Shown here piece after piece: positions 1-37,729 of a DNA stretch of 37,729 nt. This DNA comes from a virus. The DNA is taken from the IMG/VR virus record IMGVR_UViG_3300034007_000002, positions 1 through 37,729 of that record, one strand, 5' to 3'. Position numbers and translations under genes: made by a program. Positions within the stretch are counted from its first letter, which is position 1. Each line of letters starts with the position of its first letter. Below the pieces are notes generated by a model, which had not been told where the DNA came from, did not search any database, and was given only the letters and a program-made list of their open reading frames with translations.

Positions 1-127
1 CTCGCCGCCGCCGCGCGGGTCGGCGCCGGCGGGGCGAGCGGGCAGGAGCCGACCGGACTCAGTTCCGTGCGGCTCAACCCGGACGGGAGCCTCAAGGGTG
101 GGATTAGCGTCGCGGGCGGTGCGCGAG
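1..127. repeat. Terminal overlap: bases 1-127 are identical to 37603-37729
   Basis: Read directly. Both copies run from ctcgccgccgccgcgcgggtcggcgcc to gtcgcgggcggtgcgcgag. The repeat lies inside one continuous reading frame, so the contig closes into a 37602-bp circle. Confidence 0.95.
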
Positions 128-2022
128 CAGGCGGGGGCGGCGGCGGGAAGGGCGGCGGGGGCGGCCGTCATAGTCAGGTCAGGGAGCTTACGAAGGCGCT
201 CGAAGAGGCGAAGATTGACGTAGCTCTCGCGCGTTTCCAGTCCAAAGCCGAGGCCATCAGGGACGAGATAGAGGCGAGCGTGCAGGCCGTGCGCGACGGC
301 CTCGAAGATTCGATTTTATCCATCGGCGAAGCCTTCCGACTTGAGGCCGCGCTCGCCGACAAGTACCTCAAGAGTGAACTCGACCGGATCGGCGCGGAGA
401 GGCGGGCGGCGCGTGAGAGGCACGACCTCGCCGTCAAGAACCTCGACCCGAAGCTCACGGCGGAAGAGCGACGGCTTGCCATCGCCGCCGAGGATAAGAA
501 GTTTGCGAAGGAGATAGTCGAACTCGACAGGGAGCGCGACAAGCTCACCCAGGAGACGGTTGATAAAAAATCGGCGCTCGTTCGCGCGGAGGCTCAGGCG
601 CGGGAAGAGTTGGCGCGGTCAATCGCCGACATCGAAGGTCAGCTCGGCGACCTCACTACCTCGCCGCAGGAGCGCATAGACGCGCTGGCCGCCGGCATCG
701 AAGACCGCTTCAAGGACGTGCGCGAGAAGTTGGAGGCGGAAGTCCGCGCGGGCAGTAAGACGGCCGAGGAGGCGCTGGAAAAACTTAAGAAGCTCATCGG
801 CGGCCTCTCCGACCGCGCGAAGTTCGACGTGCTCGCCGGGGGCGCCAGCGACAAGCTCGACGAACTGCGCGACCTCGAAGAGTTACTGTCAATCGGCGTC
901 TCGCAGGGCACGATTAAGAGCAGGGATGCGGCGAAGCGGCGCCTTGAGTTAGAGCGCGAGTATAAGCGGGCACTCCTTGACACCATCTCGGGGCTGGCGG
1001 AGATCGCGCGCAGGACTGGCGACCCGGCGCTGGCCGCCGAAGTGCGTAAACTTCAAATCGAATGGGCGAAGCTCGGCAACGTCATCGACGAGACCGCGAA
1101 GCGCATCGACGACACGCTCAGGAGCGGCTTAGAGGACACCCTCGTCAGCATTATCACGCGCACCGAGACTGTCGGCGAAGCCTTCCGCAAACTGGCTCAG
1201 ACCATCCTCGCGGAGATTGCGCGCATCGTCGCCGCCAACCTCGTCGAGAAGATTTTCGGCGGCCTGCTGAACACCCAGAGCGGCAACTCAATCGGCGGCA
1301 TCCTGAGCGGCATCCTCGGCGGCGGAGGCTCCAGGACTGCGGGCGCAGGCGCGGGGGCACCCGCCGGCAGAGGGCTAGAGGCAATCCCCCTCATCATCAA
1401 GAATTTTCAGGGGAGCACGACCGGCGGCCTCGGAAACCTCCGCACGTCTACCGAAGGGGTCAGGGACGAGGTTAAGGGCGGCATAGGGCAGGTCAACTCC
1501 AACTTCGGTACTGCGATTGGTCTGCTCGGCAACATCGTCAGCTTTCAAGCAGCCCAGGCGGCGGCGGCAATAACGCAGGTGGTGACCGGCATCGTGAAGA
1601 TGATCGGCGCGGGCGCGGGCGGCGCGAAGGCGGGCGGCGGGTTCATCCGGGGGACGGGGACGGGCACCAGCGACTCGATTCTGGCGCGGGTGTCGAATGG
1701 CGAGTTTGTAATCAGGGAGTGGGCGGCGCGCACGGTCGGGCCGCAGGTGCTTCACTTCCTCAATAACTTCGGGAGACTCCCGACGCCCGACCTGCCGGCC
1801 TTCGCGCTCGGCGGCGCCGTGGGCGGAGACTTACTCAAGAACGTCTCGCCGCTCAACCTGGAAGACCTTGAAGGTGAGATAGGAGGGCTGCGCGTCGAGG
1901 CTCACTTCCACGGCGTTAAAGACATGAAGAGCTTCCAGCAGAACGAGGCGGCGGTCAAGCGCACCCTCGGCCGCGCCGCGCAGGACGGCCTCCGGCGCGC
2001 GAAGTCTCGCCCGAGGTCATAG
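1..2022 (+). CDS. Tail tape measure protein, C-terminal portion (continues from 35965..37729 across the circular junction)
   Basis: Position 1 is in the same codon phase as 37603. The frame is open from the window start to TAG at 2020-2022. The product has long helical Ala/Glu/Arg-rich repeats and Gly tracts, and sits directly upstream of the tail-tip genes. Confidence 0.9.
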   Translation, partial: LAAAARVGAGGASGQEPTGLSSVRLNPDGSLKGGISVAGGARAGGGGGGKGGGGGRHSQVRELTKALEEAKIDVALARFQSKAEAIRDEIEASVQAVRDGLEDSILSIGEAFRLEAALADKYLKSELDRIGAERRAARERHDLAVKNLDPKLTAEERRLAIAAEDKKFAKEIVELDRERDKLTQETVDKKSALVRAEAQAREELARSIADIEGQLGDLTTSPQERIDALAAGIEDRFKDVREKLEAEVRAGSKTAEEALEKLKKLIGGLSDRAKFDVLAGGASDKLDELRDLEELLSIGVSQGTIKSRDAAKRRLELEREYKRALLDTISGLAEIARRTGDPALAAEVRKLQIEWAKLGNVIDETAKRIDDTLRSGLEDTLVSIITRTETVGEAFRKLAQTILAEIARIVAANLVEKIFGGLLNTQSGNSIGGILSGILGGGGSRTAGAGAGAPAGRGLEAIPLIIKNFQGSTTGGLGNLRTSTEGVRDEVKGGIGQVNSNFGTAIGLLGNIVSFQAAQAAAAITQVVTGIVKMIGAGAGGAKAGGGFIRGTGTGTSDSILARVSNGEFVIREWAARTVGPQVLHFLNNFGRLPTPDLPAFALGGAVGGDLLKNVSPLNLEDLEGEIGGLRVEAHFHGVKDMKSFQQNEAAVKRTLGRAAQDGLRRAKSRPRS

Positions 2023-2024
2023 TT

Positions 2025-2687
2025 ATGTTCCACGAAATCGTATTCAGTTTAAGCGTAGACCGCGCCCTCTCTACCCACGAATGGCTGACGACCATCCTGG
2101 AGTTGGGCGACCAGGCCGAGCAGCGCATCCCGCAGGGCACGGACGGGCGGCGGAAGTTCAACGCCTCGCTCGGCGTCCGCTCGCTCAAAGACCTGCAAGA
2201 CCTCCTCAAATTCCACGCGCTGCGCCACGGCGAGACCTACGGCTTCAAGGTGCGCGACCTCGTTGATTACACCGTCGCGCGCGGCACCGAAGGCACGCTC
2301 CAATACACCTACAACGGCGTCACGGCGAGCTTCCAGTTGCAGAAGGTTTACACGGACGCGGCGGCGACGTGGATACGCGAGATTTATAAACCCGAGTCAG
2401 GGAGCGTCAAGGTCTATAAGAACGGCTCGCTTCAGACCGTCACCACTCATTACATCATCAACTATGCGACGGGGATTATTACTTTCGTGACCCCGCCGGC
2501 GGCCGGCTCCGTCATTGAGTGGGAGGGGCGCTTCTACGTGCCCGTCCGGTTCACGGTCAAGGAGATACCGGCGGCCGAGTTCATCGCCACGATGGAAGAG
2601 GCGGCGGACGGCTCGGGCTGGGTGGTGAAGTCGGGCACGTCCGACCTGCCCGAGGTCGGCATGATTGAGATTAAAGACTACATCTGA
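2025..2687 (+). CDS. Distal tail protein, DUF2460-like (RcGTA g12-like)
   Basis: The N-terminus FHEIVFSLSVDR...GDQAEQRIPQ...RRKFNASLGVRSLKDLQDLLKFHALRHGETYGFKVRDLVDY matches my memory of the DUF2460/TIGR02217 pattern. Gene order is TMP then this gene. Confidence 0.8.
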   Translation: MFHEIVFSLSVDRALSTHEWLTTILELGDQAEQRIPQGTDGRRKFNASLGVRSLKDLQDLLKFHALRHGETYGFKVRDLVDYTVARGTEGTLQYTYNGVTASFQLQKVYTDAAATWIREIYKPESGSVKVYKNGSLQTVTTHYIINYATGIITFVTPPAAGSVIEWEGRFYVPVRFTVKEIPAAEFIATMEEAADGSGWVVKSGTSDLPEVGMIEIKDYI

Positions 2688-3613
2688 TGCCCGAGAGTGT
2701 CGTTAATTTTGTCGGCCCCTACACGGCGCAGAGTCTCATTGACCACATCGGGACTCCGACGCCGACGACGGCCGTCTGCTGGAAGCTCAGACCCGACCCG
2801 GCAAGCCCGCTCTACGCCTCGGGTCTGGAAGTGCGCGCCACCTCGCACGACCGGCCGCTCGTCCTTCCCGGCCACGGCTCTGCGTCGTTCCTGCCCGGCG
2901 TGGCGGGTATGCCGACGACGATTGACACCGAGAGCGGCCACGAATCGGCGGGGCTTCAATACGAGACCGTCTTCAACTCGGCGGGAATAACGCGCGAATC
3001 ACTCACGGCCGGGGATTGGGTGAAGGCGCGCGTCGAGATTTACACGGTCAACGTCAAAGCCCTGAACATGGGGCAGCTTATAGAGTTCGCGGGCTTCCTC
3101 GGCCGCGCCGACGAAGAGGGCGAACTGTGGAAGGCCGAGGCGCGACCCCTGACCGCCGTCGCGCAGGCGCAAGTCGGGAGGCTCACCTCTGCCCGCTGCA
3201 CCGTCAAGCGGCTCGGGGATGCGCGCTGCAAGGTCAATCTCAATGCTCCGGCCGTCGGGGACGGGGGCGCCATCCTCGTCAACGGCACTCTGACGCAGGT
3301 CGTGAGCGTGACACGCGTCCGCGCCTCTGCGCTTACGCAGACCGGCAACTATTTCGAGCTTCTTAAATTCACGTCGGGGCCGCTCTCGGGGCGGGAGTAT
3401 GAGGTCAGGGAATACGACCCCGCTAATAAAGAGTTCATCCTCCGCGACCCGATGCACCTGCTGCCGGCGGTCGGTAACACTTTCACCGCGACGCGCAGGT
3501 GTAACCGCGACCCGGCCGACTGCGTGCGCATCTACGCGAACATCATCAACAACCGGGGCTACAGGTTTATTACCAACGTCGAGCAGATCAACAAGATTCA
3601 GAGGGCTTCCTGA
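2687..3613 (+). CDS. Tail hub protein, DUF2163 / BR0599-like (RcGTA g13-like)
   Basis: ATGA start/stop overlap with the upstream gene. Contains RCTVKRLGDARCKVNL and a C-terminal RRCNRDPADCVRIYANIINNRGYRFI Cys motif typical of this family. Confidence 0.8.
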   Translation: MPESVVNFVGPYTAQSLIDHIGTPTPTTAVCWKLRPDPASPLYASGLEVRATSHDRPLVLPGHGSASFLPGVAGMPTTIDTESGHESAGLQYETVFNSAGITRESLTAGDWVKARVEIYTVNVKALNMGQLIEFAGFLGRADEEGELWKAEARPLTAVAQAQVGRLTSARCTVKRLGDARCKVNLNAPAVGDGGAILVNGTLTQVVSVTRVRASALTQTGNYFELLKFTSGPLSGREYEVREYDPANKEFILRDPMHLLPAVGNTFTATRRCNRDPADCVRIYANIINNRGYRFITNVEQINKIQRAS

Positions 3614-4098
3614 TGTCGGAGACAACCGCACTCTACAGGCCGGGACTCGTTACCCGCGACGACATCGTGAGGGTCGCACGCACGCTCAAAGGCGTGCCGT
3701 TCAGGCATCAAGGCTCTTATCCCAAGACCGGCCTCGACTGTCGCGGTGTCATCGAGTACATCGCCTTCGCGCTGTGGGGGCGATCTATCCCCGCACGCGA
3801 GTACCAGCGCAAGCCCGACGGCGCGGAGTTCCTTGAGAAGATGCGCGCCGAGATGACGGAGATTGACCCGGCGGACGCGCGGCACGGCGACGCGGTGCTG
3901 ATTCACTTCCCGCGAGACGCCGAGGCGAGGCACGGCGGCGTGCTCGCCGACGGGCCTGTGTTCGCCGCCGACCCTTCCGAGCGGATGCTGATACACGCCT
4001 GGGAGAGTCGCGGCGAGGGTGAGGTGAGGGAAGAGCCTTTGCGCGGGTGGAAGCGCAAAAACATTGATTACGCCTTCCGCTTCCCCGGCATCAGTTAG
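3613..4098 (+). CDS. NlpC/P60-family cell-wall peptidase (RcGTA g14-like, tail-associated)
   Basis: GVPFRHQGSYPKTGLDCRGVIEY (catalytic Cys context) with downstream His residues (HGDAVLIHF...RHGGV). ATGA overlap with the upstream gene. Confidence 0.8.
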   Translation: MSETTALYRPGLVTRDDIVRVARTLKGVPFRHQGSYPKTGLDCRGVIEYIAFALWGRSIPAREYQRKPDGAEFLEKMRAEMTEIDPADARHGDAVLIHFPRDAEARHGGVLADGPVFAADPSERMLIHAWESRGEGEVREEPLRGWKRKNIDYAFRFPGIS

Positions 4099-4109
4099 GA
4101 GGTAGACGA

Positions 4110-7100
4110 GTGGCCGCAGCAGTTCCCTTACTGATTCAGGTCGGCATCGCCGCCGGTACTTACGTGGCGTCGTCCCTGCTCGCGCCCAAGCCGAAGCTCA
4201 ACGCCGTGGACAAGGGGCGCTTCGACGACATACGCATCACGACGGCGGAGGAGGGCGGCTTCATCCCCCTGTGCTTCGGCCAGCGCGCGCGGCTCGCGGG
4301 TAACATCTTCTGGGGCACGGTCACGCGCGAGTACGTCTCGCACACCGAAGGCCGGACGGGAGGGAAGGGCGGCAGCGCGCAGCAGCCGACCCCGCCGACT
4401 AACACTTACAGTTATAAAAAGTCGTTCGCCATCATGGTCTGCGCGACGCCGGTCAAATCCTACCGGCGCATCTCGGAAAACTTAGAGACGATTTACAACA
4501 CCCTCGGCTCGGAGCTGCGTGAGGACTTCTACGAGGCGGAGAATCACGTCCTGGCCGGGGGCGCTTCCGCAGTCGTTGACGGCTCCTGCTCGGGCGGGCA
4601 GGCGGTGCGTCTCGCGGCCTCGGGGCAGTATGTCGAGATCGAAGTGACGGCGCTCTTCGCCGGGCTTCACACGGTCGTCATCTTCTACAAGGCGTCCGCC
4701 CCCGCGCAGGTCTATCTGAGCACCAACGGCGGCAGCGAAACCCTTGTGAGCCTCCCGGCCTCCGGGGGCGACCCCATAAACGTGACGGCGACCCTGCAAC
4801 TGAGCCGGGGGCTTAACACCATCAAGTTTCGCGGCGGCACGGGCGCGGCCGACCTTGACCGCATCTATGTCTCGGGCACCGGCTCGCCGCCCGAGTTCGA
4901 CCCGCCCGAAGTCACCAACCTGATAGACACCACCGCCAGCTTCCCCGCAGACGCGGATGACCCGACGCCCTTCTACAACACCGTCCAGACCTTCGACGCG
5001 ACCGGCTATTTCGAGGGCTTCACCACGGCGGGCGGTCAGGCGCGGTTTGAACTCTTCGCGGGCAAGGAGACGCAGCCACAGTCCGCCATCATCGTCGCCG
5101 TCGAGGGCGCCTCGGAGACGCCGGCCTTCCGCGACGTGTCTTACTTCGCCACCGAGGACTATCTGCTCAAGGAGGGGCAGCTCGGCAACTTCGTCTTTGA
5201 GATTGAGCCGGAGATTCAAGACCTCGACGCAACGCTCCTGTACCTCTACACGCTCGACGGGAAGGTCACGGCGGCGGATTGCGACTTCTCGCTGCTGGCT
5301 GGGCGAAAGATTTCCGGCCTCGTCATCGACCACCGCGCTCCGCTCTCCGAAACCGTGACCGCGCTTGAGGCGTGGTTTAATTTCGACATCGTTCCGAAGG
5401 GCGGGAAGATAACGGCCATCCCGCGCGGCGGGGCGGTGGCGGCGCGACTCTACGAGCGCGAGCTGCGCGCGCACCTCTTCGGCGAGGAGCGCCCGCTCGC
5501 GGCCGTGAAGGTCGCGCACGAAGACCCCACGGACTTGCCCGGCGAGGTGGATGTCGTCTACCTGGACTCGTCGCCCTCGAAAGACTTCCACAGCGGCAAC
5601 CAGACCGCGCAGAAGATCGTCGGCTTCTCATTCGACAAGGAGACTCTGACCTTCCCCATAGTCGGCGACCCGGACACCGCCCACGCGGTCGGGATGCGCT
5701 ACCTCGACGCCCGACACCTCGCGGCGAAGCCGGCGGAGCTGGTCTGCGGCTTCGGCAAGCGGCACTTTATCCCGACCGATATCCTCGAAGTAGAACTCGA
5801 AGACGGGACGCTCTACACCTACCGCGTCGGCTCGAAGCAGGCCGACCTTCAGGGGATGGTCAAGTTCGGCGCCGTGCCCGAGCGCGCGTCAATCTACGCG
5901 CAGGGCGGCGCGGGCGTCTCGGGCAGGGGCGGCGACGTGCTGCTCATCCGTCCGCCGGCAAACACCCTGCTCGTCGTCGCGGACTGCGTGCCGATTCGTC
6001 AGGAGGATTTGGGGAGGCTTATCGTCTACGGCGCGGCCTGCCCGCGCGGCGTCGGCTACTGGCCGGGCTACCACCTGAACAAGAAAGACCAGAACGGCGA
6101 GGCCGAGCGCGTCGGCGGATTCGAGACGGCGGCGACTATCGGCATCGTCGAGACGGCCTCCCAGAGCGCGGCGAAGTTCGGCTTAGAGGCCGCGCGCTCC
6201 TTCGTGGTGAAGCTCTATAACGGCTCGCTGGAGTCTCGCACCGAGGAGGAGGTCAGAGCCGAGCGCGTCAACCTCGCGCTCTACGGCTCGGGCAACCGTT
6301 GGGAGGTTATCCAATTCCTGACCGCGACGCCGCAGGCGGCCTCGGCGCCCTTCGTCGCTCAGTACCTCGTTACGGGTGTCGTCTCTGGCCTTTACGGCAC
6401 CGAGGTCTTCTCGGCCAACCATCAGGCGGGCGACTACTTCGTCCTCTTCGACGGCGCGGTCGCGTCCTTCCCGATGCGCCCGGCCGACGTAACCCAGACC
6501 TTCGACTTCATCGGTCAGACGGCCGGGCAGGCGCTCGGCGACGCCGAGGTCGCGGGCGTCTCGACGCTCAACTTCCAGGGCAACTCGGCGAAGCCGCTGG
6601 CCGTCTCCCGCGTCGAGTTGGACGACGAGACGCAGCTCGCGCCGAGGGATTCGGCCGGCTCGATCCTCATCGCGCCCGACCCGCGCACCAACCCCGAGAT
6701 TGTCGGCGACGAGTACCTGATCGACTACCTGAGCGACGACCGGAGCACAATCATTCACTCGGACTCCTTCGGCGAGGAGCAGGAAGTCCCGGCGCTCTTC
6801 AAGTCCACGGCGTCGCTCTATTCGGGGGCGGGTGCTAACAAATACGTCAACGTCTCGGGCAACACGCTCTCGGGGACGGGTGACGATTCTGTCATCGGGC
6901 CGAGCGGTTCCGCGCGCGCGCGCTCGCTGCAACGCATCCTGAAGGCGGGGAACTACGTCGAGGCGACGTTGAAAGCCGGCTCGACCTTCGCCTCCGACTC
7001 GGCGCAGGTCGGCCTCATCAGCGAGCAACTGGATTGGACGAACCCCGGCACCGGCGCCGACTACGTGAAGACCGACTATCTCGTCAGGCTTTTCTACTCG

Positions 7101-7496
7101 GGCGGGTACAATCTCGCCGTCTCGGTCGGCGGCACGACCATCTACACGCTCACGACGAACGTCTCCGCCGCCGAACGGGTGCGCGTCGTGGTCGCGGGTT
7201 CCGTCGTCAGGTTCTATCGCTACTTCCTGGGCGCGCTCATCTACCTGTGTGAGACGCCGGTCGCGCCGTCTTTCCCGCTCCGCGTCTGGGCCCGCATCAG
7301 CTTCCTTCAGAGCGGCGTTACCACCGCCGTCGAACAGGTAATGTTGACGACGCGGCCGAAGCCCGTCACTAGCTTCACCGCCGCGCAGCAGCAGCTCTAC
7401 TACGGCGGTCTGAAGGCGCCGGTACAGGTTCGCATTTACCAGCACTCGGGCGTCCGTGAGATCGGCTACGGGTTCGCTTGGGAGGGGGCAATATAA
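4110..7496 (+). CDS. Host-specificity / central tail fibre protein (gpJ-like, RcGTA g15-like)
   Basis: 1128 aa with a GTG start. It has a hydrophobic N-terminus and the RLAGNIFWGT motif seen in g15-like proteins. Size and position follow the g12-g14 homologues. Confidence 0.8.
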   Translation: MAAAVPLLIQVGIAAGTYVASSLLAPKPKLNAVDKGRFDDIRITTAEEGGFIPLCFGQRARLAGNIFWGTVTREYVSHTEGRTGGKGGSAQQPTPPTNTYSYKKSFAIMVCATPVKSYRRISENLETIYNTLGSELREDFYEAENHVLAGGASAVVDGSCSGGQAVRLAASGQYVEIEVTALFAGLHTVVIFYKASAPAQVYLSTNGGSETLVSLPASGGDPINVTATLQLSRGLNTIKFRGGTGAADLDRIYVSGTGSPPEFDPPEVTNLIDTTASFPADADDPTPFYNTVQTFDATGYFEGFTTAGGQARFELFAGKETQPQSAIIVAVEGASETPAFRDVSYFATEDYLLKEGQLGNFVFEIEPEIQDLDATLLYLYTLDGKVTAADCDFSLLAGRKISGLVIDHRAPLSETVTALEAWFNFDIVPKGGKITAIPRGGAVAARLYERELRAHLFGEERPLAAVKVAHEDPTDLPGEVDVVYLDSSPSKDFHSGNQTAQKIVGFSFDKETLTFPIVGDPDTAHAVGMRYLDARHLAAKPAELVCGFGKRHFIPTDILEVELEDGTLYTYRVGSKQADLQGMVKFGAVPERASIYAQGGAGVSGRGGDVLLIRPPANTLLVVADCVPIRQEDLGRLIVYGAACPRGVGYWPGYHLNKKDQNGEAERVGGFETAATIGIVETASQSAAKFGLEAARSFVVKLYNGSLESRTEEEVRAERVNLALYGSGNRWEVIQFLTATPQAASAPFVAQYLVTGVVSGLYGTEVFSANHQAGDYFVLFDGAVASFPMRPADVTQTFDFIGQTAGQALGDAEVAGVSTLNFQGNSAKPLAVSRVELDDETQLAPRDSAGSILIAPDPRTNPEIVGDEYLIDYLSDDRSTIIHSDSFGEEQEVPALFKSTASLYSGAGANKYVNVSGNTLSGTGDDSVIGPSGSARARSLQRILKAGNYVEATLKAGSTFASDSAQVGLISEQLDWTNPGTGADYVKTDYLVRLFYSGGYNLAVSVGGTTIYTLTTNVSAAERVRVVVAGSVVRFYRYFLGALIYLCETPVAPSFPLRVWARISFLQSGVTTAVEQVMLTTRPKPVTSFTAAQQQLYYGGLKAPVQVRIYQHSGVREIGYGFAWEGAI

Positions 7497-7499
7497 GCC

Positions 7500-8594
7500 A
7501 TGAGCAACACGCAATTTCTACAGGAGCCGGAACCGCTCGACAGGGAGCAGAACCTCGAAGGCTTCCTCAAGCTACGGCTGCAAAGCCTTGACCGAGCCGT
7601 CGCGGGTTACGTGTCCGTCTCGCTGCAAGGGCTGACCGGCAACGTAGACCTCTCGCCGCCTCAGGCGAAGTACAGGGTCGTGAAGTTGACGGGGGCGCCT
7701 TCGGGCGCCGTCAGCGTCCGCATCCCCGCCACGACCGGCGCGAACGCGGATATTATCTTCGTCAACACCTGCACCGGCTCTAGTTCCACCGTGACGCTCA
7801 AGAGCACGGGCGCGAACGCCGGCAACTCGTCGGGCGTCTCGCTCGCCACGGGTAAGACGCGGCACGTCAGGCACGACGGGGAGAGCGTCTACCCGGTGGC
7901 GCCCGAGCAGGCGACCACGCCGAGCACGCTGACCTCTAGCCTCGTCGCCTACTACAAACTTGACGAGTGGGCGGGGATGCGACTGGACTCGGTCGGCACC
8001 GGCCACCTGACCGACAACAACACCGTGACGCAGAACCCCGGCAAGCTCGGCGCGGCGGCGCAGTTCACGGCCGCAAATTCCGAATACCTGTCCGTCGCCG
8101 ACAACCCGGCGCTCTCGATGGGTAACATCGAGTTCACCGTCTGCGCGTGGGTGTACCTCGACAGCAAGACGGCGGCGCGCACCGTCTGCGCCAAGCGCGG
8201 CGTCGCCGGCGTGAGCGGCGGCGAGTTCTCACTCGTCTACGACAACTCGGCCGACCGCTTCCTCTTCTCCGTCTTCGACTCGACGACGGGTGCTAACACC
8301 GCGACGGCTAACATCTTCGGCAGCCCCTCGACCGGCACCTGGTACTTCCTCGTCGGCATGGTGGAAGGCGGGAACGTGAAGATCAGCGTCAACGGCGGGG
8401 CGTTCAACACGACCGCGAAGACCGTCACCATCCCCGACTCCGCACACCCCTTCTACATCGGCGCGCAGCAGCCGACGCCGACCTTCTTTTGGGACGGGAG
8501 GATTGATACCGTAGGTATTTGGAAGCGGGCGCTGACGGCCGCCGATCTCACGGAGCTTTACAACGGCGGCGCCGGTAAGGAGTACCCGTTCTAG
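7500..8594 (+). CDS. Tail fibre / receptor-binding protein with C-terminal LamG (concanavalin-A-like lectin) domain
   Basis: The C-terminal 220 aa read LVAYYKLDE...GHLTDNN...AAQFTAANSEYLSV...FTVCAWVYLDS...FSLVYD...WYFLVGM...ISVNG...FYIGAQ...FWDGRIDTVGIWKRALTAADLTELYNGG. This is the Laminin_G_3 pattern. It is the last gene of the tail block. Confidence 0.75.
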   Translation: MSNTQFLQEPEPLDREQNLEGFLKLRLQSLDRAVAGYVSVSLQGLTGNVDLSPPQAKYRVVKLTGAPSGAVSVRIPATTGANADIIFVNTCTGSSSTVTLKSTGANAGNSSGVSLATGKTRHVRHDGESVYPVAPEQATTPSTLTSSLVAYYKLDEWAGMRLDSVGTGHLTDNNTVTQNPGKLGAAAQFTAANSEYLSVADNPALSMGNIEFTVCAWVYLDSKTAARTVCAKRGVAGVSGGEFSLVYDNSADRFLFSVFDSTTGANTATANIFGSPSTGTWYFLVGMVEGGNVKISVNGGAFNTTAKTVTIPDSAHPFYIGAQQPTPTFFWDGRIDTVGIWKRALTAADLTELYNGGAGKEYPF

Positions 8595-8606
8595 GGGCAG
8601 CGCTCG

Positions 8607-8750
8607 GCCACGAAGGAGGTCGAGAAGGTAGACCTGCGGGTGCTGGAGAAGATTTGCCACGCCCTTGAGTGTGAGCCGGGCGAGCTACTCAGAGTGATGA
8701 GTAAGAGCCTGCGTCCTATAATACTCATTATGTTCGAGAATGAATTGTGA
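8607..8750 (+). pseudogene. Remnant of the C-terminal end of an XRE/HTH_26-type regulator, with no N-terminus and no start
   Basis: Immediately after the fibre TAG, in the same frame, the sequence reads ATKEVEKVDLRVLEKICHALECEPGELLRV. This matches the usual ...IDLDTLEKLCRALDCQPGDLLEY ending of these regulators. The helix-turn-helix part is missing. Confidence 0.5.
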
Positions 8751-8931
8751 TTCACCAACTTTTGAGAGCCTGATAACTACATCTTGTGGTCAGGTAGCGG
8801 CTGAAAAGTTCTCTAACCGACCACAGAAGTAGTTAATGGTCTGCCACAAGATATGGTGGTCATAAAGTGGCTGCGAAATCACTCCGGCGCAGCCTAGATA
8901 ACTCCAATACTCCGGTACCGGAGGTATCCCC

Positions 8932-9141
8932 ATGGGTATCCCAGCTATCCCAGCGCACCCTTGGCGCATAGGCACCCGCTGGCGCTGCGCCACCCCCTAC
9001 CGCTCCGGTACCCCATACCTGACAGGTAGCCCCTCCAGCCGGCAAGGGCTAGAGCCTCTAGAGGAGGTGGCAGAACCGAATCCGCTGTGGGGTGAGTGGC
9101 GTGCGTGGGGTAGGAAGAAAGCCGCCGCGGCGGCTCCCTAG
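8932..9141 (+). CDS. Hypothetical 69-aa Pro/Trp/Arg-rich protein (doubtful)
   Basis: GGAGG lies 7 nt upstream of the ATG. There is no recognisable motif, and the composition could also be non-coding. Confidence 0.25.
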   Translation: MGIPAIPAHPWRIGTRWRCATPYRSGTPYLTGSPSSRQGLEPLEEVAEPNPLWGEWRAWGRKKAAAAAP

Positions 9142-9283
9142 CCGTCCGGGTGGCGGCCTAGATCGTGCCATCAAGGGGGGAGAGTTTGTCGAATGAATCG
9201 AGATATTGATTGCTATGTTTAGCAGTTGGAATATAAGCTACGGCTTCTCGCGGTAAACACTCAGCAGAACCTCAGGAGAAACC

Positions 9284-9721
9284 ATGGAAGACCCAGATAA
9301 AGAACTGGAATCGTCGGCATCAACGGATCAGGGCAATCGCGCGCCTGCTGGCGGTGCGGAGGGGAGAATCGACCTTCAGTATACGCAGCCCGGCGGCCGT
9401 GTGCAGAGGACGAGCCTGACACAGTTCGCCCTCGTTAACCAATACGATGCGCATCATCGTATTTGGAGGTCGGAAGGAAGGGCTCGCGATAGACGAACTG
9501 AATATATTATGCAAGTCGCGTGTGACGTATCAAATCGAATCTTGACCGTCACGTTGAACAGTTACGTGTTTACGGCCCCTAGCACGCATATGCACGCTGT
9601 ACTTTTCAATGCAGGAAGAACCCTCGAAATAGGCTTCCTGAGAGACACCGAAGCGCACACCGATACCCCAGGGGACCAGTATCTAATCGGGAGGAATTCT
9701 CGTTTGAAGCTTTCCCTCTGA
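9284..9721 (+). CDS. Hypothetical protein (145 aa), lower-GC gene
   Basis: ORF with AGGAG 6 nt upstream of the ATG. No recognisable family. Confidence 0.55.
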   Translation: MEDPDKELESSASTDQGNRAPAGGAEGRIDLQYTQPGGRVQRTSLTQFALVNQYDAHHRIWRSEGRARDRRTEYIMQVACDVSNRILTVTLNSYVFTAPSTHMHAVLFNAGRTLEIGFLRDTEAHTDTPGDQYLIGRNSRLKLSL

Positions 9722-9832
9722 TCGCCAAGCCGCTTCCTAGAACCGCACCTCGCACGAGTGTTAGATGCTTGACGGATGAACGGCGTAGTAGGTCAGGACG
9801 CCCCCGGCACTGCCGGCCGAGTAGCTGCGCGC

Positions 9833-9874
9833 CGAAAAAAGAAGAGGGGCGAGCCCCCGAAGAGGCCCGCCCCC
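9833..9874 (-). terminator. Rho-independent terminator of the leftward SprB-like gene
   Basis: Minus-strand RNA is GGGGCGGGCC-loop-GGGCUCGCCCC, a 10-bp stem with one G-U pair, followed by UCUUCUUUUUU. Confidence 0.6.
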
Positions 9875-9920
9875 GATGGTGTCAGAGATGCCGACGACGC
9901 GTACCGTGAAGCCCTGTCCC

Positions 9921-10277
9921 TTAATAGGTGCAGGGGGCTGCAAACCCCTCAGCAGTCACCGTGCCGCTGCTATCAGTCACCTTGAAAATGACGAGCGAGG
10001 TTCCCCGATCGGTATTGCAGGGGGCGGTCATGTAGGCTGCCGTGGGGGAAGACCAGCCGCTGGTGGTCGGCACCGGAGTCCATGTAGCAGTGTAACTGCC
10101 CGTGCCCCCGCTCACCACGGCGTGACAGCTAACTTTACCCTGCCCGATGTACCAGCAATCCAGGTAGTCCACCGACAGCGCGGTTCTGGCGGCGGCGGGG
10201 CCCGGCGAGACGCTCAGCAGCGCGACGACCGAGATCATGAGGAGGACGAGGAGTCGAACCCAGCGAGTGTTGAGCAT
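9921..10277 (-). CDS. Secreted single-domain Ig/SprB-repeat-like protein (118 aa)
   Basis: Signal peptide MLNTRWVRLLVLLMISVVALLSVSPGPAAA, then C-x10-C...SGGTGSYTATW...VTDSSG...C. It is a paralog of 19948..20271 and has AGGAG upstream of the start. Confidence 0.8.
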   Translation of the reverse strand: MLNTRWVRLLVLLMISVVALLSVSPGPAAARTALSVDYLDCWYIGQGKVSCHAVVSGGTGSYTATWTPVPTTSGWSSPTAAYMTAPCNTDRGTSLVIFKVTDSSGTVTAEGFAAPCTY

Positions 10278-10344
10278 TGTGTTCTCCTATAGAGATAGAG
10301 GTAGAGGTTAGAGTGGATGCGGAGTGAGGTTAAGGCGCAGGGAA

Positions 10345-10373
10345 ATCTTGCATGACGTGTCCGGGGTTGTCAA
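10345..10373 (-). promoter_or_regulatory. Sigma70-type promoter TTGACA-17-CAAGAT for 9921..10277
   Basis: Reverse complement of 10368-10373 is TTGACA, followed by a 17-bp spacer; reverse complement of 10345-10350 is CAAGAT. Confidence 0.5.
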
Positions 10374-10416
10374 ACCGCCCGGCTCGCCTCCTTTCTCCTG
10401 TGCGGGCAGCGCCCCG

Positions 10417-10445
10417 TTGACACCACGCACCTCCGGTCGTATCGT
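10417..10445 (+). promoter_or_regulatory. Sigma70-type promoter TTGACA-17-TATCGT for the Cys-rich peptide gene
   Basis: TTGACA at 10417-10422, a 17-bp spacer, TATCGT at 10440-10445. The same hexamers and spacing occur at 19394-19422 and 20343-20371. Confidence 0.65.
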
Positions 10446-10505
10446 TCCCCCGTCACGGCCCCTCAACCTCATCGGCTTATGCTACTCACGACGAAGGAGA
10501 ACATC

Positions 10506-10700
10506 ATGCTGAAACGACTCACGCGCAAACTCATCACACTGTCCGTGCTCGTCGTCGCCCTCGCGGCCGTTTCGTCCGCTCCCGCCTCGGCTACGAGCTT
10601 TAACTGGGAATGCTATCAGGCACTCGACCCGAATACGGGGGAGTGCGTTATAATTTGCTGCGATGGTTCATGGTGCGACGGGACCCCCTGCCCAACCTAG
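10506..10700 (+). CDS. Secreted Cys-rich mini-protein (64-aa precursor, 6 Cys in about 35 mature residues)
   Basis: AAGGAG lies 6 nt upstream of ATG 10506. The product is signal peptide MLKRLTRKLITLSVLVVALAAVSSAPASA followed by TSFNWECYQALDPNTGECVIICCDGSWCDGTPCPT. Confidence 0.8.
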   Translation: MLKRLTRKLITLSVLVVALAAVSSAPASATSFNWECYQALDPNTGECVIICCDGSWCDGTPCPT

Positions 10701-10726
10701 AAGGCTTCCGCGAAAGAGCCTAGAGA

Positions 10727-10756
10727 GGGGCGGGGCTTCGGCCTTGCCCTTTTCTC
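10727..10756 (+). terminator. Rho-independent terminator
   Basis: GGGGCGGGGC-UUCG-GCCUUGCCCU, a 10-bp stem including G-U pairs with a UUCG tetraloop, followed by UUUCUC. Confidence 0.7.
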
Positions 10757-10779
10757 ATTCCCGGGCGTACCATTTACGC

Positions 10780-11004
10780 ATGAGCGAAGACCCCACCCAC
10801 AATCTGGAAGAGAAGTACGACACGAGGCCGATGCTCGAGACGATACTCAGGGAAATGCGCGCCGGGTTCGAGCGCATAGACGCCCGGCTCGACCGCATTG
10901 AAGCTCAGCTCGACCGGACGACGAGCGTCGCCCACGAAACGCGCGCCGAGGTGCGCGAACTGAAGGGGCAGCTTAAAGAACACTTCCCGTCGTTGATTAA
11001 GTAA
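10780..11004 (+). CDS. Small coiled-coil protein (74 aa)
   Basis: The internal ATG gives MSEDPTHNLEEKYDTRPMLETILREMRAGFERIDARLDRIEAQLDR..., with a heptad-like pattern. The upstream part of the tracked ORF overlaps the terminator. Confidence 0.55.
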   Translation: MSEDPTHNLEEKYDTRPMLETILREMRAGFERIDARLDRIEAQLDRTTSVAHETRAEVRELKGQLKEHFPSLIK

Positions 11005-11071
11005 GCGCCAAAAACATACCCGACTCCCTCACGTCATAAGATTACGCGAAGCCGGGTGGAGGGAAAGGCGA

Positions 11072-11326
11072 GTGAGTGTGCCTGAACCGACGCGCGACGG
11101 TGTGGAGCTGGCGCGGACCATGCTGGCAGAGGAGGGTGACCCGCTCGCCAATTACTTGGGGCTCATCGTCGGGCGGGTGATGAGTCTGAACTACGACGGG
11201 CTCGCCGCGATCTTCGACGAGCGCCGCGACGAGTTCGAGGCGCGCGGGGCGGGCGACCTGTTGCGGAAGATTCAGGCCGACGTTGACAACCTCTTCTCGG
11301 GATTCATCAACGTCGGCGGGGGGTGA
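11072..11326 (+). CDS. Hypothetical protein (84 aa)
   Basis: GTG start preceded by GGAGGGAAAGG. No recognisable family. Confidence 0.5.
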   Translation: MSVPEPTRDGVELARTMLAEEGDPLANYLGLIVGRVMSLNYDGLAAIFDERRDEFEARGAGDLLRKIQADVDNLFSGFINVGGG

Positions 11327-11354
11327 GAAGTAGCCCCCTATCTGTTTCTTCACC

Positions 11355-11380
11355 GCCCGGTCAGAAATGGCCGGGCTTTT
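11355..11380. terminator. Hairpin between convergent genes (possible bidirectional terminator)
   Basis: GCCCGG (11355-11360) pairs with CCGGGC (11371-11376) and is followed by TTTT. It lies between the + gene ending at 11326 and the - gene ending at 11438. Confidence 0.4.
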
Positions 11381-11437
11381 CTGTAGAGGGGCGGGCGCGT
11401 GCCGGTGACACGTGCCCACCCCGTTCACCGTCTCGCC

Positions 11438-11713
11438 CTACTGAGCGTCCCCTTTTCGCAGCGCCTCAAGCTCGCGCCGCATGGCCTCATACCTGAACTC
11501 GTCAACGCGCGGCAGGGACGAGACGAGCCGGTCTTCGATGGCCGACGAAAAGCTCTCGCGCTCGCCGGCTTCGATGTAGGTGAAGGCGTGGACGAGCAGC
11601 AGGAGCCGCGCGACCTGTTCGGCGTTCCCGGCGCTCGTGATGCTCTCCGCGAGGTCTGCCGCCTCTTCAAACGTGAGCGGGTTGCTCCCGCGCCAGTCGG
11701 GTTGCTTCGGCAT
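11438..11713 (-). CDS. Hypothetical protein (91 aa), last gene of the leftward operon
   Basis: Its ATG shares one base with the TGA of the upstream gene (TGATG). The product starts MPKQPDWRGSNPLTFEEAADL. Confidence 0.6.
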   Translation of the reverse strand: MPKQPDWRGSNPLTFEEAADLAESITSAGNAEQVARLLLLVHAFTYIEAGERESFSSAIEDRLVSSLPRVDEFRYEAMRRELEALRKGDAQ

Positions 11714-12189
11714 CACGCGCCCCCTTTCTCGGCGCGCGCGGCCCGCAACGCGCGCCGCCTGTCCGTCCCGGTCAACGCTTCGACGCGCGCAGCCGAAGGG
11801 ACGAAGGGCGGGGCGCTGAGAACGTCGCACGCCACCGGGAACAGCGCCTTGACCGCCGCCGGGTATTCGATGAAGTGCCGGAGCGCGACGCCGCAGACCT
11901 CTAGGGCGTAGGCGCTAACCGCGTCGTAAACCTCCGGCGGCGTCGCGGGGTCACTCAGCACGGCGGCGATGTTGTGCGCGACGCGGGCGACCTCGCCGCG
12001 CGCCACGTCTCCGCGCGGCCTCCCGCCTCCCATACCTATCTCACTCAGTGTCGCCAGTTCGGCGGCCGTGTATTCCGTCAGCCGATACCCGCCCGCGACC
12101 AACGTGCGGCGGCGGGCGAAGTCGTCTGCCCACTCGCGCGCGGCGGCCTTGCCCTTCGCGCTGCGCCTCTGTACTTTCTTCGTAGTCAT
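11713..12189 (-). CDS. Hypothetical protein (158 aa) with basic N-terminal tag MTTKKVQRRSAKGK
   Basis: The internal ATG at 12189 reproduces the N-terminus of the neighbouring gene. The longer tracked ORF start looks like out-of-context extension. Confidence 0.6.
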   Translation of the reverse strand: MTTKKVQRRSAKGKAAAREWADDFARRRTLVAGGYRLTEYTAAELATLSEIGMGGGRPRGDVARGEVARVAHNIAAVLSDPATPPEVYDAVSAYALEVCGVALRHFIEYPAAVKALFPVACDVLSAPPFVPSAARVEALTGTDRRRALRAARAEKGGA

Positions 12190-12266
12190 TAGTTGCACTT
12201 CCCTTCTAAGTTGTGGACTTTGGCCGAAGGGGCGGGCGGTGTGGAGCACTACCCGCCCCCGCATCT

Positions 12267-12836
12267 CTACACGCCCACGACGGACGCGCGCACCTCTTCG
12301 GCCGTCGCGTCATCGTTCAACGCCTCCCGCAGCGTCTCGAAGATTGAGAGGAACTGTTCCGGTACGCCGTCGCAGTTCTTCGTCATCTCCAGGAGCGTGA
12401 GCGGCAGCATGACGCGCACGACGGCGGGCGTCGTCCACGACACGTTACTGCCGTCGAGAATGTCGTCCGTGAAGACGGCCCCGAACGCGTGCCGGAAGGC
12501 GTCGGAGCAGTTCGGGTGCTCAAGCGTGCGGCAGAGCATTTCCACGGACGCGAGCCACTTGCGGAGGTCGCCGTCCGTGACGGCCCTATCTCGCATCCGG
12601 CCGGGCAGCGTGACGACCATGTGAACGTCTCCGGGTCGCGTCTCGTCGTAGACGACGGCGAGGCGGGAGAGCGCGAACGGGTTGTTGTGGTGGTTCTCGT
12701 AGTGGGCGAGCGCGGCGTCGAAAGCCTTCCGCGCGTATTCGACGGCGTCGGTCTTGAACGCCTCGGCGGCGTCCGGCCTCTCGGCCGGCTTGCCCTTGCG
12801 GCTCGCGCCGCGCTTCTGTACCTTCTTGGTGGTCAT
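12267..12836 (-). CDS. Hypothetical protein (189 aa) with basic N-terminal tag MTTKKVQKRGASRKGK; first gene of the leftward operon
   Basis: AAGGGA SD upstream of the ATG. The N-terminal 15 aa are paralogous to those of 11713..12189. Confidence 0.65.
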   Translation of the reverse strand: MTTKKVQKRGASRKGKPAERPDAAEAFKTDAVEYARKAFDAALAHYENHHNNPFALSRLAVVYDETRPGDVHMVVTLPGRMRDRAVTDGDLRKWLASVEMLCRTLEHPNCSDAFRHAFGAVFTDDILDGSNVSWTTPAVVRVMLPLTLLEMTKNCDGVPEQFLSIFETLREALNDDATAEEVRASVVGV

Positions 12837-12973
12837 CTACTTATCCCTTTCGTTGGTAGGTTGTTGGCCGTGAGCCGTTGGCGTGCCTGTAACACGCTGG
12901 CGGCTCGTTTCCCTTCTGGCCCTGCGTTCGGTCGGAGGTGAATTCGCTCCGCCGAATGGTTAACTTGTGCGTA

Positions 12974-13002
12974 AGTCTAACGCGAGAGAAAGGGAAAGTC
13001 AA
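12974..13002 (-). promoter_or_regulatory. Leftward promoter TTGACT-17-TAGACT
   Basis: The minus strand reads TTGACT ttccctttctctcgcgt TAGACT. The -10 is embedded in CGCGTTAGACTT. Confidence 0.55.
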
Positions 13003-13016
13003 ACTAACAATTACTC

Positions 13017-13046
13017 TTGCGTAAACTTTTCTTTGGCGTTAGACTT
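13017..13046 (+). promoter_or_regulatory. Rightward promoter TTGCGT-17-TAGACT, 8 nt upstream of ATG 13054 (leaderless mRNA predicted)
   Basis: TTGCGT aaacttttctttggcgt TAGACT tcccagcc ATG. The -10 is embedded in GGCGTTAGACTT. No SD can fit in the 8-nt gap. Confidence 0.55.
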
Positions 13047-13053
13047 CCCAGCC

Positions 13054-13272
13054 ATGAGTGCAACACTTACGACCAAAGAAGCAGCCGAGCGCCTCGGAGT
13101 TTCGCCAGCGCGCGTGCGTCAACTTGTACTTTCGGGCGAACTGCCGGCTGAAAAGTTCGGCCGTGACCTGATGATTAAAGAAGGTGATTTGAAGTTGGTC
13201 GCGGATCGCCCGATAGGTCGGCCGCCGAAGGCGCAGACCAAGAACACAGCAAAGAAAGGCAGTAAGAAATGA
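13054..13272 (+). CDS. Excisionase/MerR-like HTH DNA-binding protein (72 aa)
   Basis: LTTKEAAERLGVSPARVRQLVLSGELPAEKFGRDLMIKEGDL fits the HTH_17 / excisionase-family pattern. The C-terminal tail is AKKGSKK. Confidence 0.75.
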   Translation: MSATLTTKEAAERLGVSPARVRQLVLSGELPAEKFGRDLMIKEGDLKLVADRPIGRPPKAQTKNTAKKGSKK

Positions 13273-13514
13273 GCAGACAGCCACTTTCACCACCAGCAGA
13301 GCTAGACCTCGAAGACATAGCGGAAGGAATCACCGCTGTGCTTGATGGCCAAGACGCAATACTGAAGATGCTATGGTCGATACGAAGTGGCGTTAATGCG
13401 TCTTTCTTGGATGACTCCGATTTTCAGGTCATTAATATGCGGCGCAACTTCGCGCGGAACAATTTGAGAGTCAAGTCCGCTGCCGCAAAGGCAAAGAAAG
13501 GCGGGAAGAAGTAA
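13269..13514 (+). CDS. Hypothetical small acidic protein (81 aa), C-terminal tail AKKGGKK
   Basis: ATGA overlap with the upstream gene. No recognisable family. Confidence 0.6.
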   Translation: MSRQPLSPPAELDLEDIAEGITAVLDGQDAILKMLWSIRSGVNASFLDDSDFQVINMRRNFARNNLRVKSAAAKAKKGGKK

Positions 13515-13531
13515 GTTACGACTCCTGTGAA

Positions 13532-13885
13532 GTGAATAGAATGAAAAAGTCAGAACAAAAGTTGCTACGTAAATCCCTGAACAAGATTCTTCCTAGGGAT
13601 AGAGTTTCGCGGGAGGAACTAATTGGTAAAACTCCGCAGGAGCGGACAGATATACTTCTAGACCGCCTTGTGACTCCCGAGCAACAAGAGCGCGCAGGGC
13701 GCTATATGAACCGGACATTAGTGAGAATCTCTCTGCGAGAGGCACCCTCAGACGATGTGCCTCCCATAGATAAGATCAAGCTCTACGCCCGCTCCGGCTA
13801 CCACCTGCACCACATCGGCACGGATGAGGACTTCGAGCAAGTGTGGGAAGAGGCATTCCCTGAAGAGAAAGGCGGGAAGAAGTGA
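13532..13885 (+). CDS. Hypothetical protein (117 aa; alternative ATG at 13541), C-terminal tail EKGGKK
   Basis: ORF in series with its neighbours. No recognisable family. Confidence 0.55.
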   Translation: MNRMKKSEQKLLRKSLNKILPRDRVSREELIGKTPQERTDILLDRLVTPEQQERAGRYMNRTLVRISLREAPSDDVPPIDKIKLYARSGYHLHHIGTDEDFEQVWEEAFPEEKGGKK

Positions 13886-13953
13886 GCGGTGAGGAGATTA
13901 AATTGGCTGATGTGAGATACAAGGCGGCGCGCGAGCTGCGATAGGAAAGACCA

Positions 13954-14334
13954 TTGTTCGAGTCTGAAGAAGAGAAGAGAGTCAAATTTCTCTCCCGCAT
14001 TACCGATGAGGCGTATGAGCTTGCGATTCGGCTCGGCGTTTCAGAGGCTGCGGAGGGGGGAAGCGAGAGCGACCTGTACGCCCTCGAAAAGCTGTACCGC
14101 ATCCGGCTCATGGCTGTGCGGCGGATGATACGTCGCTGGAATGCTTCCACCGAAGCCGATATAGAGTTTAGGAAGACCGACGAGCAGAAGGCCCGGGACG
14201 CGCGCCACGCAGAACTGACCGAAATGTTCATGCGCGAGAAAGGGATGTCGCGGGTCGATGCGATGGTCGCGGCGTCGGGCGCCATGTACATGGAGGTCTA
14301 CAGCAAAGACAAGGACGACGATCTCGCTAACTAA
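13954..14334 (+). CDS. Hypothetical protein (126 aa, TTG start uncertain)
   Basis: ORF in the same operon-like series. No recognisable family. Confidence 0.45.
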   Translation: MFESEEEKRVKFLSRITDEAYELAIRLGVSEAAEGGSESDLYALEKLYRIRLMAVRRMIRRWNASTEADIEFRKTDEQKARDARHAELTEMFMREKGMSRVDAMVAASGAMYMEVYSKDKDDDLAN

Positions 14335-14373
14335 CGTCCCCGAGTACGACGGGCGACGAGGAGGGCAGTTACA

Positions 14374-14562
14374 GTGGAACTAGAGCTTGGAGAGTATGCG
14401 CGGTGGATTCTCGTCGAAAGCCCCGATGACTTCGACTGGGAAGAAGTGAGCTATGACGGGCACGGGTACGTCATCCTGAAGGACAGAAGCAGGCTCGACG
14501 TGAAACCGGATTTGTATCGGGCCGAGCGAGAGGCATGGAACGCAGAGCGGCATAGTAGATAG
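14374..14562 (+). CDS. Hypothetical small acidic protein (62 aa)
   Basis: GTG start preceded by GAGGAGG. No recognisable family. Confidence 0.5.
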   Translation: MELELGEYARWILVESPDDFDWEEVSYDGHGYVILKDRSRLDVKPDLYRAEREAWNAERHSR

Positions 14563-14609
14563 CAGTCTTAATGTCACTAACGTCATACTCGGCGAAGGTT
14601 TAGAGGGTT

Positions 14610-15308
14610 ATGGACGAAATAGCAACTCAGAAGTTCGTAAAGGAAGCAGTCTCACAATTCGTAGAGCTATGGGAAGATATTCCTGAAGCCCAACTAATCA
14701 AGCGCGACTCCAATCACTTCTTAATTGTTAAACCAACCTCTCTAATAAAAGAACTAAATGATGCCATACCATACGCAACGATACACATAAACTTAGAAGA
14801 GTTGTCCAGGCATTTTTTAAAGTCCGGGTCTATCGGGGAGCCAAGTATAGATAAAAGGTACATTGCTAAATTACAGATTCACGACATGCTCCGTACGGCT
14901 GAACTTGCCCCTAGCGTCTTCTCCTATTTCCTTAATTTTCTAGAGATATTGACGCTCCGAGAAGGTTTGGAGTCCCTATTAGGGTCTTTATCTGAAGACT
15001 CAAAGACAAAACTTGCAGAAGTTGCTGAACGCCTATTTCAAGTCATGTTGCAGCACTATAAGCTTCTGAAGGAGACAAAGCCCGGAGCCTCAAGTGTTAT
15101 TACTGATTTTGAAGCGCTTGAGGTCTTCCGCAAATCTAGGAATAGAGTGCTTTCCAAACGCCAATTAGCAAAAGAGATGCAAACAACTCCGGCTACCGTG
15201 CGTAGTTGGCTTCACAGAAAGGGATTCAAATCATCTGAAGAATTGCTGGATGATCTTTTAAAGCGTATTCACACTCTAATAGACAATGCACGGGAGGGTG
15301 AGAAGTAA
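14610..15308 (+). CDS. Low-GC paralog 1: unknown N-terminal domain plus C-terminal HTH
   Basis: Aligns by eye with 15380..16147. The N-termini share MDE..Q...K..V..F...W.D.PEAQ..KRD..HFLIVK and HINLEE. The C-termini share KPGASSVI...LAKE..T.PATVR.WL..KG..S..EL.DD. Confidence 0.75.
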   Translation: MDEIATQKFVKEAVSQFVELWEDIPEAQLIKRDSNHFLIVKPTSLIKELNDAIPYATIHINLEELSRHFLKSGSIGEPSIDKRYIAKLQIHDMLRTAELAPSVFSYFLNFLEILTLREGLESLLGSLSEDSKTKLAEVAERLFQVMLQHYKLLKETKPGASSVITDFEALEVFRKSRNRVLSKRQLAKEMQTTPATVRSWLHRKGFKSSEELLDDLLKRIHTLIDNAREGEK

Positions 15309-15379
15309 GTCGCTTTAGTTAGTGTTAGCCGCAGCCCGGTATGACCAAGAGCACAGTGTTAAGTAGAAGCTGAAAAGTT

Positions 15380-16147
15380 ATGGACGAAGAGGCAATCCAG
15401 AGGCTTGCGAAGAACGTAGTAGTGACGTTTCTAGTGGATTGGAAAGACACGCCCGAGGCGCAGGTGGTTAAGCGAGACGGGGCACATTTCTTGATCGTGA
15501 AGCTAGACTCACCGTTCTCTGCTGCGTTACATATCAATCTGGAAGAGAGATGCGAGCATGAGCTAAAACATCTCTACGAAGTAGTCGGGACGGAAGAAAG
15601 TGCGGACGATACTACTGACCTTATTTATAGTCTCGTCTATCGCCTACCACAGGAACTAACTTACATAACTAGAAGCGTGCCCGGTCTCTTCATCTACAGT
15701 CTTCATCTGCTGGACTTGTTAGCGTACCGTGAGCGCCTACGATCTGTATCAGAGTCTTTAACTCAAGGCAGACGGGAAAGGACTGAACTAGTAGCCAGAA
15801 TATTAACTCAAGGGTTATTACTGGCGCATGGCTTAACAGAGAGAAAGAAGCCGGGAGCATCAAGTGTCATCGATGACGACAAAGTACTTGATATTTTTCT
15901 TAGACTCCAAGGTGACGTGCCTTCAATCCGTAGGTTAGCAAAAGAACTAGAAACCGAACCTGCCACCGTGCGTAACTGGCTTCGCAAGAAGGGCTACAAC
16001 TCGCCTAAAGAATTAGCAGACGACGTAGTAAATTCAAATTCCAACTCAAAAGTAGATTTCTTTCTAAAAGTCAAAAGGTTACTTACTAAAAGTCAAAAGG
16101 GAACAACGGAAAGAAAGCAAAGGGGGAGGGTAGAAATTAAGCCCTAA
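15380..16147 (+). CDS. Low-GC paralog 2: unknown N-terminal domain plus C-terminal HTH
   Basis: Shares the motifs listed for 14610..15308. Its last codons lie inside the left arm of the 33-bp inverted repeat. Confidence 0.75.
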   Translation: MDEEAIQRLAKNVVVTFLVDWKDTPEAQVVKRDGAHFLIVKLDSPFSAALHINLEERCEHELKHLYEVVGTEESADDTTDLIYSLVYRLPQELTYITRSVPGLFIYSLHLLDLLAYRERLRSVSESLTQGRRERTELVARILTQGLLLAHGLTERKKPGASSVIDDDKVLDIFLRLQGDVPSIRRLAKELETEPATVRNWLRKKGYNSPKELADDVVNSNSNSKVDFFLKVKRLLTKSQKGTTERKQRGRVEIKP

Positions 16148-16211
16148 TCCTACCCGGGTAGAATTAACCTCGAATTATTACCTGGGTAGGATTAGGGCTT
16201 AATTTCTACCC
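16128..16211. repeat. 33-bp inverted repeat (one mismatch, G-U compatible) around an 18-nt spacer
   Basis: The left arm GGGTAGAAATTAAGCCCTAATCCTACCCGGGTA (16128-16160) pairs with TACCTGGGTAGGATTAGGGCTTAATTTCTACCC (16179-16211). Confidence 0.9.
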
Positions 16212-16213
16212 AA

Positions 16214-16241
16214 TTGACAGGATTTAGATTGGCGTTAGACT
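16214..16241 (+). promoter_or_regulatory. Promoter TTGACA-16-TAGACT
   Basis: TTGACA at 16214-16219 and TAGACT at 16236-16241. The -10 context TTGGCGTTAGACT is identical to that at 13033-13045. Confidence 0.55.
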
Positions 16242-16247
16242 GCGATT

Positions 16248-16506
16248 ACAGAAGCGGCGGGTGTGGCCCTGGAAAGTCAACACCCGCCGCGAGTCAAACC
16301 AGGACTTTTGACAGCCCCGGCTCGTTTGCGAGTGTAGCGAGAACCGACCCGGGGCGCAACAGCCATGAAGGCCGCCCCGTGATGGCGCTCTCTAGTAGGG
16401 CGTCGGCTGAGCCGTAGGTTTAGGTTTCTCGCGCACCGCTTTGCGTGAGATGGCAGGGCGTTCGTCGTCGGGGGTCACGGCCCGACGGCGGACGCCTTTT
16501 GCTTTT
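16248..16506 (+). ncRNA. Candidate structured RNA or attenuator leader of about 260 nt between promoter and terminator
   Basis: No convincing ORF. There is an 11-bp perfect stem, GCGGCGGGTGT...ACACCCGCCGC, at about 16254-16290. Nested CCCCGG/CCGGGG helices follow, and the region ends in the strong terminator at 16457-16506. Confidence 0.35.
16457..16506 (+). terminator. Strong rho-independent terminator
   Basis: A 16-bp stem pairs 16457-16472 with 16481-16496 (two G-U pairs) around an 8-nt loop, followed by TTTTGCTTTT. Confidence 0.7.
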
Positions 16507-16526
16507 GACGGCGGCCGGTATCACGC

Positions 16527-16859
16527 ATGAAAAACCCCTTTCAGAACGGTTCGCTACGTTACGTCGAGGCGAACGGCGTCCGCTTTACTCGATCCGTCTG
16601 CGGGTACTGCGGTCTTCCCTGTGTCTACCTGGGGGAGGCCATCCGCATCGACTTAGCCGAGGGCGGCTTCCAAATCCTCCACGTCTGCCTCCCCTGCCGA
16701 CGGCACCTGTGTTTAGACCTGCGGGGGTTATCGGACGCCGAAGTAGACCGCCTCGGATATCCCAGCGGGTATCCCAGCGGGTATCCCAACCGCTCGCCGA
16801 GAAACGAGCGCCACCTCGAAGAAGTGCACAGCCGGTGGGAAAGGAGACGTGCAGCGTAA
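16527..16859 (+). CDS. Zinc-ribbon protein (110 aa) with a GYPSGYPSGYP repeat, translationally coupled to the primase gene
   Basis: CGYCG...C...HVCLPC forms a four-Cys motif. Its TAA overlaps the primase ATG (TAATG). The alternative frame, the N-terminal extension of the 774-aa ORF, is Arg-rich and protein-unlike. There is no clear SD before ATG 16527. Confidence 0.55.
   Translation: MKNPFQNGSLRYVEANGVRFTRSVCGYCGLPCVYLGEAIRIDLAEGGFQILHVCLPCRRHLCLDLRGLSDAEVDRLGYPSGYPSGYPNRSPRNERHLEEVHSRWERRRAA
16756..16791. repeat. Tandem 12-bp repeat x3 (GATATCCCAGCG GGTATCCCAGCG GGTATCCCAACC)
   Basis: Read directly. It lies inside the zinc-ribbon ORF, about 70-100 bp upstream of the primase start. Confidence 0.9.
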
Positions 16860-18769
16860 TGGCTCAGCCCGCCACGGCCTTCACGAAGCAGGACGCGAAG
16901 AGGGACCGCCAGACTTACCAGCGGCTCGCCGGCATCGTTGACCGCCTCCTGCACCGTGACATCCAACGCCTCGACGAAGAGACGGCGCGGAAGTTCTTCA
17001 AGTCGTCGGTCTTCGCCACCATCCACAGCCTGCACGGATTCCTGAACGGCCGCGAGGTCTCGCACGACAGGCCGGTGATGAAGGCTCACAAGTTCGTCGT
17101 CGAGCACTTCGGCTACCGCGGCGACCGCGAGAACGACGCGGCCGTCGCGCGCTTCATGGCGCGCCACCTCTCGGGGCTGGCCGACGCGGAGAGGGCCGTC
17201 GGGCACCGGTACGTCACCGTCCGCCGCGCCGACAATCAGACCCAGCTCTTCACCAGCTACGAGGGCACACCGCTGCTCGACGCGGCCGAGTGGGTCTACT
17301 TCACGGCGCGGCAGAAGCCCGACTACTGGAAGAACCCGGCGGCGGCCGTGACGGACGATTTGCTCGACGCCGCGCTCGCCAAACTCCCCGAGGTCAAGAC
17401 GCGGGACGACTCCATGCCGTGCGGTCATGCGCCCGAATCCGGCGAGTGCGACGAGTGCGTGCCTAAGACCTTCTGCGGGCATCCTTCGGGGTCGGGCCAG
17501 TGCGAAGAGTGCGAGAAATGGGAGGCGGGCGACCTGATGAACGATTCAGTCGTCAAGGGCATGTGGACGAAGATAATAAACGCCGCCGAGCGGGCGTTAA
17601 TCAAGGAGTTCGATTCCGGCGCGGACCCGGAGCTGGCCGCCGCCAAACACGCCGCGAAGATTATCGAGATGGGCAAGCATATCAAGGAGAAGCTCGCCCG
17701 CGAGCGGCTTCGGGCGGCGATGATGCCTGCGCGGCGACATGACGAGGAGGACGAGGACACGCAAACGACGCACAGTGGTAAAGAAAGTGTTACCTCAAAC
17801 GCGGGGGGTACCCCTGACAAATTTGTCAGGGTACCCGATGATTATGTAGTTGAACCGGTTGAGGTTACTGAACCGGCCGCAGAGGATTTACCCGAAATTC
17901 AGCGCAACGCGCTCGAATACGCGGCGGCGGGGATCGCCGTCCTCCCGCTGTGGGGGGTCGCGGACGCGATTTGTGATTGCCCCGCGGGTTCGGAGTGCCG
18001 GACGGCCGGGAAGCACCCGCACAGCCAGCTCGCCCGGAACGGCGTCTACTCGGCTACGATCGACGGGCAGGTCATACGCGGCTGGTTCAAGAAAGACCCG
18101 CGGATCAACCTGGGGGTTGCGATGGGCGGCGCCCTCAACCTCATCTGCGTAGACATAGACCCGCGCAACGACGGCGACGCCTCGTATTCAGATTTGATAG
18201 ACGCCCACGGCGAAGACGCCTTTCCCGAGACGTTCACCGTGAAGACCGGCGGGGGCGGCTGGCACCGCTACTACAGGCTCCCCTACACCATCAAAGCCGA
18301 GAAAGGCGAGCTAAAGGGAAAGCTCGGCCCCGGCATCGACATCAAAGGCGCGGGCGGGCAGATAGTCGCGCCCGGCTCAGTTCACTCAAGCGGCGCTTCC
18401 TATCAGGTCGAAACTAACGCCTACATCGTGGAAGCCCCGGAGTGGATGGTAAACGTCCTGCTCAAGTCGGCGTCCGGCGAGAAGCCCGAGGTCGTTGTTG
18501 ACTTTCAGGCGCACAGCGACCGGAAGCGCGCGGGGGTGGGCGGCCCAATCATCGTCGAGGGCGAGCGCAACGAAAGGCTCTTTAAGGTCGGGTGCGCGCT
18601 GTGGGGCAAGGGCGAAGTGGGGAGCCGGGGGGAGTTGTTACAGCGCCTCTCCGAAGTGAACCTCAAAAGGGTGTCACCCCCGCTCGACTCGGATGAGGTT
18701 TGGAAGATTGTTGAGAGCATAGTGAGCCGCTACGCCCTAGGCGTGCCGATTAAGGAAGGTGCCGCATGA
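16859..18769 (+). CDS. Bifunctional primase-polymerase (Prim-Pol domain plus PriCT-like C-terminus) with a roughly 330-aa N-terminal region of unknown type
   Basis: AAGGAG lies upstream of ATG 16859. Prim-Pol motifs are GIAVLPLWG...GKHP...NLICVDIDPRNDG...GGGWHRYY...GIDIKGAGGQIVAPGSVH. The C-terminus GERNERLFKVGCALWGKG...PLDSDEVWKIVESI is PriCT-like. Confidence 0.85.
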   Translation: MAQPATAFTKQDAKRDRQTYQRLAGIVDRLLHRDIQRLDEETARKFFKSSVFATIHSLHGFLNGREVSHDRPVMKAHKFVVEHFGYRGDRENDAAVARFMARHLSGLADAERAVGHRYVTVRRADNQTQLFTSYEGTPLLDAAEWVYFTARQKPDYWKNPAAAVTDDLLDAALAKLPEVKTRDDSMPCGHAPESGECDECVPKTFCGHPSGSGQCEECEKWEAGDLMNDSVVKGMWTKIINAAERALIKEFDSGADPELAAAKHAAKIIEMGKHIKEKLARERLRAAMMPARRHDEEDEDTQTTHSGKESVTSNAGGTPDKFVRVPDDYVVEPVEVTEPAAEDLPEIQRNALEYAAAGIAVLPLWGVADAICDCPAGSECRTAGKHPHSQLARNGVYSATIDGQVIRGWFKKDPRINLGVAMGGALNLICVDIDPRNDGDASYSDLIDAHGEDAFPETFTVKTGGGGWHRYYRLPYTIKAEKGELKGKLGPGIDIKGAGGQIVAPGSVHSSGASYQVETNAYIVEAPEWMVNVLLKSASGEKPEVVVDFQAHSDRKRAGVGGPIIVEGERNERLFKVGCALWGKGEVGSRGELLQRLSEVNLKRVSPPLDSDEVWKIVESIVSRYALGVPIKEGAA

Positions 18770-18903
18770 CCGCCCGCTTCTTCACTTCCTCGATAATCGG
18801 TTGTGCCTAAAAATAGTCCCTTGCCCAACGGAACGGAAGTCTTCCCAACAAAAGGTGAGGCCGCGCACGCCCCTCGCCAAGCTTCCGGCTAAACCAAAGC
18901 TCT

Positions 18904-18942
18904 CCAAAAAAAAGAAAGAAGCGGCGAGGGGTGGCTCGCCGC
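18904..18942 (-). terminator. Rho-independent terminator of the leftward Cys-rich peptide gene
   Basis: Minus-strand stem GCGGCGAG-loop-CUCGCCGC followed by UUCUUUCUUUUUUUU. Confidence 0.7.
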
Positions 18943-18960
18943 TCTCTCGGGGTCTGGATT

Positions 18961-19149
18961 CTACGGTGCTACCTGACTGGCGCAGGGGCCGCCCGTCGTG
19001 TCGTGAACGCACCAGTAGTAACAGGTCTTATCGGCACCGCAATAGTCGGCGCAACATTTGCTGGCCACCATAGCTGGACCGTCGTCGTCAAAGGGAACAA
19101 CGGACAGTAATGCGACGAGCATCGTGAGCAAGACGAGTCTCTTTTTCAT
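18961..19149 (-). CDS. Secreted Cys-rich mini-protein (62-aa precursor, 6 Cys)
   Basis: AAGGAG SD; signal peptide MKKRLVLLTMLVALLSVVPF, then ...KCCADYCGADKTCYYWCVHDTTGGPC.... Confidence 0.75.
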   Translation of the reverse strand: MKKRLVLLTMLVALLSVVPFDDDGPAMVASKCCADYCGADKTCYYWCVHDTTGGPCASQVAP

Positions 19150-19230
19150 TGAGGGCTCCTTTTGAGTGCTGAGGGTTGATGGGAGGCCGACGGAGTTGAG
19201 GCCGTCAACCGTGAATCGCCATACCCGGGC

Positions 19231-19259
19231 AGCTTAATTGTGGTCGCCGCCCCTGTCAA
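19231..19259 (-). promoter_or_regulatory. Promoter TTGACA-17-TAAGCT for 18961..19149
   Basis: Reverse complement of 19254-19259 is TTGACA, followed by a 17-bp spacer; reverse complement of 19231-19236 is TAAGCT. Confidence 0.55.
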
Positions 19260-19393
19260 TCTTTTACGCGAAGGACGATCGGCGTGAGGGTTCTGCCTAG
19301 CGAAACAATTTCCTGCCCAACAGAACGCCGGTCAGCTTGTCCCGTTAGGCAAAGCCGGTCGAGCCGTATCGCCGCCATACAACAGGCTGCCCG

Positions 19394-19422
19394 TTGACAG
19401 CCCTCCCCTCCCGGCGTATCGT
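19394..19422 (+). promoter_or_regulatory. Promoter TTGACA-17-TATCGT for 19497..19754
   Basis: TTGACA at 19394-19399 and TATCGT at 19417-19422. The leader resembles the one at 10417-10505. Confidence 0.65.
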
Positions 19423-19496
19423 TACCGCGTTCCTCGGTTGCGTTACGGTCCCTCAACCTCAACGGCTCCAGGCCACTCACGACGAAGGAGAACACC

Positions 19497-19754
19497 ATGC
19501 TGAAACATCCCGCGGGGCGACTCGCCCGCCGCCTCTCCGCCCTGTTCATGCTCGCCGCCGCCCTCACGACGCTCCTGTCAAATCCCGTTAGCCACCAAGC
19601 CGAGGGTTGGGCGGGCACTCCCGACTGGCCGCCGTGCTGTGGGTATACGTGTTCTCTGTCAATAGACGATGAGACGCAACAGTGCGTTATGACTTGCTGC
19701 CGGTGGCCGTCAGGCTGCATGACGGGCCCTTGCAGTCCAGAAGTGGAACCGTAG
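19497..19754 (+). CDS. Secreted Cys-rich mini-protein (85-aa precursor, 8 Cys), paralog of 10506..10700
   Basis: AAGGAG SD and a hydrophobic signal region. The tail CCGYTCSLSIDDETQQCVMTCCRWPSGCMTGPCSP aligns with ECVIICCDGSWCDGTPCP of the paralog. Confidence 0.8.
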   Translation: MLKHPAGRLARRLSALFMLAAALTTLLSNPVSHQAEGWAGTPDWPPCCGYTCSLSIDDETQQCVMTCCRWPSGCMTGPCSPEVEP

Positions 19755-19889
19755 GGCCCGATGACCCGGCGGCCGCGCTCCACGTGCCGATGCTGGGCGC
19801 GGCCCGACATCACAGAGCCCCACCTCTCATGTCACCGGTGACACCACAGACCTCTGGTCCGTAGTGTCAGGGGCCGGATAGAAGTAAAT

Positions 19890-19925
19890 GGGGGGGGCGG
19901 TACCTTCTGCGGTACCGCCCCCCCC
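19890..19925. terminator. Perfect 15-bp hairpin between convergent genes (likely bidirectional terminator)
   Basis: GGGGGGGGCGGTACC-ttctgc-GGTACCGCCCCCCCC. The flanking U-tracts are weak. Confidence 0.55.
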
Positions 19926-19947
19926 TCACCTTGTGCCGAAGCGGCCC

Positions 19948-20271
19948 CTACTGGCAGTAGAACAGGTCGGAGTAGTAGCCGGTCTCGCCGTTAGCGTCCG
20001 TCACGGTCACGGAGATGGTCCTGCTGATGCCGGAACATCCGATGCGCAGTGACTGCCCGCTCCCAGTAATCGGCGACGGCCCCCACGCATAGGTGTAAGG
20101 GGCCGTGCCCCCGTACACCTCGGTCGTACAGCGCAGTTGATCGTAGGCCAAGCCTATACAGTCTATACTGACGATTGGGCCTGTCCGGGCCTCGACAGGT
20201 TTGACCGGGGCGGCCAGCGGCGCGAGGGCGACGAACGCGAGGGCGAGCGCCAGAATCAGTTTATAACGCAT
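19948..20271 (-). CDS. Secreted single-domain Ig/SprB-repeat-like protein (107 aa), paralog of 9921..10277
   Basis: Signal peptide MRYKLILALALAFVALAPLAAP, then C-x10-C...YGGTAPYTYAW...VTDANGETG...C. Confidence 0.8.
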   Translation of the reverse strand: MRYKLILALALAFVALAPLAAPVKPVEARTGPIVSIDCIGLAYDQLRCTTEVYGGTAPYTYAWGPSPITGSGQSLRIGCSGISRTISVTVTDANGETGYYSDLFYCQ

Positions 20272-20342
20272 TGTGAGTCTCCTTGGTGAAGCGGACGTTA
20301 AACGAATGAGGTTGAGGGCCTCGCTTTAAAGGGAACGCGGGA

Positions 20343-20371
20343 ACGATACGCCCGGCGGTGGCGGGTGTCAA
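20343..20371 (-). promoter_or_regulatory. Promoter TTGACA-17-TATCGT for 19948..20271
   Basis: Reverse complement of 20366-20371 is TTGACA, followed by a 17-bp spacer; reverse complement of 20343-20348 is TATCGT. Confidence 0.65.
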
Positions 20372-20406
20372 CGATTAACCTTCCCCTCCCGAGCCGCCCG
20401 TCTCTC

Positions 20407-20415
20407 TGCTACACT
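20407..20415 (+). promoter_or_regulatory. Extended -10 element TGCTACACT upstream of hicB
   Basis: TGn-TAnnnT pattern with no clear -35. A near-identical TGCTACAAT occurs at 23230. Confidence 0.4.
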
Positions 20416-20471
20416 CCGCACTAAAGGCGACCATAGTACACGGCCGCTTAGTCTCAGGAAGGCAGGAAGCT

Positions 20472-20702
20472 ATGACCAGAACTTTAACGGCGACGATCTG
20501 GCGCGAGACGGACGGCTACGTCTCCCTCTGCCCCGAACTCGACATCGCCTCACAAGGGGATACGGTCGAGGAGGCGCGGGCGAACCTCCAGGAGGCGGTG
20601 GACCTCTTCTTCGAGGCGGCGGACGCCTCCGAGGTGGCCGAGCGTCTGAAGCCCGAGATGTACGTCACTTCGCTGGAGGTCAACGTTGGGGAGGCTGCGT
20701 AG
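20472..20702 (+). CDS. hicB: HicB-family antitoxin
   Basis: LTATIWRETDGYVSLCPELDIASQGDTVEEARANLQEAVDLFFE fits the HicB/UPF0150 N-terminal pattern. It overlaps the downstream toxin gene. Confidence 0.85.
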   Translation: MTRTLTATIWRETDGYVSLCPELDIASQGDTVEEARANLQEAVDLFFEAADASEVAERLKPEMYVTSLEVNVGEAA

Positions 20703-20910
20703 GCTCTCGGGGCGCGAGGTCTGCGCCATCCTCGCCCGCCACGGCTTCGCCGAGGCCCGCCAGCGCGGGAGTCACGTGGTCATGCAGAGGAGGACGGACC
20801 AGGGGACGGTGACCGTGCCGGTACCCCTCCACAACGAGCTGCGCACCGGCACGCTCCACTCCATCATCAGGCAGTCGGGGGTTCCGCGGGCGGAGTTCGA
20901 GACGGAGTAA
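20686..20910 (+). CDS. hicA: HicA-family mRNA interferase toxin (TTG start)
   Basis: LSGREVCAILARHGFAEARQRGSHVVMQR....VTVPVPLHNELRTGTLHSIIRQSGV fits the HicA/YcfA pattern. Confidence 0.85.
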   Translation: MGRLRRLSGREVCAILARHGFAEARQRGSHVVMQRRTDQGTVTVPVPLHNELRTGTLHSIIRQSGVPRAEFETE

Positions 20911-20976
20911 CACCTTCCCCGTCAACGGAGATGTCCCACTTTTGGGCACGCCGGCCTGAAATTCCCTCTCAAATCT

Positions 20977-21194
20977 TCTGACGCGAGTCTCTGACGCGGA
21001 GGCCGTTTTTTGACCTCTCTGACGCGCGTAACCCTCACGCCTAGAATCACTTACAGCCGAAAATTTTCGCGTCAGAGACTCGGGATGTTTTTTATTTCTT
21101 GTAAGTTAAAGCAAATACAAGACTTATGGCGCTAAAAATCCGCGTCAGAGAGCCTCGCTATTTTAGTTGTAATGCGTTAGAAAGTTCTGACGCG
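20977..21194. repeat. Array of six 9-bp repeats TCTGACGCG (extended consensus about TCTCTGACGCGGA)
   Basis: Forward copies at 20977, 20990, 21018 and 21186; reverse copies (CGCGTCAGA) at 21068 and 21141. All lie in a lower-GC stretch of about 620 bp with no convincing ORF. Confidence 0.9.
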
Positions 21195-21537
21195 GAGTGT
21201 TATGTGAAGTTCAGCAGCCGGGGTCGGGGCAGATGCAGGGTTGAAAAGTAGAGATTGTGCCGGAGCCGAGATCAATCGAAAGCCGTAGCAAATGACGGGA
21301 GAGTAATGCGGCTGTGACGTCCGGAATAACGCCCGAGTAACGAAGAAATAATGGCCATGAGGGTTGGTTATAGGAAAAAGCCGAAAAGGTTGACTTGGAT
21401 TCATGAGATTAGTGAGTCGATAATTTGCGTTGAAGCAGAAGTCGAGTGCAGAAGCTGTAGATGGTTGTTCCCGACATCCTACGGCTTCACGATCTAGAAC
21501 TAACCTTCAATTCTTACCCACCCCTCCCCGAATTATC

Positions 21538-21567
21538 TTGACTTCCCTTCCCTCATCAACGTATAAC
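21538..21567 (+). promoter_or_regulatory. Promoter TTGACT-18-TATAAC, 8 nt upstream of ATG 21576 (leaderless mRNA predicted)
   Basis: TTGACT tcccttccctcatcaacg TATAAC cacccgtt ATG. There is no SD. Confidence 0.55.
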
Positions 21568-21575
21568 CACCCGTT

Positions 21576-22433
21576 ATGAAGGCTTACAAGGATTTTGGCC
21601 TTAAAGAGAATCCATTCGTGCCGAGTCCGAACCCCCGGTTCCTCTACCTGACCGACCAGACGAATGCTTGCCTCTTCAAGTGCAAGTTTGTCATCGAGGA
21701 GCGGCAGGGACTCTCCCTCATCGTCGGGAAAATCGGCTACGGCAAGACTTCGGTGCTGCGCGAGCTCCTGAACGGGTACATCGACGACGAGACTTACAAG
21801 ATCGCGATGCTCCCGAACGGCAGCTTCCCTTCCGAGATGCAGCTCGCGAAGGCCATCTCCAGTGAGTTGGGGCTCCCGGGTCGCCGGTCATTACTCGCGC
21901 AAATAAATGAGATACGCGACTACGCTTTCCAGATTTACGGCGGCGGCGGGACCATCATTCTCATCATCGACGAGGCGCAGAATCTTAAGGGCGCTCAGTT
22001 CGATTTCCTCCGGGAATTGCTCAATTTTGAGAGTAACGAGGCGAAGACCATTCAGATCATCATCGCCGGCCAGCCCGAGATTGAAACCAAACTGGCGACC
22101 AAGCCCGCACTCGTCTCCCGCATCATCCTGACGAACTACCTGGATACCTTCACGTTCGAGGACATGGTGGCCGCCCTGGAGCACCGGATACGCCTCGCCG
22201 GGGGTAAGCTCGACATCCTCGGTGAGGACGCGTTGAAGGCTCTCTACGTCGCTTCCAGGGGCGTCCCGCGCGAGATCATGAAGATTGCCAACGCTTCCCT
22301 TCTCCTCGCGGCCGTCAACGAAACCAGACCGATCACCGACGGCATCATCAAGCTAGCGGTCGAGAACATTTTGAGCACGGAACGAAATGGAGAACCGGAA
22401 ACCACTGAACTTCGCGCAGGCGCTTCGCAGTAG
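21576..22433 (+). CDS. ExeA-like AAA+ ATPase (AAA_22 type; relatives include ExeA, TniB and MuB-like proteins)
   Basis: FGLKENPFVPSPNPRFLYLTDQ...LIVGKIGYGKTSVLRELL (Walker A) and IILIIDEAQNL (Walker B). Confidence 0.85.
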   Translation: MKAYKDFGLKENPFVPSPNPRFLYLTDQTNACLFKCKFVIEERQGLSLIVGKIGYGKTSVLRELLNGYIDDETYKIAMLPNGSFPSEMQLAKAISSELGLPGRRSLLAQINEIRDYAFQIYGGGGTIILIIDEAQNLKGAQFDFLRELLNFESNEAKTIQIIIAGQPEIETKLATKPALVSRIILTNYLDTFTFEDMVAALEHRIRLAGGKLDILGEDALKALYVASRGVPREIMKIANASLLLAAVNETRPITDGIIKLAVENILSTERNGEPETTELRAGASQ

Positions 22434-23169
22434 GCCGCGCGAGTCACCCGATAACCAACCGGCAGAACGTCAAGTATCCACCACGGCTGATAGCCAGCTA
22501 TCCACCACGGCGGCTATCCAGCAACCCACCGCGCCGGCAACACAGATTCCACCACCTAGCCTGCTAGCCACCACCCCCTCGGAACCGGCTATCCAGCAAT
22601 CCCCAAAGCGCAGGGTGGATAGCCACCGGAAGAAACGTGTGGATAGCCGAAAAGGCGACCGGCATCGTGGGGACAAGGTGCCCTTCAACAACCGGTTAAG
22701 CTCGGAGACAGTCAGCCGTATCAAACACTTCTGCGTGGATCATGGACTTGAGCAACAGGAATTCGCCGAGCTCGCGGCAATCCACTTTATGGATGCGGTG
22801 GATAGCCAGAAAGCCGAAGCGTCGGATAGCAAGATAGCCTCTGATGATAGAGAATTGATGATACTATTTAGAACGGAGCTTAGTATCATCAATCTCTACC
22901 TTCAGTACAACCCCGAAAACCGGTGGAAACCGGCCGACGACTACGAGGGTCAGCGGTATAACGGGAAGGACATTCGCCTTGTCGAAATCGGCATCATCCA
23001 GACCCAATTCAACGCGAGGTTCAAGAAGGTCAACTCGTTCAAATACTACACGACCGAGATAGACGAGGCGCTGGCCGTGCCCCTCACAGGTGAGACAATC
23101 GACATCATGCTCAGACAGGGCCGCCGCAGGTGGGAACAGGCGACCGGCAAGCTTATAAGCACACCTTAA
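22387..23169 (+). CDS. Ribbon-helix-helix-like DNA-binding protein (260 aa) carrying an intragenic iteron cluster
   Basis: The low-complexity N-terminus (STTADSQLSTTAAIQQ...RRVDSHRKKRVDS) is encoded by the repeats. FNNRLSSETVSRIKHFCVDHGLEQQEFAELAAIHFM then fits a strand-helix-helix pattern. The C-terminal 120 aa are of unknown type. Confidence 0.7.
   Translation: MENRKPLNFAQALRSRPRESPDNQPAERQVSTTADSQLSTTAAIQQPTAPATQIPPPSLLATTPSEPAIQQSPKRRVDSHRKKRVDSRKGDRHRGDKVPFNNRLSSETVSRIKHFCVDHGLEQQEFAELAAIHFMDAVDSQKAEASDSKIASDDRELMILFRTELSIINLYLQYNPENRWKPADDYEGQRYNGKDIRLVEIGIIQTQFNARFKKVNSFKYYTTEIDEALAVPLTGETIDIMLRQGRRRWEQATGKLISTP
22474..22839. repeat. About ten copies of a GGATAGCC / GGCTATCC core in two opposed orientation blocks
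   Basis: GCTATCCA-type copies at 22474, 22497, 22512 and 22587. TGGATAGCC-type copies at 22614, 22638 and 22797, with partial copies at 22488, 22823 and 22832. Several match the DnaA box TTATCCACA at 7-8 of 9 positions. Confidence 0.85.
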
Positions 23170-23229
23170 AAAACCCTTCCTAACTGATAAGAAAATCTTA
23201 ACTTTAACGCCAAAAACAAGGGCGTTTCA

Positions 23230-23238
23230 TGCTACAAT
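23230..23238 (+). promoter_or_regulatory. Extended -10 element TGCTACAAT
   Basis: TGn-TACAAT with no clear -35. It lies at the start of a stretch of about 280 bp with no ORF. Confidence 0.4.
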
Positions 23239-23244
23239 GTTCGC

Positions 23245-23482
23245 ATGTTTTGAACGTGAAAACAGGCGGCGCGTCAGCCCCTTGCCAGAGTCCAAACGCG
23301 ACCGCCTGCCTTATCCGCTGACAGGCAGCGGGGCGGCAATCTTAGCATAAGTTTTGCCTCAAACAACCCCGCCGACCTGTTCCATTCTGGGAGCAGTTAA
23401 AGGCAGTGTCCGGCGGGGCAAGTAAGGATCATCGGCCGCCCGATTCGCGCATGTTTAGCGCGGGGGGTGGCCGTCTCTTTTT
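23245..23482 (+). ncRNA. Candidate structured RNA or leader of about 240 nt
   Basis: No convincing ORF. Helices include CAGGCGGCGCGT...ACGCGACCGCCTG, GGCAA...TTGCC and CCCCGCC...GGCGGGG. The region ends in a terminator-like hairpin. Confidence 0.3.
23433..23482 (+). terminator. Terminator-like compound hairpin followed by TCTCTTTTT
   Basis: CGGCCGCCC (23433-23441) pairs with GGGTGGCCG (23465-23473). An inner CGCGC/GCGCG stem is nested within, and a T-tract follows. Confidence 0.5.
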
Positions 23483-23512
23483 CCCGCCGGCGTCTCCGCC
23501 GAAAGGGGAAAA

Positions 23513-23716
23513 TTGAGACAGACGCCACAGCCCGTCGCCACGCCGGCCGCGAACTTCCACGCCTTTACCAGAGACATCGTCGCTCTACGCGCCGCTCACG
23601 CGGCCCCCTGGGGCATCTTCCCACGCCTGGCGGCCTACCGCGTCGAGCCGGGCGGGAACGGAGCTAAACTCATCTTCGAGCAAGATCGGGGGCGCAGGAA
23701 GGCGGGCAGGCCGTGA
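23513..23716 (+). CDS. Hypothetical protein (67 aa, TTG start)
   Basis: AGGGGA lies upstream of the TTG. Its stop overlaps the next start (GTGA). Confidence 0.4.
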   Translation: MRQTPQPVATPAANFHAFTRDIVALRAAHAAPWGIFPRLAAYRVEPGGNGAKLIFEQDRGRRKAGRP

Positions 23717-24219
23717 CAGCCCCGCGCCGCCCCGTGACGCTCAAGACTGCTCCTAGACGGGCGAAGCCTGACACCTCGCGCGAACTGACGGTCGAGCCCT
23801 CGGGCTTTATCCGTAACGAGTGGCTGGAGACGCTTTCCCGCATCAAGGCCGACCAGCCTAAGAGGTACGCGCGCGAGGTCTCTGCGGGCTTACAGGTGAC
23901 AGTCAGGAACTACGAAGACAGGAGGCGAGCAAAACACGATGAGAGGGAAGGGAATTCCACTGCCCGGCGAACGCCCGAGCGCGCAGCCGGGGACGAGGAT
24001 GCTGCTGATACCTCAGTCACCCGCCGACCCGATGAGGCTGGCCGGGGAAGCCATCGGAGACCTAAAGCGCGAGCGCCCGCCGCGCCCCGTAAAGAGCAGC
24101 AAGAAGAAGCCGAAGCGCAGGGGCGCGATAGGCGCCCCGCGTGGGTCACATTCGCAAGGTACTTCCTGAGCTTTCAAACTGAGGGTGACGCGCAACGCTC
24201 AACCCCCCTCTCGGCGTAG
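23713..24219 (+). CDS. Hypothetical basic protein (168 aa); the frame of the 3' half is uncertain
   Basis: The N-terminal half looks protein-like. From about 23939 an alternative frame (23939..24169) has a higher third-position GC by eye. Confidence 0.4.
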   Translation: MTAPRRPVTLKTAPRRAKPDTSRELTVEPSGFIRNEWLETLSRIKADQPKRYAREVSAGLQVTVRNYEDRRRAKHDEREGNSTARRTPERAAGDEDAADTSVTRRPDEAGRGSHRRPKARAPAAPRKEQQEEAEAQGRDRRPAWVTFARYFLSFQTEGDAQRSTPLSA

Positions 24220-24226
24220 AAAATTT

Positions 24227-24421
24227 ATGAAATTCATCATCAAAGGAATTAAGTCGAGCACGATTCACACCGTCCTGACGCTGACGTGGGCCGTGCTCGT
24301 CCTCCCGACGCTCCTTTGGTGGCGGCAGTCGGTGCTCTGGGTGGCGCTGATGAGTCTGTGGACGAACATCGCCTCACATTGGGCGGCGCGCGAGGCCGCG
24401 AAGGCAAAGGAGAATCAATGA
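24227..24421 (+). CDS. Small two-TM membrane protein (64 aa), holin-like
   Basis: The internal ATG gives MKFIIKGIKSS, two hydrophobic helices, and a charged tail AAREAAKAKENQ. Confidence 0.6.
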   Translation: MKFIIKGIKSSTIHTVLTLTWAVLVLPTLLWWRQSVLWVALMSLWTNIASHWAAREAAKAKENQ

Positions 24422-24615
24422 AAGACGTTTCGATCACGACGATGGTGGGGTGGGCACGTATCGCTGTCATCCTCGGGTGCGCGGCGGCCTTCCTCCTCAA
24501 GCAAATTACTCTGCTCGAAGCCACGGCCGCCGCGACCGGCATCTGCGGGCTGCTCGGCGGGGTGGGCTTCATCAGCGCGCAGGACGCCGAGCAGCCGAAG
24601 CCGCCGGCCGCCTGA
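24418..24615 (+). CDS. Small two-TM membrane protein (65 aa)
   Basis: ATGA overlap with the upstream gene. The hydrophobic helices are GWARIAVILGCAAAFLL and AAATGICGLLGGVGFI. Confidence 0.6.
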   Translation: MKDVSITTMVGWARIAVILGCAAAFLLKQITLLEATAAATGICGLLGGVGFISAQDAEQPKPPAA

Positions 24616-24638
24616 AAGGAGGCTCTGACATCCCTGTG

Positions 24639-25235
24639 ATGGCCTTACAGCCTACCCCTGACCAGAACGCTCCCAACCCGCCGACCTCTAAGAAGTGCAG
24701 CGGGGAGTGTAGGCGCGTGCTGCCCGCCTCCTGCTTTCTTCCCGACCGGAACCGGAAGAGCGGCCGGCGGAGCGACTGCAAAGACTGCTATCGCGCGCGC
24801 CGGGGGAGTCAGGGCAAGGAGGGGAAGCAGGCTCGGGCACTCGCAAAGGAGCTGTGGGTCATTCGGGAAGCCTACGGGGGCATCCCGTCGCTGGCCGACG
24901 TGCTCAACCGAGCCTTAGAGGAAGTCCGGCAGATCGGCGCCATCGGGGCCAAGTTCGACGAGCAGGTGGCGGCCGTGCGGCGGGCGGTCGTGGTGCAGGG
25001 CTGCCGCAGCGCCGAGGAGGTTATCGAAGAGACGGGGCTGTCGCGCTGGGTCGTAGACCGGGCGCTGGAGAAGCTGGTCGGCGACGGCGTGCTCGAAACC
25101 CGTGACCGCTTCTGCCTGAGCGAAGAGGCGGGCGAGCCGGGCCGCCCCGTTACCGAGTACCACCCGACTGACACCCCGCGCGGCGAAATCTTTACTCACC
25201 TCTTACGCCGTGCCGTTGATGACGACCTGCTCTGA
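24639..25235 (+). CDS. Zinc-finger plus winged-helix-like DNA-binding protein (198 aa)
   Basis: AAGGAGG upstream of the start. CSGECRRVLPASCF...CKDCY is a Cys4 motif. The C-terminal EEVIEETGLSRWVVDRALEKLVGDGVLE is wHTH-like. Confidence 0.6.
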   Translation: MALQPTPDQNAPNPPTSKKCSGECRRVLPASCFLPDRNRKSGRRSDCKDCYRARRGSQGKEGKQARALAKELWVIREAYGGIPSLADVLNRALEEVRQIGAIGAKFDEQVAAVRRAVVVQGCRSAEEVIEETGLSRWVVDRALEKLVGDGVLETRDRFCLSEEAGEPGRPVTEYHPTDTPRGEIFTHLLRRAVDDDLL

Positions 25236-25319
25236 GTGCTGCCCGCAAAATAAACGCCGCTCATTGCCTTACTCTTTGACGCGTCGGGAAGAAAGGCGCG
25301 CCGAAGCGGTCTCACCAAA

Positions 25320-25793
25320 ATGCTTATCCTACTTTTTCAAATTGCCGGAGAGTCCGCCGGCCAGCCGTGGGCCGTGGCGCTCGGCGTCCTCGCCTCAATC
25401 CTCGGCGCCATCAACGTCTATCAGCTTTATAAATCGCGCGAGGCCGGTACGTGGAAGGGCGCGGCCAACGCCTACGAAGCCGAGCTTGGGATCGTGCGTG
25501 AGCGCGCGGAGCGTCTGACCACGGAGAATCAGGACTTAACCCGACAGGTAGCCGAGCTAAAGGCCCGCACCGACCTATCGCAACTCGCGCGCGACAGCAG
25601 TGAGCAGCACTCCGGCATCATCGTCGCTCTTAAAGAATTGTCGGAGACGACGGCGCGGCAGCACGCGCAACTAACACAAGCGATGTCAGAACAGACAAAG
25701 ATGTTTTTGGGATTACAGTCCCACACGGCGGGCGTCTTCGAGCAGGTCGCCGAGCAGTTCCGCGGCATCAAGGCCGAACTGGACAGGCGTTGA
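25320..25793 (+). CDS. N-terminally membrane-anchored coiled-coil protein (157 aa)
   Basis: One TM helix (PWAVALGVLASILGAINVYQL) is followed by a long heptad-rich helical region. An i-spanin-like role is possible but unproven. Confidence 0.6.
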   Translation: MLILLFQIAGESAGQPWAVALGVLASILGAINVYQLYKSREAGTWKGAANAYEAELGIVRERAERLTTENQDLTRQVAELKARTDLSQLARDSSEQHSGIIVALKELSETTARQHAQLTQAMSEQTKMFLGLQSHTAGVFEQVAEQFRGIKAELDRR

Positions 25794-25796
25794 ATT

Positions 25797-26387
25797 ATGG
25801 CAAGTGTTGAAGCCTCGGGTGACGTGCGCGGCCTCGTCACCTTCGACGAGCAGCTAACCTACGCGGCCGCGGTCGCGCTGACGCGGACGGCGAAGGACTC
25901 GCAGGCCGCCGCCGTCGAAGCCATCCGGCGCACCTTCACCACCCGGGGGACGTGGTATCTGCCGAGCAGCCGATTCGGCGTCCGCATCAGCCCCGCGACG
26001 AAGGCGCGACTAGAGGCCGCCGTGAGAACCGCCGCCGACTGGCTCATCCCCCATGAGACCGGCGAGGACAAGGTAGCGCAGGGCGGCGGGCTGCTCGCCA
26101 TCCCGATGGTCGGCAGAGGCCGCCCGCGCCCGAGTCACGGCTCGAAGGTCAGGGCGGATTTGAAGCCGCGCGCCCTCGGCGGCAGGGGCGTCGTCATCGA
26201 GACCCGGCGCGGCCCCGTCCTGTTCGCGCGTCAGGACAAGCGGCTCGTCGCCTTCTACGGCCTTGAGCGGCGGGCGCGGATTCGGAAGCGCTCGACGGTC
26301 ATTGAGCCAACCGTTCAGACGTTCGGCAGGAACTTCGGCGCCAACTTGGCGGAGTCCCTCGCGGAGGCGTTAAGGACGGCGAGGTGA
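25797..26387 (+). CDS. Hypothetical protein (196 aa) directly upstream of the terminase genes
   Basis: Well-formed ORF packed tightly with its neighbours. I cannot place the family with confidence. Confidence 0.6.
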   Translation: MASVEASGDVRGLVTFDEQLTYAAAVALTRTAKDSQAAAVEAIRRTFTTRGTWYLPSSRFGVRISPATKARLEAAVRTAADWLIPHETGEDKVAQGGGLLAIPMVGRGRPRPSHGSKVRADLKPRALGGRGVVIETRRGPVLFARQDKRLVAFYGLERRARIRKRSTVIEPTVQTFGRNFGANLAESLAEALRTAR

Positions 26388-26391
26388 GTGC

Positions 26392-26892
26392 ATGGCTAAA
26401 GGTAATAAGAAGGGCGAAGAGGTGAATATATCCGAGCTCGCGCGGCGCGCGGGGCTCAATCGAGCAACCGTCAGGGAGAAGCTCGAAAGTAAGGGCGTCG
26501 AGCCGCGGCAGAAGAAAGCTAAAGAGAAGCTGTACGACCTCGACGAAGCGCTGGGCGCGCTCCAAACCGACGGCGCGACGGGGCTGCGGAAGGCGCAGAC
26601 GATGAAGACGGCGGCCGAGGCCGGCCGCGCAAAGCTCAGGCTCGACAGGGAGCGGGGCGAGCTGGTTCCGATTCACGACGTGCGCGCCGACGTGCAGGCA
26701 ATCATGCAGCAGGTTCTACAGCACTTCTCGGTGACGGCCCCGGCCGCGCTCGCGCCGCAGCTACGCGGAAAGAAGGTCGCGCAGATTGAGGCGTTGCTCG
26801 GGCGCGACGCCGAGCAGTTTTTCAGGGACTTACGAGGCGAAGAGGAGACGTATCTCAGTGAGGCGGCAGCGGAGGACAAGGGTAGTAGCTGA
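26392..26892 (+). CDS. Terminase small subunit, Nu1-like
   Basis: N-terminal HTH VNISELARRAGLNRATVREKLESKGV...KLYDLDEAL, followed by a helical region, as in lambda Nu1. It lies directly upstream of the large subunit. Confidence 0.75.
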   Translation: MAKGNKKGEEVNISELARRAGLNRATVREKLESKGVEPRQKKAKEKLYDLDEALGALQTDGATGLRKAQTMKTAAEAGRAKLRLDRERGELVPIHDVRADVQAIMQQVLQHFSVTAPAALAPQLRGKKVAQIEALLGRDAEQFFRDLRGEEETYLSEAAAEDKGSS

Positions 26893-28849
26893 GGCGATCG
26901 TCGCGGCGATCCCCGACACCGGCCTGACCGCCTCGCAGTGGGCGGCCAAGCACCGGCGCATCTCCGCGCTCTCGCCGATGCCCGGCCCGTGGCGCAACGA
27001 GGTCACGCCCTACCTCGTCGAGCCGATGGACTGCCTCGGCCTGCCCGGCGTCTACGAGATTATCTTCGTGGCCTCGGCGCAGATAGGTAAGACCGAGTTT
27101 TGTAACAACGGCGTGGGGTACTTCATGCACCATGAGCCGAGTTCAATCCTCTACGTCGCCGAGACGGACAAGAAGGCCGAGGCGTGGTCGAAGGAGAAAC
27201 TAACTCCGATGATTCGCGCCACGCCGGTACTTCGGTCTTTGGTCAGGGACAGGCGCGAGCGCGACTCGGGCAACACCATCGAGGGCAAGTCCTTCCCCGG
27301 CGGCTTCCTCGCCATCGGCTACGCGACGAGCGCCGAGACGCTTTCCTCGCGCTCCTCCCGCGTGGCCTTCCTCGACGAGCGCGACGCCTACAAGCGGACG
27401 AAAGAGGGCGACCCGGCGGCGCTGGCCGAGAAGCGCACCATCACCTTCAAGGAGCGGCGGAAGGTCGTCAAAGTGTCGAGCCCGCGCGACCGGCTGGAGC
27501 CTCCGCAGGGTGCTCCACCTGACGCCCCAAAGTTTTCGCCTATCGAGTGGGAGTATGAGCAGAGCGACAAGCGCAAGTATTGGGTTCCGTGTCCCCACTG
27601 CGGCGAGTATCAGGTCTTGACCTGGAAGAACGAGGCGGGCGACTACTGTATCAAGTGGGACGGCGACGACGTAGAAAACGCCTTCTACGCCTGTCAGGTC
27701 TCGGGCTGCGTCATCGAGCACGAACACAAGGCCGACATGCTTGCGGCGGGTGAATGGCGCGCGGAGAACCCTTTCAACGGCCGCGCCGGCTTCTGGATTT
27801 GGGAGGCTTACTCTCCCTTCGTTACCTGGGGACAGATCGCCGCCAACTTCCTGCGAGCCAAGAATGACGCCGAGCAGTTGAAGGTCTTCGTCAACACGAC
27901 TCTCGCGCAGGGGTGGGAAGAGTTTCAGGGCGGTATCGAAGTGACAGACCTCGAAGAGAGGCGCGAGCCTTACATCGAGTTCCTGCCCGACGGCGTGCTC
28001 ATCATCACCGCCGCGACCGACGTGCAGCACAACCGCTTAGAGTATGAAGTCGTCGGCTGGGGTCAGGACTTCGAGAGCTGGTCACTCGATTACGGCGTCA
28101 TCCCCGGCGACCCGTCGCAGGCTGAAGTCTGGGAAAAGCTAAAGGTCGCGCTGACCCGCGGCTTTGAATACGAGGCGGGTCTCGGCGGCGTCGAGCTGGC
28201 GGACGACGAGAGCGGCGCCAGCGCCGTGCTTCAGATGCGTGTCATGGCGGCGTGCATAGACTCGGGCGGGCATCACTCGGAAGACGTGTATCGCTTCTGC
28301 CGCGCGAACGCCGCACGCCGCTTCTACGCCGTGAAGGGCGCGAACGTGCCCGGTAAGCCGCTCGTCTCCCAGCCTTCTTTACTCAGGAAGGCCGGCGGGT
28401 TCGTGCGCCTCTACACCGTGGGAACTGAGACGGCGAAAGACACTTTCGTCAACCGGCTCGCGGTCAAAGAGGCGGGGCCGGGCTTCTGTCACTTCCCCGA
28501 CGAGTTCGAGCGCGACGGCCGCATTTACTACGGTGAGGACTACTTTAAACAGTTGCGCTCCGAGCACGCGGTTATGAAGCGCACGAAGCGCGGGACGGCG
28601 CGCGTGTGGGAGAAGATAAAAGCGAGCTGGCGTAACGAAGCTCTCGACCTGCGGGTCTACAACATGGCCGCGCTCGCCATCCTCGGCATTGACCGGGAAG
28701 CCCTCGACAGACTCGCCGAGCGCCGCGCCGAGGGTAAGCCCCTGCCGCAGCCCCCGGCCGAAGGCCAGAAGAGGAAATCAATAATCCGCAGCACTGGTAA
28801 GGGCTTCGTCCCGCCCTTCTCGCGCGGCGGGTTCGGAAGGAGATTCTAG
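26858..28849 (+). CDS. Terminase large subunit, GpA family
   Basis: GAGGAG lies 10 nt upstream of GTG 26858 (alternative ATG at 26786). VASAQIGKTEF is the Walker A motif typical of lambda gpA relatives. Length is about 660 aa. Confidence 0.9.
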   Translation: MRRQRRTRVVAEAIVAAIPDTGLTASQWAAKHRRISALSPMPGPWRNEVTPYLVEPMDCLGLPGVYEIIFVASAQIGKTEFCNNGVGYFMHHEPSSILYVAETDKKAEAWSKEKLTPMIRATPVLRSLVRDRRERDSGNTIEGKSFPGGFLAIGYATSAETLSSRSSRVAFLDERDAYKRTKEGDPAALAEKRTITFKERRKVVKVSSPRDRLEPPQGAPPDAPKFSPIEWEYEQSDKRKYWVPCPHCGEYQVLTWKNEAGDYCIKWDGDDVENAFYACQVSGCVIEHEHKADMLAAGEWRAENPFNGRAGFWIWEAYSPFVTWGQIAANFLRAKNDAEQLKVFVNTTLAQGWEEFQGGIEVTDLEERREPYIEFLPDGVLIITAATDVQHNRLEYEVVGWGQDFESWSLDYGVIPGDPSQAEVWEKLKVALTRGFEYEAGLGGVELADDESGASAVLQMRVMAACIDSGGHHSEDVYRFCRANAARRFYAVKGANVPGKPLVSQPSLLRKAGGFVRLYTVGTETAKDTFVNRLAVKEAGPGFCHFPDEFERDGRIYYGEDYFKQLRSEHAVMKRTKRGTARVWEKIKASWRNEALDLRVYNMAALAILGIDREALDRLAERRAEGKPLPQPPAEGQKRKSIIRSTGKGFVPPFSRGGFGRRF

Positions 28850-29407
28850 GTGAACAGCTACGAACCGACAGAGATAACGCCCGGTGAGACCATCGAATGG
28901 TCAAAGGCTCTCGCCGCCTACAGCCCGGCCGAGGGTTGGGCGCTCACCTACTACTTCCGCAACGCCTCGGGGACGGGCTTCGACGCTACGGCTACGGCCG
29001 GCGTCAATTCGTGGGAGGTGTCCGTAGTCGTGCCCGCGAACGTCGGCGCGGGGCGGATAGATTGGGAGGCGTGGGTTAAGAAGGGGAGCGACGAACGCCT
29101 CGCCGACAAGGGTACGGCGACCGTCACGGCGAGCCTTAAGGCGACCGCCGCCAACGCTCAGGTAGATAACCGCTCGCAGGCCGAGAAAGACCTCGACGCG
29201 GTGCGGGCGGCGCTCTTCCCCGCGACCTCCGCCTCGGTGCAGGAGTATGAGATCGGCGGGGTCAATTCAAGCCGCCGCATACGCCACTTCGAGAAGTCCG
29301 AACTGCTCGCGCTCGAAACGAGTCTCGCGCAGCGGGTGAACGCCGAGAGGCGAGCCTCCGCCCGCGGGAACGGCGCACCCTACTTTAAGAACATCTACCC
29401 GAGGTGA
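28850..29407 (+). CDS. gpW-like head-tail joining domain with an N-terminal extension of about 110 aa
   Basis: The C-terminal EKDLDAVRAALFP...VQEYEIGGVNSSRRIRHFEKSELLALETSLAQRV...GAPYF parallels lambda gpW (AAARAALHDL...[26 protein letters not shown]...GPAGFY). It sits between the terminase and portal genes. Confidence 0.7.
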   Translation: MNSYEPTEITPGETIEWSKALAAYSPAEGWALTYYFRNASGTGFDATATAGVNSWEVSVVVPANVGAGRIDWEAWVKKGSDERLADKGTATVTASLKATAANAQVDNRSQAEKDLDAVRAALFPATSASVQEYEIGGVNSSRRIRHFEKSELLALETSLAQRVNAERRASARGNGAPYFKNIYPR

Positions 29408-29411
29408 AGCC

Positions 29412-30980
29412 ATGGGCCTGAATCCTTTAAACCTAGACCTTCCCCCGATGTCGGCCGTTGTGGCGGAGCGCAGACGCACAGCCGCCGCGGTTCAGTTAGA
29501 GCGGCGGATTGAGGAAGGTAAGCGCGAGATGGCACGCGTCCGCCAGATGGCGCGCGCCTACGGCGCCGCCCGCCAGTACGCCGCCGCCACGGTTGACCGC
29601 TTCTCGTCCGACTGGTCGGTGGCGTCTACGACCTACCAGACCGAGATTTACCGGCACCTCCGCTCCTTGCGCGCGCGCAGCCGGGATATGGCGCGGAACA
29701 ATCCCCACATGAAGCGGTTTCTGGGGATGGTGCGCCGTAACGTCGTCGGCCCCGCCGGCATCAAGCTACAGGTGCGCGCGAAGCGTGGGAACGAACTGGA
29801 CGAACTGCTCAACAACGAGGTGGAGGAAAAGTTCAAGGAGTGGGCTTTGCCGGAGAACTCCTCGGCCTCGGGTAAATACTCTTGGGTGGACTGTCAGGGA
29901 ATGGCGATACAGACGATGGCGCGTGACGGGGAGTTTCTGTGTCGCTTCATCGAAGATGATAACCCGTTCGGCTTCTCTCTTCAGTTCTACGATGCCGCCT
30001 ATCTGGACGAGACTTTTAACGAAGTCCTCAAGAACGGCAACCGCGTCGTGACGTCCGTCGAGGTGAATAGAAGGAACCGCCCCGTCGCCTACTACTTCAC
30101 CACGCCGAAGTATGACGTGGCGCCTTACGTCACCGAGAGCATGGAGCGGGTGAGAGTCCCGGCCGAGGAGGTCGTCCATTGCTTCCTGCCCTTCGAGGAC
30201 GACGGCCAGATCAGGGGCGTGCCGTGGGCGCACGCCGCCATGTGGAACCTGCGCAAGCTCGGCCAGTTCGAGGAGGCCGCGCTCATCAACGCCCACATCG
30301 CCGCGTGCAGCATGGGCTTTATGATTCCGCCCGCCAACGCCGAAGGTGCGGGCATACCCGAGGAAGAGGGGCGCGCGCCGATAGAGGCCGAGTACGTGCC
30401 GGGCGTTCTGCGAGAGCTACCGCCCGGCTACGACGTGAAGACGATTGACGCGGCGCACCCCAACAACGACTTCGACCCGTTCACCTCGACGGTGCTGCGC
30501 GGCGCCGCCTGCGGCCTCGACGTGTCTTACTTCGCCCTCGCGGGAGACTTAGAGGCGGTCAACTACTCGTCGGCGCGCGTCGGCCTGCTCGACGACCGCG
30601 ACACCTACCGCACCCTTCAAATCTTCCTCATTAACCACTTCTGCCGGCGCGTCTATCAGCGATTCCTCACGCGCGGAGTTCTGACGGGGGCGCTTAACAT
30701 CCTGCCCTCGGATATTGGGCGCGTAAAGATGCCGGACTTCCAGCCGAGGGGCTGGGATTGGGTAGACCCACTCAAGGACGTGGCGGCCAACGTCGAGGCC
30801 ATCAACAACGGCTTAGACACCCGCTCGCGCGTCATCGCGGAGCGCGGCGGCGACTTCGAGGAGGTCGTGCGCAGGCTCGCCGAAGAGCAGGAGTTTTTGC
30901 AGAAGCACGGCGTCGTGACGAAGAGCGGGGAGCTTGCCGTGCTCGCTTCTATCGCCGCCGCTACCGATGGCAAGGGGTAA
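29412..30980 (+). CDS. Portal protein, lambda family
   Basis: 522 aa in the expected position, with RSRDMARNNPHMKRFLGMVRRNVVGPAGIKLQ typical of Phage_portal_2. Confidence 0.9.
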   Translation: MGLNPLNLDLPPMSAVVAERRRTAAAVQLERRIEEGKREMARVRQMARAYGAARQYAAATVDRFSSDWSVASTTYQTEIYRHLRSLRARSRDMARNNPHMKRFLGMVRRNVVGPAGIKLQVRAKRGNELDELLNNEVEEKFKEWALPENSSASGKYSWVDCQGMAIQTMARDGEFLCRFIEDDNPFGFSLQFYDAAYLDETFNEVLKNGNRVVTSVEVNRRNRPVAYYFTTPKYDVAPYVTESMERVRVPAEEVVHCFLPFEDDGQIRGVPWAHAAMWNLRKLGQFEEAALINAHIAACSMGFMIPPANAEGAGIPEEEGRAPIEAEYVPGVLRELPPGYDVKTIDAAHPNNDFDPFTSTVLRGAACGLDVSYFALAGDLEAVNYSSARVGLLDDRDTYRTLQIFLINHFCRRVYQRFLTRGVLTGALNILPSDIGRVKMPDFQPRGWDWVDPLKDVAANVEAINNGLDTRSRVIAERGGDFEEVVRRLAEEQEFLQKHGVVTKSGELAVLASIAAATDGKG

Positions 30981-31013
30981 GTGAGTGCTGCGTACAAAAT
31001 AATTGTTTGAGGC

Positions 31014-31061
31014 CGTGCCATAGTGCCGTCCGGGGAGCCACCCCGACGAAGCTATGGCACG
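31014..31061 (+). promoter_or_regulatory. 10-bp hairpin that sequesters the start codon of the protease-capsid ORF
   Basis: CGTGCCATAG (31014-31023) is the exact reverse complement of CTATGGCACG (31052-31061). The latter contains ATG 31054. Confidence 0.5.
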
Positions 31062-32988
31062 CACCTCAGAAGACATTAAAAAGTTACTCGGCCAGCCGCT
31101 CAAGCACTCGTTCCCGTTGGACGACGGCGAGAGTCGCGCAGCCGCCGTCGGAGCTGCCGCGCTTGATGAAGAGACGCGCAGCGTCTCTCTCATCCTCACG
31201 ACCGACCGGCCTATCTTCCACGGCTTCGCCTACATCAAGCTCGACCACTCGCCCGAGTGCATCAAGCTCGACCGCCTGAGAACTGCCGCGCCCTTCCTCG
31301 AAAACCACGACCCCGACCGCCGCCTCGGCCGCCTGCGCGACCCGGAGACAGACGGGCAGGTCTTACGCGTGCGCGCCCGCTTCTCAAACCGCCCCCTCGC
31401 CAACGAAATTTTCGAGGAAGTCAAAGACGACCTCGCCGCCGGCGACTACACGCCGACCTCTTCCGTCTTCATCGTCCACAAGTTCGCGCCGAAGTCGGAG
31501 GGCGAGATTGACGGCTATCCGGTTTACCGCGCCGTCCTGTGGGAGCCGATAGAGGGGTCTGTCGTCTCTGCCGCCGCCGACATCGCGGCGGGCATCGGGC
31601 GCGCGATGGCCGACGAGGAGGACAGGGCGCACGACTCTGAGAGTTGCACTATTGAAGGTTGCCCCGAGTGTGCGGCCGCCGCCGCAGAAGATGGAGGGCG
31701 ACAAGCCCCGATAGAACCGGCGACCGCCGCAGCGCGCGCCGCGAGTATCACACCGAAGGAGAACGTCATGGAAGCGAGAGACGAGATTTTGAAGCTCGGC
31801 GAGATGCTCGGGCAGGTGGACTTGGCGCGGAACTACATCGCCAACGACAAGACGCTGGACGAGTTCAAGGAGGCCGCGCGCGCCGTCCTCAACAAAAACC
31901 AGCCCGTCGTCGAGCCGGGGCAGCAGCCCGTAGACCTGACGCCCGACGAGAAGAAACGCTACTCGATGGCGCGCGCCATTCTCTCGGCGCTCGACGGCGA
32001 GAAGTCTTTCGAGCGCGAGGTCTCGGACGAGATCAGCCAGAGGATAGGCAAGAGGCCGCGTAACGACCGCTCCATCTTCGTGCCGACGGGCGTCACGCTC
32101 TACGGCGGCCCCGAGTTCAAGCGCACGCCGCTGACTACGGCCGGCGCGTCCACGGGCGCGGACATCCTCTTCGTCGAGCCGGGTTCGTTTATCGAGATGC
32201 TGCGCGCCCGCGCGAAGGTCTTCCAGTTGGGCGCAACCCTGCTTCCGGGGCTGACGGGTAACGTCGCCTTCCCGAAGCAGACCGGCGCGGGCACGCTCTA
32301 CTGGCTCGGGGAGAACCCCGGCGCGGACGTTACCGAATCGAACATCAGCCTCGATCAAGTGGTGCTCGCGCCCAACACGGCGATGGCGCAGCAGGGCTAC
32401 TCGCGCCAGCTCCTCCGCCAGTCCGGCGGCGTCGTTGACCAGCTCGTCACCAACGACCTGCGCCGCACGGCCGCCCTCGGCATAGATCGCGCCGTCGTCC
32501 ACGGCGCGGGCGGCGACGAGCCGACCGGCATCTACATTGCCTCGGGCGTCAACCCCGTGCCGTCCGGCGGCGCTATCACCTACCCGAAGGTCGTCCAGAT
32601 GGAGACCGAGGTGGCGATGGACGACGCCGACATCGGGGAGATGGCCTACCTGACGACGCCTGGCGTGCGCGGCGCGGCGAAGACCACCCAGAAGTTCACC
32701 GGCACGAACGGCCAGCCTATCTGGGAAGGTAACGAGATGAACGGCTACCGCGCCGAGGCTTCGACGCAGGTGCGCTCCAACATGGGCGCGGGCACGAACG
32801 AGCACGGCATCGTCTTCGGCGTGTGGCCGCAGGTCATCGTCGGCGAGTGGGGCGCGATGGAAATCCTGACCGACCCCTACACGCTCGCCGGCCGCGGCCT
32901 CGTCCGCCTGGTGCTCTTCCTGATGGCCGACGTGGCGCTGCGCTACCCCGAGGCGTTCAGCAAGGGCACGGGTCTGACCGCTGCGTAA
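31054..32988 (+). CDS. In-frame fusion of an S78-type prohead protease and an HK97-fold major capsid protein (644 aa)
   Basis: The N-terminal 190 aa are protease-like (SLILTTDRPIFHGF...LENHD...LGRL...VFIVHKF...WEPIEGSVVSAAAD). The C-terminal 400 aa are HK97-capsid-like (FVEPGSFIEMLRARAKVFQLGATLLPGLTGNVAFPKQTG...ILTDPYT). No stop codon separates them. Confidence 0.85.
   Translation: MARTSEDIKKLLGQPLKHSFPLDDGESRAAAVGAAALDEETRSVSLILTTDRPIFHGFAYIKLDHSPECIKLDRLRTAAPFLENHDPDRRLGRLRDPETDGQVLRVRARFSNRPLANEIFEEVKDDLAAGDYTPTSSVFIVHKFAPKSEGEIDGYPVYRAVLWEPIEGSVVSAAADIAAGIGRAMADEEDRAHDSESCTIEGCPECAAAAAEDGGRQAPIEPATAAARAASITPKENVMEARDEILKLGEMLGQVDLARNYIANDKTLDEFKEAARAVLNKNQPVVEPGQQPVDLTPDEKKRYSMARAILSALDGEKSFEREVSDEISQRIGKRPRNDRSIFVPTGVTLYGGPEFKRTPLTTAGASTGADILFVEPGSFIEMLRARAKVFQLGATLLPGLTGNVAFPKQTGAGTLYWLGENPGADVTESNISLDQVVLAPNTAMAQQGYSRQLLRQSGGVVDQLVTNDLRRTAALGIDRAVVHGAGGDEPTGIYIASGVNPVPSGGAITYPKVVQMETEVAMDDADIGEMAYLTTPGVRGAAKTTQKFTGTNGQPIWEGNEMNGYRAEASTQVRSNMGAGTNEHGIVFGVWPQVIVGEWGAMEILTDPYTLAGRGLVRLVLFLMADVALRYPEAFSKGTGLTAA
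31768..32988 (+). CDS. Probable internally initiated major capsid protein (406 aa), nested in frame in 31054..32988
   Basis: AAGGAG (31756-31761) lies 6 nt upstream of in-frame ATG 31768. The product starts MEARDEILKLGEMLGQ, a typical capsid delta/scaffold-like N-terminus. Confidence 0.5.
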   Translation: MEARDEILKLGEMLGQVDLARNYIANDKTLDEFKEAARAVLNKNQPVVEPGQQPVDLTPDEKKRYSMARAILSALDGEKSFEREVSDEISQRIGKRPRNDRSIFVPTGVTLYGGPEFKRTPLTTAGASTGADILFVEPGSFIEMLRARAKVFQLGATLLPGLTGNVAFPKQTGAGTLYWLGENPGADVTESNISLDQVVLAPNTAMAQQGYSRQLLRQSGGVVDQLVTNDLRRTAALGIDRAVVHGAGGDEPTGIYIASGVNPVPSGGAITYPKVVQMETEVAMDDADIGEMAYLTTPGVRGAAKTTQKFTGTNGQPIWEGNEMNGYRAEASTQVRSNMGAGTNEHGIVFGVWPQVIVGEWGAMEILTDPYTLAGRGLVRLVLFLMADVALRYPEAFSKGTGLTAA

Positions 32989-32995
32989 GGCCGAG

Positions 32996-33325
32996 ATGGG
33001 ATTTCTCGAAACAAGAGTTGAAGAGTTGTTGAGCGCCGCGGGTGCGGCGCGAGGGGAGAGCGAGATGGCTTTGAGCACGAAAGATAACGACGACCCGAAG
33101 CGCCGGCTGGTCAAGGTTAGGTTCCTCCGCAACACCGCCGACGACGGCGTGGACTACGGCCCCGACTACCCCAAGAAGGTGGCGACCGTCCCCTTCAACC
33201 GCGCGCAGGGCTACATCACGACGGGGCGCGCCGAGGCGGCCGGCGATGACGACGAGTTGAAGGAGATCGAGGAGGCCGCGCGCGCAGCCGGCAATCTCCC
33301 CGACGACAAGAAGGCAAAGAAGTAA
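32996..33325 (+). CDS. Hypothetical head-associated protein (109 aa; alternative start 33065)
   Basis: Position follows the capsid gene. GGGGAGAG precedes ATG 33065. No recognisable family. Confidence 0.5.
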   Translation: MGFLETRVEELLSAAGAARGESEMALSTKDNDDPKRRLVKVRFLRNTADDGVDYGPDYPKKVATVPFNRAQGYITTGRAEAAGDDDELKEIEEAARAAGNLPDDKKAKK

Positions 33326-33328
33326 GCC

Positions 33329-33643
33329 GTGGGACTCGCCGACGACCTGACGCCTTTCTTCAACCTCGACGAGCACGCCGTCGAGGCGGCCATCCAGACG
33401 CCGCAGGGCGCGGCCCTGAGGACGATAAAGGTCATCCTCTCGCTTCCGGTCGGAGAGGTTCAGGTCGGGGCAGGTGAGGTCGCACACCTTCAGCCGTCTT
33501 TTCAATGCGCGACCTCAGACCTTCAGGGCGTCATCAAGAACTATCTCGCCGTCATCGGCGGTGCCACTTACAAGGTCGTCAGGCGCGAGAACGACGGGAC
33601 GGGACTCTCGACAGTGTGGCTGATGAAAGTAAATGCCGGGTAA
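33329..33643 (+). CDS. Head-tail joining / adaptor protein (104 aa)
   Basis: Assigned from position, size and the pattern ...FQCATSDL...IGGATYKVVRRENDGTGLSTVWL, which resembles head-tail joining families. Confidence 0.6.
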   Translation: MGLADDLTPFFNLDEHAVEAAIQTPQGAALRTIKVILSLPVGEVQVGAGEVAHLQPSFQCATSDLQGVIKNYLAVIGGATYKVVRRENDGTGLSTVWLMKVNAG

Positions 33644-34091
33644 GCGCCAGCAGATAGTTGACAAGGTTAAGGAGCGGTTCGCGGGCATCACGATTGCGAA
33701 CGGCTACCAGACCGACATCGGTTTGAAGCAGACCGAATGGAACCCCGGCCCGAAGGGCGCAGACCCCGAGGCCGACGAGCTGCCCGGCCACGACATCCGA
33801 GACGAGGTCGAGACGGCCGTCGTTAAGGATAAGAACTCGGGGACGTTTGACAGGGAGCTTGAAATCGTCGTCACCGCTGAACTGATAGAGCCGGGGGCGG
33901 GCGTGGCGCTCGGCAGGAAGGCTCTTGAAGACCTGATTAAAGCGGTGGCGGTTGACCCTACTTGGGGAGGCTTGGCACGCCGCACGTTGCCGGTTGACGA
34001 CGTTGTAGACGTGGACCCGCTCGGGCAGCAGATAAGCGCAGCCCAACTCAGGTTTAAGGTTGAATACAGCCGCCGCCCGTGGGAGGCATGA
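33633..34091 (+). CDS. Neck / tail-terminator-like protein (152 aa)
   Basis: Assigned from position and the N-terminal pattern IVDKVKERFAGITIANGYQTDIG. Confidence 0.55.
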   Translation: MPGKRQQIVDKVKERFAGITIANGYQTDIGLKQTEWNPGPKGADPEADELPGHDIRDEVETAVVKDKNSGTFDRELEIVVTAELIEPGAGVALGRKALEDLIKAVAVDPTWGGLARRTLPVDDVVDVDPLGQQISAAQLRFKVEYSRRPWEA

Positions 34092-34107
34092 AGTTTGAGG
34101 TGACGAG

Positions 34108-34905
34108 ATGATTCAGGACAGCCTTAACGCTAATTTCTTCTCGGGGCAGGGGCAGGTGCTCATCGCCAAGCGCAGCGCCGCGGGCATCGCCGGCGCGTTC
34201 TGGTTCGTCGGCAACGCCCCGAAGTTTGAGCTTAAGCCCACGATGGAACGGCGCGAGCACAGGGAGTCTCAATCCGGCTCGCGCCTCATCGACAAGGTAC
34301 AGACGACGACGAAGGGCGGCACGCTCGACCTCACGCTCGAAGACATCCGAAAGGATAACGTCGCGCTACTGCTCTCGGGCAAGAAAGTGACGCTGGCCTC
34401 GGGCAGTTACACGTCGGGCACCCCTGACACCTTCCCCTCGGGGTTGGTCGTCGGCTCGCTCGTCAAGCTGTCACGCCCGAACGCCACCTCAATCGTCGTG
34501 AAGGACTCGGCCGGCACGCCGGCCACGCTCACGGCCGGCACGCACTACGTCGTGCGCGACGCAAAGCACGGCATCATCGAGATTCTGAGCCTCGGCGCGT
34601 TCGTGCAGCCCTTCAAGGGTGAATACAGCTACGCGCAGACGGAAATCGTTACGACCTTCGAGGCGAACGATGACGACGAGTATTGGGTGTATTTTCTCGG
34701 CGTCAACACCGAGGGCGTCCCCGACCAGCAGATCGGCATGGACATCTACCGCGTCGTCTTCAACGCCGCCGAACTTATCGCGCTCATCAACGAAGAGCAG
34801 GGGACGTTCGACATCTCGGCGCGTGTGCTGCGCGACAACGTGCGCGCCTCGGACGCCAACTTCGGCGGCTTCGCCCGCTGGCTCTACATCGACGCCAACG
34901 CCTAA
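34108..34905 (+). CDS. Major tail (tube) protein
   Basis: 265 aa with a GAGGTGA SD, positioned immediately upstream of the chaperone and tape measure genes. Confidence 0.7.
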   Translation: MIQDSLNANFFSGQGQVLIAKRSAAGIAGAFWFVGNAPKFELKPTMERREHRESQSGSRLIDKVQTTTKGGTLDLTLEDIRKDNVALLLSGKKVTLASGSYTSGTPDTFPSGLVVGSLVKLSRPNATSIVVKDSAGTPATLTAGTHYVVRDAKHGIIEILSLGAFVQPFKGEYSYAQTEIVTTFEANDDDEYWVYFLGVNTEGVPDQQIGMDIYRVVFNAAELIALINEEQGTFDISARVLRDNVRASDANFGGFARWLYIDANA

Positions 34906-34918
34906 CAGGGAGTGAGTA

Positions 34919-35230
34919 ATGACGAAGAAAGCCAGTAAGAGGGCGGCGGGTGACGCCGCCGACGCGCCCGAGGCCGAAGCGCCACCCGCCCGCGTCGTCA
35001 AGTATGTGGTCAACCGACCGTACAGCGCGGGCGAGGCTCCCGACATCGTTGACGCGGAGGTCACGCACGAATACGAGGACGGGGAAGACCTGCTCCGCCT
35101 GCGCCTCGTTAACCCGCCGCGCGGCGTCGAGGACGACGTTAAGCGTGTGCGTCGCGACGACGCCCGCGCGCTGGGCACATGGTTTGACCCGGCCGCGCCC
35201 GCGGAGTCGGCCGAGGAGGTGACGGAGTAA
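34919..35230 (+). CDS. Hypothetical acidic protein (103 aa)
   Basis: GGGAG SD and tight packing with its neighbours. No recognisable family. Confidence 0.5.
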   Translation: MTKKASKRAAGDAADAPEAEAPPARVVKYVVNRPYSAGEAPDIVDAEVTHEYEDGEDLLRLRLVNPPRGVEDDVKRVRRDDARALGTWFDPAAPAESAEEVTE

Positions 35231-35766
35231 TGGCGACAGTCGTAGCACCGGACGCCGCTGACGAACTCGCGCAAGCTCTCGGGCAGGTGAGCGAGACCGT
35301 CACCGTCAAGGTGAGCGGAAAGCCCCGCGAGGTGACGGTGACGCCGCTCCGCCTCCGCCAGTTCGCCCGCGCCCTGAAGTGCGTTCAACGTCTCCGCGAC
35401 GCCGGCCTCGTCGAGACCGGCACACTCAAAGACATCGCCGAGGGCGACGACGCCGAAGAGGCAATCAAGCGCCTCGACTTCCTCAAGATGTTTCTTAACG
35501 GCGGGGAGGAAATCGTCAACGTCCTCACCATCGCCGTCGAGGGGAAGATGCGCGCCGAGCACGTTGACGCCCTCGACCTCGCCGACGGCGCGCGGCTCGC
35601 CTCGGCGGTCTTCGCGGTGAACCTGGATTTTTTTTACCTGAATCGGGAGACGATTCAGGCGGCGCTCGCGCCGGCGGTCAAGGCCGTCGAAAAGGTAGTG
35701 GACGAAGGCGTGGAAGCTCTTGGGCTGCCGCCATCGACAGACTCGCCGGAGCAGGATACCCCCTAG
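35230..35766 (+). CDS. Tail assembly chaperone (gpG analogue)
   Basis: TAATG coupling to the upstream gene. Its position directly upstream of the tape measure gene, and the open -1 frame overlapping its 3' end, support the call. Confidence 0.7.
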   Translation: MATVVAPDAADELAQALGQVSETVTVKVSGKPREVTVTPLRLRQFARALKCVQRLRDAGLVETGTLKDIAEGDDAEEAIKRLDFLKMFLNGGEEIVNVLTIAVEGKMRAEHVDALDLADGARLASAVFAVNLDFFYLNRETIQAALAPAVKAVEKVVDEGVEALGLPPSTDSPEQDTP

Positions 35767-35927
35767 CCGAAATTCAGGAGTTCACCCTCGCCCAGATACG
35801 GCTCTTCTCGGTGTCCGCGTCACGCCGCTACAGGGAAGACGCCGCATTTCTGCTGTACCTCGTCAGGGTCGGCGCGTGGGGCAAGCATGAAGACGTAGAG
35901 AAGTTCACGCGGGCGCTCACCTCCTGA
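35628..35927 (+). other. -1 frame extension of the chaperone (gpGT analogue) with candidate slippery sites
   Basis: The -1 frame is open from 35568 to TGA at 35925-35927. A T8 run (35628-35635) fits the T_TTT_TTT heptamer in the zero frame GAT TTT TTT TAC. A C5 run (35759-63) abuts the TAG. The extension ends ...EIQEFTLAQIRLFSVSASRRYREDAAFLLYLVRVGAWGKHEDVEKFTRALTS. Confidence 0.6.
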
Positions 35928-35964
35928 GCCGCCCGCGTTATCTTCAAAGGCTCTTTTCCTTCCA

Positions 35965-37729
35965 ATGGCACGCACCCAACAAGACATTCTCGTCAAGATT
36001 AAAGTCCTTCTCGAAGGACTCGGGAATGTGCGTGCGCTCGCCGGCCACGTTAAAGAGTTGAACGGCGGGAGCGGGCAGACGGCGGCGCTGGCCGGAAACA
36101 TTGACCGGCTCGCGGGAGCCGTCGATCGACTCGCCAACGCGTCGGGGAAGACCGCGAAGTCCAGCGGCGGCTTCGTGCGCTTCCTCGTCGGCGTCTCGGC
36201 GGTCGTCTCTACCCTCGCCACCATCCCCCAAGCCTTCCAGGGCATCAACAAGCTGCTCGACCTCGCCGAGCGTCTGGGGGGCGGTCTCGGCGGCCTCTTC
36301 GGGAAGCTCACAGGGCTATTCCAGCGCGCGGGGGCGGCAGCGTCGAGCGCCCTGTCGTCGGTCGGCTCTTCGCTCTCAGGACTCGTCAGCGGGGCGGGGG
36401 CGGGCGCTGGCGGGGCGCTGGCTGGCATAGGCGGGGCGCTGGCCGCCCTCGCCCCCTTCGCGCTCGCTGCGGCCGCCGCGCTCGTCGTCGTCGTCGGGGT
36501 GGTGGCGGCGGCGGCGGCCGGCTTCCTCTCGCTCGCCGCTTCGGTCGGGGTCGGTGCCGTCGCGCTTACCTTCATCGCGCAGCGCGGGCTTGAGGTTCAA
36601 CGCTCGCTTGAGCAGGTGCGGCTCGGCATCGCCGCAATCATCACCTCTCTGGCCGACGTGAAGGTGGACGGCCTGCCCGTCGAGGGCGCGGAGAAGTTCC
36701 GCGCCGCGATGGCCGTCTCCGCCGACCAGTTAAAGAAGCTCCAGGTGGACGCCGTCAACACGGTGGCGACCTTCGAGCAGATTGCCCCCGCGTTTCAGAC
36801 CGCCATCGGGCCGGGGCTGGCCGCCAAGCTCACGCTCGACGAAATACGGGGCATCACGGTCAAGGTCGTGCAGGCGGCCTCCGCCATCGGCCTGCCGCTC
36901 AATCAGGTCAGTCAGGAAGTCCGCGCCATCCTCGAAGGCACCATCAACGAGGACGCGCGCCTCGCCAAAGTGCTCGGCATCTCTAACGAGATGGTCAAGT
37001 CGTGGAAGGCGCAGGGGAAGCTCGCCGAAGAGTTGAACAAGCGCCTCGCGGGCTTCGCGGTCGCGGGCGTCGAGGCCGCCGAGACGATGGACGGCCTGAC
37101 CTCGAATCTTGAAGAGGCTTTGAACGTCTTCTCGGCCGAGGCGACGGGGCGAGCCTTCGACGCTCTCAAAGGCGAGTTCAAGCGGCTCCTCCCGCAGCTC
37201 TTCGACTTCAAGAGCGCAGGGATAGCCGCGCAGTTTAAGGGACTCACGACGCTGGCCGACGAGGTGCTGGTCAGGGTCGTGCGCATCGGGGGCGGGATAG
37301 CGCAGAGCATCGTCTCGGGTCTGCGGCAGGCTTCGGCGTTCGTCCAACAGAACCGCAGCCAGATCGACGCCGTGCTGAATCAGATAGAGCTAATGGTGCG
37401 CCTGCTGCTGCGCGCCGTGGGCGTCGTCGCGCAGATCGCCACCTCTTCCGCGACGTGGGGCAGCACGCTCTCGGCGGTGCAGACCATCCTCGGGTTAATT
37501 AACGTCATCCTCGCGCTCGTCCTCGACCAGTTCCGGCAGATGGCCCCTTACCTTCAGCTCGCCATCCTCGCCGCAAACCTGCTCATCGCTTCACAGCCCG
37601 CCCTCGCCGCCGCCGCGCGGGTCGGCGCCGGCGGGGCGAGCGGGCAGGAGCCGACCGGACTCAGTTCCGTGCGGCTCAACCCGGACGGGAGCCTCAAGGG
37701 TGGGATTAGCGTCGCGGGCGGTGCGCGAG
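35965..37729 (+). CDS. Tail tape measure protein, N-terminal portion (continues at 128..2022 through the overlap; about 1219 aa in total)
   Basis: ATG 35965 is the only start after the in-frame TAG at 35896. The frame stays open to the window end and matches the phase of 1..2022. It contains the hydrophobic segment ALAPFALAAAAALVVVVGVVAAAAAGFL and long helical repeats. Confidence 0.9.
   Translation, partial: MARTQQDILVKIKVLLEGLGNVRALAGHVKELNGGSGQTAALAGNIDRLAGAVDRLANASGKTAKSSGGFVRFLVGVSAVVSTLATIPQAFQGINKLLDLAERLGGGLGGLFGKLTGLFQRAGAAASSALSSVGSSLSGLVSGAGAGAGGALAGIGGALAALAPFALAAAAALVVVVGVVAAAAAGFLSLAASVGVGAVALTFIAQRGLEVQRSLEQVRLGIAAIITSLADVKVDGLPVEGAEKFRAAMAVSADQLKKLQVDAVNTVATFEQIAPAFQTAIGPGLAAKLTLDEIRGITVKVVQAASAIGLPLNQVSQEVRAILEGTINEDARLAKVLGISNEMVKSWKAQGKLAEELNKRLAGFAVAGVEAAETMDGLTSNLEEALNVFSAEATGRAFDALKGEFKRLLPQLFDFKSAGIAAQFKGLTTLADEVLVRVVRIGGGIAQSIVSGLRQASAFVQQNRSQIDAVLNQIELMVRLLLRAVGVVAQIATSSATWGSTLSAVQTILGLINVILALVLDQFRQMAPYLQLAILAANLLIASQPALAAAARVGAGGASGQEPTGLSSVRLNPDGSLKGGISVAGGAR
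37603..37729. repeat. Second copy of the 127-bp terminal overlap
   Basis: Identical to 1-127 by direct comparison. Confidence 0.95.

Follow-up and report, generated by a model that had tools for sequence, protein, structure and literature searches.

Multi-site operators made up of asymmetric repeats are known from several phages, and the Cox boxes of P2, the Apl boxes of 186 and the repressor sites of Mu are examples. In these systems short asymmetric motifs lie around a promoter in mixed orientations and with a fixed geometry, within a non-coding region at the edge of the early operon. The gene for the protein that binds them lies beside the sites, and the switch cannot work without the region. 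In phage lambda the replication origin lies inside gene O and combines short repeats with an AT-rich stretch near replication genes. Plasmids, in turn, have accessory control loci such as incA of P1 and the leader of inc18 repR with its antisense RNA. These are dispensable non-coding elements beside a rep operon, which modulate replication rather than start it.

We have analysed a 37,729-nucleotide stretch of viral DNA (referred to below as the window) in which six copies of TCTGACGCG are clustered upstream of a replication operon. The array resembles the P2, 186 and Mu operators in its motif type, mixed orientations, geometry and position, but differs from them in having no adjacent cognate gene, in that the motif is found nowhere else in the genome and in being optional. 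Like the lambda origin, it has short repeats and an AT-rich stretch near replication genes; however, its sequence does not follow the initiator and relatives manage without it, and the architecture of the lambda origin is seen here at 22470-22893, inside the gene after the ATPase gene, and not at the array. As with incA and the repR leader, the array is a dispensable non-coding element beside a replication operon, which it would modulate rather than start. In contrast with incA, which shares its iterons with the P1 origin, the array motif differs from the origin repeats of this phage, and in contrast with the repR leader, neither an antisense promoter nor an attenuator terminator could be shown for it. 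The array adds a new example to a familiar class of elements, in a lineage of phages and plasmids that is unstudied.

The phage genome and the six-site array

The array is carried by a complete, circular soil phage genome of ~37.6 kb. The assembly is considered complete and circular because there is an exact terminal overlap of 127 bp (1-127 / 37603-37729) and a match to a 37,743-bp ENA contig. In the scan of window proteins, neither an integrase nor a ParA, ParB or ParM/ParR family was detected. The circular assembly, the lack of detectable integrase, ParA and ParB and the presence of hicBA suggest that this element may be a phage-plasmid. The main features are given in Table 1.

Table 1. Positions of the genes, sites and candidate control elements discussed in the text
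Feature	Position	Strand	Remarks
Tail genes	67-8594
Putative early operators AGTCTAACGC	12974-12983; 13036-13045; 16232-16241	+; -; -	Overlap TAGACT -10 hexamers
Early rightward operon	13054		Position of first gene, HTH_17
Prim-Pol gene	16859-18769		636 aa
Small secreted-protein morons, then hicB and hicA	20686-20910 (hicA)		Downstream of Prim-Pol
Gap between hicA and ATPase gene	20911-21575		665 bp; GC 0.49 (genome 0.62)
Optional non-coding module	20926-21505		~580 bp; palindrome, six-site array and purine-rich spacer; ends approximate (left ~20915-20926, right ~21497-21510)
Dyad-symmetric site TGTsCC-N7-GGsACA	20932-20950		Left edge of module; kept in 4/4 arrays
Site 1, TCTGACGCG	20977-20985	+	Exact in 4/4 arrays
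Hairpin then T6, terminator-like	20987-21012		Contains site 2; weakened in L073
Site 2, TCTGACGCG, extended TCTCTGACGCGGA	20990-20998	+	Exact in 4/4 arrays
Site 3	21018-21026	+	TTGACCTCTCTGAC invariant, 3' GCG variable
Candidate -35 CTGACG	21019-21024	+	Overlapped by site 3
Candidate -10 TAGAAT	21042-21047	+	17-18 nt after site-3 CTGAC(G/A); TAGAAC in two relatives
Site 4	21068-21076	-	Exact in 4/4 arrays
AT-rich spacer, sites 4-5	21078-21140		63 bp; GC 0.32; conserved T/A tracts
Site 5	21141-21149	-	Exact in 4/4 arrays
Site 6	21186-21194	+	Exact in 3/4 arrays; TCTGACGAG in L073
Purine-rich spacer	21216-21505	+	Sequence poorly conserved, length constant
ATPase operon promoter TTGACT-18-TATAAC	21538-21567	+	Conserved in all relatives, with or without array
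AAA_22/ExeA-like/MuB-like ATPase gene	21576-22433	+	Pfam AAA_22 3.8e-21; PHROG 296; TIGR03015-like
Variable initiator gene g2	22387-23169	+	Overlaps ATPase gene by 47 nt
Iteron cluster GGCTATCCA inside g2	22470-22830	both	Five exact copies plus variants
AT-rich palindrome inside g2	22854-22893		3' of GGCTATCCA cluster
Lambda-type small and large terminase, portal, capsid	26392-32988

The initial annotation reported six copies of the 9-mer, and the position and orientation of each were confirmed. There are exactly six copies in the window, four forward and two reverse, all within 20977-21194, and no further exact copy elsewhere. In dinucleotide-preserving shuffles the mean was 0.81 copies per window and none of 100 shuffles reached six, and a Poisson estimate for at least six copies in 218 bp is ~3e-19, bearing out the statement that this density is beyond chance. 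Copies with one mismatch occur elsewhere in the window at chance level (21 against 19.9 expected). The extended consensus that had been proposed, approximately TCTCTGACGCGGA, fits sites 2 to 5 but not the other sites. An inverted repeat, CTTGTA...TACAAG, had also been pointed out; it is present in the window, but none of the three related arrays preserves it, and for that reason it is probably not meaningful. The dyad at the left edge of the module occurs once in the window and, among all loci, only in those that bear the array.

The stretch had been described as low in GC, free of ORFs and flanked by hicA and a leaderless ExeA-like gene, and the GC content (Table 1) and flanking genes are as described. 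The stretch is also non-coding: the window and the related phage L003 share no conserved small ORF, the lengths of the indels among related arrays are not divisible by three and no gene was called here by the ENA gene caller. A small protein gene was accordingly rejected, as the ORFs are unconserved and the indels shift the frame.

Elsewhere in the genome there are two paralogous moron cassettes (10413-10565 and 19390-19568) with a common TTGACA-17-TATCGT promoter, each with a conserved leader, a GAAGGAG ribosome site and then a small Cys-rich protein with a signal peptide. The cassette is also found in L002, L004 and L044. Two tandem paralogues with a C-terminal helix-turn-helix (14610-15308 and 15380-16147) lie inside an island of 45% GC; they have a single homologue in L044, with ~40% identity, and no family match was found for them. 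Directly after the 255-aa gene, at 16128-16211, there is an inverted repeat of 33 nt, 97% complementary, which just precedes the promoter of the Prim-Pol operon (TTGACA at 16214).

An optional module beside a replication operon

Four elements carry the module: the window, one further IMG/VR phage (L003, L007 and L044) and two contigs of Acidobacteriota MAGs (L073 and L128), of which L128 is from Pyrinomonadaceae. The records other than the window are IMGVR_UViG_3300034030_000018, JAVXWN010000068.1 (31 kb) and DASVGG010000052.1 (15.8 kb). Alignment of the four arrays gives a mean pairwise difference of 0.037 for the 54 motif columns and of 0.215 for the 202 spacer columns, so that the motif columns differ five to six times less (permutation p < 1e-4). 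In the right-hand 284 bp of the module the mean pairwise difference is 0.40. Sites 1, 2, 4 and 5 are invariant and site 6 has changed once, in one genome, while the last three bases of site 3 differ in three genomes (GCC, ACG and GGG). The spacing of the sites is 13, 28, 50, 73 and 45 bp in three of the arrays, and the fourth departs from this by a single compensated base. Site 1 and the -35 hexamer of the ATPase promoter lie 559-561 bp apart in all four carriers, a distance that is constant because real indels of ~9-11 nt in the diverged 290-bp spacer offset each other. As in an operator array, therefore, the sites are more strongly constrained than their surroundings and their geometry is kept.

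Conservation among relatives had been proposed as a check in the initial annotation. The array is kept in the four carriers but is missing in 15 of the 16 other relatives that have the downstream ATPase gene; the sixteenth (L055) has no upstream sequence. These 16 are L001, L002, L004, L005 and 12 metagenome relatives (71-96% identity), with absence in 11 of the 12. The ATPases of L001, L002 and L004 are 96-97% identical to that of the window, yet ~580 bp (~20915-21505) are missing in all three. The absence is clean, in that the upstream gene joins the conserved promoter directly; in L002 it is the stop codon of hicA that runs directly into the conserved promoter region. The array is also independent of the flanking genes, as it occurs with or without hicBA and with initiators of type A, B or C (see below). 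Its orientation with respect to the ATPase promoter is always identical and the ATPase gene is the only gene that always adjoins it. Taken together, the data show that the array sites are real, selectively conserved and fixed in geometry, and that the array is always linked to the ATPase promoter, optional and independent of the initiator.

No further array was found at other loci in IMG/VR (doublet pattern and invariant 17-mer), in phage and plasmid collections (blastn) or when the spurious ORFs running across the array were used as protein queries. Applied to 185,579 species genomes, the doublet pattern recovered only the known MAG-contig carriers. The remaining pattern matches were tandem repeats of 12, 13 or 18 bp or chance, and a literature search for the motif gave unrelated primer matches only.

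Two relatives have features of interest in their own right. In L073, non-phage cargo (DUF4337, a GAF-like protein and an S1/P1 nuclease) comes after hicBA, the array, the ATPase and the initiator in the region 3351-7629. This backbone beside non-phage cargo suggests that the same replicon is present in a plasmid-like element of an Acidobacteriota MAG. The array-less L004 (1930-2543, 2745-3077 and 5114-5617) has a short Prim-Pol of 339 aa and then a dense non-coding repeat region, together with a MazF-like toxin and a gene for an RRM_1 RNA-binding protein, which is unusual in a phage.

The operon downstream of the array begins with the ATPase gene, whose product is 93-97% identical among array carriers; a single-sequence structure prediction of the ATPase gave an unusable model (pLDDT 39.7). 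The second gene, g2, contains an internal repeat cluster in every relative, and the sequence of the repeat follows the type of the g2 protein. Type A has the repeat GCTATCCAC (window, L001, L045, L046 and L048) and type B has GTGGACGCC (L003, L002 and L073), while type C (L004 and L128) and more distant members have other repeats. The type C proteins match Pfam Phage_rep_O (lambda O-like), as does the gene after the AAA_22 ATPase in L167, an unrelated Prim-Pol phage. The internal clusters and the Phage_rep_O matches suggest that the ATPase and g2 form a replication-initiation module with the origin embedded as in lambda. Since repeat sequence and protein type change together in all relatives, the origin is probably the cluster at 22470-22893 inside the initiator gene. 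The array carriers have initiators of type A (window), B (L003 and L073) and C (L128), and TCTGACGCG is identical across all of them.

In phages with a related Prim-Pol (L163, 3697-5320; L166, 6703-7293; L167, 1-1016), the slot upstream of the Phage_rep_O initiator is taken by a ParA/CbiA-type or an AAA_22 ATPase with the same overlap with the initiator. L163 has CGGTATACC palindromes inside rep_O.

Promoter elements and the search for a binder

The ATPase mRNA appears to be leaderless, because the ATG lies 8 nt after the -10 hexamer. Upstream of this promoter, in the region 21506-21575, there is a strongly conserved C-rich stretch, AATTCCTACCCACCCCCCTC..., which is also present in all relatives (71%-97%) and may be the operon's own control site.

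There is a second promoter-like element within the array itself. A promoter scan scored it 9/12 in the window and 10/12 in L073, a consensus match only. Both hexamers are kept in all four arrays while the spacer between them varies, and relative to an inferred start near 21054 the position of site 4 is ~+15. Site 3 retains CTGAC and the TAGAA(T/C) downstream of it is also retained, while the 3' GCG of the site drifts; this fits a promoter or an operator and does not fit base-pairing. The idea that each 9-mer is the -35 of a separate promoter was rejected, as there is a -10 at the right distance for site 3 only. Hexamers similar to those of the array element are found in the phage's other promoters (TTGACA-16-TAGACT, TTGCGT-17-TAGACT and TTGACT-18-TATAAC).

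These other promoters appear, from their sequences, to be controlled by AGTCTAACGC, a motif that resembles the core of the array motif. AGTCTAACGC is an asymmetric 10-bp site found in either orientation at the promoters of the HTH_17 early gene and the Prim-Pol operon. Like the array sites, the early operators are thus asymmetric, ~10 bp long, in either orientation and overlapping promoter hexamers. The cores differ by one base (TCTAACGC against TCTGACGC), with G in the array in place of A. This difference and that of the flanks are kept apart in both of the genomes that can be compared (window and L044), which suggests that the array and AGTCTAACGC are probably read by different, perhaps related, proteins.

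In L044 the AGTCTAACGC position is occupied by AGTMTAACGC. L046 has ACACGCGTGT at this position, together with a different HTH_17 recognition helix. As recognition helix and operator change together in L046, HTH_17 belongs to the AGTCTAACGC-type operator, and it was rejected as the array binder for this reason. The array was also rejected as an operator for HicB, given that L002 has hicBA without the array and that L003 and L128 have the array without hicBA. No regulator that co-occurs with the array was identified, in that no gene within 3-5 kb in the visible flanks is specific to the four carriers, and there is no second copy of TCTGACGCG at any candidate regulator gene in the window.

Tentatively, and with somewhat less than even confidence, we favour the view that the array is an accessory cis-regulatory, protein-binding region that is position-coupled to the promoter of the replication operon; protein binding, promoter activity and a regulatory outcome are all inferred. 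A self-contained, accessory stretch of non-coding control DNA would have the array at its core and would lie a constant distance ahead of the promoter that drives the replication operon, which comprises the AAA+ ATPase gene and the initiator gene containing the origin. Its six asymmetric sites of 9-13 bp would dock a sequence-specific DNA-binding protein, with the separate dyad at the left edge, and this protein would be a host factor or be encoded elsewhere in the element, and not beside the array. Sites 3 and 4 would bracket the promoter-like element, sites 1, 2, 5 and 6 would serve as auxiliary sites and the AT-rich segment of 63 bp would separate sites 4 and 5. Occupancy of the sites may then repress or tune rightward transcription into the replication operon and the origin, possibly with looping to the main promoter ~350 bp downstream.

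The initial annotation had listed an operator array for the early rightward operon among the candidate roles. An operator array is the reading that fits best, given site 3 over the -35, site 4 at ~+15 and the fixed distance to the ATPase promoter, but a cognate regulator was not found and the operon that the array precedes is the replication operon. Several observations count against regulation of this kind. The promoter-like element is a consensus match, with TAGAAC in two of the four arrays, and sites 5 and 6 and the main promoter are widely separated for a simple operator. Copies in both orientations around an AT-rich stretch fit replication roles equally well. Additionally, comparisons have little power, as there are only four related arrays.

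Alternative roles for the array

An auxiliary role in replication is unlikely, although it is the alternative that we take most seriously. The array might be a second, specialised origin, a site where the 636-aa Prim-Pol primes, a fork barrier or a copy-control site; in either of the last two cases it would stand 1.3 kb from the main origin. Its layout is origin-like, with copies in both orientations around 63 bp at 32% GC, and there are precedents, as the alpha primase of phage P4 binds short iterons in both orientations and RepB' of RSF1010 uses inverted ssi sites. The long Prim-Pol is present in both carriers with a visible upstream region (window and L044; 91% identical) and absent from all six array-less relatives with at least 5 kb of upstream sequence, and the array-less L004 has its different, short Prim-Pol followed by a repeat-rich non-coding region of its own. 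However, this co-occurrence rests on two closely related genomes. There is no Prim-Pol in the 3.1 kb upstream of the L128 array, the L073 array lies in a non-phage context, and contigs with Prim-Pol homologues show no such array, although several are too short to tell. Neither a DnaA nor an IHF consensus was found in the array region, although these consensus sequences may not be those of the host. The array keeps its position with respect to the ATPase promoter, and 2.2 kb separate it from the Prim-Pol gene.

We consider it rather unlikely that the array acts as RNA. In this case a long 5' leader or a non-coding RNA would pair forward with reverse copies of the motif (sites 2/5, 3/4 and 5/6), and the replication operon would be controlled by attenuation or antisense, as in plasmid copy control. 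There is perfect complementarity over 15 nt between sites 2 and 4 and over 13-14 nt between sites 2 and 5, and a two-sided change in L073 (GGA/TCC to GAA/TTC) keeps the pairing of sites 2 and 5, with a G-U intermediate of this change in L128. The fold has a z-score of -2.6, four compensatory pairs occur in a long-range helix (21204-21214 with 21395-21404) and the length of the leader is conserved. Against this, there are four forward copies and two reverse ones, so not all can pair, and the changes in site 3 break the pairing with site 4 in three genomes while the promoter-like part is invariant. Changes in the flanks are split, some being compatible with a plus-strand RNA and others with a minus-strand RNA. 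The right part has a weak consensus fold (-9 kcal/mol), predicted with these same four sequences as input. There is no Rfam match at the gathering score, the best (caiA, E-value 4.9) being at chance level.

It is improbable that the array is a centromere-like or other cis-acting stability site for a plasmid prophage, with a host factor or a partner not yet recognised as its binder, possibly together with the MuB/ExeA-like ATPase. The genome is circular with no integrase detected, toxin-antitoxin genes lie nearby and the succession of hicBA, array, ATPase and initiator beside non-phage cargo in L073 is like a plasmid backbone; furthermore, a ParA-type ATPase fills the slot upstream of the O-like initiator in related replicons. 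In the window, however, no member of the ParA/ParB family was detected and the adjacent ATPase is AAA_22. Most relatives with the same ATPase lack the array, and the array sites are irregularly spaced, unlike the tight arrays typical of known centromeres. A centromere-like site, another of the roles first proposed, is therefore without support, as ParA/ParB was not detected and the array is optional.

A more speculative idea, to which we give little credence, is that the array, the MuB/ExeA-like ATPase and the variable O-like initiator together constitute a new partition or copy-control apparatus. This would be a hitherto undescribed maintenance or replication-control system of Acidobacteriota phage-plasmids, with the ATPase in the ParA slot and the fixed-distance TCTGACGCG array as its cis site. 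In another form of this idea, the array alone would be the dedicated start site for a Prim-Pol without a helicase.

Finally, the array can hardly be the primary replication origin, with the motif copies as iterons of the adjacent initiator: it immediately precedes the replication operon and contains an AT-rich stretch, but the initiator gene holds iterons of its own that co-vary with its type in every relative, whereas TCTGACGCG is unchanged with all three types (A, B and C) and is missing from 15 of the 16 other relatives, with one locus uninformative. The array repeats thus neither co-vary with the initiator nor occur in every member of the replicon family, which argues that g2 does not read them and largely excludes the origin iterons of the initial annotation.

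Other classes of element were also rejected. A lambda-type cos site does not agree with the position of the terS-like gene (26392, five kb away) or with the absence of the module in relatives that have homologous terminase genes. An attP with arm-type sites was rejected because no integrase was detected and the module is intact in both MAG contigs. A MITE or small mobile element was rejected because there are no terminal inverted repeats and the four copies are always at the same locus. A dif/cer-like Xer site near site 6 has a weak XerD-like arm and no XerC arm, and is not conserved.

To our knowledge, almost nothing is known of replication control in the phages and plasmids of soil Acidobacteriota. 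The locus described here, which we tentatively regard as an accessory control region for the replication operon, is a compact cis element of six sites and one dyad at a fixed distance from a leaderless promoter, and it adjoins a replication module in which relatives have exchanged the initiator along with its embedded iterons. The module is a clean natural case of presence and absence for functional work. The probable origin inside the initiator gene, with repeats that co-vary with its type, may outweigh the array in usefulness. The identity of the protein that binds the array would show whether a host factor is wired into phage and plasmid replication in Acidobacteriota.

Follow-up and report, generated by a model that had tools for sequence, protein, structure and literature searches.

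The window analysed here, i.e. the whole stretch of 37,729 nucleotides, bears a 127-bp terminal repeat, by which the contig is shown to be circular, and represents a phage genome of ∼37.6 kb. Two genes of the window are at the center of this study: one encodes an ExeA-like AAA+ ATPase and overlaps with its 3' end, by 47 nucleotides, a second gene encoding a protein of 260 residues (hereafter 'X'), the coding sequence of which harbors an array of short sites followed by an AT-rich element. The individual features are:

21576..22433, + strand: gene for the ExeA-like AAA+ ATPase, 285 residues (Pfam, PHROG, NCBIfam)
22387..23169, + strand: gene X, 260 residues, a repeat-bearing candidate DNA-binding adaptor or initiator
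22387..22437, + strand: conserved N-terminal peptide of X, MENRKPLNFAQALRSRP, of the type [RK]xxxF[AG]xL
22468..22652, both strands: proximal array of ∼9–10 TGG-ATAG-CCA-type sites (motif counts and PWM)
At or near 22474, 22496, 22512, 22520, 22562, 22587 and 22595, - strand: proximal copies
∼22484-22487, 22616 and 22640, + strand: proximal copies
22497, 22513 and 22588, - strand: exact GGATAGC cores
22617, 22641, 22800 and 22824, + strand: exact GGATAGC cores
22614-22627: dyad GGTGGATAGCCACC, part of the proximal array
22678..22806, + strand: RHH-like fold predicted by AF2, i.e. extended PFNNRLS followed by helices 106-118 and 123-140
22776..22839, both strands: distal site group with 23–24 bp spacing
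22776-22784, - strand: distal site, degenerate, TGGATTGCC
22799-22807, + strand: distal site, exact
22823-22831, + strand: distal site, CGGATAGCA
22833-22839: distal site, GATAGCC
22843..22926: AT-rich element (GATGATAGAGA...), family-wide, 3' of the array
22854-22866 and 22881-22893: perfect 13-bp inverted repeat, ATTGATGATACTA / TAGTATCATCAAT
22927..23166, + strand: conserved C-terminal helical domain of X (NLYLQYNPENRWKPADDY...), pLDDT >90

A preceding sequence-only reading had described a cluster of about ten iterons in gene X, and our analysis bears this out: about 12 copies of TGGATAGCC-type sites are located at 22468-22839, with no further copies in the ∼37.6-kb circular genome. The core GGATAGC occurs 11 times in the window compared with 3.6±1.8 expected occurrences, a count reached in none of 100 shuffles, and seven of these 11 exact cores fall within 334 bp (22497-22830). 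Scanning with a position weight matrix (PWM) derived from the GGATAGC copies, and counting non-redundant sites with scores above 12.5, yielded 12 sites, all of them within 22468-22835, while the remainder of the 37.7 kb scores 11.7 at most. The two opposed strand blocks described before (GCTATCCA-type and TGGATAGC-type) are recovered as well, the first of them including one copy on the + strand (∼22484-22487); the 9-bp inverted repeat (22587-22595 / 22616-22624) is an exact match, and the reiterated peptides (LST, AIQ, VDS) are present.

The ATPase exhibits a Walker A (GKIGYGKTS) and a Walker B motif (ILIIDEAQ), and matches the Pfam profiles AAA_22 (3.8e-21) and TniB (8.6e-5) as well as PHROG 296 ('DNA transposition protein'); its score of 137 bits for NCBIfam TIGR03015 is below the cutoff of that family, and a phmmer search against PDB sequences gave no match. 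A Mu-type module, in which a DDE transposase is found by the AAA+ ATPase, was rejected because the window lacks a transposase. In the related locus L008, a Mu-type transposase is accompanied by its own separate AAA_22 gene.

Protein X has no match in Pfam, PHROG, NCBIfam or PADLOC, and 97 of 99 X-family representatives likewise lack a match in Pfam, PHROG or NCBIfam. AF2 models predict that residues 1-97 are disordered, that residues ∼98-140 adopt an RHH-like fold, and that residues ∼160-253 form a conserved helical domain. It is this C-terminal domain which defines the X family, for which we collected 155 homologs of X and which comprises at least 195 clusters at 50% identity, with adaptor lengths of 240–460 residues. 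Foldseek searches with full-length and domain models against the PDB and BFVD returned nothing at E <0.4, the X profile had no match among PDB sequences, the Pfam RHH profile did not match X, and the best PDB profile matches in an RHH profile comparison (E = 0.42–0.57) are not significant; the secondary-structure pattern of the models is compatible with an RHH fold, and it is plausible that X is an RHH protein. Across the family, the sequence of the predicted strand co-varies with the site core (PFNNRL with ATAG, RQHFRI with ACGC, SITTRM with GTGGAA, GTFLRT with ATAT). The RHH-like fold is presumed to be the reader of the sites, and the array is probably bound by X, that is, by the product of the very gene in which it resides.

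Among the 30 homologous genes for which the 5' half was recovered, an array of their own, built on a lineage-specific core, is present in all except one (L041), and the common form of the sites is TGG-N4-CCA with a lineage-specific center. The arrays of the family contain 10–24 sites, and the spacing is modal at 23 bp (22–24 bp for 100 of 132 spacings). Per-locus site seeds occur at 9.5/kb inside the genes vs 0.17/kb outside, and generic TGG-N4-CCA at 4.56/kb vs 0.10/kb. Nearly all loci feature a distal group, 136–183 bp past the main array, the peptides of which shift with the core (from AAIHF to AGVHF to SAVHY, and from AVDSQ to CVDAQ to GVDGQ); the sites extend into the folded domain, where conserved residues change to suit the core.

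The previous suggestion that the DNA sites and not the protein are under selection is now shown to be right by frame and strand usage, by the 23-bp phasing and by the pattern of substitutions, and relatives keep their arrays while the peptide drifts, which is the outcome that the sequence-only reading had proposed to look for. One might argue instead that the low-complexity N-terminal region is selected as a peptide repeat, with the DNA repeats being a by-product, since in no lineage is the reading frame interrupted within the array, and tripeptides of the VDS/VDA type recur. However, (i) one DNA word may occur in any of the three frames and on either strand of a single gene, and then encodes unrelated peptides (VDAH, RTPT and GRP, or LDIQ, GYP and WIS, from one word in one gene), (ii) the most frequent spacing, 23 bp, is not divisible by 3, (iii) the sites run on into the folded domain, and (iv) substitutions relative to L001 spare the cores and not the peptides (5.3% in site cores vs 15.3%; p = 0.007–0.02). 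Hence, selection of the region as a peptide repeat was rejected, and we assign it a next to negligible probability.

Comparison with the phage of locus L002 indicates that the array does not evolve alone. The block comprising sites and fold (22438-22842) is 50–53% identical, whereas its flanks are 82–94% identical: the region encoding the N-terminal peptide reaches 94% at the nucleotide level where the adjoining array has only 50%, and the AT-rich element, on the other side of the 50% identical array, reaches 90%. As judged from these alignments, sites and adjoining putative DNA-binding fold are exchanged jointly, as a cassette of ∼400 bp, between otherwise near-identical phages. Moreover, two cassettes with different cores are encountered in a single MAG (L017/L018; L006/L012).

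Across lineages, synonymous positions of the AT-rich element are strongly constrained. The segment 22840-22905 has a GC content of 35%, and the element represents the lowest or near-lowest GC bin at most loci; its codon choice is AT-biased (z = -4.7), synonymous constraint peaks within it, and 28 of 28 genes share the same codons for the residues DDR. As to the stem of the inverted repeat, 77.8% of cells show pairing vs 26–59% for slid controls, and four pairs are altered on both sides. A sigma-70 promoter scan of the element returned nothing, and a search for the IHF consensus by eye gave a poor match; our guess is that the element may serve as a bend or host-factor site. A conserved AT-rich inverted repeat directly behind the sites is classically associated with origins and is not needed by a centromere, which speaks against a partition function.

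Gene X is always located directly behind, and often overlaps with, an NTPase gene. The latter encodes an AAA_22 protein in the window and its relatives, being syntenic with X at all AAA-type loci, and ParA elsewhere: canonical ParA is encoded directly upstream of X in at least ten cassettes (L013, L015-L018, L030, L032, L033, L038, L040), with no conventional ParB-sized gene near the ParA-X pairs. The type of N-terminal peptide sorts with the partner NTPase across 23 loci. In blind context look-ups (n = 9, four of which fell on truncated contigs), the peptide correctly predicted the type of partner in all five informative cases. It is thus presumed that the N-terminal peptide contacts the AAA+ partner. 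That one adaptor family with an embedded array is found behind either ATPase, with the N-terminal peptide switching accordingly, would constitute unusually direct evidence for functional equivalence of ParA and the AAA+ protein.

Regarding the genomic context, cassettes occur in phages and on large replicons, beside ArdC, and in a conjugative element which also encodes T4CP and Replic_Relax. A pac or terminase recognition site was rejected as an explanation for the array, as it is located 3.5 kb from terS and the cassette is also found in non-phage elements. Rfam and tRNA scans of the window yielded nothing, blastn retrieved no match to the module among 50,697 phage records, and PADLOC did not assign it to a defence system. 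The window encodes a HicAB toxin-antitoxin pair and a Prim-Pol; apart from the latter, it contains no recognisable initiator or origin-binding protein, an observation which speaks against partition. No integrase is encoded among the ORFs of at least 120 residues. Since the genome is circular, lacks a detectable integrase and encodes HicAB, we propose that the phage persists as a plasmid-like prophage. Lack of an integrase would also suit a purely lytic phage, which has no need for partition.

Taken together, we suggest that ATPase, adaptor and an array embedded in the adaptor gene form a partition-type cassette in which an AAA+ ATPase takes the place of ParA, a reading to which we give about even chances. 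The repeats would then be phased dyad-type sites (TGG-N4-CCA; here TGG-ATAG-CCA) to which the product of the surrounding gene binds, and the locus would be a self-contained maintenance cassette of three parts, uniting an NTPase with a site-specific adaptor and a centromere-like array. Dimers of X would recognise every site through its central base pairs, by means of an RHH-like ribbon, and would coat the ∼370-bp array with one site per ∼23 bp; the short N-terminal peptide would engage, and presumably stimulate, the partner ATPase, which in turn would position or segregate copies of the element. The partner slot would be occupied by canonical ParA in many relatives and by an ExeA/TniB-like AAA+ ATPase in this phage and its relatives, and joint diversification of site center and reader would avoid interference between co-resident elements.

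The resemblance of the sites to the DnaA box, emphasized in the sequence-only reading, is real for this lineage. The reverse complement of 22638-22646 (CTATCCACA) is an 8/9 match, the only one with at most one mismatch in gene X, and eight matches with at most two mismatches are found in the gene vs 44 in the remaining 37 kb. However, this resemblance arises because the core reads ATAG followed by CCAC, which is the case in this lineage only: the ACGC, ACGG and ACGT lineages lack matches with at most one mismatch, including the near-identical phages L002, L003 and L011 from the same host family (ATPase 93–96% identical), which use ACGC-type sites, and no such match is present in L002-L004, L011, L012 and L018. 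What is conserved in the family is TGG-N4-CCA with its variable center and not TTATCCACA. Recruitment of host DnaA by CTATCCAC-type cores, be it as an auxiliary or as the main function, was therefore rejected, and we consider it very improbable. More weight, though still little, is to be given to a purely regulatory operator array, with X being an autoregulator or silencer which forms a roadblock or filament on its own gene and controls the operon or the choice between lysogeny and lysis, without taking part in segregation or replication. Omega and other RHH-type partition adaptors double as repressors, binding to an array within the transcribed region should affect read-through, and the lack of X-type sites elsewhere in the genome is consistent with self-regulation. 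Yet, 10–24 phased sites far exceed the needs of autoregulation, the obligatory pairing with an NTPase and the partner-specific N-terminal peptide are left unexplained, and the divergent specificities of co-resident elements rather suggest a function of the incompatibility type. We thus regard regulation as improbable if taken as the sole function.

The alternative which deserves most attention, although we consider it rather unlikely, is an origin embedded in an initiator gene as in lambda O, as had also been put forward in the sequence-only reading. X would form an O-some-like complex on the iterons, the AT-rich element would melt, the AAA+ ATPase would act as helicase loader or remodeller, and the Prim-Pol would prime. 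The layout in cis agrees with this proposal: several dyad-type sites, in helical phase and inside a gene, are followed by an AT-rich tract as in ori-lambda (PMC7466680), and the constraint on the latter at the DNA level extends to all lineages. Likewise, sites and DNA-binding domain swap together, as do ori and the N-terminal domain of O in lambdoid phages, the sites dictate peptide as extra iterons add residues to O, and the window encodes a Prim-Pol with no recognisable origin binder or helicase. Other observations speak against it. The operon partner in at least ten homologous cassettes is canonical ParA and not a replication protein; X is similar neither to Phage_rep_O nor to Rep_3 or any other initiator family, and has no structural match; and the ATPase is encoded upstream, is ExeA/TniB-like and differs from DnaC or P. 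Furthermore, arrays of 10–12 or more sites with mixed orientations would rather be expected of a centromere, the cassette in L004 adjoins other replication-type genes (Replic_Relax), and GC skew, which had been proposed as a check, shows no origin-type switch but just a local dip over the ATPase-X module. As far as can be judged from sequence comparison, the ParA partner, the lack of an initiator-family match and the varied element contexts fit a centromere with its adaptor better than an origin with its initiator, while the partition model leaves the AT-rich element unexplained. Possibly, the cassette combines centromere and origin, that is, sites and a universal AT-rich hairpin element, so that both maintenance functions would reside in one gene.

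If partition is indeed the function, the AAA+ ATPase would represent a new class of partition motor. Textbook partition motors belong to three NTPase classes, i.e. Walker-type ParA, actin-like ParM and tubulin-like TubZ, and a literature search retrieved no AAA+ ATPase described as a partition motor, a point that counts against the model. It is then tempting to speculate, albeit tentatively and with the odds against it, that ExeA/TniB-like ATPases form a segregation-motor class which has displaced ParA in situ, that gene X is dual-coding with its 5' half written by the centromere array, and that the N4 center is an evolvable compatibility code. Whatever the function, a family of at least 195 clusters had no annotation, a phased array of predicted protein-binding sites dictating ∼100 codons provides a clean natural example of overlapping codes, and the family represents a ready-made data set in which a 4-bp specificity center can be linked to a short segment thought to contact the DNA. 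Finally, our findings suggest that Acidobacteriota phages of this kind live as plasmid-like prophages, which, if true, would bear on the interpretation of soil viromes.

Among known systems, the window ATPase belongs to the superfamily of MuB/TniB/ExeA-like ATPases (AAA_22; PHROG 296). MuB binds DNA non-specifically in an ATP-dependent manner, its hydrolysis is stimulated by a site-bound partner, and it is mechanistically close to ParA; this class, however, is not known to have a segregation role. The cassette of the window lacks a transposase, and the partner is a protein predicted to bind an array of sites. In ori-lambda, dyad-symmetric initiator sites are located inside the O gene and are followed by an AT-rich tract, and extra iterons add residues to O (PMC7466680). 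The cassette shares with it the location of sites in the gene of their putative binder, the subsequent AT-rich tract and the extra residues contributed to a flexible protein region, but X is similar to O neither in sequence nor in fold, there are 10–24 sites compared with 4–6 in lambdoid phages, and the partner of X is an upstream AAA_22 or ParA ATPase instead of P, DnaC or DnaB. In the type II ParMRC systems of R1 and Clostridium perfringens plasmids, RHH-type ParR binds parC arrays of about ten repeats, and distinct ParR-parC specificity families let related plasmids coexist (PMC9426499). As these systems illustrate, unrelated NTPase motors may be served by adaptors of a similar kind, yet ParM is actin-like, parC is located upstream of the operon, and there is no homology to X.

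The placement of the array has a precedent in plasmid SCP2 of Streptomyces, where parS lies within the coding sequence of the ParB-like protein ParT, as was verified by ChIP-seq (PMC12260392). Like ParA-ParT-parS (PMC12260392), the X cassettes combine a ParA partner (in the relatives), a non-canonical adaptor and a centromere, here a putative one, in the adaptor's own gene. SCP2, however, relies on one inverted repeat of 18 bp and on an HTH protein resembling a sliding clamp, whereas X has 10–24 sites, is an unrelated protein and is paired, in the window, with another class of NTPase. A further correspondence may be drawn with the type Ib systems (TP228 ParF-ParG-parH, pSM19035 delta-omega-parS, pCXC100 ParA-ParB). 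Differences are that (i) the first gene in the window encodes an AAA_22/ExeA-like AAA+ ATPase and not Walker-type ParA, (ii) the X family, a candidate RHH family, has 240–460 residues and an extra conserved C-terminal domain, thus exceeding type Ib adaptors in size, which speaks against partition, (iii) the array of ∼12 sites is phased at 23 bp and lies in the coding sequence of the adaptor, whereas type Ib arrays are located upstream at the promoter, and (iv) a universal AT-rich inverted-repeat element follows the X array. In common are the two-gene operon in which the gene for a site-specific adaptor follows that for the NTPase, an adaptor with disordered N-terminal tail and strand-helix-helix reader (as predicted for X), a centromere (a putative one for X) consisting of multiple short direct and inverted repeats by the operon, and the determination of compatibility by specificity, and the type Ib scheme indeed fits the ParA-linked members of the X family listed above.

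The repeat cluster lies inside the gene for X, a protein of 260 residues encoded by ORF 22387-23169 (+ strand), and the counts of the sequence-only reading are borne out. The window contains 11 copies of the word GGATAGC versus 3.6 expected, seven of them at 22497-22830 (three on the - strand, then four on the + strand). A position weight matrix built from these copies and scanned over the whole window yields 12 non-redundant sites scoring >12.5, all at 22468-22835, the best score outside the array being 11.7. The 9-bp inverted repeat formed at 22587/22616, the reiterated peptides and a single 8-of-9 match to the DnaA box are likewise present as that reading had them. The public JGI gene call (P0068, 22678-23169) starts X at Val98 (163 residues) and omits the 97 N-terminal codons holding the array; that the full 260-residue form is genuine is indicated by homologs and by the conserved peptide at its N-terminus. 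The element order of the X gene, given here for the window together with its upstream neighbour, is conserved across lineages:

21576-22433: AAA_22 ATPase gene, overlapping the X ORF by 47 nt
22387-22437: short conserved N-terminal peptide of X
22468-22652: proximal site array, in a region (residues 1-97) predicted disordered by AlphaFold
22678-22806: predicted extended segment and two helices (residues ~98-140), coded in the 136-183-bp gap between the site groups
22776-22839: distal group of two to three sites
22843-22926: AT-rich element
22927-23166: C-terminal helical domain, predicted with confidence (pLDDT >90)

X has 155 homologs in a large protein collection, none of them annotated, and 45 loci were retrieved from viral, genome and metagenome collections, mostly from Pyrinomonadaceae and other Acidobacteriota MAGs, with one Chitinophagaceae MAG. 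The earlier suggestion that the DNA sites rather than the peptides are under selection pointed to relatives as the place to look: a repeat cluster is kept in 29 of the 30 homologous genes with the 5' half recovered (the exception, L041, has no clear array), and both core and encoded peptides depend on the lineage.

Site cores by locus
TGG-ATAG-CCA: window and close relatives
TGG-ACGC-CCA: L002, L003, L004, L011, L025, L028
TGG-ACGG-CCA: L012
TTTGG-ATAT-CCAAA: L013, L017
CTGG-ACGT-CCAG: L018
TTTGG-AAAC-CCAAA: L015
GTGG-TTAA-CCAC: L036
Other variants: remaining loci

Single genes carry one DNA word in all three reading frames and both orientations, so that the L002 word encodes VDAH, RTPT or GRP, and the L013 word LDIQ, GYP or WIS, depending on frame and strand. 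Among spacings of 15-35 bp, 100 of 132 fall at 22-24 bp, and the mode, 23 bp, corresponds to roughly two turns of the helix and is not divisible by three. Per-locus seeds number 9.5 per kb in the genes versus 0.17 per kb outside, a partly circular figure since the seeds were picked by in-gene enrichment; the independent measure, generic TGG-N4-CCA, gives 4.56 versus 0.10 per kb. Between the window and its closest relative, L001, substitutions affect 5.3% of site-core positions versus 15.3% of the surrounding N-terminal sequence (p = 0.007-0.02). Frame and strand usage, spacing, confinement and substitutions, taken as comparative sequence evidence, show that selection on the array acts at the DNA level. 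The use of all frames and both strands refutes selection of the N-terminal repeats as peptides, to which we assign practically no probability. No lineage interrupts the reading frame within the array, and the X start codon is coupled to the stop codon of the preceding gene; this stretch thus serves as coding sequence and site array at once.

At 50% identity, the family defined by the C-terminal domain comprises at least 195 clusters; its members are proteins of 200-460 residues, and the domain is always at their C-terminus. No Pfam domain is found in 97 of 99 diverse representatives, and their reiterated tripeptides (VDA-H, VVN-H, VAS-H, VGT-H, LDI-Q and others) back-translate to NTGG-N4-CCAN. 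A search of PDB and BFVD detected no relative of this domain. A homolog on the Aridibacter chromosome OZ244151.1 (L014:5485-6411) matches the C-terminal domain only and has neither an obvious repeat array nor an NTPase gene directly upstream; this copy may have decayed or taken on another role.

All lineages share the AT-rich element regardless of site core, and in most loci its GC bin ranks lowest or close to lowest. In the window its GC content is 0.35 versus 0.505 expected from amino acids and phage codon usage (z = -4.7), and synonymous constraint in the gene peaks here, the codons GAT-GAT-AGA being identical in 28 of 28 genes. It contains an inverted repeat, a perfect 13 bp in the window (22854-22866/22881-22893), whose core persists from lineage to lineage, four pairs having changed on both sides. 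Pairing is found in 77.8% of cells versus 26-59% in slid controls, and support for a conserved stem is moderate only, because the compared sequences share ancestry and encode protein.

How the sites may be read is suggested by comparison with L002, a near-identical phage with ACGC sites. Identity switches sharply between segments: 88% in the ATPase gene and 94% in the N-terminal peptide, 50-53% over the proximal array, fold-coding part and distal sites, then 90% in the AT-rich element, 82% in the C-terminal domain and 85% in the downstream non-coding DNA (23170-23712, ~540 bp 3' of X, with no convincing ORF and no Rfam match). A ~400-bp block comprising the sites and the adjacent fold is therefore swapped as one unit, as expected for a protein and its cognate sites. 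The extended segment preceding helix 1 co-varies with the site centre (PFNNRL with ATAG, RQHFRI with ACGC, GTFLRT with ATAT; SITTRM in L010), with L028 as an exception, having an ACGC core but a different strand sequence; in the distal sites, conserved fold residues shift with the core from AAIHF to AGVHF to SAVHY. These observations fit a putative ribbon-helix-helix fold as the reader. Pfam gives no match for this assignment, and the best PDB profile hits are weak (E = 0.42-0.57); they include 2kel_A, which we take to be the ribbon-helix-helix regulator SvtR, aligned over the strand and both helices. Site-core types are scattered over a rough, non-bootstrapped neighbour-joining tree of the C-terminal domain, a pattern consistent with the specificity block having been swapped repeatedly.

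X lies directly 3' of an NTPase gene in every locus with upstream sequence available, often with overlapping stop and start. The partner is an ExeA-like AAA_22 ATPase in the window, L001-L012, L019, L021-L025, L028, L037 and L042-L045, with intact Walker A and B motifs and matches to Pfam AAA_22, weakly to TniB, to PHROG 296 ('DNA transposition protein') and, below threshold, to TIGR03015. It is a canonical ParA in L013, L015-L018, L030, L032, L033, L038 and L040 (KGGVGKT; Pfam AAA_31 and CbiA; partition-ATPase models as top NCBIfam hits), and no conventional ParB-sized gene lies near the ParA-X pairs. Partner class goes with the extreme N-terminal sequence of X, [RK]xx(x)F[AG]xL being AAA-linked and a Lys/Arg-rich tail ParA-linked; in L030, whose C-terminal domain groups with AAA-linked genes, partner and tail are nevertheless both of the ParA type. 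When the partner was predicted from the N-terminus for nine previously unexamined representatives, all five predictions on informative contigs were right.

The cassette occurs in phages of the window type, in a conjugative element with Replic_Relax and a TrwB-type coupling protein (L004), next to ArdC (L041), in a locus with a phage Gp157 gene (L015), and in large replicons or mobile islands (L006, L008, L009, L044, L045). Two single MAGs each hold two cassettes with differing centres (L017, ATAT, with L018, ACGT; L006, ATAG, with L012, ACGG), as expected if specificity governs compatibility. The X gene is cut off by the contig end in L017, L018, L026 and L033, possibly because assemblies break at the C-terminal domain or AT element that cassettes share. 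A small HTH gene repeatedly lies directly 5' of parA (HTH_17 at L038:217-441 and L040:527-736; an HTH-looking ORF at L013:1863-2195), and a Ser/Thr protein kinase gene directly 3' of X in several ParA-linked cassettes (L032:2407-4035, L038:2232-3077).

An exact 127-bp terminal direct repeat (1-127 and 37603-37729) identifies the window as a complete circular contig of ~37.6 kb, with the gene content of a tailed phage (lambda-type portal, capsid gene, TerS, gpA-type TerL):

1-8600: RcGTA-like tail genes
16445-18769: Prim-Pol and PriCT_1 ORF
20472-20910: HicAB toxin-antitoxin pair

The Prim-Pol ORF has an N-terminal extension of ~480 residues, without family match, in which a short peptide is repeated in tandem (SQRVSQRVSQ); the genome shows no recognisable helicase gene or domain. 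Circularity, HicAB and the lack of an integrase or recombinase among ORFs of at least 120 residues would fit a plasmid-like prophage, a lytic phage being a possible alternative. A low-GC island (13000-16500; 45-55% versus 62-66% GC elsewhere), whose ORFs have no family match, carries the 25-nt word GCAAAGAAAGGCGGGAAGAAGTGAG at 13249, 13491 and 13862, a partial copy at 14438, and a 22-nt tandem at 16054-16097. A second, unrelated repeat cluster at 20977-21194 consists of six exact copies of TCTGACGCG (strands +,+,+,-,-,+), with none elsewhere in the window. The ~620 bp between hicA and the ATPase gene, in which it sits, are non-coding, and the cluster surrounds an AT-rich patch (~21085-21135). 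The word recurs 5' of the ATPase gene in L002 (six copies) and L011 (four) and is absent there from L001, L003 and L005, independently of X site specificity. Possible roles of this cluster are an operator array and an alternative origin.

The sequence-only reading had likened the array to a replication origin within an initiator gene, as in lambda O, possibly recruiting DnaA. The origin itself we consider unlikely, though deserving serious attention: the universal AT-rich inverted-repeat element is what an origin needs and a centromere does not, and the window has no other recognisable origin binder. Against an origin stand the ParA partners of many lineages, the lack of resemblance between X and any initiator family, an ATPase whose class and side are both wrong for this role, and cassettes that adjoin other replication-type genes. 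A combined centromere and origin function is possible. DnaA recruitment is highly improbable, since the box-like sequence is missing from the ACGC, ACGG and ACGT lineages, near-identical phages included; it is a by-product of the ATAG centre and the CCAC arm in the window lineage only. A purely regulatory operator array, which we regard as improbable, leaves the obligatory NTPase and the number of sites without explanation.

We prefer, at about even confidence, to view the NTPase, adaptor and array as a partition-type cassette with an ExeA/TniB-like AAA+ ATPase in place of ParA, because NTPase, site-specific adaptor and cis array travel together, the predicted traits of the adaptor resemble those of types Ib and II, and SCP2 offers a precedent; we infer function throughout from sequence, synteny and covariation. 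X would coat the array within its own gene, its N-terminal peptide would engage the upstream ATPase, and the complex would position copies of the element, the AAA+ ATPase having presumably been substituted for ParA in the window phage. Type Ib and type II partition adaptors combine a flexible, ATPase-contacting N-terminal tail with a strand-helix-helix reader and bind arrays of short repeats. With ATP, MuB-type AAA+ ATPases associate with DNA regardless of sequence, and a site-bound partner triggers hydrolysis; since ParA does likewise, the substitution is mechanistically conceivable. In the literature that could be searched, which is incomplete, we found neither the X family nor a partition-type cassette with an AAA+ partner described. 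In SCP2, a centromere was experimentally shown to lie within the coding sequence of its adaptor, parT (PMC12260392). A site array with cognate binder and NTPase would be of a known kind, and the AAA+ motor possibly a categorically new component.
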